Positions 1 to 64,000 of a DNA stretch of 64,000 bases are shown in pieces (the stretch's first letter is position 1; every line of letters starts with the position of its first letter). Under the pieces are notes generated by a model. That model saw only the letters and a list, made by a program, of their open reading frames with translations. It was not told the origin of the DNA and did no database searches. The translations under genes were made by a program, and so were the position numbers. This DNA comes from Candidatus Latescibacterota bacterium (GTDB lineage: Bacteria > Latescibacterota > UBA2968 > UBA8231). Location: assembly GCA_965223905.1 (NCBI GenBank), contig CBDCXV010000011.1, positions 1,408,001 to 1,472,000 of the forward strand. The letters run 5' to 3'.

Positions 1-13
1 AGTAGCGGCCAAT

Positions 14-799
14 TCAGGCAACCCCCTCGGCCACCACCGGATTGCGCAGCACGCCGATGCCCTCGATCTCGATCTCCACCACGTCGCCGGGCTGTACTTC
101 CCCGACGCCGGAAGGGGTGCCGGTCATAATGACGTCCCCGGGCAGCAGGGTGACGGCGGCGCTGAGATACTCGATCAACTCCGCCACCGAAAAGATCAGG
201 TCCGCGGTCGAGGTCGACTGCACGACGCGTCCGTTCAACCGTGTCGTCAGCTGCAGGTCCGAAGAGTCGAGACCGGTGGCGATCCAGGGGCCCAGGGGCT
301 TGAAGGTGTCGAACCCCTTGCCGATCAGCAGGCAGCCGTTGTCCATCTCCGCCTTCTGGATCACGCGCTCGCTGACGTCGTTGCCGATGGTGTAGCCGAA
401 CACGTGGTCGAGGGCCCGGTCCGCGGACACGCGGCGCGCGGCCGTGCCGATGACCGCGGCCAGTTCCCCCTCGTAGTGAACGACCCTGCCCTGCCTCGGG
501 TAGACGATGCCGTCGCCGGGGTTGCAGACCGCGGTCGCCGGCAGCTGGAACAGGATCGGCCGATCGGGCGGGTCATGGCCGCTCTCCGCGGCGTGGGCGG
601 CGTAGTTCAGGCCGACGCCGATCAGGCGCGGGTTCGCCACGGGGGCCAGCAGCCGGACGTCCACGAGGGCGAGCTGCCCGCCCGTGCGGCACAGCCCGCC
701 GTACCCGGGGCCCTCCAGCAGGTCCAGCATGCCGTCGCCGGCGAGGGCCCCGTACCTCTCCACGCCTTGGTGTTCGAAGCGGGCGATTCGTTCAGTCAT
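14..799 (-). CDS. Fumarylacetoacetate hydrolase family protein
   Basis: 261 aa ORF with FAH motifs: VGLNY, HYEGELAAVIG, GYTIGNDVSER, GKGFDTFKPLGP, LLPGDVIMTGTPSGVG. Confidence 0.93.
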   Translation of the reverse strand: MTERIARFEHQGVERYGALAGDGMLDLLEGPGYGGLCRTGGQLALVDVRLLAPVANPRLIGVGLNYAAHAAESGHDPPDRPILFQLPATAVCNPGDGIVYPRQGRVVHYEGELAAVIGTAARRVSADRALDHVFGYTIGNDVSERVIQKAEMDNGCLLIGKGFDTFKPLGPWIATGLDSSDLQLTTRLNGRVVQSTSTADLIFSVAELIEYLSAAVTLLPGDVIMTGTPSGVGEVQPGDVVEIEIEGIGVLRNPVVAEGVA

Positions 800-952
800 T
801 TTCCGCCTCCTCCTTCATTAGCTGGGAGTGCCCCGGGAGGCCGGGTCGCGACACAAACCAGGGGTCTCGTGTTTTCGTCGACGAACCGGGAGCCCGACCA
901 CGGCTACGCTTTCGGGCGAACCTCGCATCGCAGGAGCCGTCCGCGGACCGAC

Positions 953-1261
953 TCAACCCAATATGGAAAGAGCCAGCCACCCGAAGAACCCGGCATTCGC
1001 CGCAACCAGAGCTGTGCCCAGCTTCCTGTGGTTCCGTCGGGTAGCAACCGCTGCCACCAGGTAGACGCCGACCGGAAACAACCCCCACAGGAAGAAGCCC
1101 GGCGATGCGGCAAGGTACGCCGACGCCGGGCCGACCAGGACCGCGGCCACGAGCAGCGGCGTTGGACGCCTGCGGGCCAGTCCGAAGGAGGCCGCCAGCA
1201 CACTCAGGACCACCGCCGGCCAGAAGAGCAAGGCAGGCCAGAGCACCAGCAGGTCAGCCAT
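953..1261 (-). CDS. Small integral membrane protein (about 4 TM helices), unknown function
   Basis: From ATG at 1261, 102 aa that are almost entirely hydrophobic (MADLLVLWPALLFWPAVVLSVLAASFGL...FFGWLALSILG). Confidence 0.6.
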   Translation of the reverse strand: MADLLVLWPALLFWPAVVLSVLAASFGLARRRPTPLLVAAVLVGPASAYLAASPGFFLWGLFPVGVYLVAAVATRRNHRKLGTALVAANAGFFGWLALSILG

Positions 1262-1477
1262 GTAACGTGTGACGCGAGCCGCACGCGCTCGCCTGCGGCC
1301 GCCGCGCTCTCCGTGGAGCAGCGCCGAGGTCGATGCCCGCGGTTCGTCCCGAGGGGACGCCTTGCAGCGCCCGAAGCGCCGCGCGGTCTCGCGCTCCACC
1401 CAGCGTCAGGGTGTATGGAGAAGCGGTGCGTCGATCGCGACGACGACCGACCCGCGGCACCTGTAATCCGTATTCCA

Positions 1478-2839
1478 TCAGCTTCGCGCTTCTTCTGCGG
1501 ACACGCCGCGCTGGCCGCTCTCCAGCGCAGGGGCAGGTTCGATCGCCGGCGCCTCCTCCCCCGCCGCGAGCATGCGCCGGATCATCCGTTCCCGCATCGC
1601 CGCGGCCACCGCTTCATGCGACCGGAGCCCGACGAGGTTCCGCAGCTCGTAGGGGTCCGCCTCGAGGTCGTAGAGGTACTGCTCGACATACCGGTCCGAT
1701 CCCGAATCTTCGCGGCTGCTTCCGGGGGCATCCACGCCGTACTTCCAGCGCCGGGTACGGACCGCCCGCCCCACCTGCGCTTCGCTGGTCTGCACGAAGA
1801 CCTCCTCGGGCCAGCCGGCTCTTTCACCGCGCAGGAGCGGGAGAAGCGAGCGGCCCTGCATCTCGGCGGGAACCGCCAGCCCCGCGGCACCGAGAAGGGT
1901 CGGCGGTAGATCGACGAGACTGACGAGCTCCTGGATCTGCCCCCCGCCCGTGAACCCGGGGCCGTGGAACGCGGTCGGCACGCGGATCGAGCTTTCGTGG
2001 CATGAACGCTTGTACTCGTTGTTGCGCGTCTTGAAGTGGCAGCCGTGGTCGGAGGTGAACAGGAGGACGGTATTGTCGAGCAGGTCGAGGCTTTTGAGCG
2101 CGTCCAGGATCCGACCCAGCGCCTCGTCCAACCTCTTGACCATGCCGTAGTACCCGCCCAGATGCTGGTGCGCCGAGCCTCCGAGGGCGGCGAGGTCGGG
2201 CGGCATCCACCTCCCGGTGTACCGCTCCCGGTACCCGTCCGGGGGCGGATAGTCGTCGAGATGGTTCTGGTGATGCGGCTCGATGTACGAGGTGAAGAGA
2301 TAGAAGGGCTCGTTCCTGTGCCCGTCGACGTACCGGATCACGGCATCGGTCAGCGCGTCCACGCGGTAGCCGGGAAGGTCGACCGGTTGATTGTCGTTGT
2401 CGTACAGGGTGGTCTTGTACGCGTCGGAGGTGAACTCGAGGACGTTGGAGGCCAGCCAGTAGTCGTACCCGCCGCGATGCCCGGCCGGCACCGGCCCGAC
2501 GGCCTCCCTGGAGTAGAGGTGCCACTTGCCGATGTATCCGGTGGCGTAGCCGGCCTCTCCGAAGTGGTGTGCCAGGGTCTTCAGGTCCCCGGGCAGCGGG
2601 ATGCCGTTCCGGTAGCATCCGGTGCGGGTGGCGTACATCCCGGTCTGCAGGCAGGAGCGCGCCGGCCCGCACACAGGCTGGCAGGTGAAGGAGCGCCGGA
2701 CATGGGTGCCGCGCTGCGCCATGCGGTCGAAGTTGGGCGTCAGGTCGAGCGGGTTGCCGTGCAGCCCGGAGGTGTCCCACCGCTGCTGATCGGTGAAGAA
2801 GACGAGGACATTGGGTCGATTTGCTTCAGGTCGGGGCAT
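1478..2839 (-). CDS. Sulfatase (formylglycine-dependent, Cys-type)
   Basis: PNVLVFFTDQQR, CGPARS (CxPxR) signature, GYIGKWHL, FTSDHG, LYDLEADPYE; start placed at MPRPEANRPN. Confidence 0.93.
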   Translation of the reverse strand: MPRPEANRPNVLVFFTDQQRWDTSGLHGNPLDLTPNFDRMAQRGTHVRRSFTCQPVCGPARSCLQTGMYATRTGCYRNGIPLPGDLKTLAHHFGEAGYATGYIGKWHLYSREAVGPVPAGHRGGYDYWLASNVLEFTSDAYKTTLYDNDNQPVDLPGYRVDALTDAVIRYVDGHRNEPFYLFTSYIEPHHQNHLDDYPPPDGYRERYTGRWMPPDLAALGGSAHQHLGGYYGMVKRLDEALGRILDALKSLDLLDNTVLLFTSDHGCHFKTRNNEYKRSCHESSIRVPTAFHGPGFTGGGQIQELVSLVDLPPTLLGAAGLAVPAEMQGRSLLPLLRGERAGWPEEVFVQTSEAQVGRAVRTRRWKYGVDAPGSSREDSGSDRYVEQYLYDLEADPYELRNLVGLRSHEAVAAAMRERMIRRMLAAGEEAPAIEPAPALESGQRGVSAEEARS

Positions 2840-3081
2840 GGCCTGCTTTTTCTCTCTATCTCTCTCTATTCGGTTTTTGGTTTCCCATCGCCTTGACGAG
2901 CTTGCCTTGGCGAGCCGGGAATCAGCGCCGACTTGCCCGTCAAGTCCAATACTTTCCTTTCTCCCGCCAGGACTTCCTCCAATTGTAATTCGAACTTTGT
3001 TTGTACCAGCGGGTTCGGTTCCGATTTTCATTTACTTCCTCCGAAGCACAGCCAGTTCTAGTCGAACTTCAGGAGACTCCC

Positions 3082-4113
3082 TTGAAAGCCGTCGTCCTCC
3101 ACAAGGCCGGTGACCTGCGAATCGAGGAGCGGGAAGAGGGCGCCCCGGGTCCCGGCGAGGTCAAGGTCCGGATGGCTGCCGGCGGCGTCTGCGGAACCGA
3201 CCTCCACTACTACAATCACGGGGGCTTCGGCACGGTGTTACTGAAGGAGCCGATGATCCTCGGTCACGAAGTCTCCGGCCATGTCGCCGCGGTGGGCCCC
3301 GGGGTTGAAGGACTCGCGCAAGGAGACCTAGTCGCGGTCTCTCCCTCGCGTCCCTGCGGGGACTGCCGCTTCTGTGCCGGCGGCCTGCACATCCATTGCC
3401 CCGACATGCGGTTCTACGGCTCCGCCATGCCGTTCCCGCACATCCAGGGGGCCTTCCGCGAAGAGCTGGTCGCCGACGCTTCCCAGTGCGTGAAGGCGGA
3501 CGGGCTTTCCGCGGGAGAGGCGGCCATGGCCGAACCCCTGTCGGTGTGCCTGCACGCAACCCGCCGGGCCGGCGAGCTGAAGGGGAAGCGGGTTCTGGTT
3601 ACCGGTTGCGGGCCGATCGGGGTGCTCTCCATCCTGGCGGCGCGCTGGGCCGGGGCTGCCGAGATCGTCGCCACCGACCTCGTCGGCAACGCCCTGAAGC
3701 ACGCGTCGATGGCGGGGGCCGACCGGGTGATCGACGTTACCGAAGCGCCCGACGGGTTGGAAGCCTACACTGCTGACAAGGGGTATTTCGATCTGCTCTA
3801 CGAGTGCACCGGTGCGGCCGCGGCCCTGTCCGGGGCCATAGCGGCGATGCGTCCGCGGGCAGTGGTGATGCAACTCGGGCTCGGCGGCGACATGGCCGTA
3901 CCGACGATGCAGATCACCGTAAAGGAACTCGACCTGCGCGGCTCCTTCCGGTTTCACGAGGAGTTCGCGACCGCGGTGCGGCTGATGCAGTCCGGGGAAA
4001 TCGACGTGAAAGCGGCGATCACCCACACCCTTCCTCTCGAGGAGGCCGAGCTCGCCTTCCGGATCGCGAACGATCGCAGCCAGGCGATGAAGACGCAGAT
4101 TGCGTTCATGTGA
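3082..4113 (+). CDS. idnD: L-idonate 5-dehydrogenase-like Zn-dependent alcohol dehydrogenase
   Basis: TTG start with AGGAG RBS; CGTDLHYY, GHEVSG, structural Zn cysteines, MRFYGSAMPFPHIQGAF, GCGPIG, GSFRFHEEF typical of IdnD. Confidence 0.85.
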   Translation: MKAVVLHKAGDLRIEEREEGAPGPGEVKVRMAAGGVCGTDLHYYNHGGFGTVLLKEPMILGHEVSGHVAAVGPGVEGLAQGDLVAVSPSRPCGDCRFCAGGLHIHCPDMRFYGSAMPFPHIQGAFREELVADASQCVKADGLSAGEAAMAEPLSVCLHATRRAGELKGKRVLVTGCGPIGVLSILAARWAGAAEIVATDLVGNALKHASMAGADRVIDVTEAPDGLEAYTADKGYFDLLYECTGAAAALSGAIAAMRPRAVVMQLGLGGDMAVPTMQITVKELDLRGSFRFHEEFATAVRLMQSGEIDVKAAITHTLPLEEAELAFRIANDRSQAMKTQIAFM

Positions 4114-4186
4114 GGCCCGGGCCCGTACGGGTCGAGGACTGACGCGGTCAGGGTCTACGCACGGCGAGCGCCACCACGGCTATCGA

Positions 4187-5524
4187 TCACTCCACCGATA
4201 AAAGGAGCTTTTTCCAATCCGGAAACGTTCCCCGTTCAAGGAATTTCAGCAACGCCTTTCGGCCAAGCTCGTACCCTTGCTCTGCGATTTGCGCGGCCTC
4301 CTTCCGCTTCCCGCTCTTCCTGTCCCGGCCCCCATGCACGATCCCAGAACGGACACCATAGAAACGCTTCACCGCGTCGAACACTTCAACCCGAGTCTCC
4401 GGCTCGACGCCCAGAAGGTGTGCAGCCCTTACGGACAGCTTGTGGGTCAACTCGCCACCCTTCAGCTGAAACATCACTTCCAGTGCCACAGCTACATCAA
4501 GGATGCGGTCCTCCTGCCAGAAGCGCCCTCGATTGCGCCGCACCGACGAAACTAGCCGAGAGAGCGCCAGTTCCAAGAGATCACGCTTGTCCCCCCCGAA
4601 ACTGGTCCATTCGCAGAACAGGCGACGGGCCTGCGTGACATGTTCCCATTTCAGCTCCTTCACCTTCCACCAATCCGTCGACACGAACCCCACCTTGGTT
4701 CCGGGCCCGAAGTTGGGATCCACGTCCACGAAATCCGGCGCACACGAGAGAATCTCCACCACCTCGATCCGTTGCGATGTCACAAGCGATAACAGGTTGA
4801 GAAGCACTTCGTCCGCTAGACCGTTTCTCCAAGAGAATTTGACCCGTAGCGGCGGGTCATTGACGTGCTTCGACTTCCTTGGGGTCACTAGGCAAGGGCT
4901 CCAGATCATTTTTCGAAACAGTACCAAGGCTTGCATATCCCTGTAGGGTGTAACGTCATTCCAAGGCGCAGGCTCCTCTTTCTTGAGCATTCCGCGCTTA
5001 ACCGCGTCTTCATAAGACGCGAGGCCGGCGTCCGGCCCAAGCTCAACCACGCCGGTCATCACCAGTCCGCGAATTACCACAACATTGTAACCGGGCAAAC
5101 GTCCTTCCGTACCAAGCGTCAGGAATCTGTCCATTTCCTCCGCTGCTGCCTCGTCTCCCCGTCTTGCGCCGATCGTCGCTGCCCGCTGCGCCAATTGCTT
5201 CAATTCGACGCGGAAACCCTTACCAGGCATCGTCACGAACGTCGCCGCATCTTTACCCTGTCCACCAAAGACCGCACCCACCCCCGGGTGTTTCACCACA
5301 AGCTCGATCACCTTGCTTGGATCCGCGTGGATTTCCGTCAGGTATTCTTCCAGCACCGCTCGCGCTTTCACGTCCACCCGAGCGCGCTTTGCCAGCTCCT
5401 GATACTCAGCGTTACCCAGGTCAGGCAGCTCCGGACGATGTGCAGTCAGCGTCCCTGATAGCGGGCCCAACGCCTCCCCAAACGCATTGCGCCATGCTTC
5501 TCGACTTGGATCACTCACAGCCAC
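4187..5524 (-). CDS. HEPN domain-containing protein (ApeA-like HEPN), putative defence RNase
   Basis: C-terminal DRILDVAVALE...ELTHKLSVRAAHLL...FYGVRSGIVHG (R-x4-H HEPN motif); lower GC than the flanks; lies downstream of type III res on the same strand. Confidence 0.75.
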   Translation of the reverse strand: MAVSDPSREAWRNAFGEALGPLSGTLTAHRPELPDLGNAEYQELAKRARVDVKARAVLEEYLTEIHADPSKVIELVVKHPGVGAVFGGQGKDAATFVTMPGKGFRVELKQLAQRAATIGARRGDEAAAEEMDRFLTLGTEGRLPGYNVVVIRGLVMTGVVELGPDAGLASYEDAVKRGMLKKEEPAPWNDVTPYRDMQALVLFRKMIWSPCLVTPRKSKHVNDPPLRVKFSWRNGLADEVLLNLLSLVTSQRIEVVEILSCAPDFVDVDPNFGPGTKVGFVSTDWWKVKELKWEHVTQARRLFCEWTSFGGDKRDLLELALSRLVSSVRRNRGRFWQEDRILDVAVALEVMFQLKGGELTHKLSVRAAHLLGVEPETRVEVFDAVKRFYGVRSGIVHGGRDRKSGKRKEAAQIAEQGYELGRKALLKFLERGTFPDWKKLLLSVE

Positions 5525-7432
5525 CGCGATAATCCCGGCCCGACTCTTTTAGCCACGGCCTAAGCGCTTCCCCCGAAACCCCAAGACACCAAAGTAGTAA
5601 GAGATTTGTGAAGCGCGGTGGAATCTTTCAGCACAGGTCGCACCCCTATTTTATCACGGGGAGCACCCTAAAGTTGACATCACACCCCTCTGTATCAGGC
5701 GGAAAATTGTCAACTATTGACCGCTCCTGGTAATATCTTTCATCGTCGTACTCTTACTTTTTTCCTTCACTATTGCACCTACTTTAGCATTGCTCCAACG
5801 TAACTTGCCTTGTCCTCTTCCTGAAAAAGGATGTTCCGCTTCCGCATTTCACTCTTCTCCATGCCCCACTTCCTTCGCATGGTCACGGAGGAAGTGTTCG
5901 AGACGATGTAGGACTCCAAGTGAACGTCGGGATCGCCCAGACGTTGTTCGATTTCTTTGATGGTCTCGTAGAACTGGATCTTGGGATCGCCGGGTCCGAG
6001 GTTACGGAGTCCCTTAGGGTCCACAAAGAGGACATGCTGTTGGCCGGCGGCGAGCAACCACAAGATGAAGTCGGGATGAAAGTTGCCAGCTTCGAAGAAG
6101 CCGATACCGCGGCCTTTGCTGAGGTTCCGTAGAAGGTAGAGTTCCCGGGTCTCAAAGAAGCCCTCCTCCTGGTCGTGGAACTCCTTCAGGTCCTCAACGA
6201 ATTGTCGTTCGCCTTTGTTCAGCGGTGCGGGAGTGATCTCGACGATTTTCGTATCCAAATAGAGCAATGGCTGGTAGAGGTGCTTGCCGAACCAAATAGC
6301 CTTCATGCCATGAAACTCCCAAGGCTGCAGCTCACCCTTTTGGATGGCAGTTTTTAGCTCCTCGAGCTTGGCAACAATCTCATCTTGCGATTTGTCTATA
6401 AGAATGCGGTAGTAACCCTCGTCCGGGGAATCTTTCACACCGAGGAAATTCGGATCGTCATCGTCCAGATAACGATATTCAAGGTGTGGAAGCTCCCACT
6501 CCCGCTTGCGGAAGGTGTAGTAGCGCTCGGTGTATTTCTTGAGCAGCGCAACGGCAATCTCCTCCCAGAGGTGCACCTTCTCGTAGGAATCCCCGACCAG
6601 TTCCTCTTCGGGAATCTGCAAACGATACCAGCTCTGGTCTCCAAGCAGAGCCTCAACACCTTTCCGCGTGATATTCAGATTGTACCACCCGCGCTCGGCT
6701 TTGAATCGCTCCAAATCGAAGCAGATGCGGTCGAGGTCAAGGAAGGCCACATGGAATGGTGTCAAGTGGGTTTCGTTCCGTGAGCCATGGGAATCGCCAC
6801 TGAGCAAATCAGATGACCTAATCGCCTGGATCTTTGGATACCAGTTGAGCAGTACCTGGTTTCTCTGAAGATATTCGGTACTCGAATCACTGGCTGGGTT
6901 CGGGGGGCCGACAGTCGGGACCGGCGCGAGCTTCCGGAAGGCATCGCCCAATTCGGTGCTGACGCCGTTAATCATCTTCTTAAGCCGGATCGTCTTGAGC
7001 TTCTGCTTTCCGAGGTCCTTGATTACCGGCAACAGGAACTCGATGCGGTCGTCGTTGGTGGGTAGACCTTCCTCTTCGAGGAAGTCCCGGAACTGCGCCA
7101 TGTAGTCGGCATGGATACCGAAAATCCCGAGCGTCTCAAGGACACCGATGTGTTTCGGGCGCTCAATACTAGCAGACAGATCCGTCTTGCCGCTGCGCTT
7201 GAGGCTCAGGTCGTACCCTTTGAGCCGCACTCCTCGCCCGAAGAGTTGGATGATCTGCGCGCCTTCCCCTTTGCCCACGTTCATCAGACCCATGGTTGAA
7301 ACGCGCCAACTGCTCCAGCCCTCGGTAAACTTCTTCGAGCCTATGAGCAAATGCACCGTCGATTCCGGCTGGTTGATACCATGAAATATCGATCCCGAGA
7401 ATTCGCGCTCGCCTGTGGCAAGGCCTTTCTGT

Positions 7433-8896
7433 GGGTCTATCCGGGTTTTTCAACGCCGAAACGTAAGTACGGAAAGTACCTGAGCCCTTGCTGTCCATCT
7501 GAGTACATGACAAGGCCATAGGTCGTTCCCTATGCTTGGTGTATCCCCATCAAGCACTCCCCAAGAAAGGGAAGGGAAGGCGACCTATGACCGCTATGAA
7601 GTTCGTCTCCAAGCTGTTCCAATTCAAGGGATTTCGCGCGGTGGGCGTGTGGTTCGAAGGACACGGGGAAGAAGCGGCCGTCGTGGTCGCGGTGAAGCCC
7701 CAAAGGAACGGGTGCCGGTGTCCCGAGTGTGGGCGCCGCGGCAAGATCGTACAGGTCATGGAGTTCCGCCGCTGGCGCGACGTCCGCGTTTGCGGCCGTA
7801 CCCTCTGGTTGCACCACGCCCCTCGGGAGATCCGCTGCCCGACCCACGGCCGTCGCGTCGAGGAGGTGCCCTGGGCGGCGCCCTCGGCCCAGGTCAGCTA
7901 CCGCTTCGAATACCTGCTGCTGAGGTACTGCCAGTGGATGACGCAGGCCGCCGCCGCGCGCCTGCTGGGTCTGGCCCCGTCGACCCTGTCCGACCAGCTG
8001 CACCGGCTCATCGAGCGCCGGCGTACGGGGCACCGCATCCGCCGGCTGAAGACCCTCGGCATCGACGAGATCTCCTACGCCAAGGGCCATAAATACGCTA
8101 CCCTGGTCTACGACCTGGAACGCTCCCGTGTCGTCTGGGTCGGCAAGGGCAAGGCACGGAAGACCATCGACGCGTTTTTCCGGGACCATCTCAGCGCCTT
8201 CCAGAAGGACCGCATCCGCTGGGCCTGCTGCGACCTGAGCGAGACCTTCATCGGCGCCATCCGGCAGCATGGTCCCAACGCCGAGTTGGTCCTGGACCGA
8301 TTCCACGTCGTCAAGGCCCTCAACGAAGCCGTCGACGAGGTGCGCAAGGAGCAGTGGCGGCAAGCCTGTGGCGAGGACCGCAAGCTGCTCAAGGGCCTGC
8401 GCTGGGTGCTGCTGCATCACTCCGCCCAGCGCTCGCGAAAGGATCGGCGCACGCTCCAAACCCTGGAGAAGGCCAACCGCCGCATCTACCGCGCCTGGCG
8501 CCTGAAGGACGAGTTCGAGCACTTCTGGCGCTACAAGGCGCGCTGGGCCGCCGAACGCTTCCTCAAGAAGTGGACGACGGCGGCCCTGCGCAGCCGCCTG
8601 CAGCCCCTGCGCAAGTTCGTCAACACGGTGCGCAAGCAGGCGGCCGGCATCACCGCCTTCGTCGACACGCACCTGACCAACGCCGCCGCCGAAGGGCTCA
8701 ATCGCATTATCCGCATGGTCAAGAATCGAGCCAGTGGATTTAAAACTCTGGATGCCTTTGCCGACCTGATTTACCTGTGCGTCGGAGACCTCGATATCCC
8801 TGCGCAGATTCCGGCCCGATTCCGTACAGTATGAAACCCTAAAAATCTCATTGGGGAAACGCTATAAATACCACGTTGAAAAACCCGTATATAGCC
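7433..8896 (+). mobile_element. ISL3-family insertion sequence (1464 bp)
   Basis: IRL GGGTCTATCCGGGTTTTTCAACG vs reverse complement of IRR GGCTATATACGGGTTTTTCAACG (20/23); 8-bp target duplication CTTTCTGT at 7425-7432 and 8897-8904. Confidence 0.95.
7587..8834 (+). CDS. ISL3-family transposase
   Basis: zf-ISL3 CPECG...CPTHG, LGIDEISYAKGHKY, LDRFHVVK, TNAAAEGLN...GFK. Confidence 0.95.
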   Translation: MTAMKFVSKLFQFKGFRAVGVWFEGHGEEAAVVVAVKPQRNGCRCPECGRRGKIVQVMEFRRWRDVRVCGRTLWLHHAPREIRCPTHGRRVEEVPWAAPSAQVSYRFEYLLLRYCQWMTQAAAARLLGLAPSTLSDQLHRLIERRRTGHRIRRLKTLGIDEISYAKGHKYATLVYDLERSRVVWVGKGKARKTIDAFFRDHLSAFQKDRIRWACCDLSETFIGAIRQHGPNAELVLDRFHVVKALNEAVDEVRKEQWRQACGEDRKLLKGLRWVLLHHSAQRSRKDRRTLQTLEKANRRIYRAWRLKDEFEHFWRYKARWAAERFLKKWTTAALRSRLQPLRKFVNTVRKQAAGITAFVDTHLTNAAAEGLNRIIRMVKNRASGFKTLDAFADLIYLCVGDLDIPAQIPARFRTV

Positions 8897-10853
8897 CTTT
8901 CTGTTCGCACAGTTTCACCAGCTTGGCGTCGTCGCCCACGTTGATGACACCGAAAGCTTCGTTTTCGGCGCCCAGCCGCAGGGCTACTTCGCCGGTTACG
9001 CCCCTCAGATTCTCGACGTAGAGCTGGCCCCCGCCCGGGGCGTTGAAGATCGTCGCGAGCGTTTCGTCGAAGACCTGCTCCGGCGTGAGTCCGCAGGTGT
9101 TGAGATACGCAAAGCGCCCGGCGAACAGGTTCTTACCCGTTGCGGTGACAAGGCCCTGATTGAGAACCTGTTTTATGCGCTGGATGCTTCCGGTGGGGTC
9201 TGCCACGTAATGGGCCAGGAACTGCAAGATTTCCACGATGTCCGAAGCGTCTTTCTTCGCGAGCGTCGCGGTTACCCGCCCACCAACGAAGATCCATAGA
9301 GGACTCTCGATGTTGAATGGCCGGAATGTGCTGCCTTGTTCGCGGTAGAGACGCTGCTGCTGGAAGAACGAGAGCAAGCAGGCCACGAGGTACAGCTCGA
9401 GGTGGTTCTGTTGCGTTCCCTGGTCGAGATTGAAGATCTGGTAGTCTTTGCCGAAGCCGTCTCCGTAGAAATAGCGGTACGAGTAGTCGCACAGCGTTGT
9501 TTTGGCATACAGCTCGGTAAGCCTGGGGTTGCCCTTGACCGCTTGCTCGAAGGTGGCCGAGTACTCGAACGAGAACCCTTCTTCGCACAATGCATTTCGA
9601 AAGCGCATCCATGCGCCTTCGTCTCCCCCGCTTGCGCCGCGGTGCCCTTCATCCACAAGGACCAAGTTATTCCCCTCGAAAGCGTCAATGGCGATTGTCT
9701 TATCGCCCATCTCGTCTTTAAGCTTGTGGATGTCGAGGATTTCTATCCTGTACCCACTGAACAGGCTACGGCCGTCTTTGTCGAACAGCTCAGCGTCGAT
9801 TCCCGATACTTCGAACTCGCGCAAATGCTGTTTGGAAAGTCCTTCGTTTGGAGTGAGCAAAAGGATCCGGTTCAGTTCCCTCCGCCGACAATGCAGCTCC
9901 AGAACGTGCTGGTATTGCAGGATATTGGCGTGCATCAGCAGCGTCTTACCGCTGCCGGTTGCCATCCAGAAGGCGAGCTTGTTGAGCTGCGGCCTGGCTT
10001 CAGCGGCTTCGTCTAAGGCGGCAATTTGGTCGACCTCGGACTTTTCCGCGTTGTAGGCAGCCACCTGCACGTTCAGCTCTACAAGTAGCGCCTTAGGATC
10101 GCGGAAGTAGCGGTCCAGGTAGATCTCGCTGAAAAGGAGAGTCAGGTACTGGAAGTACTTCCAAACAATTGGCTCCTCGCGGCGGGTAATCCGTCGTTCG
10201 TTCAGACGTTGCGTGTGCCTGACGATGTTCTGGTCGTACTCCAGCAGCAGCTCAGGAGGCAGTTCCTCCAAGTTGAAAAACTGTGAAGTGAGAACGTGGT
10301 GGAAACGATGGACGTTGTCCTCGTCCAGCCCTTCCAGGGCCTCGTCCCGCAGGTGTTCCGCCAGTTCCTCGAAACGCGAAACATTGAAGAGGGACAGAAC
10401 CCACTGGTTGAGCACAAGCTTGTGCGCGAATGGAACCTGAGGTCGGGTCTTGGCGCGGCGCGCCATTACACTTTCTCCATTTCGAACATCAGCCGATGGA
10501 AGTCCTCTTCGATGAGTCGCACCTTCCACAAATCATCTGGGCTCTTGAGGTTCTCCAAGTTGTTTCCCCCGTTGACATAGATGAGGTCAAATTCCCTTTC
10601 CTTGGCCGAATAGCCCTGCTTGGTGAACCACTCGTCGAGCACCAGGTTGTCGTGCTCCTGCTCGCCCGTGAGCTTCCGCCAGATGACCAGCGTCCTGCGG
10701 CGGTCGGGGGTGGTGCCGGTAACCGTACGAAACCAGTAGAGGCCATCCGTCTCCTTCTTGAGGCGGCCAAGAAGCCGCAGGCGCTCCTCGCTGTCGCGCC
10801 TGAATGTGGCACTGAAAGTCTGCGGCGCGGCGATATGCCGTACCGTGAGGCCG

Positions 10854-10888
<35 letters not shown>

Positions 10889-12088
10889 TACCTCGCGGCT
10901 CTCATCCGATCCGAGACGCTTAACCTTCAGTTTGTAGGCGTTGGGATCGGTGAATGCCTGCGTGTTGAGCAGCGACTGGCTTCCGCGCGTCTCAACATCG
11001 AGCATGTAGCGCAGGATGTATTGTTCCTTGAGACCGCCAGGACCTTGTGCTTCGGAAGAGTCGAGCAGCAGTTGCTGCTTGTCAGTACGGCGGATCTCCA
11101 GGTTATTGAGCGCGTCTTCATAGGATTCGAGGCGGACGATCTTGACTATGCGCGGGCTGCGCTCGGCTTCCTCTGGCGAAGCTAAGCGCTTTGTCTTGCC
11201 GTCCTTCCATTCCGGCGTAAACGTGACCTTTTTGATGCGCGGCAACAACACTGTTTCGAAGTAGACGCCCATCTCGACGAGGATGAACTTGCGCCGACCG
11301 CCATCTCCACGGTTTAAGTTGATGGCCGCGTGGCCAGTAGTGCCGGAACCTGCAAAGTGGTCAAGAGCAAGCAGTGAGTCGGAGGCTGTAGGAGAGAGGG
11401 AGAGAGCTCTTTCGACTAGCGACGGAGGCTTCGGGTTGTCAAATACGGAGCTACCGAAGAGCGCCTTTACAATGTTGCCTCCGTCGTCGGTTGTCCCAGT
11501 CAGCTTGTAGTGCCAAACATCCACGGGCACCATCCCTTCGGAAGCTTCAGAAAGGAACGATTTTAGCCGGGGGTATTCGTAGCTGCCGTCGAAACCCCAG
11601 TAGAGCCGATCTTCGTTGATATGTTGCCTGTGGGACTCAAGGTCGTACTTCCATGCGTGAGTGGGATGCTCAACATCATGGTTCTGGATGGGGTTATGGA
11701 TGGGGTAAACCAGATTGGGGCGCTGCTCTTTTGTGGCCGGGTTGACATAGGAAGAGCTGATCCACGGCCCCCGTGGATCGCTATCGGGGTTTGAGTAGTT
11801 GCTCTTGGACTTCTCAGTTCGAGCTTCGCGGATGACACTAAGAGCCTTACTGACTCGATAACTCAGCACAGTATCCTTCAGGCTGTAAAATCGCTTGGCA
11901 TTGTTACTGCGCGTATACCGTTTCTCCCACGCGACGTCCGCAAGAAAGTTTCCGCCACCAAACACACCATCACAGATCAACCGCAGTCGCGACACCTCGA
12001 CGTAGTCGATGGTCAAGAAAATCAAACCGGTTTCCGACAACAGACTTCGCGTGCGCGCGAGTCGGTCCTCCATCATGCTTAACCAGCT

Positions 12089-13703
12089 GTAACCGTTCAG
12101 TCCCCCTGCAGTAGTTTGCGCATGTAAAGAAATACCTAAGCGGGTTTTCGGGTTCGTCGGTATCTTCGGATTGGTTGTGTGTTGCAGATTCTCCGGATAC
12201 GAGCAACCCCATGAAGAGACCCCCTGAGGGTGCGATTTCCGAAGGCGACTTGCGTCAGCGCATTGTCCAGCTCGAGCGGATCGTGGAACAACAGACGTCC
12301 CGCATCGCCGAGCTGGAGCAGGAATTGGCCCGTCGCAAGGGGCGATCCCGCCGTGGCGCTCAAACCTCCTCGTCGGGTTCCTCCACGCGGCGTACCGATG
12401 CCTCCGGCCGTCGCCGGTCCTCGGGGCGCTCGCCGGGCGGACAGCCCGGGCACGAAGGGCACGGCCGCTCGTGGGTATCGGTCGAGCAGGTGGACGAACG
12501 GATCCCGGTCAAGCCCAGCAATTGCCACCGATGCGGGCACCGGTTGACGGGAGACGATCCCCATCCGCAGCGCCACCAGGAAGTCGTCATCCCGCCGCTG
12601 CGCGCCGAGGTCATCGAGTATCAGTTGCACACCCTGCGCTGCGCTCACTGCCACCGCCTGACCGCAGCCGGTTGGCCCGAAGGCGTGTCGCGGCACACCT
12701 ACGGTCCCAGCGTGCAAGCCTGGGTGAGCCTGCTGGCCGGGGCCTACCGGCTGAGCAAGCGCAACATCCGGGCGCTGTTGTCCGACGCCTTCGGCCTCAA
12801 GGTGTCGCTGGGTACGGTCAGCCGGCTGGAACAGGAAGTGGCCGCGGCCCTGGCGGGTGCGGTCGAGGAGGCGCGCGCCTTCGTTCGCCGACAGGGCATC
12901 GTCAACGTCGACGAGACCGGCTGGCGCCAGCGCCGCGCCAAGGCCTGGTTGTGGACCGCGGTGACCGAGGGCGTCACCGTGTTCTCCATCCGCAAAAGAC
13001 GTAACCGCGACGGGGTCGATGAGATGCTGGGTGCGGATAACCGGGCGGTGGTCGGCTGCGATCGCTATTCGGCCTACGCGCATCTGCCGCTGCGACGCCG
13101 GCAAGTCTGCTGGGCTCACCTGCGGCGCGCCTTCGAGGAGTTCGTGGCCCGGGGCGGAGAGGCCGAGCGCGTCGGTCAACACCTGTTGGACCGCAGCGAG
13201 CAGCTGTTTACCTGGTGGCATCAAGTCCGCGACGGTACCCTGTCCCGCGCCCGCTTCCAGGACTATATCGACGATTTGTGTCTGCGCTTTCGGTTTCATT
13301 TGTGCTATGGGCAGCAGTTCGCCGACGCCAAGACGGCGGCCACCTGCGCCAATCTCCTCGACCTCGGGCCGGCCCTGTGGACCTTCGCACGCCGGCCCGG
13401 CGTCGAGCCGACCAACAACGACGCCGAACGAGCCCTTCGCCATGGCGTGTTGTGGCGTCACACCAGCTTCGGCACCCACAGTGCCGAAGGCAGCCGTTTC
13501 GTAGAGCGCCTGCTCACGGTGCGCGATACCCTGCGCCAGCAGCAGCGCAACGTCCTCGACTATCTCAGGATGGCCTGTGACGCCGCCGTGTCTAAGCAGC
13601 CGGCGCCCTCGCTGCTGCCTTCAACCCACTCCCCCATTCGTTAATAGTCAACCTGCTACCATTCCGCCCCCGCCCCAACCTGCCAGGGGAACTGAACGGT
13701 TAC
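12089..13703 (+). mobile_element. IS66-family insertion sequence, single-ORF (ISBst12-like group), 1615 bp
   Basis: IRL GTAACCGTTCAGTCCCCCTG vs reverse complement of IRR GTAACCGTTCAGTTCCCCTG (19/20); 8-bp target duplication AACCAGCT at 12081-12088 and 13704-13711. Confidence 0.95.
12211..13644 (+). CDS. IS66-family transposase (TnpC-like)
   Basis: N-terminal coiled coil, GGQPGHEG, Zn finger CHRCG...[33 protein letters not shown]; exact start uncertain. Confidence 0.92.
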
Positions 13704-15419
13704 AACCAGCTGGAATGCTGATAGCGGTCCTTGTAGAGGAAGCCGTCAACGCCCGTGTTGTAAGGTGGGTCGGCAAAGACAACGGCGGTTGCCTGACGGT
13801 AGCGCTCCGACAATGTCTCAAGTGCCTGGAAATTTTCGCTGTGGAACAGTACGCCGTCTGTTTTCTCGTCTACATCGCCCAGCGCATCGAGTAACTGCTC
13901 TGTGAAACCTGAATCGAAGTGATGTGTATCCACGACTAGGGTCGGATGCCCCTTGAGGAATTCGGCTTTGAGCTTTTTTCTGTAACCAGGCGTAGTCAGG
14001 TTTCCTTCGATTTCGTCAATCCCAAGGAGATTCACCCACTCCTCTCGCTGTGCTTCATTCTTGGCGATCTCCGCATAGAACGCCTCAGGGATGCTGCCGA
14101 CAGTAATGCAGTATCGGGTTTCAACCACGAATTTTTTCTTCAGCCACAGTTTCTTCTGGAAATCCTCAAGCTGGGCGAGGAAGTCGATGATCTTGCCCGC
14201 GATCTTGCGGATGACCTTGATCTTGGAGAGGTACTGTTCGACACGCGGCGCGGACTCGGTCTCCACGTCGTCGAGGTGCATTACTTCGTTCTTGATGTAG
14301 AAGTCCAGCTCCCGGCGAAGAAAAGTCCCAAGGTCCTTGTGGATGAAGTAGTCGAAGGTGTTGCGCGCGGCGTAGCGCTTGAGGTGCGCCTCCAAGCGGC
14401 TGTAGTCGGCTTCATCGCCGTTCGCCATGACGTGCGCCTTGCTCAGCTCGGTGGTCCATTCCATCGACACATTTCCAGTGGCTGCCAAAATGTTTCGAGT
14501 TGCGTGTTCGCTCAGGTCTTTCTGGACGGGGGGGTTTTTCTTTCCCTCGCGATCCTCCTCCGGCCAGTCCGTGATCGTTGCCGGACGGTACTCGAAGCGG
14601 ATTACCAACTCCTTGCCCTGCTCGCCGTCCTCCTCAGCGATGAAGTCATGACCTGATTCCCCCGGCTCTGCCAGGATGAACACACGGTCCTTACCCTCTG
14701 CGGCCTTGACGTTACCGTGCTCACCCTCCGCAACGTCCGCCAGACGGAAGTGCACGCGCAGGGGCTTCTTTTCGTCGTGCGGCCTCAGTCGGAAAGCGTA
14801 ATCGCGCAGGTACTCACTGGTCTTGATGTAGTACTGGTCCTTGTTGGCCCAGTGGAGCGTGACCTCCTCGCCCTCGTAGGGGATGGCGTAGACGCCCGGC
14901 TTGTAGACGCGCTTGGGGAGGAAGTCGCCCTCGGAGTAGTAGCGGCGGAAAAAACCGAACAGGTGGTCGTAGACCTCGCTCTCCAGGGCGCCGATATCAA
15001 CGGCCTCGCTCTCGAGCCGGGCGCGCAGGTCTTTGACCTTCTGTGTCGTCTCCGGATCGACGCCAAGCCCTCGCGCCTGCTCTATGGCCGTGGCCAGATC
15101 TTTCTCGATCTCAAATTTGTCGGCGGTCCTGTATTGGCCGAATGCTGCCCGCACCTGCGGCAGCAGGTCCTCGTCAAGGAACTTCGACACCTCGGCGCTC
15201 TTAGCGTGCAGTACGCGGTAGATGCCGAAGTCCAGGTCGGGCTGGTCGAGCTGGAACAGCTCCTTAAGTAGCGTCTTCAGCTTCTCGTACCGTTGGCTCA
15301 TCCGATCGGTTTCCCTTGTGGAAAGAACACTTCGACTTGGCAGCTCATGATTCTTCGGACCGACACTTAGGAAAATAACGCACCGTTTAATCGATACCCT
15401 GTCAAGTTGCAGATAGGAC

Positions 15420-15979
15420 ACACACGCCCTGAGACCGGTCTCCTCCTTGAGCCGCTCCCGCGCGTCGTTTCCGCGCGGCATGTTCTGATCCTGGCACAGC
15501 CACCAGGGGAAGTAGACGTTGATCATGCCCACCCGGGGACCGTCGCTGCGGTTGGCCCCTCCGGTGTGCCAGAGCCGGTTGTCGAACAGCAGCACGCTGC
15601 CCGCGGCACCGGTCACCTGGGTCTCTCCGGGATGGGGGATCGGCAAGTCGAGGCCGGCGGTGCGGTTGGTCGGCGCCCGGTGCCGGGAAACTCGACAAAC
15701 CCCTTCACGGAGCCCATCCGGAGGTAGGGCCCGAACACCGCCCGCATGGGGGCGAGCAGGCGCTCGTGCGCCAGATACGGGGCGAATCGCCTGGTGGTGG
15801 TTGATGCAGAAGAGGATGAACACCGATTCGGTGTTGGTCCCCCGGGTCCGGCCGAGCCGCCTCGCCGCGGTCTCCTCGATGCTCTCCCGCACCTCGGTCA
15901 CCTCGCCGGGGGGAATGATCCCCTCCAGCAGGGACCAGCCGTGCACCCGGTGCTGGAACAGTACTTCGTCGACACTCAT
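15420..15979 (-). pseudogene. Degraded phytanoyl-CoA dioxygenase (PhyH) family gene
   Basis: N-terminal MSVDEVLFQHRVHGWSLLEGII and C-terminal GAAGSVLLFDNRLWHTGGANRSDGPR recognisable; central HxD part missing or scrambled; 3' end runs into the island without a stop. Confidence 0.6.
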
Positions 15980-16170
15980 CTGTCGCACACCGCCATGGAC
16001 TTTGAGCTCACGCGTTGGTTCGCAAGGGATCTGACTTTCTTTGAATGGCCTACCGCATCCGGGCAAACAGTCCGGGAACATGGTTTACAGTCCCGGCAAG
16101 CGGCTGTTATCGTATGCCGGCCGCCGGGGCATCCGGCCGCGCACCCACACCTGAAACAGGAGCACGCATC

Positions 16171-17110
16171 GTGAAAGTCGCTGTCTGGGGCCGTGAGCTC
16201 GAGGACTCCTACCTGAAGTTCGTCTGCCAGATCGGAGCGGACGCCGTCGACGGGTTGCCGATACCCAACGAGCCGGGGAAGGGGTATTTCGATCTCGACG
16301 AGACCCTGAAGATCAAGAGGAAGATCGCCGCCTGGGGCATGGAGATTAACCGCGTCTCCCTGCCCTACCTGTCGGAGGCCTACGTCGACGACGGCGACGG
16401 CGCCGAGGAGGAGCTGGAAAACTGCTGCCAGTCCCTGCGGGTGCTGGGGGAAGCGAAGCTGCCCCTGGGCCGCGTCGGTTTCGCCCGGGACGTGTACCCG
16501 TGGATGCGCAAGGACCACCGCGCCGTCCATCGCGGGGGGCTACGTGTACCGCGGGGAGGGCGTCAAGGAAGGCACGGTTCCGCCCTCCGCCGAGGAGCAG
16601 GAGCGCTACTGGGGCCGGGGTCTGCCACGCCTACGGCAAGCTCGTCCCGATCGCCGAGGAGTACGGGGTGCGGCTGATCATGCATCCCTCCGATCCCCCG
16701 AGCCCGGACGCCCCCTTCGGCGGCCTCGGGTTCCACCGCCTGATCGACTCCTTCCCCAGCCCCAGCGTCGGCTACCTCTACTGCTGCGGCACCCGCTCCC
16801 AGGCGGGCGGCCTGCCCCTGGTGCTCGACGAGATCCACAACTACGGCCGCAAGAACCGCATCTTCATGGGTCCACTTCCGCAACGTCCGCGGCAGCATCG
16901 CCACGGCCAACGGCTTCGAGGAGGTGCTCCTCGACGACGGCGACATGAACATGTTCAAGATCCTGCTGGAGCTCAGGCGCGTCGGCTTCGACGGCTGCCT
17001 GAATCCCGACCACTGCCCGGCCTCGAGGGGACGGCCCCGAGGCCACCCAGTCCCTGGCCTACGCGGTCGGCTACATCAAGGCGATGCTCGCCGCCCTGGC
17101 GGTGGTGTAG
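16171..17110 (+). CDS. Mannonate dehydratase (UxuA)-like / xylose-isomerase-like TIM barrel protein, frameshifted in this assembly
   Basis: GTG start with AGGAG RBS; LVPIAEEYGVRLIMHPSDPP, VHFRNVRGS, FEEVLLDDGDMNMFKIL...GFDGCLNPDH, YAVGYIKAML spread over several frames; indels near 16535, 16615, 16868 and 17020, mostly in G runs. Confidence 0.75.
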
Positions 17111-17188
17111 GGAGGGTGAAGGGGGTGCGCGCCTGAAAACCGGAACCAGCAGTAGTTTTTCCCCGCATTCCACCCCAAGGAGGGTGCC

Positions 17189-18707
17189 GTGACTGCGACC
17201 ATGACGGAACACGAGAACTACTACTTCGACGTGTGCGGCTATCTCATCGTCCGCAACGCCCTCTCCCACGTCGAGGTCGACACCTTCAACAAGGCCTTCG
17301 ACGCCGCCGTCGACGGGTCGCTGCCGGCGAGCGCCCCGTACCGCTATCCCTTCCTGCAGCTGCGCGACCACCCGGTTCTCCGGCGCTACCTCTCGGAAAT
17401 CCTCGGCGGGGAGTACTGCTGCGACGAAGGGCCGGAGTGGATCGGCGCCCCTGGGGCGGCGGCTGACGGCAGGCTATCCGGCGGCGGCGAGTGGGTCGAC
17501 TGGTCGCGCGCCTACCGGCACCAGGGAGGGGTCCGCCTCTGCCAGGGGGTGCGAGCCCTCTGGGCCCTGACCGATGTCGATCCGGGAGACGGAGGCTTCG
17601 TCCTGATCCCGGCCAGCCACAACTCGGAAGTCGAGGCCCCCGAAGACGTGCTCGGCGGGCCGACGACATGGGGCTGACCTTGCAGCCGGACCTGCGGGCC
17701 GGGGACCTGCTGCTCTGCGCCCACTCGCTGGTGCACGGGGTGCGGCCCCGGAAGGGCTCCAGGCCGGCGCGGACCCTGGCCTGGACCTACGTCCACTCCC
17801 AGGTGCGGGCCCACGACTGGAGCGGCGGCAGCGAACCGGCGCGGGACTGGCTGCCGTCGCTGACCCCGGCGCAGCGCGCCGTGATGCCCGATCCGGACCG
17901 CGACGGACTGCCCCCCCCGCCGGTCCGGACCGACGGCGAGACCTCCTGGATCGAGGAGGACGGCGACGAAATCCACCACTCCTTCGATCTACCTGCGCGA
18001 CCCCGAGGCGGAGATCGACGACAAGGAGTTCTACCACTGGGACCTGTGCGGCCACCTGGTCGTCAAGGGGGCGATGGACGCGGAGTGGCTGGCCGCGGCC
18101 AACGAGGCGATCGACCGGAACGCCGACCTCGTCAACGCCGGCCCGAGCGACGCGGCGCGGGATTCGAAGCGCCTCGCCGGCAGCCACGGCGCCTCGATGT
18201 CCGACCCCTGGCAGCTGCCCGAGCCGTACTGCGAGCCGTTCCGGCGCATGATCGCCCACCCGGCCCTGGTCCGGAGGCTGGAACTGGATCGTGGGCAGCG
18301 GCTTCGAGTGCCGCCAGTGCTCGCTGTTCGCCCACCGCAAGGGCGGGGTCGGCCACTACCTGCACAGCGGCACCGCAGAGCCCGGGGTCGGCAACCACTA
18401 CCGTTTGCGGAACGGGCGCGCCTACTGCGAGCACCTCAACGTCGCCTGGCAGCTGCGCGACGTCACCGCCGCGGACGGCGGCTTCTGCTGCATTCCGGGC
18501 AGCCACAAGGGGCGCTACCCCCTGCCCGCGGGGATCGCCTCCTGCGACGACGACCCGATGCAGGTGGTGCGCCACGTCGGCATGGAGGCGGGGGACGTGC
18601 TGATCTTCCTCGCCGGGGCGCAGACCCACGGCGCCTTCCCCTGGCGCGGGGACGCCGACCGCAGGGCGGTCTTCTTCGCCTACCGGGGCCGCAACTTCAA
18701 GCGCTGA
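17189..18707 (+). CDS. Tandem two-domain PhyH-family dioxygenase, frameshifted in this assembly
   Basis: Two PhyH units (YYFDVCGYLIVRNAL...GGFVLIPASH; FYHWDLCGHLVVKGA...GGFCCIPGSHK...AGDVLIF...THG); single-base shifts near 17657, 17980 and 18280. Confidence 0.72.
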
Positions 18708-18756
18708 GCGGGTTGCTTCCGGGCCGCCGGGGACGCCCCCTGTCCGAAGATCGCGG

Positions 18757-19158
18757 CTACTTGCGCGCGTCGCGCGCCATCACGTGAGAACAGGTGAGGA
18801 TGCGGCTGTCCGCGGTTACCACAGTGAGGTCGTGGACTCTCGCCGTGGCGACCAGGATGCGGTCGGCGGGATCCCGATGGAACTCGCCGGGCAGGTCGTA
18901 CGCCCCCGCGGCTATCTCGTGGGTAAGGGAAATCGTTTCCGCAAGCAGCGCCTGCAGCGACTCCGAGATCCATGTCTGCAGCCGCCCCGCCAGAGTCAGC
19001 CGCCCCGCCCAGGCGAGCTGGGCGAGTTCCAGCGACGACACCGGGGAAACGAAGAGGCTGTTTTCCTCGGCAGCGAGGGCACTCCTCGTACCGGGGCCCA
19101 GAGTTTCGGGTGACTCCTGGGTCCAGACCCACACATGGGTATCCAGCAGGAAGTTCAA
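18757..19158 (-). CDS. vapC: Type II TA toxin, VapC/PIN domain
   Basis: FLLDTHVWVW, VSPVSSLEL, HRDPADRILVATA, VVTAD; TTG start overlaps the antitoxin stop. Confidence 0.93.
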   Translation of the reverse strand: MNFLLDTHVWVWTQESPETLGPGTRSALAAEENSLFVSPVSSLELAQLAWAGRLTLAGRLQTWISESLQALLAETISLTHEIAAGAYDLPGEFHRDPADRILVATARVHDLTVVTADSRILTCSHVMARDARK

Positions 19159-19388
19159 CCTTCCCACTCCCAGTGGTCGGAGAAGTCGCAGTGGACGATG
19201 TCGCCGTGAATGGTCATGCGCCCGCGCAGGCTCCCCAGCTGCCGCTTGCGTGGAGTCTCCCGATAGGGATCGACCGTCGCGATGGGACGCTTCCGCAAAG
19301 TGACGACGAGGGATTCCCCCGTATCATGTACGGTCTTCAGCTCTTCGATGCACTTCGCCTTGAACTCGGAGATACCCATGGTCTTCAT
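19155..19388 (-). CDS. Type II TA antitoxin, Phd/YefM family
   Basis: MKTMGISEFKAKCIEELKTVHDTGESLVVTLRKRPIATV Phd-type N-terminus; coupled to vapC. Confidence 0.9.
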   Translation of the reverse strand: MKTMGISEFKAKCIEELKTVHDTGESLVVTLRKRPIATVDPYRETPRKRQLGSLRGRMTIHGDIVHCDFSDHWEWEG

Positions 19389-19435
19389 GGTCGACTTTCC
19401 TTCCACCGGAACGGATTTTTGTATTCGAACATCAG

Positions 19436-19468
19436 GGAATTTACACCTGGTCAAATGACCAGGTCAAT
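19436..19468 (-). promoter_or_regulatory. vapBC promoter with overlapping palindromic operator
   Basis: Perfect inverted repeat ACCTGGTCA-AA-TGACCAGGT (19445-19464) overlapping the minus-strand TTGACC-N18-TAAATT, upstream of the antitoxin. Confidence 0.7.
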
Positions 19469-19497
19469 TACGGGCCTAGTGCTTGCGCGCCCAGGCA

Positions 19498-20634
19498 CTA
19501 TAGCCCCTCCACGGTTCCCTCGATCAGGAGGTCGACCACGGCCCGGAGGGCCTCCTCCCGCGACTTACCGGACTGCAGCGCCCTCCGGTAAGCCTCCCTC
19601 TGCAGGTGCGAGCTGGTCCCCCGCTGGAGGATCCTGCGCGCGTGTTCCACCTCGGCGACGCACTCGAACTGTTCGGCATCTTCGCGAACGAGGTCGAGGA
19701 GCTCGTCGATCAGCTGGGCATACCCCACGATCTCGCCGCGGCCGAAGTCGACCATGCCTTCGTCGAGGCCGTAGCGCTGCGCGCGCCAGCGGTTCTCCTC
19801 GACCAGGAACGGAGCGTAGATCCGCCAGCGCTGATTGTCGCGGCGGAGCCTGAAGAGCATGCGGCAGATGCAGCGAAACAGGGCTGCGCAGCAGAGCGCA
19901 TCCTCCAGCTTCGTGCAGACATCGGTGATGCGCATTTCGAGGGTGGGGAAACGGGCGTTCGGGCGCACGTCCCACCAGAGCTTCGTCGCGTCCTCGATCA
20001 GGCCGGCCGAGACCATCAGGCCGACGGTGCGCCTGAACTCCCCGTAGCTCTCGAAGCGTTCGGGCAGGCCCGTGCGCGGCAGCTCGTCGAAAACGCACAG
20101 GCGGTACGACTGCAGGCCGGTCTCGGTCCCCTCCCAGAACGGCGAAGAGGTGCTCAGCGCCAGCAGGTGCGGGAGGAAGTAGGATACCTGGTTGAGGATG
20201 TCGATCCGCAGGTCTTCGTCCTCGATGCCGACGTGGACGTGCATCCCGCAGATGAGCAGCCGCTGGGCGACGACCTGGAGGTCCTTGTGCAGGATTTCGT
20301 AGCGCGGCTTGTCGGTGTGCTTCTGGTCCCGCCAGCGGGCGAAGGGGTGCGTGGAGGCGGCTATCGGGGCGAATCCGTGACCGCCGGCGATCCCGGCCAC
20401 GGTGCGCCGCAGGTGCTTGAGTTCCTCCCCGACTTCCCGGATCGATCCGCAGACCGAGGTCCCGATCTCGATCTGGGGACGCAGGAACTCCGGGCTGAAG
20501 TGCCCGGAAAGCCGGCTCTCGAACTCCGCGATCAAATCCGGGGACGGTTCGCTGACCAGGTTCCGCGAACCCCGGTCGACGAGCAGGTACTCCTCTTCGA
20601 CGCCGATGCTGAAGCTCGGCTCCCGCAGGGACAT
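19498..20634 (-). CDS. ybdK: Carboxylate-amine ligase, glutamate--cysteine ligase family 2 (YbdK-like)
   Basis: SIGVEEEYLLVD, ICGMHVHVGI, LLALSTSSPFW, LWWDVRP, PTLEMRITD, ENRWRAQRYG. Confidence 0.9.
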   Translation of the reverse strand: MSLREPSFSIGVEEEYLLVDRGSRNLVSEPSPDLIAEFESRLSGHFSPEFLRPQIEIGTSVCGSIREVGEELKHLRRTVAGIAGGHGFAPIAASTHPFARWRDQKHTDKPRYEILHKDLQVVAQRLLICGMHVHVGIEDEDLRIDILNQVSYFLPHLLALSTSSPFWEGTETGLQSYRLCVFDELPRTGLPERFESYGEFRRTVGLMVSAGLIEDATKLWWDVRPNARFPTLEMRITDVCTKLEDALCCAALFRCICRMLFRLRRDNQRWRIYAPFLVEENRWRAQRYGLDEGMVDFGRGEIVGYAQLIDELLDLVREDAEQFECVAEVEHARRILQRGTSSHLQREAYRRALQSGKSREEALRAVVDLLIEGTVEGL

Positions 20635-20672
20635 CAGCGCACCTCGCTGTTCATGCTGCAGCCGGCAGGCAC

Positions 20673-21467
20673 TTAGAACTCGGCGATCTCCTCCGGCTCG
20701 AGCACGATCGCCTCGACCTCCGGGGCGTGCTTCTTCAGCGCCTCGAGGAAAGCATCCGGCGTCGGGTCCATGGTGTCGAAAACGCCGTAGTGCGCCGGGA
20801 TCACGTACCTCGGGTTGATCATGCCGACGGCGTACCCGGCGCTGTCCCCGCCGACCGTGAAGCCGCCCCCGCAGATATTGAGGATCGCCAGGTCCGGCTT
20901 GTAGTAGTCGCCGATCACCAGCTTGAGGTCGGAGCACAGGCCGGTGTCGGAGGAGATGTAGACCTTGAAGCCGTTCTCGAACTCGACGACGAAGCCGATC
21001 GGATCGCCGACGTCGTGGCCCTTGAGGCGGCCGTCGTCGAGCAGGACGATCTCCGAGGAGGTGTGCTCGCAGTGGACGCCGGAAACCGAGATGCCGTCGA
21101 TCGGCGGCAGGGGTCCGCGGTTCATCCCCCAGCCGTTGTTGCAGAAGTTCTCCAGGCCGGTGTGCTCGCGGATGTAGACCGCGGTCTCCACCGGCGTCAG
21201 GATGATCGGGTCGAAGCGCTCGGAGAGGGCGGCGATGTCGCCGAGGTTGAGGTGATCGAAGTGGGCGTGCGTCTGCAGGATGATGTCGACGTTGCCGAAG
21301 GCGCCCACGTCCTGCTTGTACTTGTCCGGCACCGCGGGGTTGCCGTCGGGGAAGAAGTCGTTGCCCGTGAGCCAGGGATCGACCAGCAGCACCTTGCCCT
21401 CCGGCGAGGTCAGCTTGAGGGTGGCGAAGCCGATCATCTGCACCTGGACTTTTCCGTTGCCAGCCAT
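20673..21467 (-). CDS. Metal-dependent hydrolase, metallo-beta-lactamase fold (UPF0173-like)
   Basis: LLVDPWL, THAHFDH (HxHxDH), YISSDTG, VIPAHYGVF. Confidence 0.85.
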   Translation of the reverse strand: MAGNGKVQVQMIGFATLKLTSPEGKVLLVDPWLTGNDFFPDGNPAVPDKYKQDVGAFGNVDIILQTHAHFDHLNLGDIAALSERFDPIILTPVETAVYIREHTGLENFCNNGWGMNRGPLPPIDGISVSGVHCEHTSSEIVLLDDGRLKGHDVGDPIGFVVEFENGFKVYISSDTGLCSDLKLVIGDYYKPDLAILNICGGGFTVGGDSAGYAVGMINPRYVIPAHYGVFDTMDPTPDAFLEALKKHAPEVEAIVLEPEEIAEF

Positions 21468-21774
21468 GCCGTGTCTCCTTGCGAAATGTGATTTCCCGTT
21501 GGTCCCGTCCGCCGTGAGGTAAACAACTGCCATTCACCTGCCGGCGCTACCGCGGCCAGCTCCGACCGGAGGTGCAGCAGTTCCTGCGGCGGGTCGAGCT
21601 GCGGGCCCGGCGCAGTAACCAGCCTGCGGGAACGGCAGGAGGCGTTAGGACAGAGAGGGTCCTTTGATGTAATTCAGTCGGTCCGGCAAAACTGGTACCG
21701 GGAACCAACCCGGTCGTCCCAAGCCCGGGCGCGGTGTCCTGGGACAAGGCAGCGCATCGAAAGGGATTCGGAAC

Positions 21775-24700
21775 ATGTACCGGAACTGGTTGTTCGGAGC
21801 CGTCGCCGCAAGCGCCATCCTGCCGACGGACGGAGGGGCAGGTGAAGATTTCCTGGGCGGCAACGGCGGTTTCGAGCTGGGCGATTTCAGCTCCTGGACG
21901 GTCGTCAGCGGCCAGGGGTGGGACGTGGTGGAGTTCGATCATCCCGGCAAGAGCGGGCGCTTCTACGCCACGACCTGCAACGAGATATGGCCGGGCGACG
22001 GCGGCTGCAAGAACGGCAACGGCGAGCGCGACACCGGTGTGCTATCCTCCGCGGTCTTCACCGCTCCGGGGGGATTCCTCGAGTTCAGGATCTCGGGGTT
22101 CAACGGCCCCTCCTGCGACAACGACCTCAGCCACATCTCGCTCAGAAAAGCTTCCAACCACGAGGAGCTTCGGAAAGAGCTGCTTCCCTGCCAGAACCCC
22201 TTCAAGCGGCACCGCTGGAGCCTCGAGGACCTCGCCGGGGTGGAGGTCTATGTCCGGGTAGAGGACGCCGATGCCCAGTCCGGGTGGGCGTGGATCGCAG
22301 TGGACGGATTCCGGTTGACGAGCGAACCGCCGGACAGCCTCGCCCCGGCCGCTTCGGACAGCGCCCTTGCCCTTGCCGATCTCCAGACAGACGGGATCAC
22401 CTTCACCTCGCGTCCCGACGGCTGGCAGGGGATCTACACCATCGAGGACGGCGAGGTGAGGCCCGCTGTCCCCCACGTGGACTGGAAACTCTGGAACCCC
22501 TCCTGGTCGCCGGACGGACGGGCGCTGGCCGCGGTGTCCAATCGCTTCACGTCGAACCTGGAGATATACCTGTTCTTTTTCGACCCCGACGGCGGCGCCG
22601 CGGGGTACCGGGCTCTGACGAACCACCGCGGGGCGGACCACCAGCCTGCCTGGTCTCCGGACGGTGCTCGGATCGCCTTCGTTTCGGACCGCACCGGGGA
22701 GGGAGATCTGTACCTGGTTCCCGCCACGGGGGGCGATCCGGTTCGGCTGACTCAGGGAGCGCCGGCCTCGCATCCCAGCTGGTCGCCCGACGGCGAGCGC
22801 ATCGCCTTCTCACAGGAAGGGGACATCCGCTCCGTCGACCCCCTCACCGGAGCGGTCGCCGTGCTCTCCGACGCCCCGGAATGGGAAGCGTACCCCGCAT
22901 GGTCTCCCGGCGGAGGCCGGATCGCCTTCTCCGCCGACGGGGAGCTCGCGATCCTCGACCTGCAACAGGGAACCCGCCGCCGGATCACCCGCGGCTACTC
23001 CCACGTAGCCTTTCCGTCCTGGTCGCCGGACCAGGCCTTCATCGCCTTCTCTTCGTACCGAGAGGGCGCTTCGGATATCTATCTGGTTGAAATCGCCTCG
23101 GAGCGCATCGCCCGGATCACCCATGCCCGCGACACCTGGGGCAACAGGGAACCGGTCTGGGTTCCCGAAGACCTTGCGGCTTCCGCTCCACCAGTAAGGG
23201 TGCCGCCTCGCCATGGCAGCAGAACGAAAGTCGAGGCGACCCTCCTGGGGGATGGGGCGGCCGGGCTGACTCTCGAGTTCACCCTCGCCATCGCCGGCCG
23301 TCCCGCCGACTACGCCTGGAGCGCGGTCACCGACTCGAACGGCCGCGGGGAGCTGACCATTTCCAGCGCCAAAAGAGTGACCGGCTTCTACCACGCCCGC
23401 GCCCGCAACATGGCGGGAGAGGTGGTGGGCAGGTGGCTCGGCATTCCCCTGAACGAAGGGCGCCGCCAGGTTCTGGAGCTGACTCTAGGAGGCGGGGTAC
23501 GGGTGGTGGCGGTTGAACGGCTCAAGCCCGCGAGAGAAGAGGTGCCGCGGAAGCAGCCCGGACTGGTTGCCCACTACCCCTTCGACGGAGATGCCCGCGA
23601 CGCCAGCGGCAACGGCTACCACGGCACCATGAGGGGCCCCGTGCCCACCCGGGACCGCTCAGGCAACGATGGCGGCGCCGTTCTGTTCTACGAAACCGAC
23701 CACCGCATCGACCTTCCGCACCAGGTGCTCGACGGCCTGTTCGACGTCACCGTCTCCTTCTGGCTGAAGACCTCCAAGTCCGGAGCCCAGACGATCCTCA
23801 GCGGCGCCAACCAGAGCAACGACAACGAGCACATCGTCTTTTTCATCAGCGAAAGCCGGTTCCGCTTCTACTCGCATGGCAGGGCAAGACAGGACCAGCC
23901 CTGGTGCGACGTCGACCTCCAGCCGATCGACGACGGCGCCTGGCATCACTTCGCCGTGGTCCGCAATACCTCGGAGGGCAACGCCGACTTCTTCGTCGAC
24001 GGCGTCGGCTATACCGATCAATGCGGATACTTGGAGTACGGGAGGCTCGTCATCGATGCGGGAGGGCTCATCCTCGGCCAGGACCAGGACCGGTTGGGCG
24101 GGGGGTTCGACTCCAGCCAGGTTCTCAGGGGCATTCTGGACGACCTCAGGATTTACGCCAGGACGCTGTCGGCCGCCGACGTGCAGGCACTTATGGGGGA
24201 AAGCGCACCCCCCGAGGCCGTGAAGGAAGAGGTGCCCCGGGAGCCCGAATTGGTTGCTCACTACCCATTTGACGGAGGTGCCCGCGACGCCAGCGGCAAC
24301 GGCTACCACGGCGACATGATTGGCCCCGTGCCCACGCCGGACCGCTTCGGCAAGGAAGACGGGGCCGTGCTTTTCTCTGGAAGCGACCACCGCATCGACC
24401 TTCCGCACCAGGCGCTCGACGGCCTGTTCGACGTCACCATTTCCTTCTGGCTGAAGACCACCAAGTCCGGAGCGCAGTCCATCGTCAGCGGCGCCAACCG
24501 GAGCAACGACAACGAGCACATCGTCTATTTCCGGAACGAAAGCCAGATCCGCTTCTTCTCCCATGGCAGGGCCGACCCGAACCTGCCTGATTGTGACGTC
24601 GATATCCAGCCGATCAACGACGGCGCCTGGCATCACTTCGCGGTGGTCCGCAACGCCTCGGAGGGCAACGCCGACTTCTACTTGGACGGATTCGGCTATC

Positions 24701-25212
24701 TGGATCGCTGCGGAAACCTGGAATACCGAACGCTCCGGATCGATGCCGGAGGGCTCATCCTCGGCCAGGAGCAGGACCGGTTGGGCGGAAAGTTCGACGC
24801 CACCCAGGTTCTCAGAGGCGCGCTGGACGACCTCAGGATCTACGGCTGGGCGCTGTCGACCGCCGAGGTGCAGGCCCTCATGGATGAAAGCGCACCCGCC
24901 GCGGGCGGACAGGTGGCGTCCCATTACCTGCCGGCTTCCATCGGCCTGGAGCCCAGCTTTCCCAACCCCTTCAACAGCTCCACGCAGATCCCCTACCGCC
25001 TGGCCGGCCCAGGCCGGGTGCGACTGGAGATCTACAACGTCCTAGGCCAGCTGGTGCGCACCCTGGTGGACGAGGACCGGCCCGCCGGCTCCCACCAGGC
25101 CGGCTGGGACGCCCGCGATGGGCATGGCGCACCGATGGCCGCGGGGGTCTACCTGGCGCGCCTGCAGTACCCAGGCGGAGTGGAGACGCGGCGGCTCCTC
25201 TATCTCGAGTAA
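21775..25212 (+). CDS. Secreted multidomain protein: carbohydrate-binding-like N-terminus, TolB/PD40 propeller, two LamG/ConA domains, C-terminal FlgD-Ig/T9SS-like domain
   Basis: Signal-like N-terminus; repeated P(S/A)WSPDG; two LVAHYPFDG...DGAWHHFAV...LDDLRIY units; C-terminal PNPFNSSTQIPY...IYNVLGQLVRTLV...WDARD...AGVYLARL. Confidence 0.85.
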   Translation: MYRNWLFGAVAASAILPTDGGAGEDFLGGNGGFELGDFSSWTVVSGQGWDVVEFDHPGKSGRFYATTCNEIWPGDGGCKNGNGERDTGVLSSAVFTAPGGFLEFRISGFNGPSCDNDLSHISLRKASNHEELRKELLPCQNPFKRHRWSLEDLAGVEVYVRVEDADAQSGWAWIAVDGFRLTSEPPDSLAPAASDSALALADLQTDGITFTSRPDGWQGIYTIEDGEVRPAVPHVDWKLWNPSWSPDGRALAAVSNRFTSNLEIYLFFFDPDGGAAGYRALTNHRGADHQPAWSPDGARIAFVSDRTGEGDLYLVPATGGDPVRLTQGAPASHPSWSPDGERIAFSQEGDIRSVDPLTGAVAVLSDAPEWEAYPAWSPGGGRIAFSADGELAILDLQQGTRRRITRGYSHVAFPSWSPDQAFIAFSSYREGASDIYLVEIASERIARITHARDTWGNREPVWVPEDLAASAPPVRVPPRHGSRTKVEATLLGDGAAGLTLEFTLAIAGRPADYAWSAVTDSNGRGELTISSAKRVTGFYHARARNMAGEVVGRWLGIPLNEGRRQVLELTLGGGVRVVAVERLKPAREEVPRKQPGLVAHYPFDGDARDASGNGYHGTMRGPVPTRDRSGNDGGAVLFYETDHRIDLPHQVLDGLFDVTVSFWLKTSKSGAQTILSGANQSNDNEHIVFFISESRFRFYSHGRARQDQPWCDVDLQPIDDGAWHHFAVVRNTSEGNADFFVDGVGYTDQCGYLEYGRLVIDAGGLILGQDQDRLGGGFDSSQVLRGILDDLRIYARTLSAADVQALMGESAPPEAVKEEVPREPELVAHYPFDGGARDASGNGYHGDMIGPVPTPDRFGKEDGAVLFSGSDHRIDLPHQALDGLFDVTISFWLKTTKSGAQSIVSGANRSNDNEHIVYFRNESQIRFFSHGRADPNLPDCDVDIQPINDGAWHHFAVVRNASEGNADFYLDGFGYLDRCGNLEYRTLRIDAGGLILGQEQDRLGGKFDATQVLRGALDDLRIYGWALSTAEVQALMDESAPAAGGQVASHYLPASIGLEPSFPNPFNSSTQIPYRLAGPGRVRLEIYNVLGQLVRTLVDEDRPAGSHQAGWDARDGHGAPMAAGVYLARLQYPGGVETRRLLYLE
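23536..24897 (+). repeat. Intragenic tandem duplication (~0.69 kb unit) encoding two LamG domains
   Basis: Copies at about 23536-24210 and 24226-24897 share long identical nucleotide stretches, e.g. tgcccgcgacgccagcggcaacggctaccacggc and gaccaccgcatcgaccttccgcaccagg. Confidence 0.9.
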
Positions 25213-25522
25213 GCCACCGCGGCGCTGTCAATGTCCACACCGGCCCGGTGACCGACCTGCTGCAGGGACTGCGCCGGCAGGCACCCCGCCCTGTCCCACA
25301 AATCCACTTGCCCGCTCTCCGGCTGCCCGGTCCCGTCGAGGGCCCCGGGCCTGGCGGCGTTCCGGGAATGCCAAGTGGGTTCGGAGCGATGCACCCGGTC
25401 TGCAACACCCGCCACCGGAGGGCGTGGGGGGATCGATTTTCGAGATGGTTCCGCGGCCTCCCGCAGCTATTCGGCAGCCCCAATGCATCCCCGGCCCGCC
25501 CCTCCACCCGGCTACCGCGACC

Positions 25523-27355
25523 TCAACGCAGGCGCAAGCGGGCGAGCAGGGGGTCGTGGTCGCTTGGGGCGCCGGAGAACTCGCAGTTGAGGTGGACGAC
25601 CTCGAAGCGCGGCCCGAGGTCGTGCAGGGCGCGGCTGACCAGCATGTGATCGAGCTCCTGGGAGTTGCCTTCGAAGATGTAGGAGTAGCGCTCCGTTGCC
25701 GGCAGGCCGGCGGCGAGATTGAACAGCACCTGCGGTCCGCGGCCGTAAGTGCCATCCAGGATGGCCATGGGGGTGCCGAACCGGAACTCGTTGAAGTCGC
25801 CCAGCAGCACGATCCTCGCCTCCGGGTCGGCGGCGAGCAGCCTGTCGACGTGGGCATTGAGGAAGGCCGCCTGGGCCTCGCGCTTGTCCAGCCCTCCGAT
25901 GGATGGCGGCTGCAGCGCCCCGAACAGCGGCGACGAACCCCCCCTCGAGGTGAGGTGGTTGTTGATCAGAACGACCCGTTCGCCCGCGAACCGGAAGGTG
26001 GCCTGCAGGGGCTTGCGCGCGCGCTCGAAGGCATCCTCGCCTTCGTCGTCCTCGAGGCGGAGGGAAGGCCCCACCAGCTCCACCCTTCCGGGATTGTAGA
26101 GGAAGCAGACGCGGATGTTGCCGCCGGGCTGGCCTCCGTCCTTCCCGTCCGCGGGGGGGTTGTCGAGCGCGGAATAGGCCGGCCCGCCGGCGCCGGCAAT
26201 GGCGTCGATCAGGGTCCGCAGGGTGCGGCCGGCCGCGGTGGTGCCGTCGTCGTCCGAGCCGCTGTCGTCCTGCACCTCCTGCAGGGCGAGGATGTCCGGG
26301 CTGTTGAGGTTGGCGACGATCTGTGCGGCGAGGGCGGCGAAGCGCCCGTCCGCGATATCTGCGTCCCCGTCGCCGTCCTCGGGATCGAGGTTGAGCAGGT
26401 TGAAGGAGGCGATCATCAGGTGGCTGGCGTCCCCTGACAGGGTAGCGCTCTCCCGGACCGGGGAGCCGGAGACCGGGGTGGGCGCCGTCGCCGGCAGCAC
26501 CTCGAAATTGCCGAACCGGTAGCCGACCACCCCGGTGACGTCCCCCAGCCGGTCGCCGGTGTCGACCTCCGGCATCGACCCCGGCATCAGGCTGTCGTCG
26601 ATCTGCAGGCGCTCCGGGTTGAAGTCCCCCGGGGCAATGGTGAGGCCGCCGCGGTGGTTGCGGCCGCTGGCCCCGGCCCCGAGATCGGCGACGACGTAGA
26701 TCTCGCCGAAGCGGGTGGTCGGGGCCAGGGCTTGGGCCGCGACGATGGTCACCCGCATCCCTTCGAGGCTCTCGAAGAAGTCGATGCCGTCGGAGGCCGG
26801 GTCGAAATGTGAAAAGCCGTCGTCGTCGATGGTCTCGGTAGGAGGCCGGCGGCCTGAAGCCCCGACGAAGACCGGGTCCGGCAGCGGGTTCCCCGACGAG
26901 GCCAGGGAAACCGACGGGGACCCGCCGATCTGGGTGACCGACAGGTTGTTGGTGCGGGCCCCGCCGGGAACGTATTCCCCCACCTTCCCGGCGACCGAGA
27001 CCGCGTCCCCCGCGGCGACCCGGGGCTTCTTCCGGGTGTAGACGAAGATGCCGTCGGAGGTCCGGTCGTCCCCGTCGCCGGCGGCGTCCTGCAGGTAGAA
27101 GCCGTTGGCCGCCACGGCCGTTACGACTCCCGAGGTTCGGACCCTGGCCCCGAGGTGCGGGGAGACGTGACCTGCCCCCTGGATCTCCCAAATCGACAGC
27201 ACACCACCAAGCTTCACGGTCCTGCTGCCTGCTGCGCTCGGGGTGGACGCGGTGCGGCCGCCTGCGTCCCCGTCTTTCGCTTCCCCGTAGCCGACCGGCA
27301 GGTTCCAGCCCACCCACGCCGCGGCCAGCACCAACATCCAGATTCGTCCTGTCAC
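25523..27355 (-). CDS. Extracellular endonuclease/exonuclease/phosphatase with OB-fold (ExeM/YhcR-like)
   Basis: GTG start with GGAGG RBS and signal peptide; IWEIQG, GFYLQD...TSDGIFVY, ESLEGMRV, LALQEVQD, LGDFN, LDHMLVS, SDHDP. Confidence 0.88.
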   Translation of the reverse strand: MTGRIWMLVLAAAWVGWNLPVGYGEAKDGDAGGRTASTPSAAGSRTVKLGGVLSIWEIQGAGHVSPHLGARVRTSGVVTAVAANGFYLQDAAGDGDDRTSDGIFVYTRKKPRVAAGDAVSVAGKVGEYVPGGARTNNLSVTQIGGSPSVSLASSGNPLPDPVFVGASGRRPPTETIDDDGFSHFDPASDGIDFFESLEGMRVTIVAAQALAPTTRFGEIYVVADLGAGASGRNHRGGLTIAPGDFNPERLQIDDSLMPGSMPEVDTGDRLGDVTGVVGYRFGNFEVLPATAPTPVSGSPVRESATLSGDASHLMIASFNLLNLDPEDGDGDADIADGRFAALAAQIVANLNSPDILALQEVQDDSGSDDDGTTAAGRTLRTLIDAIAGAGGPAYSALDNPPADGKDGGQPGGNIRVCFLYNPGRVELVGPSLRLEDDEGEDAFERARKPLQATFRFAGERVVLINNHLTSRGGSSPLFGALQPPSIGGLDKREAQAAFLNAHVDRLLAADPEARIVLLGDFNEFRFGTPMAILDGTYGRGPQVLFNLAAGLPATERYSYIFEGNSQELDHMLVSRALHDLGPRFEVVHLNCEFSGAPSDHDPLLARLRLR

Positions 27356-27552
27356 ATGAGCCTCCATCTCCACAGCGGCCCCGCGCAGGAACCAAGTGGA
27401 AGAAATGGGGTCCCCCAAAGTGGCAGAATCTGGGGGCCCCAATAGATTCTTGTTCCGGTTCCAACCCGGCCTGTCGACTCGTGGGATTCATCGAGGCTGC
27501 GAACCGGGACGAATGGGAACCTCCACATCATACCCCTGAACAAGGAGAACAC

Positions 27553-29364
27553 ATGAAGATTCGATTGGCGTTGCTCGCGCTCGCGATTTCCCTCTGGTCC
27601 TGTGGAGACGATGACGACGCTCCACTGGCCGCTCCGGAAGAAACGGTTCTGCGCCCGAGTGGGGAACTGATGCCCTGGGATCTTTCCGCGGTCGTGCCGA
27701 TCGACTCGGTCCGCGCCATTCCCCCGGGCACTCCCCTGTACATGCGCACCGAGTTCGCCAACGGCGAGCTTGCCGACCTCGAGATGACCTTCGTCCAGGT
27801 GGTCGACGATTTCCTGCAGCCCATGCCGGTCATCATGGTGGAATCCTCCGATCCGGTGCTGATCCAGCTCGGTGGCATCGCCCAGGGCATGAGCGGCTCC
27901 CCCGTCTTTTCCGAGCAGGGCACCATGGGGGCCATCGCCTACGGTTTCACTGCCCAGGACAACCCGCCGTTCTACTTCTTCGCCACGCCCATAGAATGGG
28001 TGATCGGCTCGCAGGGAACGGTGCCCGCGGCCAAACCCGCGGCCACGTGGGACGGGGCCCGCATCACCCCCCTGGAGATCCCCCTGGTGAGCACGGGACT
28101 CCACGGTCCGCCGCCGGCGGGAGGGGGTTCGTTTCCCCTGGGTGAGGCGGTTTCCGCCGGTCTGACCCAGGAACGCCAGGAGAGCTTCGAAGCCGGAAGG
28201 CCCCTGGCGGTCGGTCTGCTGCTCGGTGAAATGACCGGAGGCGGGATCGGAACCATTTCGTACGTCGACGGCAACCGGATATACGGGTTTGGGCATCCCA
28301 TGTTTGGAGTCGGCCCGGTTGAGCTTCCCATAATCGAGGCAAAGGTGCTCGGTGAAATTTCCAATCTCTCGGCTCCCTTCAAGTTCGCGACCCTGAACCC
28401 GACGGTGCGGGGTACCATAACCGAAGACCGATTGCCCGCGATTCGCGGCGTGCTCGACGAGGAGCCTGAGCTGGTACCGATCAGCAGCATGTACACCTTT
28501 CCATCCGGGAGCGAGCTCGAGCTCACGCACAGGATGCCCACCGTCGGTCTCGACCCGTATACCACGCTCAGTCTCCTCACGAATGCTTCTTTCGGTCCCT
28601 TGTACAACCGGATCGAAAACGACCCGGACCACAGTGTCCGCGTTACGACGAATATCTCCTTCGCCGGCACCGACTCAGTGCTTGCCCGCACCCGCCTGTA
28701 CGCCGAGCCGGATGGACGGCTTACCTCCTTGATCGGCGCTGCCTCCGGCGATTTGTCATTCGCACTCTCCGAGCTGATGACGAGGAACGATTACGCCCTG
28801 CAGGTGGCCGAGGCCGAGGTCCACGTCGAGATGATACCGGAACCTCGCTTCGCCAAGGTGGTGGAGGTCACCGCGGACACCGTGGCCGGTCTCGGGAGCA
28901 CGCTGACCATTTCCACTTCGCTGCGCGTGGGCCGGCGCCTCGACCGGGAAGTCGGGCTGGAGCTCGCCATACCGGATACGATTCCCCCCGGTTTCTACCG
29001 GCTCGAGGTCGCTTCCGCGGCCAACCTGGTGGATGACGAGGGAGGGGATTTCGGGTTCTTCGGACCGCCGGGATTCGGTTTCGGAGACGAGGGAAAGCTC
29101 GAGGATGTTTTCGTGCGTCTGAACGAACCGGACGAAAACATCGTCCTGAAGGCCCGCCTGACATTTTCCGCGCCGCCCCCTCCCCCGGAAATACCCGAGG
29201 GGGAGGCTCCCAGCGATGTTCCCGACACTGGACTGGGCGACATCCCGTTCTTCGGAGATTTCTTTCCTCCCGACGGCTCCCTGCCGACTGTTTCCACGGA
29301 GGAAGATGTGGGGCTGTATATCGAAGGCACACAGAGCATCGAGATCCAATTGACGGTGGAGTGA
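27553..29364 (+). CDS. Lipoprotein with SpoIVB-like peptidase S55 domains
   Basis: AAGGAG RBS; lipobox LWSC; GGIAQGMSGSPV, GAIAYGF, GIGTISYVDG..IYGFGHPM, GTITEDR. Confidence 0.8.
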   Translation: MKIRLALLALAISLWSCGDDDDAPLAAPEETVLRPSGELMPWDLSAVVPIDSVRAIPPGTPLYMRTEFANGELADLEMTFVQVVDDFLQPMPVIMVESSDPVLIQLGGIAQGMSGSPVFSEQGTMGAIAYGFTAQDNPPFYFFATPIEWVIGSQGTVPAAKPAATWDGARITPLEIPLVSTGLHGPPPAGGGSFPLGEAVSAGLTQERQESFEAGRPLAVGLLLGEMTGGGIGTISYVDGNRIYGFGHPMFGVGPVELPIIEAKVLGEISNLSAPFKFATLNPTVRGTITEDRLPAIRGVLDEEPELVPISSMYTFPSGSELELTHRMPTVGLDPYTTLSLLTNASFGPLYNRIENDPDHSVRVTTNISFAGTDSVLARTRLYAEPDGRLTSLIGAASGDLSFALSELMTRNDYALQVAEAEVHVEMIPEPRFAKVVEVTADTVAGLGSTLTISTSLRVGRRLDREVGLELAIPDTIPPGFYRLEVASAANLVDDEGGDFGFFGPPGFGFGDEGKLEDVFVRLNEPDENIVLKARLTFSAPPPPPEIPEGEAPSDVPDTGLGDIPFFGDFFPPDGSLPTVSTEEDVGLYIEGTQSIEIQLTVE

Positions 29365-29564
29365 CCGCCGGAGGCACCGGGGGCGGGCGGGAAGGTTGCC
29401 AATACCTCCCGCCTGGCTCCGGGCCGTCGGCCGGCAGTTCCGGGTTGGGGAAGGATTCGAAGAGGCCCGGCGCAAATCACCGGTTTCCGGGTATCAAAGA
29501 CCCGCTTCGCGGCAGGTTCCTCACCGCCTGCCACGCTGGCTACCCTCAAGCCATCCCTGCCGAA

Positions 29565-32500
29565 CTACTGCGGCCCCGCATCCCCGAACCGGGTGCGGAT
29601 GTATTCCCTGGTGTCGTCGGGTGAGAGCTTCACGGTTCCCGGGCCGCTGCGCACGAAGAAATCGCCCCCCTCCTCCTTCTCCACCCCCTTCCACCTGAGG
29701 AACACCGGTTCCGGGCTGCGCTGGCAGCTCACCGCGCAGACCCCCTTGCCGCCGACGATCTGAATCCCCGGATCGATGCAGGTTCCGGCGCGGTCGCCGA
29801 GGCCGTTGCGCACCACCTGTGCGAGATGGCGCATGAACTTGTCGTCGTTTTCGAGCCGGTCGCGTTCGATCCCGACGACGGCCCCGTCGTCGGCCACGCC
29901 GAGCAGGAGATCCCCACCCTCGGTATTGAGGAATGCGGCGATGGTCTTGAGCGCGGCGTGGGTCACCCGTTGGTCGTCCTTGCCGTCCTCCACCAGGTTC
30001 CAGCGCAGCGTGGACTTGAACTCCAGGGTCTTCGACTCACCCCTCTGGATCAGCTCCTCGGCGCTGCGGTGGCTGTGGAGGTACTGGTCGAAGAGGAGAT
30101 CCCTGATCACCTCTCCAAAGGCCCGGTCGTCGGTGATCCGCTTGTAGAGATCGAAATTGGAATCGACGATCTCCTGGATCACCTGACTGACCTTGTGGTC
30201 GAAGGTAAGCCGCACGTTGTCGCGCGTGTTCACTCTCGCCGCGGCGTCGAGGGCGGGGTCCCCTTCGAGCTTCTCCATCATCTGGCCGAGAGTGACGCGG
30301 TGCTCGGGCCCGAGCGCGAGCCCGAAGCGCTCGTTCAGCTCGGCGATGATGCGCGAAAGCGTCTCCATCTCTTCGGGCACGTGTCCGTGCGCTTCCTTCG
30401 TGCCGATGGGGTCGAGCACCCCTGCCTTGCGCTCGAGACCGATCTTGCCGCTGGCCGTCTCCTGAATCCGGTAGGACTCCATGTCGATGTTCTGCTGCAC
30501 CTCGAGGGGCAGCTCGGCCCGCTCCGGGCGCAACAGGCGAAGCAGGTGCCTGGCGAAGACGTACAGCTTCTCCAGGTCGGAATCCGAGAAAGGCAGCACC
30601 TGGGACAGAAACGCGTAGAGCCCCACGAAGTCGGTGAGCTGCCCCCGGAAATCCTGCCGCTCTTCCTCGTGCAGCTCTTTGAAGCGCTCGACGACCGGAT
30701 TCAGCAGCGGCTGCAGCTGGTCCTGCGCAGCGGTGTCATTGAAATAGAGTCTGGCGAAGCCGTCGACGTCGGCCGGAGCAAAGACCGGGAAAGCGGTCAG
30801 ACGCGTCTGGATTTCGTAGAGCAGGTTGGGATCGGTCTCTTCCGACAGCAGGGTGGTCTCGTAAGTAGGGCTCGAAGGCGGCCTTGATCCCGTCGGCCTC
30901 GTTGGCGAAGTCGAGCACCAGGGTCCCCTGCTTTCCCGCCTTTGTGCGGTTGAGCCGCGACAGGGTCTGCACCGCGTTCACGCCGCCGAGCTTCTTGTCG
31001 ACGTACATCGTGTGCAGCAACGGCTGGTCGAACCCGGTCTGGAACTTGTTGGCGACGATCAGAAAGCGGTAGTCCGGCCCTTCGAAGGTCCTGGCGGTCT
31101 GCGCCTCGGAGACCTTGTTCATGCCCGGCTCGGTGTAGGTTTCGCCCCCATCGTTTCGCCCCCATCCTTGACGGAACCGGAGAAGGCAACCAGCGCCTTG
31201 AACGGATTCCCCAGCTCCCCGAGATGCCGGTCCACCGCCAGCTTGTAGCGCACCGCGTGCAGGCGCGAGCGGGTGACGATCATCGCCTTGGCCCTGCCGC
31301 CGATCTGGTTCTGCACCTGCCCGGTGAAGTGCTCGATCAGGATGCGCACCTTCTCGCCGATGGCGTGCGGGTGCAGGTCGACATAGGACTTTAGCAGATG
31401 GGCGGCTTTCTGCTTGTCGTAGCGCGGATCCTCCTCGACCGTCTTCCACAGCCGCCAGTAGGCCTTGCAGGTGGTGTAGCTCTCCAGGACGTCGAGGATG
31501 AACCCCTCCTCGATGGCCTGGCGCATGCTGTAGAGGTGGAACGGCGCGAACGAGCCGCCGGCGCGCTTGGTTCCGAACAGCTCCAGCGTCTTGGGCTTGG
31601 GCGTCGCCGTGAAGGCGAAGGTCGACAGATTGGGCAGCCGCCCGCGCTTCTCCATCTCGGACAGGATCGCGTTCTCGAGCTCCTCTTCGGGGGTCTCCGC
31701 CCCGGATTCCTCGCTCTCCGCCTCTTCGAGCGAAGCCGGAGCCAGCACCGACTTCAGGCTCTTGGTGCTCTCCCCCGACTGCGACGAGTGCGCCTCGTCG
31801 ACGATCAGCGCGAACCGCTTGCCCGGCAGCTCGTCGATCTGTCCGGCGATCACCGGAAACTTCTGCAGCGTGGTGACGATGATGGTCTTGCCCGCCTCGA
31901 GCGCATCCCTGAGCTGGCGCGAGGTGGTGTCGATGTTCTCCACCACCCCCAGGGTCTGCTCGAACTGGCGCATGGTGCTCTGCAGCGCGCGGTCGAGCAC
32001 GCGGCGGTCGGTGATGACCACGATCGAGTCGAAGACGCGGCGGTCGTCAGCGTCGTGCAGGGTCGAGAGCTGGTGGGCGAGCCAGGCGATGGTATAGCTC
32101 TTGCCGCTCCCGGCCGAGTGCTGGATGAGGTACTGCTGCCCCACCCCGTTCTCGCGGGCGTCGGCGACGAGCCGGCGCACGCAGTCGAGCTGCTGATAGC
32201 GCGGGAAGATCAGCGACTTCCCGCCGGTCTTGCGGCCGGTCTCGTCCTCCTCCTCGACTTCATGGATGAACTGGCGCACCAGGTCGAGCACGCTGTCGCG
32301 CGCCCAGGTCTCTTCCCAGAGATAGGAGGTGGCGTACCCGGTCTGCGTCGGCGGAACCGGCGGGTTGCCGGCGCCGCCGAACTTGCCCCGGTTGAAGGGC
32401 AGGAAGCGAGTCCCGGCACCATCGAGATGGGTGGTGACGTAGACCAGGTCCGCATCCACGGCGAAGTGCCCCAGGCAGCGGCCATAGGCCAGCAGCGGCT

Positions 32501-33111
32501 CGCGGGGATCGCGGTCGGTCCGGTACTGGCGGATCGCGTCCTCGACGGTCTGGCCGCTGAGCGGGTTCTTGAGCTCGGCGGTGAACAGGGGGATGCCGTT
32601 CAGGAAACAGCACCAGGTCGAGGCTCTTCTCGTTCTTGACGCTGTAGCGGACCTGTCGGGCAACGGCGAAAAAGTTCGCCGCGTGCAGCCGCCGCGTCTC
32701 CTCGTTGAGCCCGCTGGCCGGGGCGAAATAGGCGAGCCGGAAGCTGCAGCCCATGTCCTTCACCCCGGACCGCAGCACGTCGAGGGCGCCGCGTCTCGCG
32801 ATCTCCGACGATAACCGCTTGAGAAACCGCTCCTGCACCTGGACCCCGTAGTGTTCGGACAGCCTTTGCCACTGCTTCGGCTGCGTAGCCAGCAGGAAGT
32901 CCACGACGTCGCGGGGCAACAGGCACAAGGTTCGGTCGTAGTCCTGGGGCAGGCGCTGGTGATAGCCCCCGGGCTGCATCCCCCGGGCGCCCAGGGAAGG
33001 CCTGGGTTCGCCCGCCAGGGCCTCGCCGCCGGGAAGCTCCTCCTCGATCAGGCGCAGCAAGGCCGCCTCGATGGCGTCCTCGAAGGCTCGTTCCGAGATC
33101 TCGGGATTCAC
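29565..33111 (-). pseudogene. hsdR: Type I restriction subunit HsdR fused to a C-terminal Schlafen/AlbA_2 domain; three frameshifts
   Basis: LFLNGIPLFTAELKN, QHSAGSGKS, IVDEAHSSQ, FTATPK, ANKFQTGFDQP, VQTLSRLNR; C-terminal GESKTLEFKSTLRWN...KTIAAFLNTEGGDLLLGVADDGAVVGIE. Shifts near 32605 (+1), 31139-31166 (14-bp duplication) and 30865 (+1). Confidence 0.9.
31139..31166. repeat. Perfect 14-bp tandem duplication inside hsdR
   Basis: GTTTCGCCCCCATC twice (31139-31152, 31153-31166); removing one copy restores VKDGGETYTEPGMN. Confidence 0.92.
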
Positions 33112-34277
33112 ATGCCACCTCCCCGGGTTGTCGCGGCTTCAGGGTCCCGTCTCGGGGTGGACGGGGCATCCAGCACCTCGAGCACTGCACGCGCGCAATA
33201 CACCCGGTTGCGCCTCGCCTCCCCGACCAGGGTGACGATGCCTGCCGCTTCCAGCCGGTCGACGGCGCGCCGGGCCGTGGTGTAGGCGACCTCCAGATTC
33301 TGGGCAAGGCCGCGCACGGACCAGAAGGGGTTCTGGACAAACAGCTCCAGCACCTTCTCCGATTGCCCCGAATGAACCCCGTCGATTTTCTCCAACCAGC
33401 CCTGAAACAGGTCGTCGATGCGTTGGATCCGGCCGACCGCGTCCCCTGCCTGGAGTTCTACCCCGCGCAGGAAGTACGTCAGCCACGCCTCCCACTCCCC
33501 GCTCTCCGCCACCCCTTGCAGGCGGGCGTAGTACTCCTCGCGCGTAGCTTCAAAGTAAGCGCTCAGGTAGAGAAGGGGTTCCGGCAGGAGGCCGCGGGCG
33601 ACGAACAACAGCGAGATGAGCAGACGGCCAACGCGCCCATTGCCGTCGATAAACGGATGGATGGCCTCAAACTGCGAGTGTATGAGTGCGGCGTGCACCA
33701 GGGGGGGCAGGGTTTCGTCGTGGAGGAACTGCTCCCACTTCCCCAGGCAGGCCATCAACTCGACGGGCGGAGGGGGCACGTACCTGGCGTCCTCGAGGCC
33801 GTTTCCGGGCGGACCGATCCAGTTCTGGGTGCGTCGAAACTCACCCAGGGTAGCCGTGTCGCCCCGGACCCCCCGCATCAGACGCTCGTGCAGCTCCCGC
33901 ACCAGACGGAGAGACAGCGGCAACGTGTTCAGGCGCCTTATCCCGTACTGCAGCGCCAGGACGTAGTTGGCGACCTCGTGCAGATCCGCTGCATTCCGTT
34001 CGACCCCTGCCCCAGCCTGCGCTGCAAGCAGTTCGCCCAGGGTGGCCTGCGTGCCTTCGATGCGGCTGGAAAGCACCGCTTCCCGGTGGAGGAAGGCCCG
34101 GATGAACAGGTGCGGATTCGATACAAGCCTGCCTTCTCCTGCGAGCCGGCCTACTGCCTGGGCGGCGCGGGAGAGCGCGGAAACCAGCTCCGCGTTCCAA
34201 GCAATAGGAGGCGGAAGGGGAGCCGGAACGAAGGCGCGGTACCCGCCGGGGCAAGGGAAGTACCGGTGTTTTTCCAG
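33108..34277 (-). CDS. Fic family protein (Fic_N + Fic + C-terminal HTH)
   Basis: HPFIDGNGRVGR Fic motif; EAVLSSRIEGTQ; frame stays open upstream of the listed GTG (34076) through YRAFVPAPLPP to a possible CTG start at 34277; stop overlaps the hsdR start. Confidence 0.88.
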   Translation of the reverse strand: MEKHRYFPCPGGYRAFVPAPLPPPIAWNAELVSALSRAAQAVGRLAGEGRLVSNPHLFIRAFLHREAVLSSRIEGTQATLGELLAAQAGAGVERNAADLHEVANYVLALQYGIRRLNTLPLSLRLVRELHERLMRGVRGDTATLGEFRRTQNWIGPPGNGLEDARYVPPPPVELMACLGKWEQFLHDETLPPLVHAALIHSQFEAIHPFIDGNGRVGRLLISLLFVARGLLPEPLLYLSAYFEATREEYYARLQGVAESGEWEAWLTYFLRGVELQAGDAVGRIQRIDDLFQGWLEKIDGVHSGQSEKVLELFVQNPFWSVRGLAQNLEVAYTTARRAVDRLEAAGIVTLVGEARRNRVYCARAVLEVLDAPSTPRRDPEAATTRGGGM

Positions 34278-34442
34278 CTGACCCGGAGAAGGAGGAGTGA
34301 CCTCACTTCACGGTACTGTATCAGTCTGAAAATTTCACCCGCCCCGGAAAGCCGATTCCATCACCCAGGTTTCCTGGCTAAAGGGTGTGCTGGTTCGGCC
34401 CCAATAGTCGCTCTTGGTGGGAGGTTGATCCACCCCATCCGC

Positions 34443-34460
34443 GTTATACATTTGTATAAC
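34443..34460 (+). promoter_or_regulatory. Palindromic operator upstream of the cryptic relBE-like pair
   Basis: GTTATACA-TT-TGTATAAC perfect inverted repeat just upstream of the AAGGAGG RBS (34471-34477). Confidence 0.65.
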
Positions 34461-34485
34461 ATCCCACGCCAAGGAGGTAGCAATC

Positions 34486-34611
34486 ATGTCCGCAGCCAAT
34501 GGCATCCCTCGGGAGAAGGACGAAACAATCGAGTTGCAAAAAATACTCGACGATCCTTCCACGGAGTGGGTGTCCTGGAAGGAAGCAGAAGATGAGCTAC
34601 GAGCTCGATAA
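34486..34611 (+). CDS. Small acidic putative antitoxin (41 aa), absent from the ORF track
   Basis: AAGGAGG RBS; MSAANGIPREKDETIELQKILDDPSTEWVSWKEAEDELRAR; the VSWxE C-terminus is typical of RelE/ParE partner antitoxins; overlaps the toxin start. Confidence 0.6.
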   Translation: MSAANGIPREKDETIELQKILDDPSTEWVSWKEAEDELRAR

Positions 34612-34842
34612 ACAGGAAAGCCTTGAAAAGGCTGAAGCAAATCCCCCAGCCCACGAGAGGGCGCATTGAGGAGGCCATCAGGGCCATTGAGAAAAATCCT
34701 TGTGCTGGGGAAGCCCTACGAGGGAATTTTCTTGGATTTCGAAAGATCAGGATTGGCCAGTTCGGGTTCTCTACAAGTGAATGAATCTGAGAAGCTGATC
34801 CGAATTGTGAAAATAGAACCGCGAGGCTCGTCCTACCGATAG
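34592..34842 (+). pseudogene. RelE/ParE-family toxin, frameshifted
   Basis: Joining frames gives MSYEL.INRKALKRLKQIPQPTRGRIEEAIRAIEKNPCAGEALRGNFLGFRKIRIGQ.RVLY.VNESEKLIRIVKIEPRGSSYR, a RelE pattern; about three small indels. Confidence 0.75.
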
Positions 34843-34899
34843 TCGTCTTCTTCGCTCACCGCCTTGGGTAAAATTTTTTCCCCAAGTACATCTCCTCTG

Positions 34900-34936
34900 A
34901 ACCCGGCTCTTTTCGAGAGATCGGGTTTATTTTTTT
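34900..34936 (+). terminator. Rho-independent terminator after the relE-like gene
   Basis: Imperfect hairpin AACCCGGCTCT-TTTCG-AGAGATCGGGTT followed by a T-rich run. Confidence 0.6.
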
Positions 34937-35124
34937 CCAGTTCGTCACATTATCCAAATCAAATCACTGACACATATGCTTGCCATTTATCGTTCTGAAT
35001 TCGTAGATGTTATCTGAACAAGATTGCAGATATTCGGTTGGAAAACGGAGGAGAGTTTGTAACATTTTGTTACGAACTATAACTATTTGGAAAACTTCTT
35101 CGTAACGGCCGGATTGAACGTGAC

Positions 35125-36519
35125 TTATGCGGCAGCCTGCCGCACGTCGATCTTGCCGGTCACCGCTGCGGAGATGAGGGCGGTGCGGAGTTCCTTGAGG
35201 CGGTCGATGGCCTCGCGGACTTTGGCGACAAGGGCGTCGATCTTGGCCGTTTCACGATCAAGGTACGAGACGATGGCCTGTTGCTCTGTCGGCGGTGGCG
35301 CAAGAAGGGGACTTGTAGAAAGCGTATCACTATTGACTTTTGGGATCGCAGAACGCAAGGACTCATCAACCATGAGCTTAACGAAAGCTTCAGACAGCAT
35401 GAAATATTGGAGGAATTTTGTGGAGATTTGGGCATCTGTGACTGTTATGGGGTACATGTCCGCACTACAAAGCCAAGCACCCTCCGCAATGCACACTTTG
35501 TTAAGTGCCGGACGAATTTTTGAATAAACGATCTGACCTAGATCAACATGGTATTTTCCGCTTATCGCCCCTTGGTGTTCCGCGGTTTCCCGAAGTAGAA
35601 TCATTCCTGTATCTGATTGAATGTGATTGGGTGCGATCAATGTTCGCTCGCAATAAGGAATTGTGGTCGGATCAACAAGGCCTTCTGCAATCTTGCAACA
35701 ATTTCGCCAACGCTTCACCTCCCAATGCGCCGGGATCTCCCCCAGCCACTCAACACCGGAGTCCTTCATCGGCACGTCGGAGTCGAAGCCCTTGGTAACC
35801 GCCTGGTTGATGAGGGCAGTGCGCTTTTCCTCGAGCAGCTCGATCAACCGCTCCTTCTTTGCCACGAGGGCGTCGATCCTGGAGGTCTCGCGATCGAGAA
35901 AAGCAGCGATGGCGCGTTGTTCAGGGAGGGAAGGAATAGGTAAGAGAGCTGAGGTGTATTCGTCGACTCTCAGATTAGGATATGTTGATCCCGCAACCAT
36001 ACGTTTGACACGCTCGCGGGTGAGGTCGCTACTAAGTAGCAGAAAAAGGTAGCGAGGATTCGCAACTTGGACGTGTGCTATAACCCTTAATAAAAAATTG
36101 CTGAAGACGAACTCTGGCGTATTGCCATCCACTATGCCTGTTTTGCCGGAGATCACATTGGAGATCGAACCACTCGACTTTACAACAAGGATATCGCCTG
36201 GTCGACATCGAAATCGGTCGGCATCTTTGTGTGAGAATCCTCGCAGTGGCATGTCATCGACGGCGAAGTGTCCCTCCGTATCAATTTGTGCTGTCGTCGC
36301 CACTGCTAATACCCAATCACTGCTCTCAGGTTCTTCTCCGTAGCTGCCGCTGTTGTCTATCCTTGCAATACGCTTCAGCGGTAACTCGACCCAATGCGCC
36401 GGAATCTCCCTCAGCCACTCAATGCCAGATTCCTTGTAGGCCGGATAGGGCCTGTATCGCTCCGCACCCAAAGTGGACGTAATACCGCTATCCCCAATTG
36501 CAGCAGATCGCTTAGTCAT
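35125..36519 (-). CDS. hsdS: Type I RM specificity subunit HsdS
   Basis: Duplicated conserved blocks (K[E/D]SG[I/V]EWL.EIPAHW; EQ.AI..[F/Y]LDRET..IDALVAK...RTALI..AVT) flanking two TRDs. Confidence 0.95.
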   Translation of the reverse strand: MTKRSAAIGDSGITSTLGAERYRPYPAYKESGIEWLREIPAHWVELPLKRIARIDNSGSYGEEPESSDWVLAVATTAQIDTEGHFAVDDMPLRGFSHKDADRFRCRPGDILVVKSSGSISNVISGKTGIVDGNTPEFVFSNFLLRVIAHVQVANPRYLFLLLSSDLTRERVKRMVAGSTYPNLRVDEYTSALLPIPSLPEQRAIAAFLDRETSRIDALVAKKERLIELLEEKRTALINQAVTKGFDSDVPMKDSGVEWLGEIPAHWEVKRWRNCCKIAEGLVDPTTIPYCERTLIAPNHIQSDTGMILLRETAEHQGAISGKYHVDLGQIVYSKIRPALNKVCIAEGAWLCSADMYPITVTDAQISTKFLQYFMLSEAFVKLMVDESLRSAIPKVNSDTLSTSPLLAPPPTEQQAIVSYLDRETAKIDALVAKVREAIDRLKELRTALISAAVTGKIDVRQAAA

Positions 36520-36550
36520 CTATTCCGACCCCTTTGAACTTTGGCAGCGT

Positions 36551-37483
36551 TCATCGTCCAGCTTCATGACACCACGGCCCACCCGCCGGCCAGGTTCCAG
36601 TGAACCCGGACCGGAGCGCCATCGCATCCCACGGTTCTCTGAGAAATGACAGTAGGCGCTCGGCCACGATACCAAAATCCGGTGGCGCTCCAAGAAGCTC
36701 GTTCCTGTCCAGGTAATTACGCCAGTGCTCCGCCCGCTCGGCATCCTCATAGAACCGAGGCGTCAGAGCGACTGGCAGATTCTGAGAGATCGTGGTACGG
36801 CGTTTTTCGAAGGTTGCGCCCATGGCCCGTAGGAGATTTTCGCCATCGAAGGAAGAGTACTGTGCAAGCGCTTGAAGATCGTAAAAATCCTTGTAGCGGC
36901 TGTTCCGTTCACCGAGCACAACCATCGCGTGGAGCTTCTCGGCCACGACGGCTTCGGCTGGGTAAACACGGATTTGCGGATGTGGAGCGTCGAGCAGTGT
37001 TGGGTAATCGGCGTCAATCGGCGGCGGCTGGATGGCATTCCCAAAGCCGATATCGATCCTCATCCGTATTCGTGCGCCGGAGATCCTGGCCCAGAAGAGC
37101 GCTCGGAAGCCGTTATACTCTTGATGTTCGCGGAAGGGTTCGACCCCGATGTCTCCGCTGTCGAAAACAACTCCATCGTCGGCGGCCGGGGTCTCGAAAA
37201 TGTCGCGGATGGTGGAGCGCACCTCGTTTGCCAGGGGGCTTCCGTGGCCGGTAAAATCGAGATCCCGCGTCGGGCGATAGACTGCTTCGCCCCAAAGGAC
37301 AAGGAGCATCGCACCCTTCAAGACGTAGCGCTCCCGATGCTGCGATTCTCCGAGGCGGTAGCGAAATCGCTCCGCGGCATAGCGCTGCAGCAGGAACTGG
37401 AAGTCCTCTCCGGTTTCGCGGCTCCGGTTCATCAACCTTGCGCGAACCGATGCTCCCATGTTTCGGCGTTTCCCGCGTGTCAT
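36551..37483 (-). CDS. abiEii: Type IV TA toxin AbiEii/AbiGii nucleotidyltransferase
   Basis: ASVRARL, YVLKGAMLL, RPTRDLDF, IDIGFG, VVAEKLHAM, NSRYKDFYDL. Confidence 0.92.
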   Translation of the reverse strand: MTRGKRRNMGASVRARLMNRSRETGEDFQFLLQRYAAERFRYRLGESQHRERYVLKGAMLLVLWGEAVYRPTRDLDFTGHGSPLANEVRSTIRDIFETPAADDGVVFDSGDIGVEPFREHQEYNGFRALFWARISGARIRMRIDIGFGNAIQPPPIDADYPTLLDAPHPQIRVYPAEAVVAEKLHAMVVLGERNSRYKDFYDLQALAQYSSFDGENLLRAMGATFEKRRTTISQNLPVALTPRFYEDAERAEHWRNYLDRNELLGAPPDFGIVAERLLSFLREPWDAMALRSGFTGTWPAGGPWCHEAGR

Positions 37484-38085
37484 AGCGAGAGTGCTTCCAG
37501 GTAAGCCCGAATAACGGTCTGCGCACGGCAGACTTCGGCGGCGCGCACGATCTCATCCACGGTCGCAGCCCGCGATCGCAGGGCGTCGTGCAGTGCCTCG
37601 AGCGCGATGTCGAGTCCGAGCTTGTTGCGATAGCGAAAACAGTCCACCACGGTGCGGGCCGGCGAAGTGATGCGAAACGGCACCCTCTGCGCCGAATGGG
37701 AGGCAACGCCGTAGGTGAGCATCGCACCGGAGAAACGGACGATGCGCACGCGGGAGGGAGGATGCGCGGGCTTGCGGGCCTTGCGGTCGAGGGCGATCCA
37801 GACCTCGTGCGGCGACTGCGTGCCGATTTCGTGGAAGCGAAGCGCCGTCAGCAGGCAGATGACGGCATTCGGGATGGCCGCGGCTACCATCGCGATCGTC
37901 TCGACCTCCGTGGGTTCGACTTCGGATAGTCGGTAGAGGCCGTTTCCCAGGTTCTCGACGAGTCCCTTGGAGACCAGACCCTGAAGCCTGCGGTGAGAAA
38001 GCCCGAGCGGCGCGAGATCCCGAGGCCGGAAGTAGGTTCCGATGCCGGCTTCCTGGAGCTCAGCAGTGTCCAGTGCATTCGCCAT
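37480..38085 (-). CDS. abiEi: Type IV TA antitoxin AbiEi (wHTH + C-terminal domain)
   Basis: GNGLYRL, AVICLLTALRFHEIGTQSPHEVWIAL, ITSPARTVVDCFRYRNKLGLDIALEAL; stop overlaps the abiEii start. Confidence 0.92.
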   Translation of the reverse strand: MANALDTAELQEAGIGTYFRPRDLAPLGLSHRRLQGLVSKGLVENLGNGLYRLSEVEPTEVETIAMVAAAIPNAVICLLTALRFHEIGTQSPHEVWIALDRKARKPAHPPSRVRIVRFSGAMLTYGVASHSAQRVPFRITSPARTVVDCFRYRNKLGLDIALEALHDALRSRAATVDEIVRAAEVCRAQTVIRAYLEALSL

Positions 38086-38093
38086 ACCCACAG

Positions 38094-38134
38094 ATGATAC
38101 TGAATGTCGGCACTTAATCGCAACTGCCGACATT
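38094..38134 (-). promoter_or_regulatory. abiE promoter with inverted-repeat operator; probable leaderless transcript
   Basis: AATGTCGGCA-N12-TGCCGACATT (38103-38134); minus-strand TTGCGA-N18-TATCAT ends 8 nt before the abiEi ATG. Confidence 0.65.
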
Positions 38135-38168
38135 TAATATCAGCCAGCCGGTCCGGCGGACGCGCCCT

Positions 38169-38765
38169 TCAAAACCCCCTCAATCGGTTCAGGAGATCCT
38201 TGCCATGCGGACATGCGGCTTCGACGAGTGTTGGATCGATTCGCGCCAGCAATCCGAATGAAGTCTTGCCCTTGGAATACGGGTTTGGGCATCGGGCGGT
38301 GGCCCTGTCCAGCGCGTCGAGAACCGTCTCCCTAGACAGGTCTTCCAACTTGGGCCATTGCCTGAGCGCGTTCTCTATAAACAGCGGACCGAAATAGCTT
38401 CGCAGTGCATCATGGTCCGCCAGAAACCAGGTTTCCATGACCTGAACCATCAGGAAGGCCTGATCGTCGCCGGCCCCTGAAGGTCTATTCCAGCCGTCGC
38501 GTTGCTGCAGATGCTGCCAGGCCGAGTGACCCGCTGCGACCGGGTCTTCGCTGTCCACGAGGAGCAGTGGGATGGTACCAGGCTTCTGCCCAGCGGCATC
38601 TGTCGCAAAGCGGTTGAAGGTGTCTTGCCGTGTGCCGCCCCGAACTACTCTCGGCATGCGGCCACGCAGCCCTGCCGCTGTGAAGAAACTGGTCCAGCCC
38701 TCGCGGAATTGCGCGCCAAGCCGCCGATTATCCCCACCCCCCTCGATGTAAAGCACGGCGGTCAC
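38169..38765 (-). CDS. DUF4276-like (RloB/TOPRIM-related) protein
   Basis: GTG overlapping the ATPase stop; LYIEGGGD (TOPRIM Glu), LLLVDSED (DxD-like), FLMVQVMETWFLAD, YSKG, CPH. Confidence 0.8.
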   Translation of the reverse strand: MTAVLYIEGGGDNRRLGAQFREGWTSFFTAAGLRGRMPRVVRGGTRQDTFNRFATDAAGQKPGTIPLLLVDSEDPVAAGHSAWQHLQQRDGWNRPSGAGDDQAFLMVQVMETWFLADHDALRSYFGPLFIENALRQWPKLEDLSRETVLDALDRATARCPNPYSKGKTSFGLLARIDPTLVEAACPHGKDLLNRLRGF

Positions 38766-40006
38766 CAACGATTCCCTCCCAGTTGCCCGGAGCTCCAGAG
38801 ATTGCCGAGGGTGTAATCCTTCAGCCACTTTGCCAGGTCCTCCTTGTCGAGCCGTCGCATTTCGGTCCGCCCCTCGTGCTTTTCGCAGATCACGACACTT
38901 TCCGGGGTGTCGGTCAGCGCATCGACCATGACATCCGAATGCGTCGTCACGATCAGTTGACTGCGCTCGGACGCTGAGCGCAGCAGCTCGACCAACGTCG
39001 GCAACAGGTCCGGGTGCAGGCCCAGTTCCGGCTCTTCGATTACGACAAGGGGCGGGGGCTCGGGGTGCAACAGGATGGCGAGCATGCAGAGGTAGCGAAG
39101 CGTGCCGTCCGACAGGAGGGTGGCCGGGATCGTGCGGCTGTCAGCTTCTTCCAGGTACAGGGCAACGGTACCGCCCGTCACCGGGCAGGCGATGTCGACG
39201 ATTCCGTCAAAAAGCTTCTGCAATGCAGTGACGAGTTGTCGTTTGCTGTCACCCTGGAAATGAGACAACACGAGCGCCAGGTTCGCGCCTCCGTCATCGA
39301 GAAAGTCGGCACGGTCGTGGGCGCTTTGGTTGCTGCGAAACCCGGCGGAAGGACCGAATGACCAGTTCCGGAAGAGGCGAATACGCTCGTATTGCTCTTT
39401 CAGATGCCACAGTACCGGGGCGTCGGGACTGGCAAACCAATGAAGGAATGAGTGTTCAGGTTGAATCTCACCTGCGAGATCGACGGCCCCCGGACGAGGC
39501 CAGGAGGCGATGCGAGGTGTCGACCACTGCCCCGAGCGCATATCCCTCTCGGAGTCGGCACGCTCCGCCTCTGCATTGGATTTTGCGATCTCCGCCGCGG
39601 ATACCTCGTCCTGAGGGGGGCGGTAATAGGACAGCGAGACCGGTTCGTCGGCGTGTTTCTCCGATGGCTCGACCCGCTCGCCCGTCACTTCGGGGCGGCC
39701 GTTTCGATCGGCCAATGTCAGCGAGTGCCGAAGAACGCCGCCGTAGGGATAGCCGATCTCGGTCTCCATCGATATGGAATCCGGCGCCTCCGGGCCCTTC
39801 CACAACCAACCTCGAACGCCGCCCATGCGCGAGATCGGTTCGGTAATGCCACGGGGCGCAGCCTGAAGCAGCGCAATCGCTTCGAGGAAGTTCGACTTTC
39901 CCGAACCGTTCGGGCCGATGAGGACGTTCAGCGGTTCCATGGGCAGGTCGATCCCGTCGGGTCCGAACGACAGAAGGCCGGCGACTTTCAATCTGTGTAT
40001 CAGCAT
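38762..40006 (-). CDS. ABC-type AAA_21 ATPase (defence-associated)
   Basis: NVLIGPNGSGKSNFLEAI (Walker A), LSDGTLR signature, IEEPELGLHP (Walker B/D-loop), IVTTHS (H-loop). Confidence 0.9.
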   Translation of the reverse strand: MLIHRLKVAGLLSFGPDGIDLPMEPLNVLIGPNGSGKSNFLEAIALLQAAPRGITEPISRMGGVRGWLWKGPEAPDSISMETEIGYPYGGVLRHSLTLADRNGRPEVTGERVEPSEKHADEPVSLSYYRPPQDEVSAAEIAKSNAEAERADSERDMRSGQWSTPRIASWPRPGAVDLAGEIQPEHSFLHWFASPDAPVLWHLKEQYERIRLFRNWSFGPSAGFRSNQSAHDRADFLDDGGANLALVLSHFQGDSKRQLVTALQKLFDGIVDIACPVTGGTVALYLEEADSRTIPATLLSDGTLRYLCMLAILLHPEPPPLVVIEEPELGLHPDLLPTLVELLRSASERSQLIVTTHSDVMVDALTDTPESVVICEKHEGRTEMRRLDKEDLAKWLKDYTLGNLWSSGQLGGNRW

Positions 40007-40036
40007 GTCGATACCTCTTCCACGCAGCGGTCCAAA

Positions 40037-42184
40037 TTATCCCGCCGACACGCCCTTCAGCATCTCCAGGATGTCCTTCTCGATACCCTGAATATCCGCC
40101 TCGATATCCCCGAGAGGCCGCGGCGGCTTGTACTGGTAGAAGTAGCGGTTGAAGTTGATCTCGTAGCCGATCAGGCCAACCATCCCGTCCCTGTGATCCC
40201 GCTTCGATGTGTCGATCCAGGCATCCGGCACATGGGGCTCGACCTCGCGCTCGAAGAAGGCGCGGACGCTGTCCGGCACTCCATCCTCTCCGGTGGGATC
40301 CTTTCCATCTGACAGGGGCACCCGCTCGGTGTCCCGCTGCTCCGGGTCGGGTTCGGGTGCGCCGTCCTTGCCGCGGCAAATCCCCGCGGTTTCGTCCCGC
40401 TCTGAAAGGGCATCGAGTATCGCTGTCTTGAGCGGAGCCGGGAGCTTCAGGCCGGCTTTCGAGGCCGCTTTCGCAAGCTCCGCAAGGAACGCCTCCCGGT
40501 CCTTGTGAAGGGTGCCGGGCAGGGTCTCGAGCATGGCCAGAACGGCTTCCTGCAGGGCGCGGCCTGCCTCCTCCTCCCTGACGCCGGCGTCCCCGCGCTT
40601 CTTCGATCTGGCAAGGTTCTGAAACCCCTTCTGGTCGCCCAGCCGGGCGATCCATTCCGGGTTCGCCTGGAAATTGAGCCGCAGCGGCCGTTCCACGGTG
40701 ATCTTCCGGTACCCGAACCGGGACGTCGAGAAGACGCGGCTGACGACGGTCTCTTCCTCCTCTCCGTCCTTTGAGGGCTTGCGGGTCTCGCCGTCACGCA
40801 AACCGGCGAGGAGTTCGAGCACATCGGCTGCCTTATCCGGTGGTATCTGGCGCCGCTTGTCCCCGAGGCTCCGCCGCATCGGCGCCCAGAACCCCGTGGC
40901 GTCGATGAGCTGCACCTTTCCCCTGCGGGCCCCCGCCTTGCGGTTGCTCAGCAGCCACACATAGGTGGCGATGCCGGTGTTGTAGAAGAGCTGCTCCGGC
41001 AGCGCGATCAGGGCCTCCAGCAGGTCGTTCTCGAGGATGTAGCGGCGGATCTCGCTCTCGCCGCTGGCGGCGTCTCCGGTGAACAGGGGCGAGCCGTTCA
41101 TGATGATGGCGATGCGGGTGCCCCCCTCGTCCGCTGCTCTGGCATGGGCGAGCATGTGCAGCAGGAACAGGGTCTGGCCGTCGCTGATGCGCGGCAGACC
41201 GGGGCCGAAGCGGCCGGACGCCCCGCGCTCGTGCTCGGCTTCGACCGCGGCCTTGTCCCGCTTCCAGTCCTTGCCGTAGGGCGGATTGGCGATCAGGTAG
41301 TCGAAAGACTGGCCGGCATGGCGGTCGTTGGAGAGGGTGCTTCCGAAAGCGACGTTTTCCGCGTCGCGGCCCGACGGGTCCTTCATGAAGATGTCGGACT
41401 TGGAGACCGCCCAGGTCTCCGGGTTCACTTCCTGGCCGAAGAGATGGATCTCCGCCTGCGCATTGATGGCGGGACGAACCAGTTGGCCGTTGCTGCTCAT
41501 GCCCCCGGTGATGTGCTCCTTGGCGATCATCAGCATGCCGCCCGAACCGCAGCAGGGGTCGTAGACCGAGCGCACCACCCCGGTGCCGGCGATCTCCTTT
41601 TCGTCACCGGAAAGCATGAGGTCCACCATCAGATGGACGACGTCGCGGGGCGTGAAGTGCTCGCCGGGGTTTTCGTCCAGGGCCTCGTTGAAACAGCGGA
41701 TCAGCTCCTCGAAGATCGTCCCCATGCCCGGGTTGTCGATCGCGTCCGGATGCAGATCGACGCTCCCGAACCGTTCCAGCACCTGGAACAGCAGTCCCGC
41801 CTCGTCGAGCTTGCTGATGGTGTTGTCGAAGTCGAACCGCTCCAGCACCTCGCGCATGTTTGGGCTGAAGCCGGCGATGTAGTTCCTGAGGTTGGCGGCG
41901 AGGTTCGGCGCATCGGCGAGCAGCTTGTCGAAGTCGTAGCGGGAGGTGTTGTAGAAACTGAAGCCGGATGTTCGACAGAGCTGGTCATTCAGGTCTTCAA
42001 GGCCCCGCTCCGACAGTTCGGCCTGCCGTTGCAGCACCTTCTCCTTGGTCGGTGCGAGCACGCAGTCGAGGCGGCGCAGCACGGTCAGCGGCAGGATGAC
42101 GTCCTGGTACTTGCCGCGCTTGAAGCTGTCGCGGATCAGGTCCGCGACCCCCCAGAGAAAACTGACTATTCCGCTGTGGTTCAT
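40037..42184 (-). CDS. hsdM: Type I RM methyltransferase HsdM
   Basis: ILPLTVLRRLDC, GEHFTPRDVV, YDPCCGSGGML, ANPPYG, FYNTGIATY, GYEINFNRYFY; intact 715 aa. Confidence 0.96.
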   Translation of the reverse strand: MNHSGIVSFLWGVADLIRDSFKRGKYQDVILPLTVLRRLDCVLAPTKEKVLQRQAELSERGLEDLNDQLCRTSGFSFYNTSRYDFDKLLADAPNLAANLRNYIAGFSPNMREVLERFDFDNTISKLDEAGLLFQVLERFGSVDLHPDAIDNPGMGTIFEELIRCFNEALDENPGEHFTPRDVVHLMVDLMLSGDEKEIAGTGVVRSVYDPCCGSGGMLMIAKEHITGGMSSNGQLVRPAINAQAEIHLFGQEVNPETWAVSKSDIFMKDPSGRDAENVAFGSTLSNDRHAGQSFDYLIANPPYGKDWKRDKAAVEAEHERGASGRFGPGLPRISDGQTLFLLHMLAHARAADEGGTRIAIIMNGSPLFTGDAASGESEIRRYILENDLLEALIALPEQLFYNTGIATYVWLLSNRKAGARRGKVQLIDATGFWAPMRRSLGDKRRQIPPDKAADVLELLAGLRDGETRKPSKDGEEEETVVSRVFSTSRFGYRKITVERPLRLNFQANPEWIARLGDQKGFQNLARSKKRGDAGVREEEAGRALQEAVLAMLETLPGTLHKDREAFLAELAKAASKAGLKLPAPLKTAILDALSERDETAGICRGKDGAPEPDPEQRDTERVPLSDGKDPTGEDGVPDSVRAFFEREVEPHVPDAWIDTSKRDHRDGMVGLIGYEINFNRYFYQYKPPRPLGDIEADIQGIEKDILEMLKGVSAG

Positions 42185-42317
42185 CGGCTTACATGGAGGA
42201 TGTCGTGTTTACGCATCGCTTCGATTCCTGCACTCGCCTCTGCCTGTCCGGGAAGCCTCCCGAGACAGCGAATCCGGATGCGGGGTTCGCGGCCCCGGCC
42301 CGGGGTAGCCGCAACGG

Positions 42318-43376
42318 CTATCCGTCGAGCCGTACCTCGCGCCCGCTTCGCGCCGACTCGTACACGGAATCCTGGATCAGCTGCAGGTTGCGGATCTCGC
42401 GCGGGGTTTGCGACGGTTCGGTCCCCTCGCGGATGGCGGTGGCGAAGCGGTGGATCTCCCGGAACACGCTCTCCCCCCAGGAATGGCGCTGCCCCGGCTC
42501 GGCGTAGTCGGTGGGAGTGCGGTCGACGATCTCCCCTCCCTCGTCCATCAGGACCGACAGCGGGTTGAAGCGGACGGTGCCGCGCTCGCAGATCATCTCG
42601 AAGCTGTAGTGGGCGTCGAGCCGGTCGTGGGCCCAGGTGCCCTCGAGGACGAGGGTGGCGCCGGTATCGAGGCGGATGTGGGCCGCGGCGATGTCCTCCA
42701 CGTCGTACCGGTCGCGCGCCTCCGCGTCCGGCGCGGTCTCGGCCCGTTTGTGCGGGAACAGCCGGTGGGTCGAGCCGGACACCGAGACCAGGCCGGGGCT
42801 TCCGGCGACCCAGAGGGCCACGTCGGCGATATGGATCGCCGTCGAGGCCAGGGCTCCGCCGGCGGCGATCTCGCTGATGTAATGCGGGCCCCACCAGGGA
42901 ATGGAGGGGTAGTAGGTCCAGGCGCGGATGTAGGTGGGTTGGCCGAGCTTCCCCGACTCCACCAGCTCCCTGAGCATGCCGGCTTCCAGCATGTGCCGCA
43001 TGTTGGTGCCGACCTGGATCATGCGCCCGCCCTGTTCCGCGGCCGCCAGCATCCGGTCCGCCTCGGCGACGTTCATGGCGAACGGCTTCTCGCACAGCAC
43101 GTGGGCCCCGGCCTCCAGCGCCGCGACCGCGATCTCGCAGTGCGTCTGGGGCATGGTGGCGACGCTGACGAGGTCGAGGTCACCCGGCTCGAGCAGCTCG
43201 CGGAAATCTCCGGCGGTGCGCGCCCCCGGAAAGCGCTTCCCCGCGGCGGCGAGCGCCTCTTCTTTGATGTCGCACAGCGCCGCGACTTCGACGGTCTCCG
43301 GCATGCGGCCGTAGGCCTCGAAATGGCCCTTCCCCATGGCGCCAAGGCCGACCACTCCCACCCGCAGCTTTTCCAT
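42318..43376 (-). CDS. Gfo/Idh/MocA family oxidoreductase
   Basis: LRVGVVGLGAMG, HVLCEKPFA, GGALASTAIH, VEDIAAA. Confidence 0.9.
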   Translation of the reverse strand: MEKLRVGVVGLGAMGKGHFEAYGRMPETVEVAALCDIKEEALAAAGKRFPGARTAGDFRELLEPGDLDLVSVATMPQTHCEIAVAALEAGAHVLCEKPFAMNVAEADRMLAAAEQGGRMIQVGTNMRHMLEAGMLRELVESGKLGQPTYIRAWTYYPSIPWWGPHYISEIAAGGALASTAIHIADVALWVAGSPGLVSVSGSTHRLFPHKRAETAPDAEARDRYDVEDIAAAHIRLDTGATLVLEGTWAHDRLDAHYSFEMICERGTVRFNPLSVLMDEGGEIVDRTPTDYAEPGQRHSWGESVFREIHRFATAIREGTEPSQTPREIRNLQLIQDSVYESARSGREVRLDG

Positions 43377-43395
43377 CCCGGCTCCTTTCTCTCCG

Positions 43396-43872
43396 TTACG
43401 CCTTCTTCTTCGCGGCGGCTTTCTTCTTTGCCTTCGCCTTCTTCGCTTTGGCCTTCGGCTTCTTCGCTGCCGGCTTGGCAACCGACTGCAGGAACTTCAC
43501 CACCTCCGCGGCCTCCTTGCCCCCCTTCCGGGCATGGGTCATCAGCGCGATCCCGTGCGGCCCCTTCTCGTTGACGACCGCGGGGTTGTCGGCCACCACC
43601 GCCTGCACGATATCGAGCTTGCCCAGCATGGCCGCGGCGAACAGGTCGATGCGAGCCCCGTTTTCCAGCAGATACTCGGCGATGTCCCGGCGGCCCATGT
43701 GCGCCGCGGCTCCCAGCCCGGTCTCCCAGTCGCCGCCTCCCCAGTCCCAGGAGGAGTTGACGAGCGCCGGCTCCTGCGAGATCAGCTCCTTCACGCTGTC
43801 GAAGTCGCCGTGGGCGTCGTTGACGAACTGTTTCACCAGCTCCGGGGAGATGGCGGCTTTCTTCGGTGACAT
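43396..43872 (-). CDS. Ankyrin-repeat protein with Lys/Ala-rich C-terminal tail
   Basis: AHGDFDSVKELI, DWETGLGAAAHMGRRDIAEYLLENGA, FAAAMLG, GPHGIALMTHA; tail AKPAAKKPKAKAKKAKAKKKAAAKKKA. Confidence 0.85.
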   Translation of the reverse strand: MSPKKAAISPELVKQFVNDAHGDFDSVKELISQEPALVNSSWDWGGGDWETGLGAAAHMGRRDIAEYLLENGARIDLFAAAMLGKLDIVQAVVADNPAVVNEKGPHGIALMTHARKGGKEAAEVVKFLQSVAKPAAKKPKAKAKKAKAKKKAAAKKKA

Positions 43873-44001
43873 GGTCTTCTTCCTGTGGTGGGGTTGGCGG
43901 GGTTGGCGGCCTTTGACTCGCAGCGGCCGTTTCGGGCCGCCGAATCCGTTCGGGACGGGTCCTGGGTCCTGCCGGCCTTGCAGGTGGATCCTTCGACCGT
44001 A

Positions 44002-44628
44002 TCAGCCGGAGGGGGAGGAGGCCGCCTCGAAGCTCGCCTCCACGTCGGCGCGATACGCCTCGAGGGGTGGCGTTTCCAGGCGTTCCACCTTCGACATGTC
44101 GTCCCAGCGGCGCAGCCGCACCGCGGTGTCGAGGTGGGGATGGCGTGCGAATTCCCGCCGCTCCTCGTCCGACATCGGACCCCCCTGCAGCTCGAGGCTC
44201 TTCTTGGAACCCGCGGACAGGCCGTCCCGGTACTCCGGCTCGACGGCGCACAGGTACCTCTTTGCCGGCACGTGCAGGCGGATCGGCTCGACGATGGCAC
44301 CGGGAAGAAAGCCAACCATGTAGTCGGCCCCGATGACCTCGTGCTCGAGGTCATCGTGCTGGAAGTCCGCGGTCTCGTTGTGCTCGTCGAGCAGGAAATG
44401 CCCGATGTCGTGGAGCAGGGCGGCGGTTACCACCTGCGCTGCGGAGCCTTCCCGGCGCGCCAGGCGGGCGCACTGCAGGGCGTGCTCGAGCTGGGTGACG
44501 CTGCGGTCGTAGTAGATGCCTCCCTTTCTCTGCATGTAGGCGAAGAGCAGGTCGGTTTTCCGCGCTGCCGAAGGGCTTGCCTGCAGATCGGCGCGCAGGG
44601 ATTGATCGATGCGTCCCGGGTTGTTCAC
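44002..44628 (-). CDS. phnZ: HD-domain diiron oxygenase, PhnZ-like
   Basis: VTQLEHALQCA, ALLHDIGH, HEVIGA, LHVPAKRYLC, SLELQGGPM, LRRWDD; GTG start overlaps the phnY stop. Confidence 0.8.
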   Translation of the reverse strand: MNNPGRIDQSLRADLQASPSAARKTDLLFAYMQRKGGIYYDRSVTQLEHALQCARLARREGSAAQVVTAALLHDIGHFLLDEHNETADFQHDDLEHEVIGADYMVGFLPGAIVEPIRLHVPAKRYLCAVEPEYRDGLSAGSKKSLELQGGPMSDEERREFARHPHLDTAVRLRRWDDMSKVERLETPPLEAYRADVEASFEAASSPSG

Positions 44629-45428
44629 AGTACCGTCCTTCCTCGAAAGTGCCTGATCTTGCTGATCATCCCGGCTTCCTCGGGATTCTCCTTCATCTTC
44701 TTCATGGCGGCGAGCTTGTCCTGGTAGTAGCGCTCGCGCAGGTCCCCCGCCGACAGGGCGTTGTAGGTGACGTAGAGCAGCCTGCGCGGCTGGCCGGTGT
44801 TGTTCGGAGGGCTGTGGTGGGGCGCGTACGAACCGAAGAACAGGATGTCCCCCGGATCGGTCGGGACCGCCACCCATTCCATCTGCGCCGCGGCCGTTTC
44901 CTCGATGCAGCCGTGCTCGTCGAGGGCGACGAAGCCCCGGACATGCAGACCCGGGCTGAAGAACAGGCAGCCGTTCTCCGGGGTAGCCGGATCGACCGAT
45001 ATCAGGCAGGTGACGTGGTAGTCGGCGAACTCGTAGGCCGGGGCGTCCTGGTGGGCGGCGTACCCGCCGCCGCCGGGGTACTTGTAGTTGATCTTCTCCT
45101 TGTAGAGGACGGCCGCTTCCCCCATCAGCTCGGAGACCGCCTCGACGACCTTGCCGCGGGTGAGCAGGGCCTGGAGATCCTTCTGGAACGGCGCGAAGTT
45201 CTCCGACCTCGACAGGCGCACCCCCGAACCGGTCCGCTCGAAGTGATGCAGCCATTCCCCGCGGTCCGGCGGCCACTCCGAAACCTCGGCGACCGCCCTG
45301 CCCAGCACGGCGACCTCTCCCGGCTCGAAGAAGCGCCTGATGCGGAGGAACCCGTCCTCTTCCCAGCTGCGTTTCATCGCGGCGCTGATGGCGGGGGCCG
45401 TTCCCTGCGGCCCGTCGAATCTGGACAT
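44625..45428 (-). CDS. phnY: Fe(II)/2-oxoglutarate dioxygenase, PhyH family, PhnY-like
   Basis: LYKEKINYKYPGGGGYAAHQDAPAY, ATPENGCL, PGDILFF..YAPHHS, RRLLYVTYN; coupled to phnZ. Confidence 0.72.
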   Translation of the reverse strand: MSRFDGPQGTAPAISAAMKRSWEEDGFLRIRRFFEPGEVAVLGRAVAEVSEWPPDRGEWLHHFERTGSGVRLSRSENFAPFQKDLQALLTRGKVVEAVSELMGEAAVLYKEKINYKYPGGGGYAAHQDAPAYEFADYHVTCLISVDPATPENGCLFFSPGLHVRGFVALDEHGCIEETAAAQMEWVAVPTDPGDILFFGSYAPHHSPPNNTGQPRRLLYVTYNALSAGDLRERYYQDKLAAMKKMKENPEEAGMISKIRHFRGRTVL

Positions 45429-45616
45429 ATTGGAAAAAATATACTTTGGCTGTTGTCAGCTCTCCCCGGCCCGTGTTGAAGCTCGCTTTACGGGGGAGTC
45501 CCGGCAAGCGGCGCCGGGTGTCCTGTCCTGAAAAAACCGACGGCTGAAATCCTGGCGCCAAGGGGCCAGGGTCACAAGGCCGCGGCGCCGGCCCTCGGAA
45601 GTACCGAAAACCCCTC

Positions 45617-47006
45617 GTGCAGACACTCATCCAGCGCATCGGTCTTCCCCTGCTCTTCTCCGCCGCCTCCGCGGCCGGCTTCTGGTACGCCGGCGCCCGG
45701 TCCCTCGAACCCGGCGGCGACCGCGTCGAGGTCTCCTGGCTGATCCCCGTAAACGACATGAAGAGCAGCTACGAGGAGCTCGCCGCCGGCTTCCGCGCCC
45801 GCCATCCCGACATCGACCTGCGCATGATCTGGGTCCCCGGCAACCAGTACCAGACCAAGTTCAAGACCCTCTCCGCTGCAGGCGACGCCCCGGACGTCTT
45901 CTACACCGGCGACGTCTGGGTGGCGTACATGCTCCCCTTCCTGCGCGACATGACCTGGTACTTCGAGCGCGACCGCGAGGAGATCGACCTCGACGACTTC
46001 TTCCCCGAGGTCATCCCGGCGATGCAGCACAAGGGCAGGTTCTACTTCCTCGCCGTCCACATCAACGTCTCGATGCTGTATTTCAACCGGAAGCTGTTCG
46101 ACGAGGCCGGCGTCTCCTACCCGACCCCGGACTGGACCTGGGACGACTTCTTCCGCGCCGGCGAGGCGATATCGCGGGTGCGCGAGGACGGCACCCGGAT
46201 CTGGGGATCGGACATCAGCACCTCCTGGTGGGGGGAGTGGCTGATCTACGTCCGCCAGGCACCTTCTGGCGCATCTACAACCGCGTCGAGGACCTCGACT
46301 GGGACGTCGCCCTGCTGCCGAAGGGGCCGGCGCGCAGGCACGGCGGTGAGATCGCTGTCGGCGCCTTTGCCGTCACCAAAAACTGCCGGCACCCGGAAGC
46401 GGCCTGGCCGCTCCACATTCTGGTTCTACCTGATGGCGGGACCGGCGATCATCGGATTCCTGGCCTTCGCCCTGATCCCGATGCTCTACTCCCTCTACCT
46501 CAGCTTCACGCGCTACACCGTGGTGAACCCGCCCGAGTGGATCGGCATCGACCACTACTACGGCGCCCTCGTAGGCGGCGCCGGCCTGATGCTGTTTCCG
46601 CTGGCCTGGATGCTGATGACGAGCCTGAAGTCGTTCACCGAGGTCCTGCAGGAGCCGATGAAGTGGATCCCCGAGCGGTCGCAGTGGAGCAACTACCTCG
46701 TGGTGTTCCGGGAGTTCGAGTTCGGCAGGTTCCTGTGGAACTCGGTCTTCGTCACCGGGATGACGATTGCCGGGACCCTGGTTTCCTGATCGGCCGCGGC
46801 CTACGCCTTCGTCTTCATCCGCGTGCGCTTCAAGGGTCCGAATCGCCAAGGCGGGAGTCATCCTCGGAGGGGCCGGCACCCAGGTGACGCCGTGGAACCT
46901 GGTGATGGCGCTGACCACGGTGATGATCGTGCCGGTCATCGTCGTCTTCTTCCTGGCGCAGAAGCGGTTCATCGAGGGGATCAGCGCCTCGGGGATCAAG
47001 GGGTAG
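45617..47006 (+). pseudogene. Deletion-collapsed carbohydrate ABC transporter operon (substrate-binding protein + two permeases)
   Basis: Consecutive fragments: SBP N-half (AGDAPDVF, LYFNRKLFDEAG...WTWDDF), SBP C-piece (WDVALLPKGP...HPEAAW), permease-1 start (YSLYLSFT...WIGIDHY), permease-2 start (WMLMTSLK...WSNY...LWNS) and end ([19 protein letters not shown]). Confidence 0.8.
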
Positions 47007-47139
47007 GGGAAGAGCTGCAGGTGCCTGGAACAAGCGCGGGGCGCGGGGAATTCTGCAATACAGGGGGAAGCTTGGGCATCAGGGCGGCGAGGACTCTCCG
47101 CAAAGTGCGGCTCACGTGGTGGCGCCGGACCGTACATGC

Positions 47140-47180
47140 AAAGAGGGTGCCGGGGCAATCCCCGGCACCCTCTTTTTTTT
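47140..47180. terminator. Strong, probably bidirectional Rho-independent terminator
   Basis: Perfect 16-bp stem AAAGAGGGTGCCGGGG-CAAT-CCCCGGCACCCTCTTT with a T run, between convergent genes. Confidence 0.85.
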
Positions 47181-47195
47181 CCGAAGCGGTTGGCT

Positions 47196-47405
47196 CTACA
47201 GCGCCCTGACGTTCTCCGCGGCGGGGCCCTTCTGGCCCTGCACCACCTCGAACTCGACCTGCTGGCCTTCAGCGAGCGACTTGAAGCCGTCTGTCTGAAT
47301 GGCGCTATAGTGCACGAAGACATCGTCTCCGTTCTGCACGCTGATGAAGCCGAAGCCCTTGGCGTCGTTGAACCACTTCACTGTTCCTGACTGGCGATCC
47401 GCCAT
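47196..47405 (-). CDS. cspA: Cold-shock protein
   Basis: [15 protein letters not shown] (RNP1), DVFVHYSAI (RNP2), [16 protein letters not shown]; GGGAGG RBS. Confidence 0.97.
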
Positions 47406-47682
47406 AACTAACCCTCCCTGTGGGGCATGTGATTGCAGCAGGACGTTTCGAGATGGACTGGCGGGATGTAACTCAGAACAGCGCGGAACGACTGCCGAAA
47501 ATACCCTCTGCGGGTGCAGAGAGCTTAGTCCGAATAATATATGGCCAATGTCGAAGGAAATCCAAAAGCATTTTGCCGGTCTGGAATACGTCGCTGTACC
47601 GGCGTTTTTACGCGGCTTGCGGCCGAGCCGTAAGCAGGGTGCCCATCTTCGCCGGCCGGTCCCCCTTGCCGGAGGCCGGGAT

Positions 47683-49533
47683 TCAGGTCGAGATACCCTC
47701 CATCGGAGGGAAGTCGTACGAAGGCCGGTGGACGAACCGCTTCATCCCCATGTCGAGCTCGATGCGCGCGGCCGGTCCCAGCTCGACGAGAAGATGCCTG
47801 CCCCCCACGGTCACCCGCTGCTCTTCCCCACCGCCGTCGCTGCCGCGGACCTCGGTGAACTCGTGCTCGCCGAAGGAACCGGCCTGAAGCAGCACCGGAC
47901 GGGCATGGACCGGATCGGTGTTGACGAGGGTGACCCGGGCCCCGTGCGCACCGGCGCGGTCGGCGAGGGCGGCCACGTGCCTGGGCAGCCCGGCGCGCCG
48001 CTGCTCCGGGTCGAAATAGCGCAGGTGGGCCTGCAGCAGGCCGCCGTTGTAGACCGCGGCCGGCGTCCCCATGGCCATCTGCACGAGAGCCTCCGGGAGC
48101 ACCGGGCAGAGCCGCTGGAAGTGGTAGCACTCCCGCGTCTCCGGGTCGCTGTCGTCCGCTTCGAGCCGGTCGAGGGCGCGGCAGACGCTGCCGTAGGTCG
48201 TGTCGAGGACCTGCTCGGGAAACCCGGGGTTCTTCCCCTCGACGAACGCGGACCAGGCCATGGGCGGGCAGATCCCCGCCTTGCCGGCGCCCCAGTCCTC
48301 CGGCAGGCCGGCGAACCCCTCCCGGTCGGGAAACAGCTCGTCTAGGCGCGCGAGGTCCTCTTCGCTCTGGCTCAGGTAGTACAGGTGGATGTAGTGGTAG
48401 GGGTCCGGCGGCCGGTAGTCGAACCAGCCCCGGTCGCCGTGCCGGGACGGGATCATCTGCACCCCGTCGACGTCGCGGCGCAGCGACCACAGCATGTCGA
48501 GCTGCGAGCGGCAGAGGTCGAGATGGGACATGTCCCCCGTCATCAGGGCGGCGCAGCTGCCGGCCACGAAGGCCGGCTCGACGACGTTGCGGGCCCCGTG
48601 CGGCCAGCGCCAGCCGTAGTACCCGCCCCACCATTTGCCGTTGTTCAGCTCCCCGATCCGGCCGCCGGGTCCGATGTTGTCCGGCATGATGCCGCCGTTG
48701 GCGTCGCGGTGCTCCATCCACCTCTCCAGGTAGTCGAGCACCCACTGCCTGTACTTCTCCTCGCCGGTGTACAGGTAGGCGTTGGTGACCATGCTGGCGG
48801 CGTTCAGGTTCAGCGGCACGTCGCCGCGGGTCATGCGCTCGTTTATGAGTGCCAGGACCTTGGCGAAGATCCCGTCGTCGGTCCAGTCGACCTTGAACAT
48901 CGGGTCGTCGCTGCCGGCGCCGGGTATGTCCTCGAAAGGGGAGAGGTAGTCGGCCAGGATCGGCCTGTGGTACTCCCAGTCGGCCTGCGTGGTGACGAAT
49001 CGCGGGCCGCGGCTGCCGTTCAGCGGACCGCGGATCATGCGCCTGTCCGCGTCCCAGTTCGGGGCCAGGGGGTCCTCCCCGGTGTACATGGCGGCGTAGC
49101 GCAGGGCGCGGTTGCGGTCGATGAAATGCCCCGGGTCCGACATGGCGAGGTAGTAGATGTAGGTGTAGCTCTCGCTGTGGTGGAACCAGTCGAAGCCGGT
49201 GACGAACTCGCGGTCGACGGTGCCGTAATCCGCGTACTGCCAGGTGATGGCATCCCACTCCTTGCGGGCGGTGCGGTGGGTGAATTCGCTGCCGCCGAGG
49301 AGGTAGAAGAGCGGAAACGACAGGAAGGCCTCGTAGCCGTTGTCGGTGCCGTCCATGCTCGTCCAGACCGTGCGCTGGATCAGGGTGCCGTCCGGGCGCG
49401 TCGCATGCCTGGTGAAGCGGACGGCCGCCCGGTCCATCAGGTCGAACAGGTGGCGCTGGCGCACCGCCCAGTCCGGCGGGATGGTGCGGCCCCCGGCTCG
49501 CAGCACGGGTTGTGAGTGAAGTTCCTGGTTCAC
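47683..49533 (-). CDS. Conserved hypothetical protein (616 aa), possibly an (alpha/alpha)-barrel glycosidase/lyase-like fold
   Basis: GTG start with AAAGGA RBS; long aromatic-rich ORF with host-like codon use ([38 protein letters not shown]); fold is inference. Confidence 0.7.
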
Positions 49534-49729
49534 GGGTGGTTTCCTTTCAAATCGGTGAGGAGCCTGTCGGTTTTGACGGAGTGCCGCTTTCCCGGAGGAA
49601 TCATTGGGGCCGCTCCAAAAGGGGCGCGCCGGGACCCCTGGGGAGATCCCGCCTGCAGCCGCAACCAAGCCATCGGTCGCCAGGCCCGGCCGCAGCCCCG
49701 ACGGGATACCTGGACAGGCCCGGGTCCGT

Positions 49730-50881
49730 TCACGGAAGCGCCTCGAGGAGGCGGTCGATGTCGTCGTGGTTGTTGTACACCGAAGGGGACAGGCGCATCT
49801 TGTTGCCGAAACGCATCGCTATGTGGACGCCGTTCTTCCGGCAGGCGGCCATCGCCCCTTCCGGGTCGGGGACGGCGAAGGAGAGGATGGGGCTCTCGTT
49901 CCCCTTCGGCGTGATCGATTGGTAGCCCCTGCGCGGCAGCTCTTCCTGCAGGCGGCCGGTGAGCTCCCGCGAGTGGCTGCGGATGTTGTCGACCCCCAGA
50001 CGCAATATGTACTCGATGCTCTCCCTGGCGCATACCACCCCCTCGTAGGAGGGATAGCTGACCTCGTAGGCGCCGGCGCCGGTCGCCGGGGAAAACGAGA
50101 TTTCTTCGCTGTCCGGGTCGGCGCTGTCTACCCAGGGGGGATAGTTGAGAGACACCCCTCCGCAGGGCTGCGACGGCTCGAGCACGGTTCCCTGCAGGTC
50201 GGAGCGCACGTACAGGAACCCGAACCCCTTCACCCCCATAAGCCACTTGAAGGTCGAGCAGGCCGCGAAGTCGATCCCCATCGCCTTGACGTCGATCGGG
50301 ACGCCGCCGGCAGCCTGCATGATGTCGGCATAGAGGTAGGCCCCGTTGGCGTGCGCCAGCTCCCCGAGCGCGGCCACCTCGGCGAGAAACCCGTTGACAT
50401 TGGAGACCAGCGCCACGGAGATCAGGCGGGTGTCGCCGTCGACGGCACGCTCCATGTCGGCCATGTCGATCTGCCAGTTGCGGTTCTTGACGATCCGCAC
50501 CTCGAGCCCGCGGCGCTCGCGATACTTGTAATTGTATATGCATGGATTGAAGGTCAGGTCGGAGGTGACGACGTTGCCCCCCGCCAGGTGGTCCCCCAGT
50601 CCGTTGAGGATGTTGCTCTCCGACTCGACGGTGCTGCGCGCGAAGGCGATCTCGCCCGGGTCGGCGTTGATGAGGCGGGCGAACAGGGTCTTTACCTCGT
50701 CCCGCGGCGGCGCCCAGGCCGGCCACCACGGCTCCCCGACCTCGTGGGTGACCCATTCGACGTAGCGATGCAGGGCCGCGGCCGAATGCACGCTGATCGG
50801 ATGCGACGAGGCATTGTCGAAATAGGCCATGGTGCGCGCGCGCGGGAAATCCTCGCGCACCGAGGCGGGGAGGCCGCTCAT
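49730..50881 (-). CDS. Aminotransferase class V fold PLP enzyme (cysteine desulfurase/lyase-like)
   Basis: YFDNAS, VSNVNG, YADIMQAAG, STFKWLMG (PLP lysine), RLSPSVYN; start overlaps the upstream stop (ATGA). Confidence 0.88.
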   Translation of the reverse strand: MSGLPASVREDFPRARTMAYFDNASSHPISVHSAAALHRYVEWVTHEVGEPWWPAWAPPRDEVKTLFARLINADPGEIAFARSTVESESNILNGLGDHLAGGNVVTSDLTFNPCIYNYKYRERRGLEVRIVKNRNWQIDMADMERAVDGDTRLISVALVSNVNGFLAEVAALGELAHANGAYLYADIMQAAGGVPIDVKAMGIDFAACSTFKWLMGVKGFGFLYVRSDLQGTVLEPSQPCGGVSLNYPPWVDSADPDSEEISFSPATGAGAYEVSYPSYEGVVCARESIEYILRLGVDNIRSHSRELTGRLQEELPRRGYQSITPKGNESPILSFAVPDPEGAMAACRKNGVHIAMRFGNKMRLSPSVYNNHDDIDRLLEALP

Positions 50882-52194
50882 ATCCGCCCCTCTTCGGGCA
50901 CGGTGCGGCCGCCGTCCCAGAAGGATGCGGGCACGGTTCCGGTCGGCCAGTACGGCCCTCCGGCGTATTCGTCCCACCGGTTGCCGCACAGGGAGCTGAT
51001 GACCGTCCATTCCGCGGCGCCGAAGTCCGGCTCCGGGTGGTAGAGGAAGCGCTGCAGCCCCGCCTGCTGCGAGGCGGTGAGGATTCCGTGCAGGTCGCGC
51101 GCCTGCATCTGGTCGCCGCCGTGGGGCCCGCGGCCGGTGGAGACCCAGGCGATCACCTTGTCCGGGTCGCCGATGGCGTCGAGGGCGCGCCGCGTCTCGC
51201 TGTAGACCACCTTGCTGAAGAACTCGTCGGGAAAGCCCATCTCCATGTCCATCGTTGAGTTGACCCCGGGAAGCTCGATCCCGAGAAGGGCCTTGACCGC
51301 GGCGAAACAGTCCGCCTCGGTCAGCGACGGATTCCAGTTTCCCAGGCGCCTCACCCACCGCGCTATCGTTCCGTACATCCCGTCCATGCCGCGGTGCCAG
51401 AAGTAGTGCTTGGGAAAGATGTAGTCGAAGTACTCCGCCATCTGGTGGTAGTTCTGCCCGGTCAGTGACGACCAGGTCGCCGCCCGCGGAATCCCCCCGA
51501 GCTCGACCCTGCGATCGACGCCGTCGACCTGTTCCCGCATGTAGCGCCAGTCGGCGCGGGAGCGCTCCTGGCGCTGGCGCAGCCAGTAGAGGACATCCTC
51601 GTTGACGTCGAACAGGATCAGCGAGGCCAGCATGCCCCCGGCGGCGTGGTAGCGCACCATCTCCGGGCTGAGGTTGTGCAGGCGTTCGCGCAGATGGGCG
51701 ATGCCGCGGCGGATGCGATCGACCTCGGCGCCGATCTGCGAGAAGCGCTCGTCCTCGCCGGGGCGCAGCTCGAGCAGCTCGCCGCCGTGATGGAAGGCGA
51801 GCTCGTAGTGGTTCTCCCCCGGGCCGTCGGAGATCACTCCGTGCACCTGCGGAAAGGCGTTCATCAGGTCCTGCACGTGCACGGTGGGCCCGATTCCGCT
51901 GAAAATGAGGATGCGCCAGCCGCGCTCCGCGGCGTTGTCGAGCATCGCCTGCAGCTTCTTCTCCTTTTCGAGATCGCGCGGGCGCGGTTCGGGAGGCTCG
52001 GCTCCGAACGCCTCGTACAGCTTGCGGTCCGGTGCCCAGGCGGGAATCTTGGTGCCGTCCTCCTGGAGAAACTCCATGCGGCCGACGGCGAGGCCGCGCA
52101 CCCCGCCCTCCTCCCAGGCGTCGAAGCGCTCCTCGAAACCGTCGAGCCAGTGCTCGTGCGGACTGTCGCTGCAGGTGAACACCCAGAGTTTCAT
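50878..52194 (-). CDS. Hypothetical protein, possible TIM-barrel fold
   Basis: 438 aa ORF with AGGAGGAG RBS and host-like codon use; coupled to the aminotransferase gene. Confidence 0.7.
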   Translation of the reverse strand: MKLWVFTCSDSPHEHWLDGFEERFDAWEEGGVRGLAVGRMEFLQEDGTKIPAWAPDRKLYEAFGAEPPEPRPRDLEKEKKLQAMLDNAAERGWRILIFSGIGPTVHVQDLMNAFPQVHGVISDGPGENHYELAFHHGGELLELRPGEDERFSQIGAEVDRIRRGIAHLRERLHNLSPEMVRYHAAGGMLASLILFDVNEDVLYWLRQRQERSRADWRYMREQVDGVDRRVELGGIPRAATWSSLTGQNYHQMAEYFDYIFPKHYFWHRGMDGMYGTIARWVRRLGNWNPSLTEADCFAAVKALLGIELPGVNSTMDMEMGFPDEFFSKVVYSETRRALDAIGDPDKVIAWVSTGRGPHGGDQMQARDLHGILTASQQAGLQRFLYHPEPDFGAAEWTVISSLCGNRWDEYAGGPYWPTGTVPASFWDGGRTVPEEGRI

Positions 52195-52556
52195 CGTCTC
52201 CTCCTGTATCCTCTCCGGTTGAGCGGCGCCGCCGCGGGGCGTAGAGTAGGTGGAGGAACCTCGGCGATGTCAAGCCGCGGCCAGGGGACCTGCGGAGGCG
52301 TATGGCTGCCTGGGAAAGTGCGGGAAAATCCCTTCCGTCCCGACCCGGCAACCTGAGAAAACGCGGCCGACCGCCTCACGACGAAAGCGAAGGAAACCGA
52401 AGAGGAAATGGGCGCCTGGACGACCATCGATCTGCCAACCTGTTCGAGTACCGGATTCGGGCTTCGTCCTGCCAAAGCCGCCGGTCCCGGCGTTGCCCTC
52501 GCTCAACCCATCTCCCCTCGACGAGCTGCTGGCCGCGAGCCGGATTTTCCACCGCG

Positions 52557-53963
52557 ATGACTCCGACTCGCCGCCCACAAGCCGGATATCCTGACGGGCT
52601 CCTGGCGGGGTACGGTCTTCCCTACTGGCTCGACTTCGAGCGCCCGTCCTATCCCTCCCTCGAAGAGCGGGTGCAGGTCGACGCCGCAGTCATCGGCGCC
52701 GGCATCGCCGGCTTGAAGATCGCCGACTGCCTCAGCGGCCGCGGCCTCTCCTGCGCCGTCCTCGACGCCGGGAGAGTGGGGGAAGGGGCCTCTTCCCGAA
52801 ACCAGGGGTGCATCGTCACCGGCCTCGGCATGCCCTACTCCGAACTGGTTCAAAAGGCCGGCCGGGAAATGGCGCGCGCGCTGGTGGCCCTCAGCTATTT
52901 CAACCAGGATCTGCTGGTCGATCAGATGGAGCGCCACGCCATCCGCTGCGACTACGAGGTTCTCGGCGAGACCGGACTGGTCCGCGGCGACCAGCCCGAT
53001 GCCGGGCCGGTGCTGGAATCGCTCCGCGGCGACGTGCAGCTGCTGCGGGAAGACGGCTTCGCCGCCGAGCACCTCGATGCCGGGGAGGCGCTCGCCGCGA
53101 CCGGCTCCCCGCTGTTCGCCGGCGGCATCAAGTTCCCCCGGGACGCCCAGTTCCACTCCGGCCGCTTCGTTGCCGGCCTCGGGGCGGCCGTCTCCTGTTT
53201 AAGCGGCGTTCGCCTTTTCGAGGGCTCCCCGGTGCTGTCGCTCAAGGACCGCGGCGGCGACCACCTCGTGCGCACTCCGCGCGGGGAGGTCCGATCCCGC
53301 CACCTCTTCGTGGCGGCCAACGCCCTCGCCCCCCAGCTGCTGCCGGAGCTGACGTGCAGTCTGCGGGCGGAACGGGGCCAGGTGCTGGTCACCGAGCCGC
53401 TGGCGGCCAGGCCCTGCCGCGGCTGTTTCGGCGGCGGGCTGGCCTGGTGGCGGGACATCCGCGAAGCGGACGGCCGCTACCGGCTGCTCTTCGGGGGGGC
53501 GCGGCGGCGGGACGAGCCGGACAGCCTGTTCAGGCAGTACGGGACCGACGGCAGGCGGAACTCCCGCCTCGGGAACGGTTTCCTGCCGACGGTCGCCCAC
53601 CAGCGCCGTCTGCATGCGCGGCTCGCCGAGGTCTTTCCCCACCTGGCCGGTGCCGGCATCACCCATCGCTGGGGGGGCCTGCAGTCGTTCACCTGCGACG
53701 GGCTCCCCCTGATCGGCGCTCTCGATCCGGAAAGGCGCGTTTACGGCATGGCCGGCTTCTCGGGGATGGGGAACTCCTACTCCAATGTCGGCGCCGCCGG
53801 GGTGACCGGGGAGGTCGAGCGGCGCTTCGGCCCCGCGGTCGAGATGCTCCTGGCCCCGCACCGGGAAGGGGCGCGCTGGCCCGGACCGGACCCGACGCTG
53901 GCGCGCTCGGCAACAGGCGGGGTCTTTCGCCCCGGCCTGACCTCCCATAGTGCCTCCGCCTGA
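52557..53963 (+). CDS. FAD-dependent oxidoreductase, DAO/PuuB family
   Basis: PYW, DAAVIGAGIAG, VGEGASSRNQG, ITHRWGG...FTCDGLPLIG, GFSGMG; start uncertain. Confidence 0.85.
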   Translation: MTPTRRPQAGYPDGLLAGYGLPYWLDFERPSYPSLEERVQVDAAVIGAGIAGLKIADCLSGRGLSCAVLDAGRVGEGASSRNQGCIVTGLGMPYSELVQKAGREMARALVALSYFNQDLLVDQMERHAIRCDYEVLGETGLVRGDQPDAGPVLESLRGDVQLLREDGFAAEHLDAGEALAATGSPLFAGGIKFPRDAQFHSGRFVAGLGAAVSCLSGVRLFEGSPVLSLKDRGGDHLVRTPRGEVRSRHLFVAANALAPQLLPELTCSLRAERGQVLVTEPLAARPCRGCFGGGLAWWRDIREADGRYRLLFGGARRRDEPDSLFRQYGTDGRRNSRLGNGFLPTVAHQRRLHARLAEVFPHLAGAGITHRWGGLQSFTCDGLPLIGALDPERRVYGMAGFSGMGNSYSNVGAAGVTGEVERRFGPAVEMLLAPHREGARWPGPDPTLARSATGGVFRPGLTSHSASA

Positions 53964-54066
53964 TCCCCTGGAGGTCCCACTCGAACCGCGGCCGGCGCCT
54001 GGCTTCCCGCCTTCGACGAACCCGGAAGCTGAGTCGGCAGCACCCGTATCCAAACAAGAGGCCATC

Positions 54067-55539
54067 ATGCCGAACTCGTACGACACGGAACAAGAGACCG
54101 GGGAGAATGCCCCGGCGGACAACGCCGGCCGCCTCACCGACGAGCAGGTACAGCAGTTCATCGCCGACGGGTACCTGACCGTTCACGCCGACTACCCTGC
54201 CTCGTTTCACGAGGGGATTTGCCGGAATCTCGATTCGGTGCTGGAAAGGGAGGGGAACCCGGGGAACAACATCCTGCCGCACATTCCCGAGATCGGGCAG
54301 GTCTTCCGGCACCCCGCGGTCGCCGGGGCCCTGACCAGCCTCCTCGGTCCGGGGTACATCCTCAATCCGCACCGGCATTGCCACCTCAACCCGCCCGGAA
54401 GCAGCGGCCAGTCCTGGCACAAGGACTGCTACGTCTTCGACCACAACCTGCGCCACCCGCGCTTCTCCTGGGTGCTCGCCTTCTACTACCCGCAGGAGAC
54501 GACAGCGGAGATGGGCCCCTCGGGGCTCCTGCCGGGGACGCAGTTCCAGCGCACGATCAGCGATCCCGACCCCGCGGCCACGAGGGAACGGGAGGCGGGG
54601 ATCTGCGGTCCGGCAGGCACGGTGGGGCTCATCCATTTCGACTCCTGGCACCGGGCCCTACGCAACGCCAGCGGCCGCGGCCGTTACATGCTCAAGTTCC
54701 AGTTCGCGCGTCTGCGCGAGCCGGCCGCCCCCACCTGGAACCACCGGAATCCCGCCTGGGCCCCGGGTAGCGGCAACCCCAATCCGCGCGTTTCCCGCGA
54801 TGTCTGGGACTGGATGAGAGGAAGCAGTGCGAATGGAGCCGGCCGCCCGGCTCCCGGGACCTCCGCGGAGGGGGATTCCGAGGCCGCGCTTCTCGAAGCG
54901 GCGTACCAACTCGCGGCCGTCGGCGAGGCCGCGGTCCCCGAACTGACCGCGGCGATGCGGGAGCAGACCCTGGCCTCCCTCGAGGAGACGACGGCGAAAA
55001 CCCCCGACAACGCGCACGGGACCAACCCGACCCCCGGCCCCGCGGCAACCGCCCTGACCTCGGCCGGTGGCGCCGCGGTTCCCGCCCTGATCGACACCCT
55101 GGGAGACCCCCACTGGTGGGTGCGAGCCGTCGCCGCCGGAATCTTCGCCCGCATGGGCGGCGAGGCCGCGGAGGCGGTGCCGGCCCTGACTGCGGCGCTG
55201 GGGGACGATCACTGGTGGGTGCGGAGAAACGCCGCCGAGGCGCTCGGGACCATCGGCCTGTACGGCGGCTGGCTCGTGGGGGAAATGAGAAGGTTGCTCG
55301 GCGACGGCGACTACCGCGTCCGCCGCAATGCGGCGCTGACCCTGGCGAAGATCGGCCCGGAGGCCGAGGCCGCGGTCCCCGACATCCTCCCGTTGCTGGG
55401 GGACGAAAACCGCTACAACCGCTTCTACGGGGGACTGGCCCTGCGGCGCATCGGCACCCCGAAAGCCGGCGAAGCGCTGCTCGACTCACTGTTCGAGTCG
55501 CGCTGGTGCCCGCTGACCACCAGGGACGACATGTACTGA
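54067..55539 (+). CDS. PhyH-family dioxygenase fused to HEAT/PBS-lyase repeats
   Basis: LTDEQVQQFIADGYL, WHKD, GPSGLLPGT, FDSWHR; C-terminal AVPAL...D..WWVR..AA.AL repeats. Confidence 0.85.
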   Translation: MPNSYDTEQETGENAPADNAGRLTDEQVQQFIADGYLTVHADYPASFHEGICRNLDSVLEREGNPGNNILPHIPEIGQVFRHPAVAGALTSLLGPGYILNPHRHCHLNPPGSSGQSWHKDCYVFDHNLRHPRFSWVLAFYYPQETTAEMGPSGLLPGTQFQRTISDPDPAATREREAGICGPAGTVGLIHFDSWHRALRNASGRGRYMLKFQFARLREPAAPTWNHRNPAWAPGSGNPNPRVSRDVWDWMRGSSANGAGRPAPGTSAEGDSEAALLEAAYQLAAVGEAAVPELTAAMREQTLASLEETTAKTPDNAHGTNPTPGPAATALTSAGGAAVPALIDTLGDPHWWVRAVAAGIFARMGGEAAEAVPALTAALGDDHWWVRRNAAEALGTIGLYGGWLVGEMRRLLGDGDYRVRRNAALTLAKIGPEAEAAVPDILPLLGDENRYNRFYGGLALRRIGTPKAGEALLDSLFESRWCPLTTRDDMY

Positions 55540-55602
55540 CGTTCTTGCGAAAGGAAGGCCTTGGGCGCCGGCTCCCGCAACGGACATTCAGGAGGATCGA
55601 AA

Positions 55603-56451
55603 GTGAAGCACATCATCGTCACCGGTGCCAAAGGGGGCACCGGCTTCAGCATCGTCGGCGAGCTCAGGAAGGCGGGGTACGAAGTCACCGGGGTCGACAT
55701 GGCTTATCCGCGGCACGCCGACGGCGGCTACAAGAGGGCGGACGTCCTCGATGCGGCGAGCCTCAACGACCTGTTCGCCGGCGCCGACGCCGTGGTCCAT
55801 TTCGGCAGCCTGCCGACCGATCACTGGTCGTCCTGGAGCACCTGCTTCGAAAACGTGATGATGGGGGGCTTCAACGTGTTCCAGGCCTGCGCCAACACCG
55901 GGACAAGGCGCATCGCCTACGCCTCGAGCATGGAGGTGTACGGCGATCTCGCCCGGCAGCCGCACCTGCCCGTCACCGAGACCAGCGCTGCGGTGCCGCA
56001 TTCCATCTACGGATCGGCGAAGCTGCGCCTCGAGGAGCTCGCCTCCGACTACTGCCGCTGGCACGGCATGTCGATCGCCGGCTTCCGGCTCGGCCGCATC
56101 ATCTACGAGAACTCCTTCGAGTGGCGGCTCAAAGCCCAGACCGAGGCCGCCGAGCGCTGCGCCGAATGTCTCTGGTGCTACGTCGACGCCCGCGACGTCG
56201 CCGAGGCCTGCCGGCTCTGGCTCGAGTCCGACCTGCAGGGGTTCAGGGCCTACAACCTCGCTGCCGACGACGTCTGCATCGACCTCCCGGCCGCGGAGCT
56301 GCTGCGGGAGCATTTTCCCGGCATTCCGGTTCGGGGAGAGCTCGGCGAGTTCCAGTGCCCGTACGTGTCGGACTCCCTGAAGCGGGAGCTGGGGTGGCGG
56401 GCCAGGTACGGCTGGCGCGAACTGCGCGCGGAGTGGGAGGCCGGCCGCTGA
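55603..56451 (+). CDS. NAD-dependent epimerase/dehydratase (extended SDR)
   Basis: GTG with AGGAGG RBS; IIVTGAKGGTG, YASS, YGSAK (YxxxK), YVDARDVA. Confidence 0.9.
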   Translation: MKHIIVTGAKGGTGFSIVGELRKAGYEVTGVDMAYPRHADGGYKRADVLDAASLNDLFAGADAVVHFGSLPTDHWSSWSTCFENVMMGGFNVFQACANTGTRRIAYASSMEVYGDLARQPHLPVTETSAAVPHSIYGSAKLRLEELASDYCRWHGMSIAGFRLGRIIYENSFEWRLKAQTEAAERCAECLWCYVDARDVAEACRLWLESDLQGFRAYNLAADDVCIDLPAAELLREHFPGIPVRGELGEFQCPYVSDSLKRELGWRARYGWRELRAEWEAGR

Positions 56452-56463
56452 GCCTTCCCGAAA

Positions 56464-57333
56464 TCAGCCGGCCAGCCCCAACTCTTCCACCAGGCGGTGG
56501 AGCTCGCGCAGCGTCAGCTCGTCGGTAGGAGGTACAGGATGGCGAAGTCTGGAGCTCTTGAAGACCCCGCGCAGCCGCAGGACCTCCTTGTTGACGTGGG
56601 GGCCGTGGAGCCTGAACAGCGGCGTGTACCTGTTGAATTCCCGTTCCGACTCTTGCTCCCTGCCGGCGAGGAAGAGGTCGATGACGCGGCGAAACATGTC
56701 CGGTATGTGGCAGTGAGGCATGGTTCCGACCGATCCGCGGCGCATCTCCTCGATCAGGAAAGCGCCGCTCATGCCCCCGAGGACGATCAGGTCGTCGCCG
56801 GCCGCGGCCACGGTCTCGGCGATCCGCGGCGGGGTCGGGGACGTCTCCACCTTGGCGTAGCAGACGTTCTCCGATTCCCCGGCGATGCGGGCCATCAACG
56901 CCGGGGGAACGCCGGCGGCTCCTGCGTCCTGGATGAAGACCGGTAGCGTCACCGCTTCCCCGATGGCGCGGAAGTACTCCGCGACCGGGTCGCCGCCTCC
57001 GGCGGCGGCAGGGGGTATCGCCATTACCGCGTCCGCCCCCAGCTCCTCGGCGCGGCGGCTGTATTGGACCGCCACCCGGGTCGACTCCGCCCCGGAATTG
57101 ACGACGACCGGCACCCTTCCCGCGGCCTGCGCGACCACCGTCCGGGCCGCCAGGTCGCGCTCGGCTTCCGACAACTTGTTGACCTCGCTGCCGAAGGCGA
57201 TGCCGAGTCCGTCGACCCCGGCGTCGATGGCGAAATCCACCTCCCGCTGCAGGTCCTCGACGTCGATGTCGTCCCGCGCATCGAACGGCATCGCCAGAAT
57301 CGGAAACAGCCCCTTCATCGACCTGTCGACCAT
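56464..57333 (-). CDS. Dihydrodipicolinate synthase/N-acetylneuraminate lyase family protein
   Basis: GLFPILAMPF, GSEVNKLS, GRVPVVV, PVFIQD, YAKVE (Schiff-base Lys). Confidence 0.88.
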   Translation of the reverse strand: MVDRSMKGLFPILAMPFDARDDIDVEDLQREVDFAIDAGVDGLGIAFGSEVNKLSEAERDLAARTVVAQAAGRVPVVVNSGAESTRVAVQYSRRAEELGADAVMAIPPAAAGGGDPVAEYFRAIGEAVTLPVFIQDAGAAGVPPALMARIAGESENVCYAKVETSPTPPRIAETVAAAGDDLIVLGGMSGAFLIEEMRRGSVGTMPHCHIPDMFRRVIDLFLAGREQESEREFNRYTPLFRLHGPHVNKEVLRLRGVFKSSRLRHPVPPTDELTLRELHRLVEELGLAG

Positions 57334-57409
57334 CTATCGATCTCCTTGGTTCAGAGGGATCCTCGTACCCAACTGGGCAGATCCGACAAAAAGGCGCCGG
57401 CAGAGCGGA

Positions 57410-58606
57410 TCAGGCAAAGATCGCGCGGCAGGCGATGCCGCAGGGGTACCCCTCCTTCTGGATTCCGCCGAGGAACTGGGCCGTGCGGCCGGCTGGCGCC
57501 GTGCCCTCGTACCAGGCGCTGAAGGAGCCGTTGAAAGCCTGGATCCACTCCCGGTCGGCACTGGAATCCCCGCCGGCGACGACGTAGGCGTTGTTGAAGA
57601 TGCCGTCCTCCTTCAGGCCGTTGCCCCCTGCCTCCCTGACGCGTCCGTCGAGCGACCCCAGGAGGGCGCCGGCGTCGTCACCCCCGGCAGCGCTCAGCAG
57701 CACCTCGGTAAGGCCGCCGTACTTCAGCGCCGTCCAGGTGCTGAAGCCGTCCGCGATCTCCCCGGAGCGCACGATCTCCGCCTCGCCCGAAACCAGGCGC
57801 GGCTGGATCTCGACCTGCCCCTTCTCCAGGGGGATCCTCGATACCGGGTAGATCAGTCCGGCAGGCCGCGCGTCGCCGTAGTACTCCTCCACCAGCTTGC
57901 GGACGATCTCCACCCGCTCCCAGGCCTCTCCAGGGGCGTAGTCCGCGGCGACCATGATCTCGATCCACGCGGTCTGCTTCTTCATGTCGACGCCGGCCTC
58001 GGCGAACGGCTTCTCCAGCTGTTCCTCGAGGATGAAGGTCGCCTCCTCGGCGATGCCGCCCCCCAGGGTGTCGACCATTTCTCCGTTGGCCTCGTGCAGC
58101 ACCGTCTTGCCGCTCGGGTGGTGGTCGACCCAGTACCCGTGATCGATGTCGACGCTCCCCGAAAGCGACACCCCCGCTCCCTTGATCGCCTTGATCTGCA
58201 CCTCGAACAGCGCCGCCGGATCGGGGAACCCCTCCGGGTGGGTGTGGCGCGCCATGCGGTTGGAGCGCAGAGGGCCGCCCGTTACCGCCTCGATCATGGC
58301 CGCGTACACCTCGTTGAAGGCGTTCTTCTGCTCGTCGCAGGGGCCCCAGTCGCTCGACGGGGTCGTCCACAGCACGTCGGTCTTGTACACGTCCGACCAG
58401 TGCGCGCCGCAGACCTCGAGGCCGGCGTTGAGGTTCTCGATCGTCCCCAGCCACTGGCTGCCGACGTCGGCCGGGTACTGGGTGCCGACGTTTCCGCTCG
58501 GCTCGATCAGCCGGAAGACGTTCTCCCTGTCGTCCTTCAGGATGACCTCGGTCGGGTTGGAAAAGATGGCGATCGGGTTGTGGCGGATGATGCTTACCTG
58601 GGCCAT
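57410..58606 (-). CDS. Hypothetical protein with probably three tandem YjgF/RidA-like domains
   Basis: QWLGTIENLNAGLEVCGAHWSDVYKT...FNEVYA...LFEVQIKA; YYGDARPA...VSRIPL...QVEIQ; FNGSFSAWYEGTAPAGRTA. Confidence 0.6.
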   Translation of the reverse strand: MAQVSIIRHNPIAIFSNPTEVILKDDRENVFRLIEPSGNVGTQYPADVGSQWLGTIENLNAGLEVCGAHWSDVYKTDVLWTTPSSDWGPCDEQKNAFNEVYAAMIEAVTGGPLRSNRMARHTHPEGFPDPAALFEVQIKAIKGAGVSLSGSVDIDHGYWVDHHPSGKTVLHEANGEMVDTLGGGIAEEATFILEEQLEKPFAEAGVDMKKQTAWIEIMVAADYAPGEAWERVEIVRKLVEEYYGDARPAGLIYPVSRIPLEKGQVEIQPRLVSGEAEIVRSGEIADGFSTWTALKYGGLTEVLLSAAGGDDAGALLGSLDGRVREAGGNGLKEDGIFNNAYVVAGGDSSADREWIQAFNGSFSAWYEGTAPAGRTAQFLGGIQKEGYPCGIACRAIFA

Positions 58607-58869
58607 GGGTGCGGTCCTCTTCTGGTTAGGTCGGTTGGTGTTGAATCCGGGGGATACATCATCGGAGGCGGGGGTATATGGTGCAAGTAAGCAGGGGTCG
58701 GGGGAGACAGGGAATTTCCTTTCTTCTACGGGCTCGGGACCCCTTCCCAGGCTTGGGGAAGGTCAGAACGTCCCGGCGCCGCTCAATGTGGCTGATCCGG
58801 CTCGTCCTGATCCCGTGGACCACGAGAAGGTGGTTTCCCCGATCCATGGCCCGAGGAAGCACCGGGGTG

Positions 58870-61800
58870 CTAGTCCAGCAAACCGCTGAGCGCCGAAGCA
58901 GCTTCCCAGCCCGTGTCCGACTCCGCGAGCTGCTGGCGTTGTGTGCCTGTGAGCCACTCCGCCCGGCTCCCAGTGGGGTCGCGAGTTACCGCAAGGACAT
59001 GGTCGATCTGCTCGGCCACCGCGCGGACGTGAGAGATCACACCGACCATGCGCCCCCCGGCCGCGACGGTTCCCAGAGCCTGGACCGCAGAGTCGAGGTT
59101 GTTGCGGTCCAGCGAGCCGAATCCCTCGTCCAGGAACAGCGACTCCAGCCTTCCACCGCTGCGCGCCATCATCTCCACCATGCCGAGTGCGAGCGAGAGG
59201 GAGGCGATGAACTGCTCCCCTCCCGAGAGGCTTGCGGGGGAGCGGGCCTGCCCGGAATCCCGATCGAGGACGCGCCACTGCTCTTCGGTCTCGCCGGGGT
59301 CGACGAAGGCGTACCTGCCGGCGCTCATCTCATCGAGCATCCGGGACGCATGAACCAGCAGACCCCGTGATCTCCGCAGGGTCAGCCACTTCAGGAACGC
59401 GCCGGGTTTGAGGGCATCCTCGAGATCGCCGAGCGCCCGCTCCTTGCCTTCGACCTCCGCGAGAAGCGCTCGGAGATCTCGGACTTCGTCGATTATTGCA
59501 ACGAAGTTTTCCTCAGACTCCCTGGCGCGACGTTCTTCGAAGCGGGCGTCGTTCGCCCGGGTACCTGCGCTTTCCAGGACGGCATTGAGGTCGCGGACGT
59601 CGATCTCCGCGTCCAGCCGGTTTCCGAGTGCAGCCAGTTCCGTGCGTACGGCTTCTGCACGGCCCGCCGCGGCCCGTGCGGCCTCGTCCGCGGCCCGTAA
59701 TACCTCCGCTGCCATGGTTTGAAGCGCGGCGATTTGCTGCCCCTCCAGCGCGCCAGCGTCACGGACAGAAACCGCTGGGGGAACGTCTGCGTCGAGCGCC
59801 AGCCTGCTGATCGACTCGACCAGGACGTCGCGGTGGGAATTGAGGTCATGAACAATCTCTTCGAGCGATGCTTCGACTTCCTCGGCTCGCCGTCTCGCCA
59901 AGACCGATCGCACGTTACGAGCATCTGCAAGTCTCATCTCCAGGCGTTGTCGTTCGGATGCGCGTTCCGCCAACACCTGTTCACGCTCCTGAGCCGAGTT
60001 CGTCTGCGCGTCTACCGGGATTGTGTCCACCTCGTGCAGGTCCGCCGGGTCCCCGGGCAAGTCCAAGCTGGGCCGGTACGCAGGTGGCACGGTGCGGACC
60101 GCCTCCATCAACCGCTCCAGGGCATCGTCCGCCGCCGTACGGGCGTGTTCCACCAACGTATCGGCGTTGGCAGCCCCCGTACGGGCGACGGTGGCGGCTG
60201 TCTCCTGACGGGTAGTTTCCGAGCTCAGATCCCCGTAGACGCAATCGTGTTCCGCCAGCCGATCCGCTTCTTCGGTACAGGCGGCCTCGAAGGGAGCGAG
60301 CAGGGTGTCGCGCGGGGGTACGGGCGCTCGCACATCCTGATCGACATGCCGGGCGAGCTCATTGCGCGCCTCCGTGATATGCGATTCAGCGGCGGCAAGG
60401 CGACCTCCAGCATCGGCGACCTGACGCTCGATGCCTGTCCGTTCCGTGCGGATCCTAGTCAACGCCTGCTCTGCCAGTCGAGCAGCCTGGCTCGCGGCGT
60501 CGGCTATCTGCTCCGCCTCACTGAGCCGGGCTCCCTCGAGGGGCTCCCAGTCGGCGGGAAGGTCGCGGCGGCAGATCGGGCACTCGTCCCCCGGGTGCAG
60601 GCCGTGTGCGGCGGACGCCGCCGACTCCGACCGCCGCGCCAAGGTCAGATGCTCCTGGGCCTCGGCTGCCGCACGGGTGGCGCGTCGTTCATCCTCCTGC
60701 GCGATCTGCAGTTGTTCTGCCAGGACGGCGTCGGCTTGTCCGAGTTCGCCAAGCTGTCTCTGCCTCTCTTCCAGCTCAGCCGCCCGCTCCTCGTACCGCG
60801 AGTACCCCATGTCGACCGCCGTGCGGCGCCCCTGCGCTCTCTCGACACCTTCGGCGAGTGGACCTCTGTTTGCGGCGTGCCTTTCCGCCCTTTCCCCGGC
60901 GCTCTCGGCCTCCGCAGCCAGGCGCTGCGCTTCGGCATGCTCTCGTGAGGCCTCTTCGACTGCGGCGCGGAGTTCCCGGGAAGCGTTTTCGCTGTCCGCG
61001 ATCAGGCGGCCCATGCTCCTCAACGTCGTCAAGGCCGCCGCCACTTCCTCGCTCGTGGGACCGTCGTCTGACGGGATGCCCGCCAGCTCATCCTCCAAGT
61101 CCTCCTGCCGTTGCCTCAGGGCCGCTTCCTCTTCGCCGAGTTGCCTTTCAATCGCCGCAATCGGCGCCAGCCTTCCGGCGGCCCGCTCGGTATCCAAGGC
61201 GCGCAGCCGTTCGAGGACGCCGGAGGCCGTTTGCTGCATCTCTTCGGCGGCGAGCACGGTATCGAGCGCTGTAGTAGCCGCCCGTTCGTCCTCGGATGCA
61301 GCGGCGGCAAGGTCGCGGGCTTCGTCCAAGGCCTCCTGGAGTTGCTCCAGATGCGCTTCGGGATCTTCGGGATAGGCGGTGGCCGCCTGCTCCAACCGGA
61401 CCCGCAGCGTGACGGCTTCCTGGCGGGCTTCCCCTGCGAGCCCCCCTGCCTCTTCAAGCTCGTCGGTGGGCCAGACCTGACGCAGGATCCGGCTCCGGTC
61501 GCGCGGTTCGTCCTCGACCAGCAGGCGGGCGAAGCGACCCTGAGGCAGCACGACGGTACGGAGAAACGCGTCGCTGTCGAGCCCGAGCAGCTCCTTGACG
61601 CGCTCGTTGACCCGACGGACCTGCTCAACCTGCTCGACCGTCTCCCCGGCGGCGCCGAACCTGCGGAGCTGGGCGTTGGGTTGGCCTACCGCACGGTCGC
61701 CGGCACGGCGCAACGTGCGGACGACCTCCCATGTTTCGCCGGACACCTTGAACCGGAGCACGACCCTGAGATGTATCGAGGTGTCGTTCATCAGCTCCTG

Positions 61801-61980
61801 GTTGGCCTGCGCCGTGAACGTCGTCTGCCCGTAAAGGGCATAGGTGATCGCCTCCAGGATGGAGGACTTCCCCGCCCCGGTGTCGCCGACGATGGCGATA
61901 TGGTCCCGCCCGGTGAAGTCGATGGAGACGGGAGCCCTGAACGACCGCAGCCCTTCGATGGTGAGCCTGAGTGGACGCAT
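58870..61980 (-). CDS. sbcC: SMC-family ATPase SbcC/Rad50
   Basis: GDTGAGKSS (Walker A), VLPQG.F (Q-loop), long coiled coil with Zn hook CPIC, LSGGE, FLDEGFGSLD, GVISH. Confidence 0.93.
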   Translation of the reverse strand: MRPLRLTIEGLRSFRAPVSIDFTGRDHIAIVGDTGAGKSSILEAITYALYGQTTFTAQANQELMNDTSIHLRVVLRFKVSGETWEVVRTLRRAGDRAVGQPNAQLRRFGAAGETVEQVEQVRRVNERVKELLGLDSDAFLRTVVLPQGRFARLLVEDEPRDRSRILRQVWPTDELEEAGGLAGEARQEAVTLRVRLEQAATAYPEDPEAHLEQLQEALDEARDLAAAASEDERAATTALDTVLAAEEMQQTASGVLERLRALDTERAAGRLAPIAAIERQLGEEEAALRQRQEDLEDELAGIPSDDGPTSEEVAAALTTLRSMGRLIADSENASRELRAAVEEASREHAEAQRLAAEAESAGERAERHAANRGPLAEGVERAQGRRTAVDMGYSRYEERAAELEERQRQLGELGQADAVLAEQLQIAQEDERRATRAAAEAQEHLTLARRSESAASAAHGLHPGDECPICRRDLPADWEPLEGARLSEAEQIADAASQAARLAEQALTRIRTERTGIERQVADAGGRLAAAESHITEARNELARHVDQDVRAPVPPRDTLLAPFEAACTEEADRLAEHDCVYGDLSSETTRQETAATVARTGAANADTLVEHARTAADDALERLMEAVRTVPPAYRPSLDLPGDPADLHEVDTIPVDAQTNSAQEREQVLAERASERQRLEMRLADARNVRSVLARRRAEEVEASLEEIVHDLNSHRDVLVESISRLALDADVPPAVSVRDAGALEGQQIAALQTMAAEVLRAADEAARAAAGRAEAVRTELAALGNRLDAEIDVRDLNAVLESAGTRANDARFEERRARESEENFVAIIDEVRDLRALLAEVEGKERALGDLEDALKPGAFLKWLTLRRSRGLLVHASRMLDEMSAGRYAFVDPGETEEQWRVLDRDSGQARSPASLSGGEQFIASLSLALGMVEMMARSGGRLESLFLDEGFGSLDRNNLDSAVQALGTVAAGGRMVGVISHVRAVAEQIDHVLAVTRDPTGSRAEWLTGTQRQQLAESDTGWEAASALSGLLD

Positions 61981-61981
61981 G

Positions 61982-63238
61982 TCAGCTCCGGCTGCTGTTC
62001 CGCTCCGAGGCGAGGCGGTCGAGGATTTCCTGCGCGCCCGAAATGAGCGGCGTCAGCCCGAAATCGGGTCTCCTTCCCTGACCCACCCCGCCCAACGCCT
62101 GCTCGAACAGCGTTGCCACGATGTCGTGGGGCGCCCTGATCCCGCGCGCCGCGTTGTTGCGCCATTCGAGAAACAGCTCTTCGAGCCCGGGTTCGGCCTC
62201 CCCTTCGCGGTCCGGGTCAATAGGGCTCACCGGCCGGTTCTCAACTACGTTCATCAGCTCGAAAACAGCGCAGTTCGGCGACCATTTCAACAGCCGATCC
62301 GCCAGGTCCGGAATCGGATCGTCCGAGCCCACACGCGCCTTCAGAATGCAGCCGTCGAACCCGCCGTTTGCGGCGCATTTCTCAAGTTTCGCCAGGGTGC
62401 CGGCAAACTCTACGAGGGGCCGTCCGCACGGCAGGTCGTGCGTGCCCACCTGCACGCCGTCCCCGATCGTCACGAGCACCGCCTGCTTTGTCTGCTCGCG
62501 CTCGCCGAAGTCCAGCGGGACCAGCGAGCCGGCGTACCTTCCTTGCGCCTTTCCTCCCGGCAGGAGCTGCGGGTCGTGAAGGTGCCCGAAGGCGCAGTAC
62601 AAAGCCTGCTGGAGACCATCGACGTGCGTGGCGTAGTCCTCTCCCACGGTAATCCGCCGTTCCGACCTGCCCGGCCGGGCGTCATGCACGAAAAGGTGGG
62701 CGGCGTAGAGGACGATCCCTCGTTTGCCCGCGCGTTGATGCGCGACCTCCAGCAGACCTTTGTTCAGGGTTCCGATGCCGTCGGCGTAGGTGCCCTCGAA
62801 CCGGGATGGATCGTCGGTCGCGTAGTCGGCGATGGCACTGGGAGGGATGAATGGCACACACGCCACGGCGACCGGCTCCTCCGTGACCTCCGGATACTCA
62901 ACCACTTCGGGTCGAGTGACCAGCCGCAGCCGCCTGGGGCTCGCCGCCCCTGCCAGCTCGTCGATCACGCCCAGCAGAACGGACGAATCGTGGTTTCCGG
63001 TCAGCACCAGCGTCGGTGCGGTTTCCGCAAGGCCACTCAGCGCCTTGACACCGAGCTTCAGGGCTTCGTGCGGGGGACGCGAGGCGTCGAAAAGATCGCC
63101 GGTGTGCAGGATCAGATCCGGTCGGGCAGATTTCGCGAGGTCCAGCAGTCCGCGGAGCGCCTGCACCTGGTCCGGAGTGCGGTCGTGCCGGCCGAGCTTG
63201 GCCCCCAGGTGCCAGTCGGAAGTATGGAGCAGCTTCAC
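61982..63238 (-). CDS. sbcD: Metallophosphoesterase nuclease SbcD/Mre11
   Basis: LHTSDWHLG, HTGDLFD, GNHDS, AHLFV, FGHLH, YAGS...DFGE; GTG overlaps the herA stop. Confidence 0.93.
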   Translation of the reverse strand: MKLLHTSDWHLGAKLGRHDRTPDQVQALRGLLDLAKSARPDLILHTGDLFDASRPPHEALKLGVKALSGLAETAPTLVLTGNHDSSVLLGVIDELAGAASPRRLRLVTRPEVVEYPEVTEEPVAVACVPFIPPSAIADYATDDPSRFEGTYADGIGTLNKGLLEVAHQRAGKRGIVLYAAHLFVHDARPGRSERRITVGEDYATHVDGLQQALYCAFGHLHDPQLLPGGKAQGRYAGSLVPLDFGEREQTKQAVLVTIGDGVQVGTHDLPCGRPLVEFAGTLAKLEKCAANGGFDGCILKARVGSDDPIPDLADRLLKWSPNCAVFELMNVVENRPVSPIDPDREGEAEPGLEELFLEWRNNAARGIRAPHDIVATLFEQALGGVGQGRRPDFGLTPLISGAQEILDRLASERNSSRS

Positions 63239-64000
63239 AGGTCGATCCGGGGACCGTCCAGGGCTTCGAGGTTCCCCTCGATCTTCCGAACCTGGGCCTG
63301 CTGGCCGTCGGTGTCCGTCGCCGCTTCGTCCGGGTTGGTCGCGAACGGCGGGAAGGGAAACCGGATCGGGATCGGCTCCGGCACGATCGGCTGGGACGCC
63401 ACCATGGTGCCCGGCATGAAGCGGGTGGCGCGCTCGCGCAGCGCCGGAGTGAGGAACCGGTAGGTCTCGGACTCGCTTGCATCCAGCCGCCCGGCGACCT
63501 TCAGCGACGCGTTGCGGGGCAGCGCCTGGGCCACCGCGGAGGCGGCCTGCTGCGCCCCGATCAGCAGCACGCCCAGAGAGCGACCGCGTTCCGCGATATC
63601 CACCAGCAGGTCCTTCAGCGGCGAGAATCCCTGTGCCGGGGCGTACTTGTTGAGCTCGTCGAGGACCACGAAGCGCAGCGGCAGGCGGCCGGTGCCCTGC
63701 TTCTCGCGCCAGATCCGCTCCAGAAGCGCGCCCACCACGAAGCGCTGGGCGTCGTCGTGGAGGGTCGAGATGTCGACGACATGGAGCTTCGCGTTCTCCG
63801 ACGAGACCGGCTCGAGACCGCACCCGATCAGGGGGCCGATGTGGCGGCGCAGCCGCAGAAGCCTCCGGAGAAAAGCCTGCCGCGTGCCCGACTGTGTGCG
63901 CCCGAACCACTCGTCGATCACGGCCTCGTCCTCTTCCGAAGCGATGCCTTCGAGCAGGTCGATGAGGTCGCCGAAGTCGCGAATTACGTGCCCAGCCCCG
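63235..64000 (-). CDS. herA: HerA/FtsK-like ATPase, C-terminal part (5' end outside the window)
   Basis: VVDIS...AQRFVV, FVVLDELNKYAP (Walker B), IAERGRSLGVLLIGAQQ (HerA R-finger/Q motif). Confidence 0.8.
   Translation of the reverse strand, partial: GAGHVIRDFGDLIDLLEGIASEEDEAVIDEWFGRTQSGTRQAFLRRLLRLRRHIGPLIGCGLEPVSSENAKLHVVDISTLHDDAQRFVVGALLERIWREKQGTGRLPLRFVVLDELNKYAPAQGFSPLKDLLVDIAERGRSLGVLLIGAQQAASAVAQALPRNASLKVAGRLDASESETYRFLTPALRERATRFMPGTMVASQPIVPEPIPIRFPFPPFATNPDEAATDTDGQQAQVRKIEGNLEALDGPRIDL

Follow-up and report, generated by a model that had tools for sequence, protein, structure and literature searches.

The stretch at 29565–33111 of the window (the whole 64,000 nucleotides analyzed) raises the question of whether a type I restriction subunit has been joined to a Schlafen nuclease, what such a nuclease would contribute, and whether the gene in this genome can still produce the protein. 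The initial annotation read the locus as an HsdR fused to an AlbA_2/Schlafen domain, and this is confirmed: the minus strand from 33111 to 29565 encodes a complete HsdR followed by an SLFN_AlbA_2 domain at the C-terminus. The domain lies in the open frame 29565–30977 (minus), residues 314–451 of which match PF04326 (SLFN_AlbA_2) in Pfam over profile positions 1–117 of 118 (E = 2.8e-16; 60.5 bits, exceeding the gathering cut-off of 25.3). The peptides FDQYL..., ESKTLEFK, GGDLLLGVADDG and FFVRSG are each found in this frame. The tail comprises 171 aa (29568..30080, minus), with the Pfam match at 30038..29625. Its Ex4ExK motif (ESKTLEFK; 30015..30038, minus), the catalytic signature of Schlafen RNases, is intact in the window, so the glutamates are retained as had been proposed. 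The motif is kept in at least 98% of 112 full-length HsdR–Schlafen homologues, and its E15, E20 and K22 are kept in at least 90% of 94 diverse relatives of the domain. ESKTLEFK conforms to the Ex4(E/D)xK motif as defined in PMC13056530, where that motif is reported to be essential for tRNA cleavage.

Structure prediction had been put forward as a check on the fusion, and it succeeded for the tail alone. The AF2 model of the 171-aa tail (pLDDT 94.3, pTM 0.90) was used for a Foldseek search of the PDB, which returned 31 matches at E ≤ 0.001 with AlbA_2 proteins at the top, in the order 3lmm, the SAMD9 tRNase 9o0d (TMq 0.63), the SAMD9 DBD 7ksp and then SLFN13/14/11/12/5; the Foldseek probability was 0.99–1.00 to 3lmm, 9o0d, 7ksp, 2kyy, 5yd0 and SLFN11/12/14/5. 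The sequence profile of the domain likewise matches SLFN12/14/13/11/5 chains. The predicted fold thus matches that of the AlbA_2/SLFN C-lobe, as in the SAMD9 and SLFN nuclease domains. The AlbA_2 tRNase domain of SAMD9/SAMD9L (9o0d, 7ksp) provides the best-scoring characterized fold matches (TMq 0.60–0.63), although sequence identity to it is only 17–19% and its context is a eukaryotic multidomain protein of the STAND type. The model of the helical region plus tail (432 aa; mean pLDDT 69.7, pTM 0.39) was too weak to define how the tail packs, and the homodimer prediction for the 171-aa tail returned no answer (score 0.00) and is neutral on pairing. Searched alone against PADLOC and NCBIfam, the tail matched no family in either. 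Its nearest relatives are the C-terminal parts of other defense-type proteins (an SNF2 helicase, a PLD-like protein, a TPR protein and a family of ~430 aa), suggesting that the domain behaves as a module across such proteins.

The remainder of 29565–33111 gives the Pfam matches expected of HsdR: HSDR_N (2.7e-8), SWI2_SNF2/ResIII/DEAD (SWI2_SNF2, 2.4e-25) and a T1R_D3-like region (1.3e-11), all for the window. The gene starts with a GTG at 33111, overlapping the end of the fic gene, and its coding sequence lies in separate pieces. Piece 1 (32606..33111, minus), located by tblastn with the intact homologues P0001, P0003 and P0005 (aa 1 to ~200, frame −2), covers the N-terminal region up to ...KSLDLVLF and holds the Asp of the PD-(D/E)xK nuclease motif. 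Piece 2 (31153..32604, minus) contributes the ExK of that motif, lobe 1 of the SF2 motor (GSGKS, DEAH) and the regions after it. Piece 3 (30865..31138, minus) supplies ~97 codons of helicase lobe 2 (QTGFDQPLLHTMYVDK...), through which only another frame reads, and aligns to P0003 aa 632–728 at 98% identity in frame −2. The helical C-terminal region (30081..30863, minus) ends in ...FDLYKRITDDRAFGEVIRDLLFDQYL. All residues of the PD-(D/E)xK motif are therefore present in the window, but the first of three lesions described below divides the motif between two frames; likewise, the SF2 translocase features (Walker A, DEAH and helicase lobe 2) are all present, with lobe 2 only in a shifted frame. 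Among 109 full-length homologues the D..ExK, GSGKS and DEAH motifs are conserved, including the D-LVLFLNGIPLFTAELK of the nuclease motif.

Classical HsdR (TIGR00348) is of the EcoKI/EcoR124I type. Like it, the protein has the HSDR_N nuclease motif, the SF2 motor and the helical C-terminal region and is encoded alongside hsdM and hsdS; it differs in the extra 171-aa Schlafen tail, in the score of the intact homologue P0001 on the TIGR00348 hsdR model (198.7 bits, under the cut-off of 284.55) and in the broken frame of the window copy. P0001 matches PADLOC REase_I at 1.1e-35, and by these profile scores the fused HsdR is a divergent HsdR subfamily. That the tail follows a normal HsdR C-terminus, as had been stated, is borne out by a non-fused paralog of 1011 aa in the same genome, which ends seven residues past the AlbA_2 start point; non-fused paralogs align with the helical C-terminal region only and not with the tail. 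The Schlafen tail is an add-on to a complete HsdR.

A fusion observed in one genome could be no more than a chance read-through of a lost stop codon unique to that genome, an artefact that had been named in advance as a possible refutation. Homologues across many phyla carry the tail. Among the 120 best database matches listed, all 120 combine PF04326 with HsdR domains, 112 of them being at least 1,100 aa long, and the best 80 of 282 genome loci, again from many phyla, all align through the tail to query residue 464–470 of 470. Even P0227, an HsdR of only 46% identity, retains it. The lost-stop reading has next to no probability and is refuted by these comparisons. The fusion is found in MAGs of many phyla at 70–93% identity, in a single reading frame in 49 of the 54 full-length loci from named genomes, so that the intact architectures that had been sought do exist. 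The genome loci include Pelomicrobium sp. G1 (L048) and Cyanobium sp. Morenito 9A2 (L087), candidate cultured carriers of an intact cassette. In 109 proteins the mean top-residue frequency is 0.869 for the tail and 0.85–0.91 for other regions; by this measure the tail is conserved to the same degree as the motor. Comparison across genomes hence indicates that the HsdR–Schlafen fusion is real, selected and widespread in bacteria.

The fusion is real, but the window's own copy is broken. Rather than one ORF, 29565–33111 is a series of alternating frames with three lesions. Lesion 1 (32605..32607, minus) is one extra base in ctgTTTcctg, which leaves D..LVLF and LNGIPLFTAELK of the nuclease motif in different frames. 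Lesion 2 (31139..31166, minus) is a 14-bp tandem duplication with two copies of gatgggggcgaaac (31166–31153 and 31152–31139), changing the frame so that a TGA is reached at ~31119. Lesion 3 (30863..30864, minus) is one extra T (tac-t-tac) and restores the frame of piece 2. Nine neighboring genes (11,808 nt) align end to end with their relatives in one frame each, and by our own arithmetic against these neighbors the chance that three random lesions all fall within the 3,547-nt hsdR is p ~0.012. With three lesions in hsdR and nine unbroken neighbors, the window's copy is most likely a pseudogene. A programmed frameshift or phase variation is ruled out, as none of the sites is a repeat tract (two are TT/TTT and one is a unique 14-bp duplication), and the intact homologues run through them uninterrupted.

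The competing explanation, that the breaks arose in assembly or consensus calling and that the organism has an intact, working hsdR–Slfn gene, is considered unlikely, although several observations favor it. The genome is an 11-contig MAG (93.6% completeness, 5.1% contamination), and two of the lesions are single bases within short T runs. Comparable single-base frame changes occur in related chromosome-scale MAGs, as in G002 (GGGG>GGG), and a further assembly (L074) has many frame shifts in hsdR and hsdM alike. Across other genomes, frame changes affect five of 54 full-length hsdR copies and three of 35 hsdM copies at the same loci; a preferential inactivation of hsdR family-wide is thus not supported, and with hsdM affected at a similar rate, assembly error is a live alternative at the two 1-nt sites. 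Contigs lacking the extra base are present in all four runs compared, both at 32605 and at 30863. At 32605 two of them are from X1, with a summed depth of 17.6 out of 384, and among the window-identical X1 pieces listed none spans 32517–32685. These lesion-free contigs may, however, come from other organisms, since across phyla the gene is conserved at 75–90%. X1 contigs with 0–3 differences from the window retain both the duplication (record 5) and the extra T at 30863 (record 4; 412 nt, no differences), but X1 is possibly the sample from which the window was itself assembled, so this support is not independent. An X2 contig (record 21) with two other differing letters in 176 lacks exactly the 14 duplicated bases. 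A 14-bp tandem duplication is untypical of consensus error, and errors of this kind would also have had to spare the 11.8 kb of neighboring genes.

The restriction setting recognized in the initial annotation is supported by the surrounding genes, as hsdR lies in a type I restriction-modification (R-M) operon with hsdM and hsdS, which share its strand and occur in the same order in relatives. The 715-aa hsdM (40037..42184, minus; MTase_I 1.7e-257) is followed by an AAA_21 ATPase gene (38762–40006, minus) and a DUF4276 gene (38169–38828, minus), which together match the PADLOC candidate system HEC-01 (HEC-01A 9e-132 and HEC-01B 6.7e-64 over 38169..40006). Next come abiEi (37480–38133, minus) and abiEii (36551–37483, minus), embedded between hsdM and hsdS, and then the type I specificity gene hsdS itself (35125..36519, minus), identified by profile matches. 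Between hsdS and hsdR lies a SoFic-like Fic gene (33108..34265, minus; SoFic 8.7e-101), in which homology to relatives starts at 34265 and the first usable in-frame start is a GTG at 34076. The order in the window is therefore hsdM–HEC-01–abiE–hsdS–SoFic–hsdR, and the usual cassette in relatives is hsdM-abiEi-abiEii-hsdS-(fic)-hsdR: in 41 loci with at least 6.5 kb of upstream sequence, HsdS was found in 38, AbiEi in 36, HsdM in 33, AbiEii in 31 and Fic in 24. The fusion thus sits in a defense island, with AbiE, SoFic, HEC-01, hsdM and hsdS around it. No flanking direct repeat of at least 18 nt was found around 28000–47000, and no tRNA gene lies within the 64-kb window.

The claim that the locus represents an undescribed system was overstated, as prokaryotic Schlafen nucleases (pSlfn) fused to diverse sensors and often linked to R-M were published in 2025–26 (PMC13056530; PMC13462974). 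The tail resembles pSlfn proteins such as RorSlfn5 and EcoSlfn7 (PMC13056530) in combining PF04326 and Ex4(E/D)xK with a larger accessory part in a defense island, and members of that group are phage-activated tRNases by experiment (PMC13056530). The partners named in the main text of PMC13056530 are HisKinase, HTH, DUF5929, Ig-like, DUF262 and TBP-like domains, among 55 architectures in all; here, in contrast, the Schlafen domain forms the C-terminus of a complete type I R subunit that has a DNA nuclease and an ATP motor of its own. Over half of the defense-associated Schlafen homologues have a link to R-M or another nuclease, in some cases as a direct fusion to an R-M methyltransferase, and it has been speculated that they sense DNA cleavage products (PMC13462974). 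An HsdR–Schlafen fusion is not named in the main text of either paper, nor described in the texts covered on Schlafen/AlbA_2 and restriction, although supplementary tables may list one. Cash (PMC13462974) is activated by cA4 via Csx15, a sensor not present at this locus. The SLFN–pAgo protein RzAgo (10.64898/2026.05.29.728809) shares a single-lobe SLFN_AlbA_2 domain without the mammalian N-lobe; its domains pair, and four assemble to create the tRNA-cutting cleft. Assembly there is driven by a GHKL ATPase and an Argonaute sensor, whereas only the HsdR motor or the R2M2S1 complex are candidates for that role here. PrrC–EcoprrI and RloC (PMC1484252, PMC2610378, PMC3458546) are similar in that tRNA-cutting abortive infection is genetically tied to type I R-M. 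PrrC, however, is encoded separately, binds the enzyme non-covalently and combines an ABC-ATPase N-domain with an unrelated nuclease domain, whereas the Schlafen domain here is PF04326 only and is part of the HsdR polypeptide rather than the product of a separate gene.

Our preferred reading, towards which we lean with modest confidence, is that the gene supplies the R subunit to a type I R-M cassette that moves horizontally, that its Schlafen tail acts as a tRNase and second effector, and that the window copy is a pseudogene. In the family, the subunit consists of a PD-(D/E)xK DNA nuclease, an SF2 translocase, the helical C-terminal region and a single-lobe Schlafen/AlbA_2 domain, the last read as a prokaryotic Schlafen nuclease and most likely a tRNase, so that a translation stop would be added to the restriction complex beside DNA cleavage. 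On isolated HsdR the tail is probably silent, because single-lobe bacterial Schlafen domains need two or more together, and it is probably switched on when HsdR subunits meet or rearrange during restriction; we infer this activation by assembly from RzAgo, whose Schlafen domains must assemble (10.64898/2026.05.29.728809). That the tail cuts RNA, what it cuts and how it is activated are all inferred. A more specific version is speculative and rather improbable: tails on different HsdR subunits would come together only when translocating complexes stall or converge on unmodified DNA, so that one event would set off both DNA cleavage and translation shut-off. Were it true, the cassette would be a restriction enzyme with built-in abortive infection, and a cost of self-toxicity would explain why this window, G002 and P0003, three close relatives, have independently acquired frame breaks.

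Two further proposals assign the tail a different role or a different trigger. It could be a non-catalytic nucleic-acid-binding module that helps to hold DNA or assemble the complex and cuts no RNA. AlbA_2 domains do bind DNA, the DNA-bound SAMD9 structure 7ksp is among the best fold matches, older annotation calls the fused proteins 'putative DNA binding domain-containing', and the last HsdR helix runs into the tail with nearly no linker. Yet binding does not require conservation of the acidic residues and lysine of Ex4ExK to the extent seen in the 112 homologues and in the wider subfamily, the same SAMD9 domain has been deposited as a tRNase (9o0d), and the bacterial Slfn domains tested are RNases (PMC13056530; PMC13462974), which makes a purely binding role improbable in our estimation. 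The proposal of the initial annotation, a PrrC-like guard silenced by the intact restriction complex and freed when a phage anti-restriction protein (Ocr, ArdA or Stp-like) perturbs that complex, draws on the latency of PrrC on the type Ic enzyme EcoprrI and its activation by the T4 inhibitor of EcoprrI (PMC1484252, PMC2610378). The covalent attachment of the tail to the very subunit that anti-restriction proteins disable and the other abortive-infection genes layered into the cassette are in keeping with it. The tail nevertheless has neither a PrrC-type ABC-ATPase nor the PrrC nuclease domain and matches no PADLOC or NCBIfam family, and the data are equally compatible with activation by restriction itself, when complexes stall or collide on unmodified DNA; we regard the guard as distinctly unlikely.

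How Schlafen nucleases are switched on is a question shared by bacteria and humans, and according to the 2026 papers most bacterial Schlafen nucleases adjoin restriction systems without a known trigger. In the HsdR–Schlafen fusion such a nuclease is covalently attached to a molecular motor that ranks among the best understood in biology, which makes the question of the trigger experimentally tractable, with unmodified DNA, ATP, collision and anti-restriction proteins as the variables. Should the tail prove to cut tRNA, many phyla would possess a type I restriction enzyme with two weapons, one against DNA and one against RNA, as a single-polypeptide counterpart of the PrrC–EcoprrI pair. In the source genome, where this hsdR is most likely a pseudogene, the locus probably yields no working R subunit, whereas the genes for the methylase, the specificity subunit and the passenger defenses are intact.

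The gene on the minus strand at 29565–33111 encodes, when its three reading frames are taken together, a type I restriction R subunit with HSDR_N, SWI2_SNF2/ResIII/DEAD and T1R_D3-like Pfam domains. The initial annotation had placed a Schlafen/AlbA_2 domain behind it, quoting peptides that we recovered in the translation, and an HMM scan bore this out: SLFN_AlbA_2 (PF04326) matched residues 314–451 of the last open frame (29565–30977) at E = 2.8e-16, its score of 60.5 bits lying above the Pfam cut-off of 25.3. The feature is real. It was also right that the tail follows the normal HsdR C-terminus, as the 1011-aa member of two further HsdR paralogs (1011 and 1181 aa) in the same genome (7.9 Mb, 11 contigs) stops 7 residues past the AlbA_2 start of the window protein; judged from this alignment, the Schlafen tail is an addition to a complete HsdR.

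The 171-aa tail (29568–30080), modeled by AlphaFold2 with 94 diverse relatives, gave a pLDDT of 94.3 and a pTM of 0.90, and all 31 Foldseek matches to the model in the PDB at E ≤ 0.001 were AlbA_2 or Schlafen structures, including DIP2311 (3lmm), the SAMD9 tRNase domain (9o0d, TMq 0.63), SAMD9 with DNA (7ksp), a RecG-related N-domain (2kyy) and SLFN13, SLFN14, SLFN11, SLFN12 and SLFN5; SLFN chains were also matched by the sequence profile of the tail. Its motif ESKTLEFK conforms to the Ex4(E/D)xK signature described as required for Schlafen tRNA cleavage (Perez Taboada et al., PMC13056530). On every test of sequence and structure the tail belongs with the pSlfn proteins, and it does not belong with the PrrC/RloC nucleases. 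A tail that purely binds DNA would be in keeping with the SAMD9–DNA match, and we consider it unlikely given the tRNase-domain match and the catalytic signature.

A search for longer proteins returned 1976 matches among 7999 scored candidates, and the fusion recurred in homologues as anticipated, with PF04326 and HsdR domains together in 120 of the 120 matches listed (74–96% identity), 112 of which are at least 1,100 aa long. The fused form is present in 5 of 41 genomes (the window's own and its relatives), and with one genome per species, relatives are encoded at 282 loci. In each of the best 80 of these the alignment runs through the tail; 54 of the 80 cover the entire hsdR, 49 of them in a single frame. 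The titles of the best 80 name Latescibacterota, Binatia, Acidobacteriota, Gemmatimonadota, Nitrospirota, Methylomirabilota, Alpha-, Beta- and Gammaproteobacteria, Thermodesulfobacteriota, Planctomycetota, Spirochaetia, Myxococcota, Cyanobium and others. Across 109 proteins the mean top-residue frequency is 0.869 in the tail, 0.85 in the N-terminus, 0.91 in the motor and 0.887 in the helical region, values by which the tail is conserved to the same degree as the motor. The D..ExK, GSGKS and DEAH motifs are conserved in the same proteins, and the family therefore retains its DNA nuclease and motor. On this sequence evidence, the HsdR-Schlafen fusion is real, old and widespread.

Among 1.84 billion cluster representatives, phmmer found 5991 matches to the tail at E ≤ 1e-3, of which 205 reach E ≤ 1e-30. 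The best 150 comprise 25 proteins with an HsdR core, 50 of a ~430-aa family whose C-terminal Slfn domain is paired with an N-terminal, unannotated domain of ~265 aa, and 75 with neither, which are fragments or other architectures. TPR-Slfn, PLD-like-Slfn and SNF2 helicase-Slfn proteins are among the other arrangements, and from this variety the tail acts as a portable C-terminal module of defence-type proteins. Outside the HsdR proteins, the closest relatives of the tail (42–52% identity) make up the ~430-aa family (P0158, P0160, P0168 and ~47 more representatives); a profile of its ~265-aa domain weakly matches PDB 2r6i (Atu1473) and, more weakly still, an ATP12 chain. Published work describes 55 architectures of prokaryotic Schlafen fusions and a strong linkage to restriction-modification (PMC13056530; PMC13462974). 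None of the main texts covered by our comparison names an HsdR-Schlafen fusion; the full architecture catalogues are in the supplements.

The gene closes a type I operon on the minus strand, in the order hsdM (40037–42184), AAA_21 and DUF4276 genes (PADLOC HEC-01A/B), abiEi/abiEii, hsdS, a SoFic-like fic and hsdR, so that HEC-01, AbiEi/AbiEii and Fic ride as passenger defence modules within 33108–42184. Where at least 6.5 kb of sequence precedes hsdR (41 loci), we found HsdS in 38, AbiEi in 36, HsdM in 33, AbiEii in 31, Fic in 24 and HEC-01 in 3. Across phyla, the fused HsdR family recurrently comes with AbiE inserted between hsdM and hsdS and with Fic between hsdS and hsdR (loci L015–L094), and the arrangement is conserved well outside the window's lineage. 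HsdS is 33–64% identical across cassettes versus 72–83% for HsdM and HsdR, as would be expected of a mobile cassette that switches specificity.

The window copy itself aligns by tblastn as four pieces to intact homologues. Its lesions are one extra base at ~32605 (ctgTTTcctg, within the PD-(D/E)xK motif), a 14-bp tandem duplication (31166–31153 and 31152–31139) and one extra T at 30864/30863, all on the minus strand; the latter two together shift the frame of helicase lobe 2 over ~97 codons, with a TGA at ~31119. Nine of nine neighbouring genes (hsdM, the AAA_21 and DUF4276 genes, abiEi, abiEii, hsdS, fic and the flanking S55 peptidase and EEP nuclease pair; 11,808 nt in total) align full-length in a single frame with relatives, and by our own arithmetic against these neighbours the chance of three random lesions all falling in the 3,547-nt hsdR is p ~0.012. 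We also compared contigs from four public runs, from four studies, with the stretch. In run X1, the best match and possibly the source sample of the window (hence not independent), the extra T at 30863 is present in a contig of 412 nt that matches the window exactly, and the duplication in one of 222 nt with 3 differences. A 176-nt contig of run X2, with 2 differences, is without exactly the 14 duplicated bases, and every one of the four runs has contigs without the extra bases at 30863 and 32605. Assembly error is possible, chiefly at the two single-base sites; because hsdR is highly conserved, the contigs without the extra bases may come from other organisms. Taking the lesions, the unbroken neighbours and the contigs together, we think it likely that the window hsdR is a real pseudogene.

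The two closest relatives are broken too, at positions other than the window's: G002, a congener sharing the flanking genes, shows GGGG>GGG near residue 330 (L014/L015) with its neighbouring genes intact, and in P0003, 96% identical where it is matched, two different stretches are out of frame. A general trend to hsdR damage is not supported: frame changes affect 5 of 54 full-length hsdR versus 3 of 35 full-length hsdM genes in named genomes. L074 (and L044) carry several frame changes in both hsdR and hsdM, which points to error-rich assemblies and cautions against a biological reading of single-base frame changes in MAGs of this kind.

These analyses establish that a Schlafen-fold domain is fused to a complete HsdR, that purifying selection maintains the catalytic signature of this domain, and that the gene is set in a layered defence cassette. 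Bacterial Slfn domains are described as tRNases activated by phage or a signal (PMC13056530; PMC13462974), single-lobe forms needing pairing and assembly for a tRNA cleft (preprint 10.64898/2026.05.29.728809), and PrrC is latent on EcoprrI until a phage inhibitor releases it (PMC1484252). The HsdR tail is probably a tRNase, inactive while on a lone HsdR, that would be switched on once HsdR subunits come together or rearrange; the trigger could equally be restriction itself, as complexes stall or collide on unmodified DNA, or anti-restriction proteins perturbing the complex. Intact members of the family would be well suited to experiments, though the window copy is probably dead.

Additions at the C-terminus of HsdR seem to be a recurring theme. 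The 1181-aa paralog ends instead in a Peptidase_S24 (LexA-like) domain (G000:C2:402657–403208, L002:949–1500, minus strand; E = 2.6e-9), which suggests restriction controlled by self-cleavage, and P0227, whose HsdR is 46% identical, combines HsdR, a Schlafen tail and an S24 peptidase domain within one protein. Within the window cassette, the SoFic-like gene (34076–34310, minus strand) has apparently lost its native start: homology to the Fic of relatives starts at 34265 and the frame is open to ~34307, with no ATG, GTG or TTG before the GTG at 34076, and the residues preceding CPGGYRAF differ from those of G002 and G012. Between hsdS and fic lies a low-G+C segment (34100–35120; 0.53 over 34001–36000 versus ~0.65–0.69 around it) with small overlapping ORFs in two frames, especially at 34623–34842 on the plus strand; one small ORF weakly matches a ParE-like toxin (E = 0.0068, below cut-off), and the segment may be a decayed toxin-antitoxin remnant. 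Just upstream of hsdM (42181–44251, minus strand), two ORFs of 304 and 392 aa had no Pfam match at E ≤ 0.001 or E ≤ 0.01, and the second region there contains short lysine/alanine-rich repeats.
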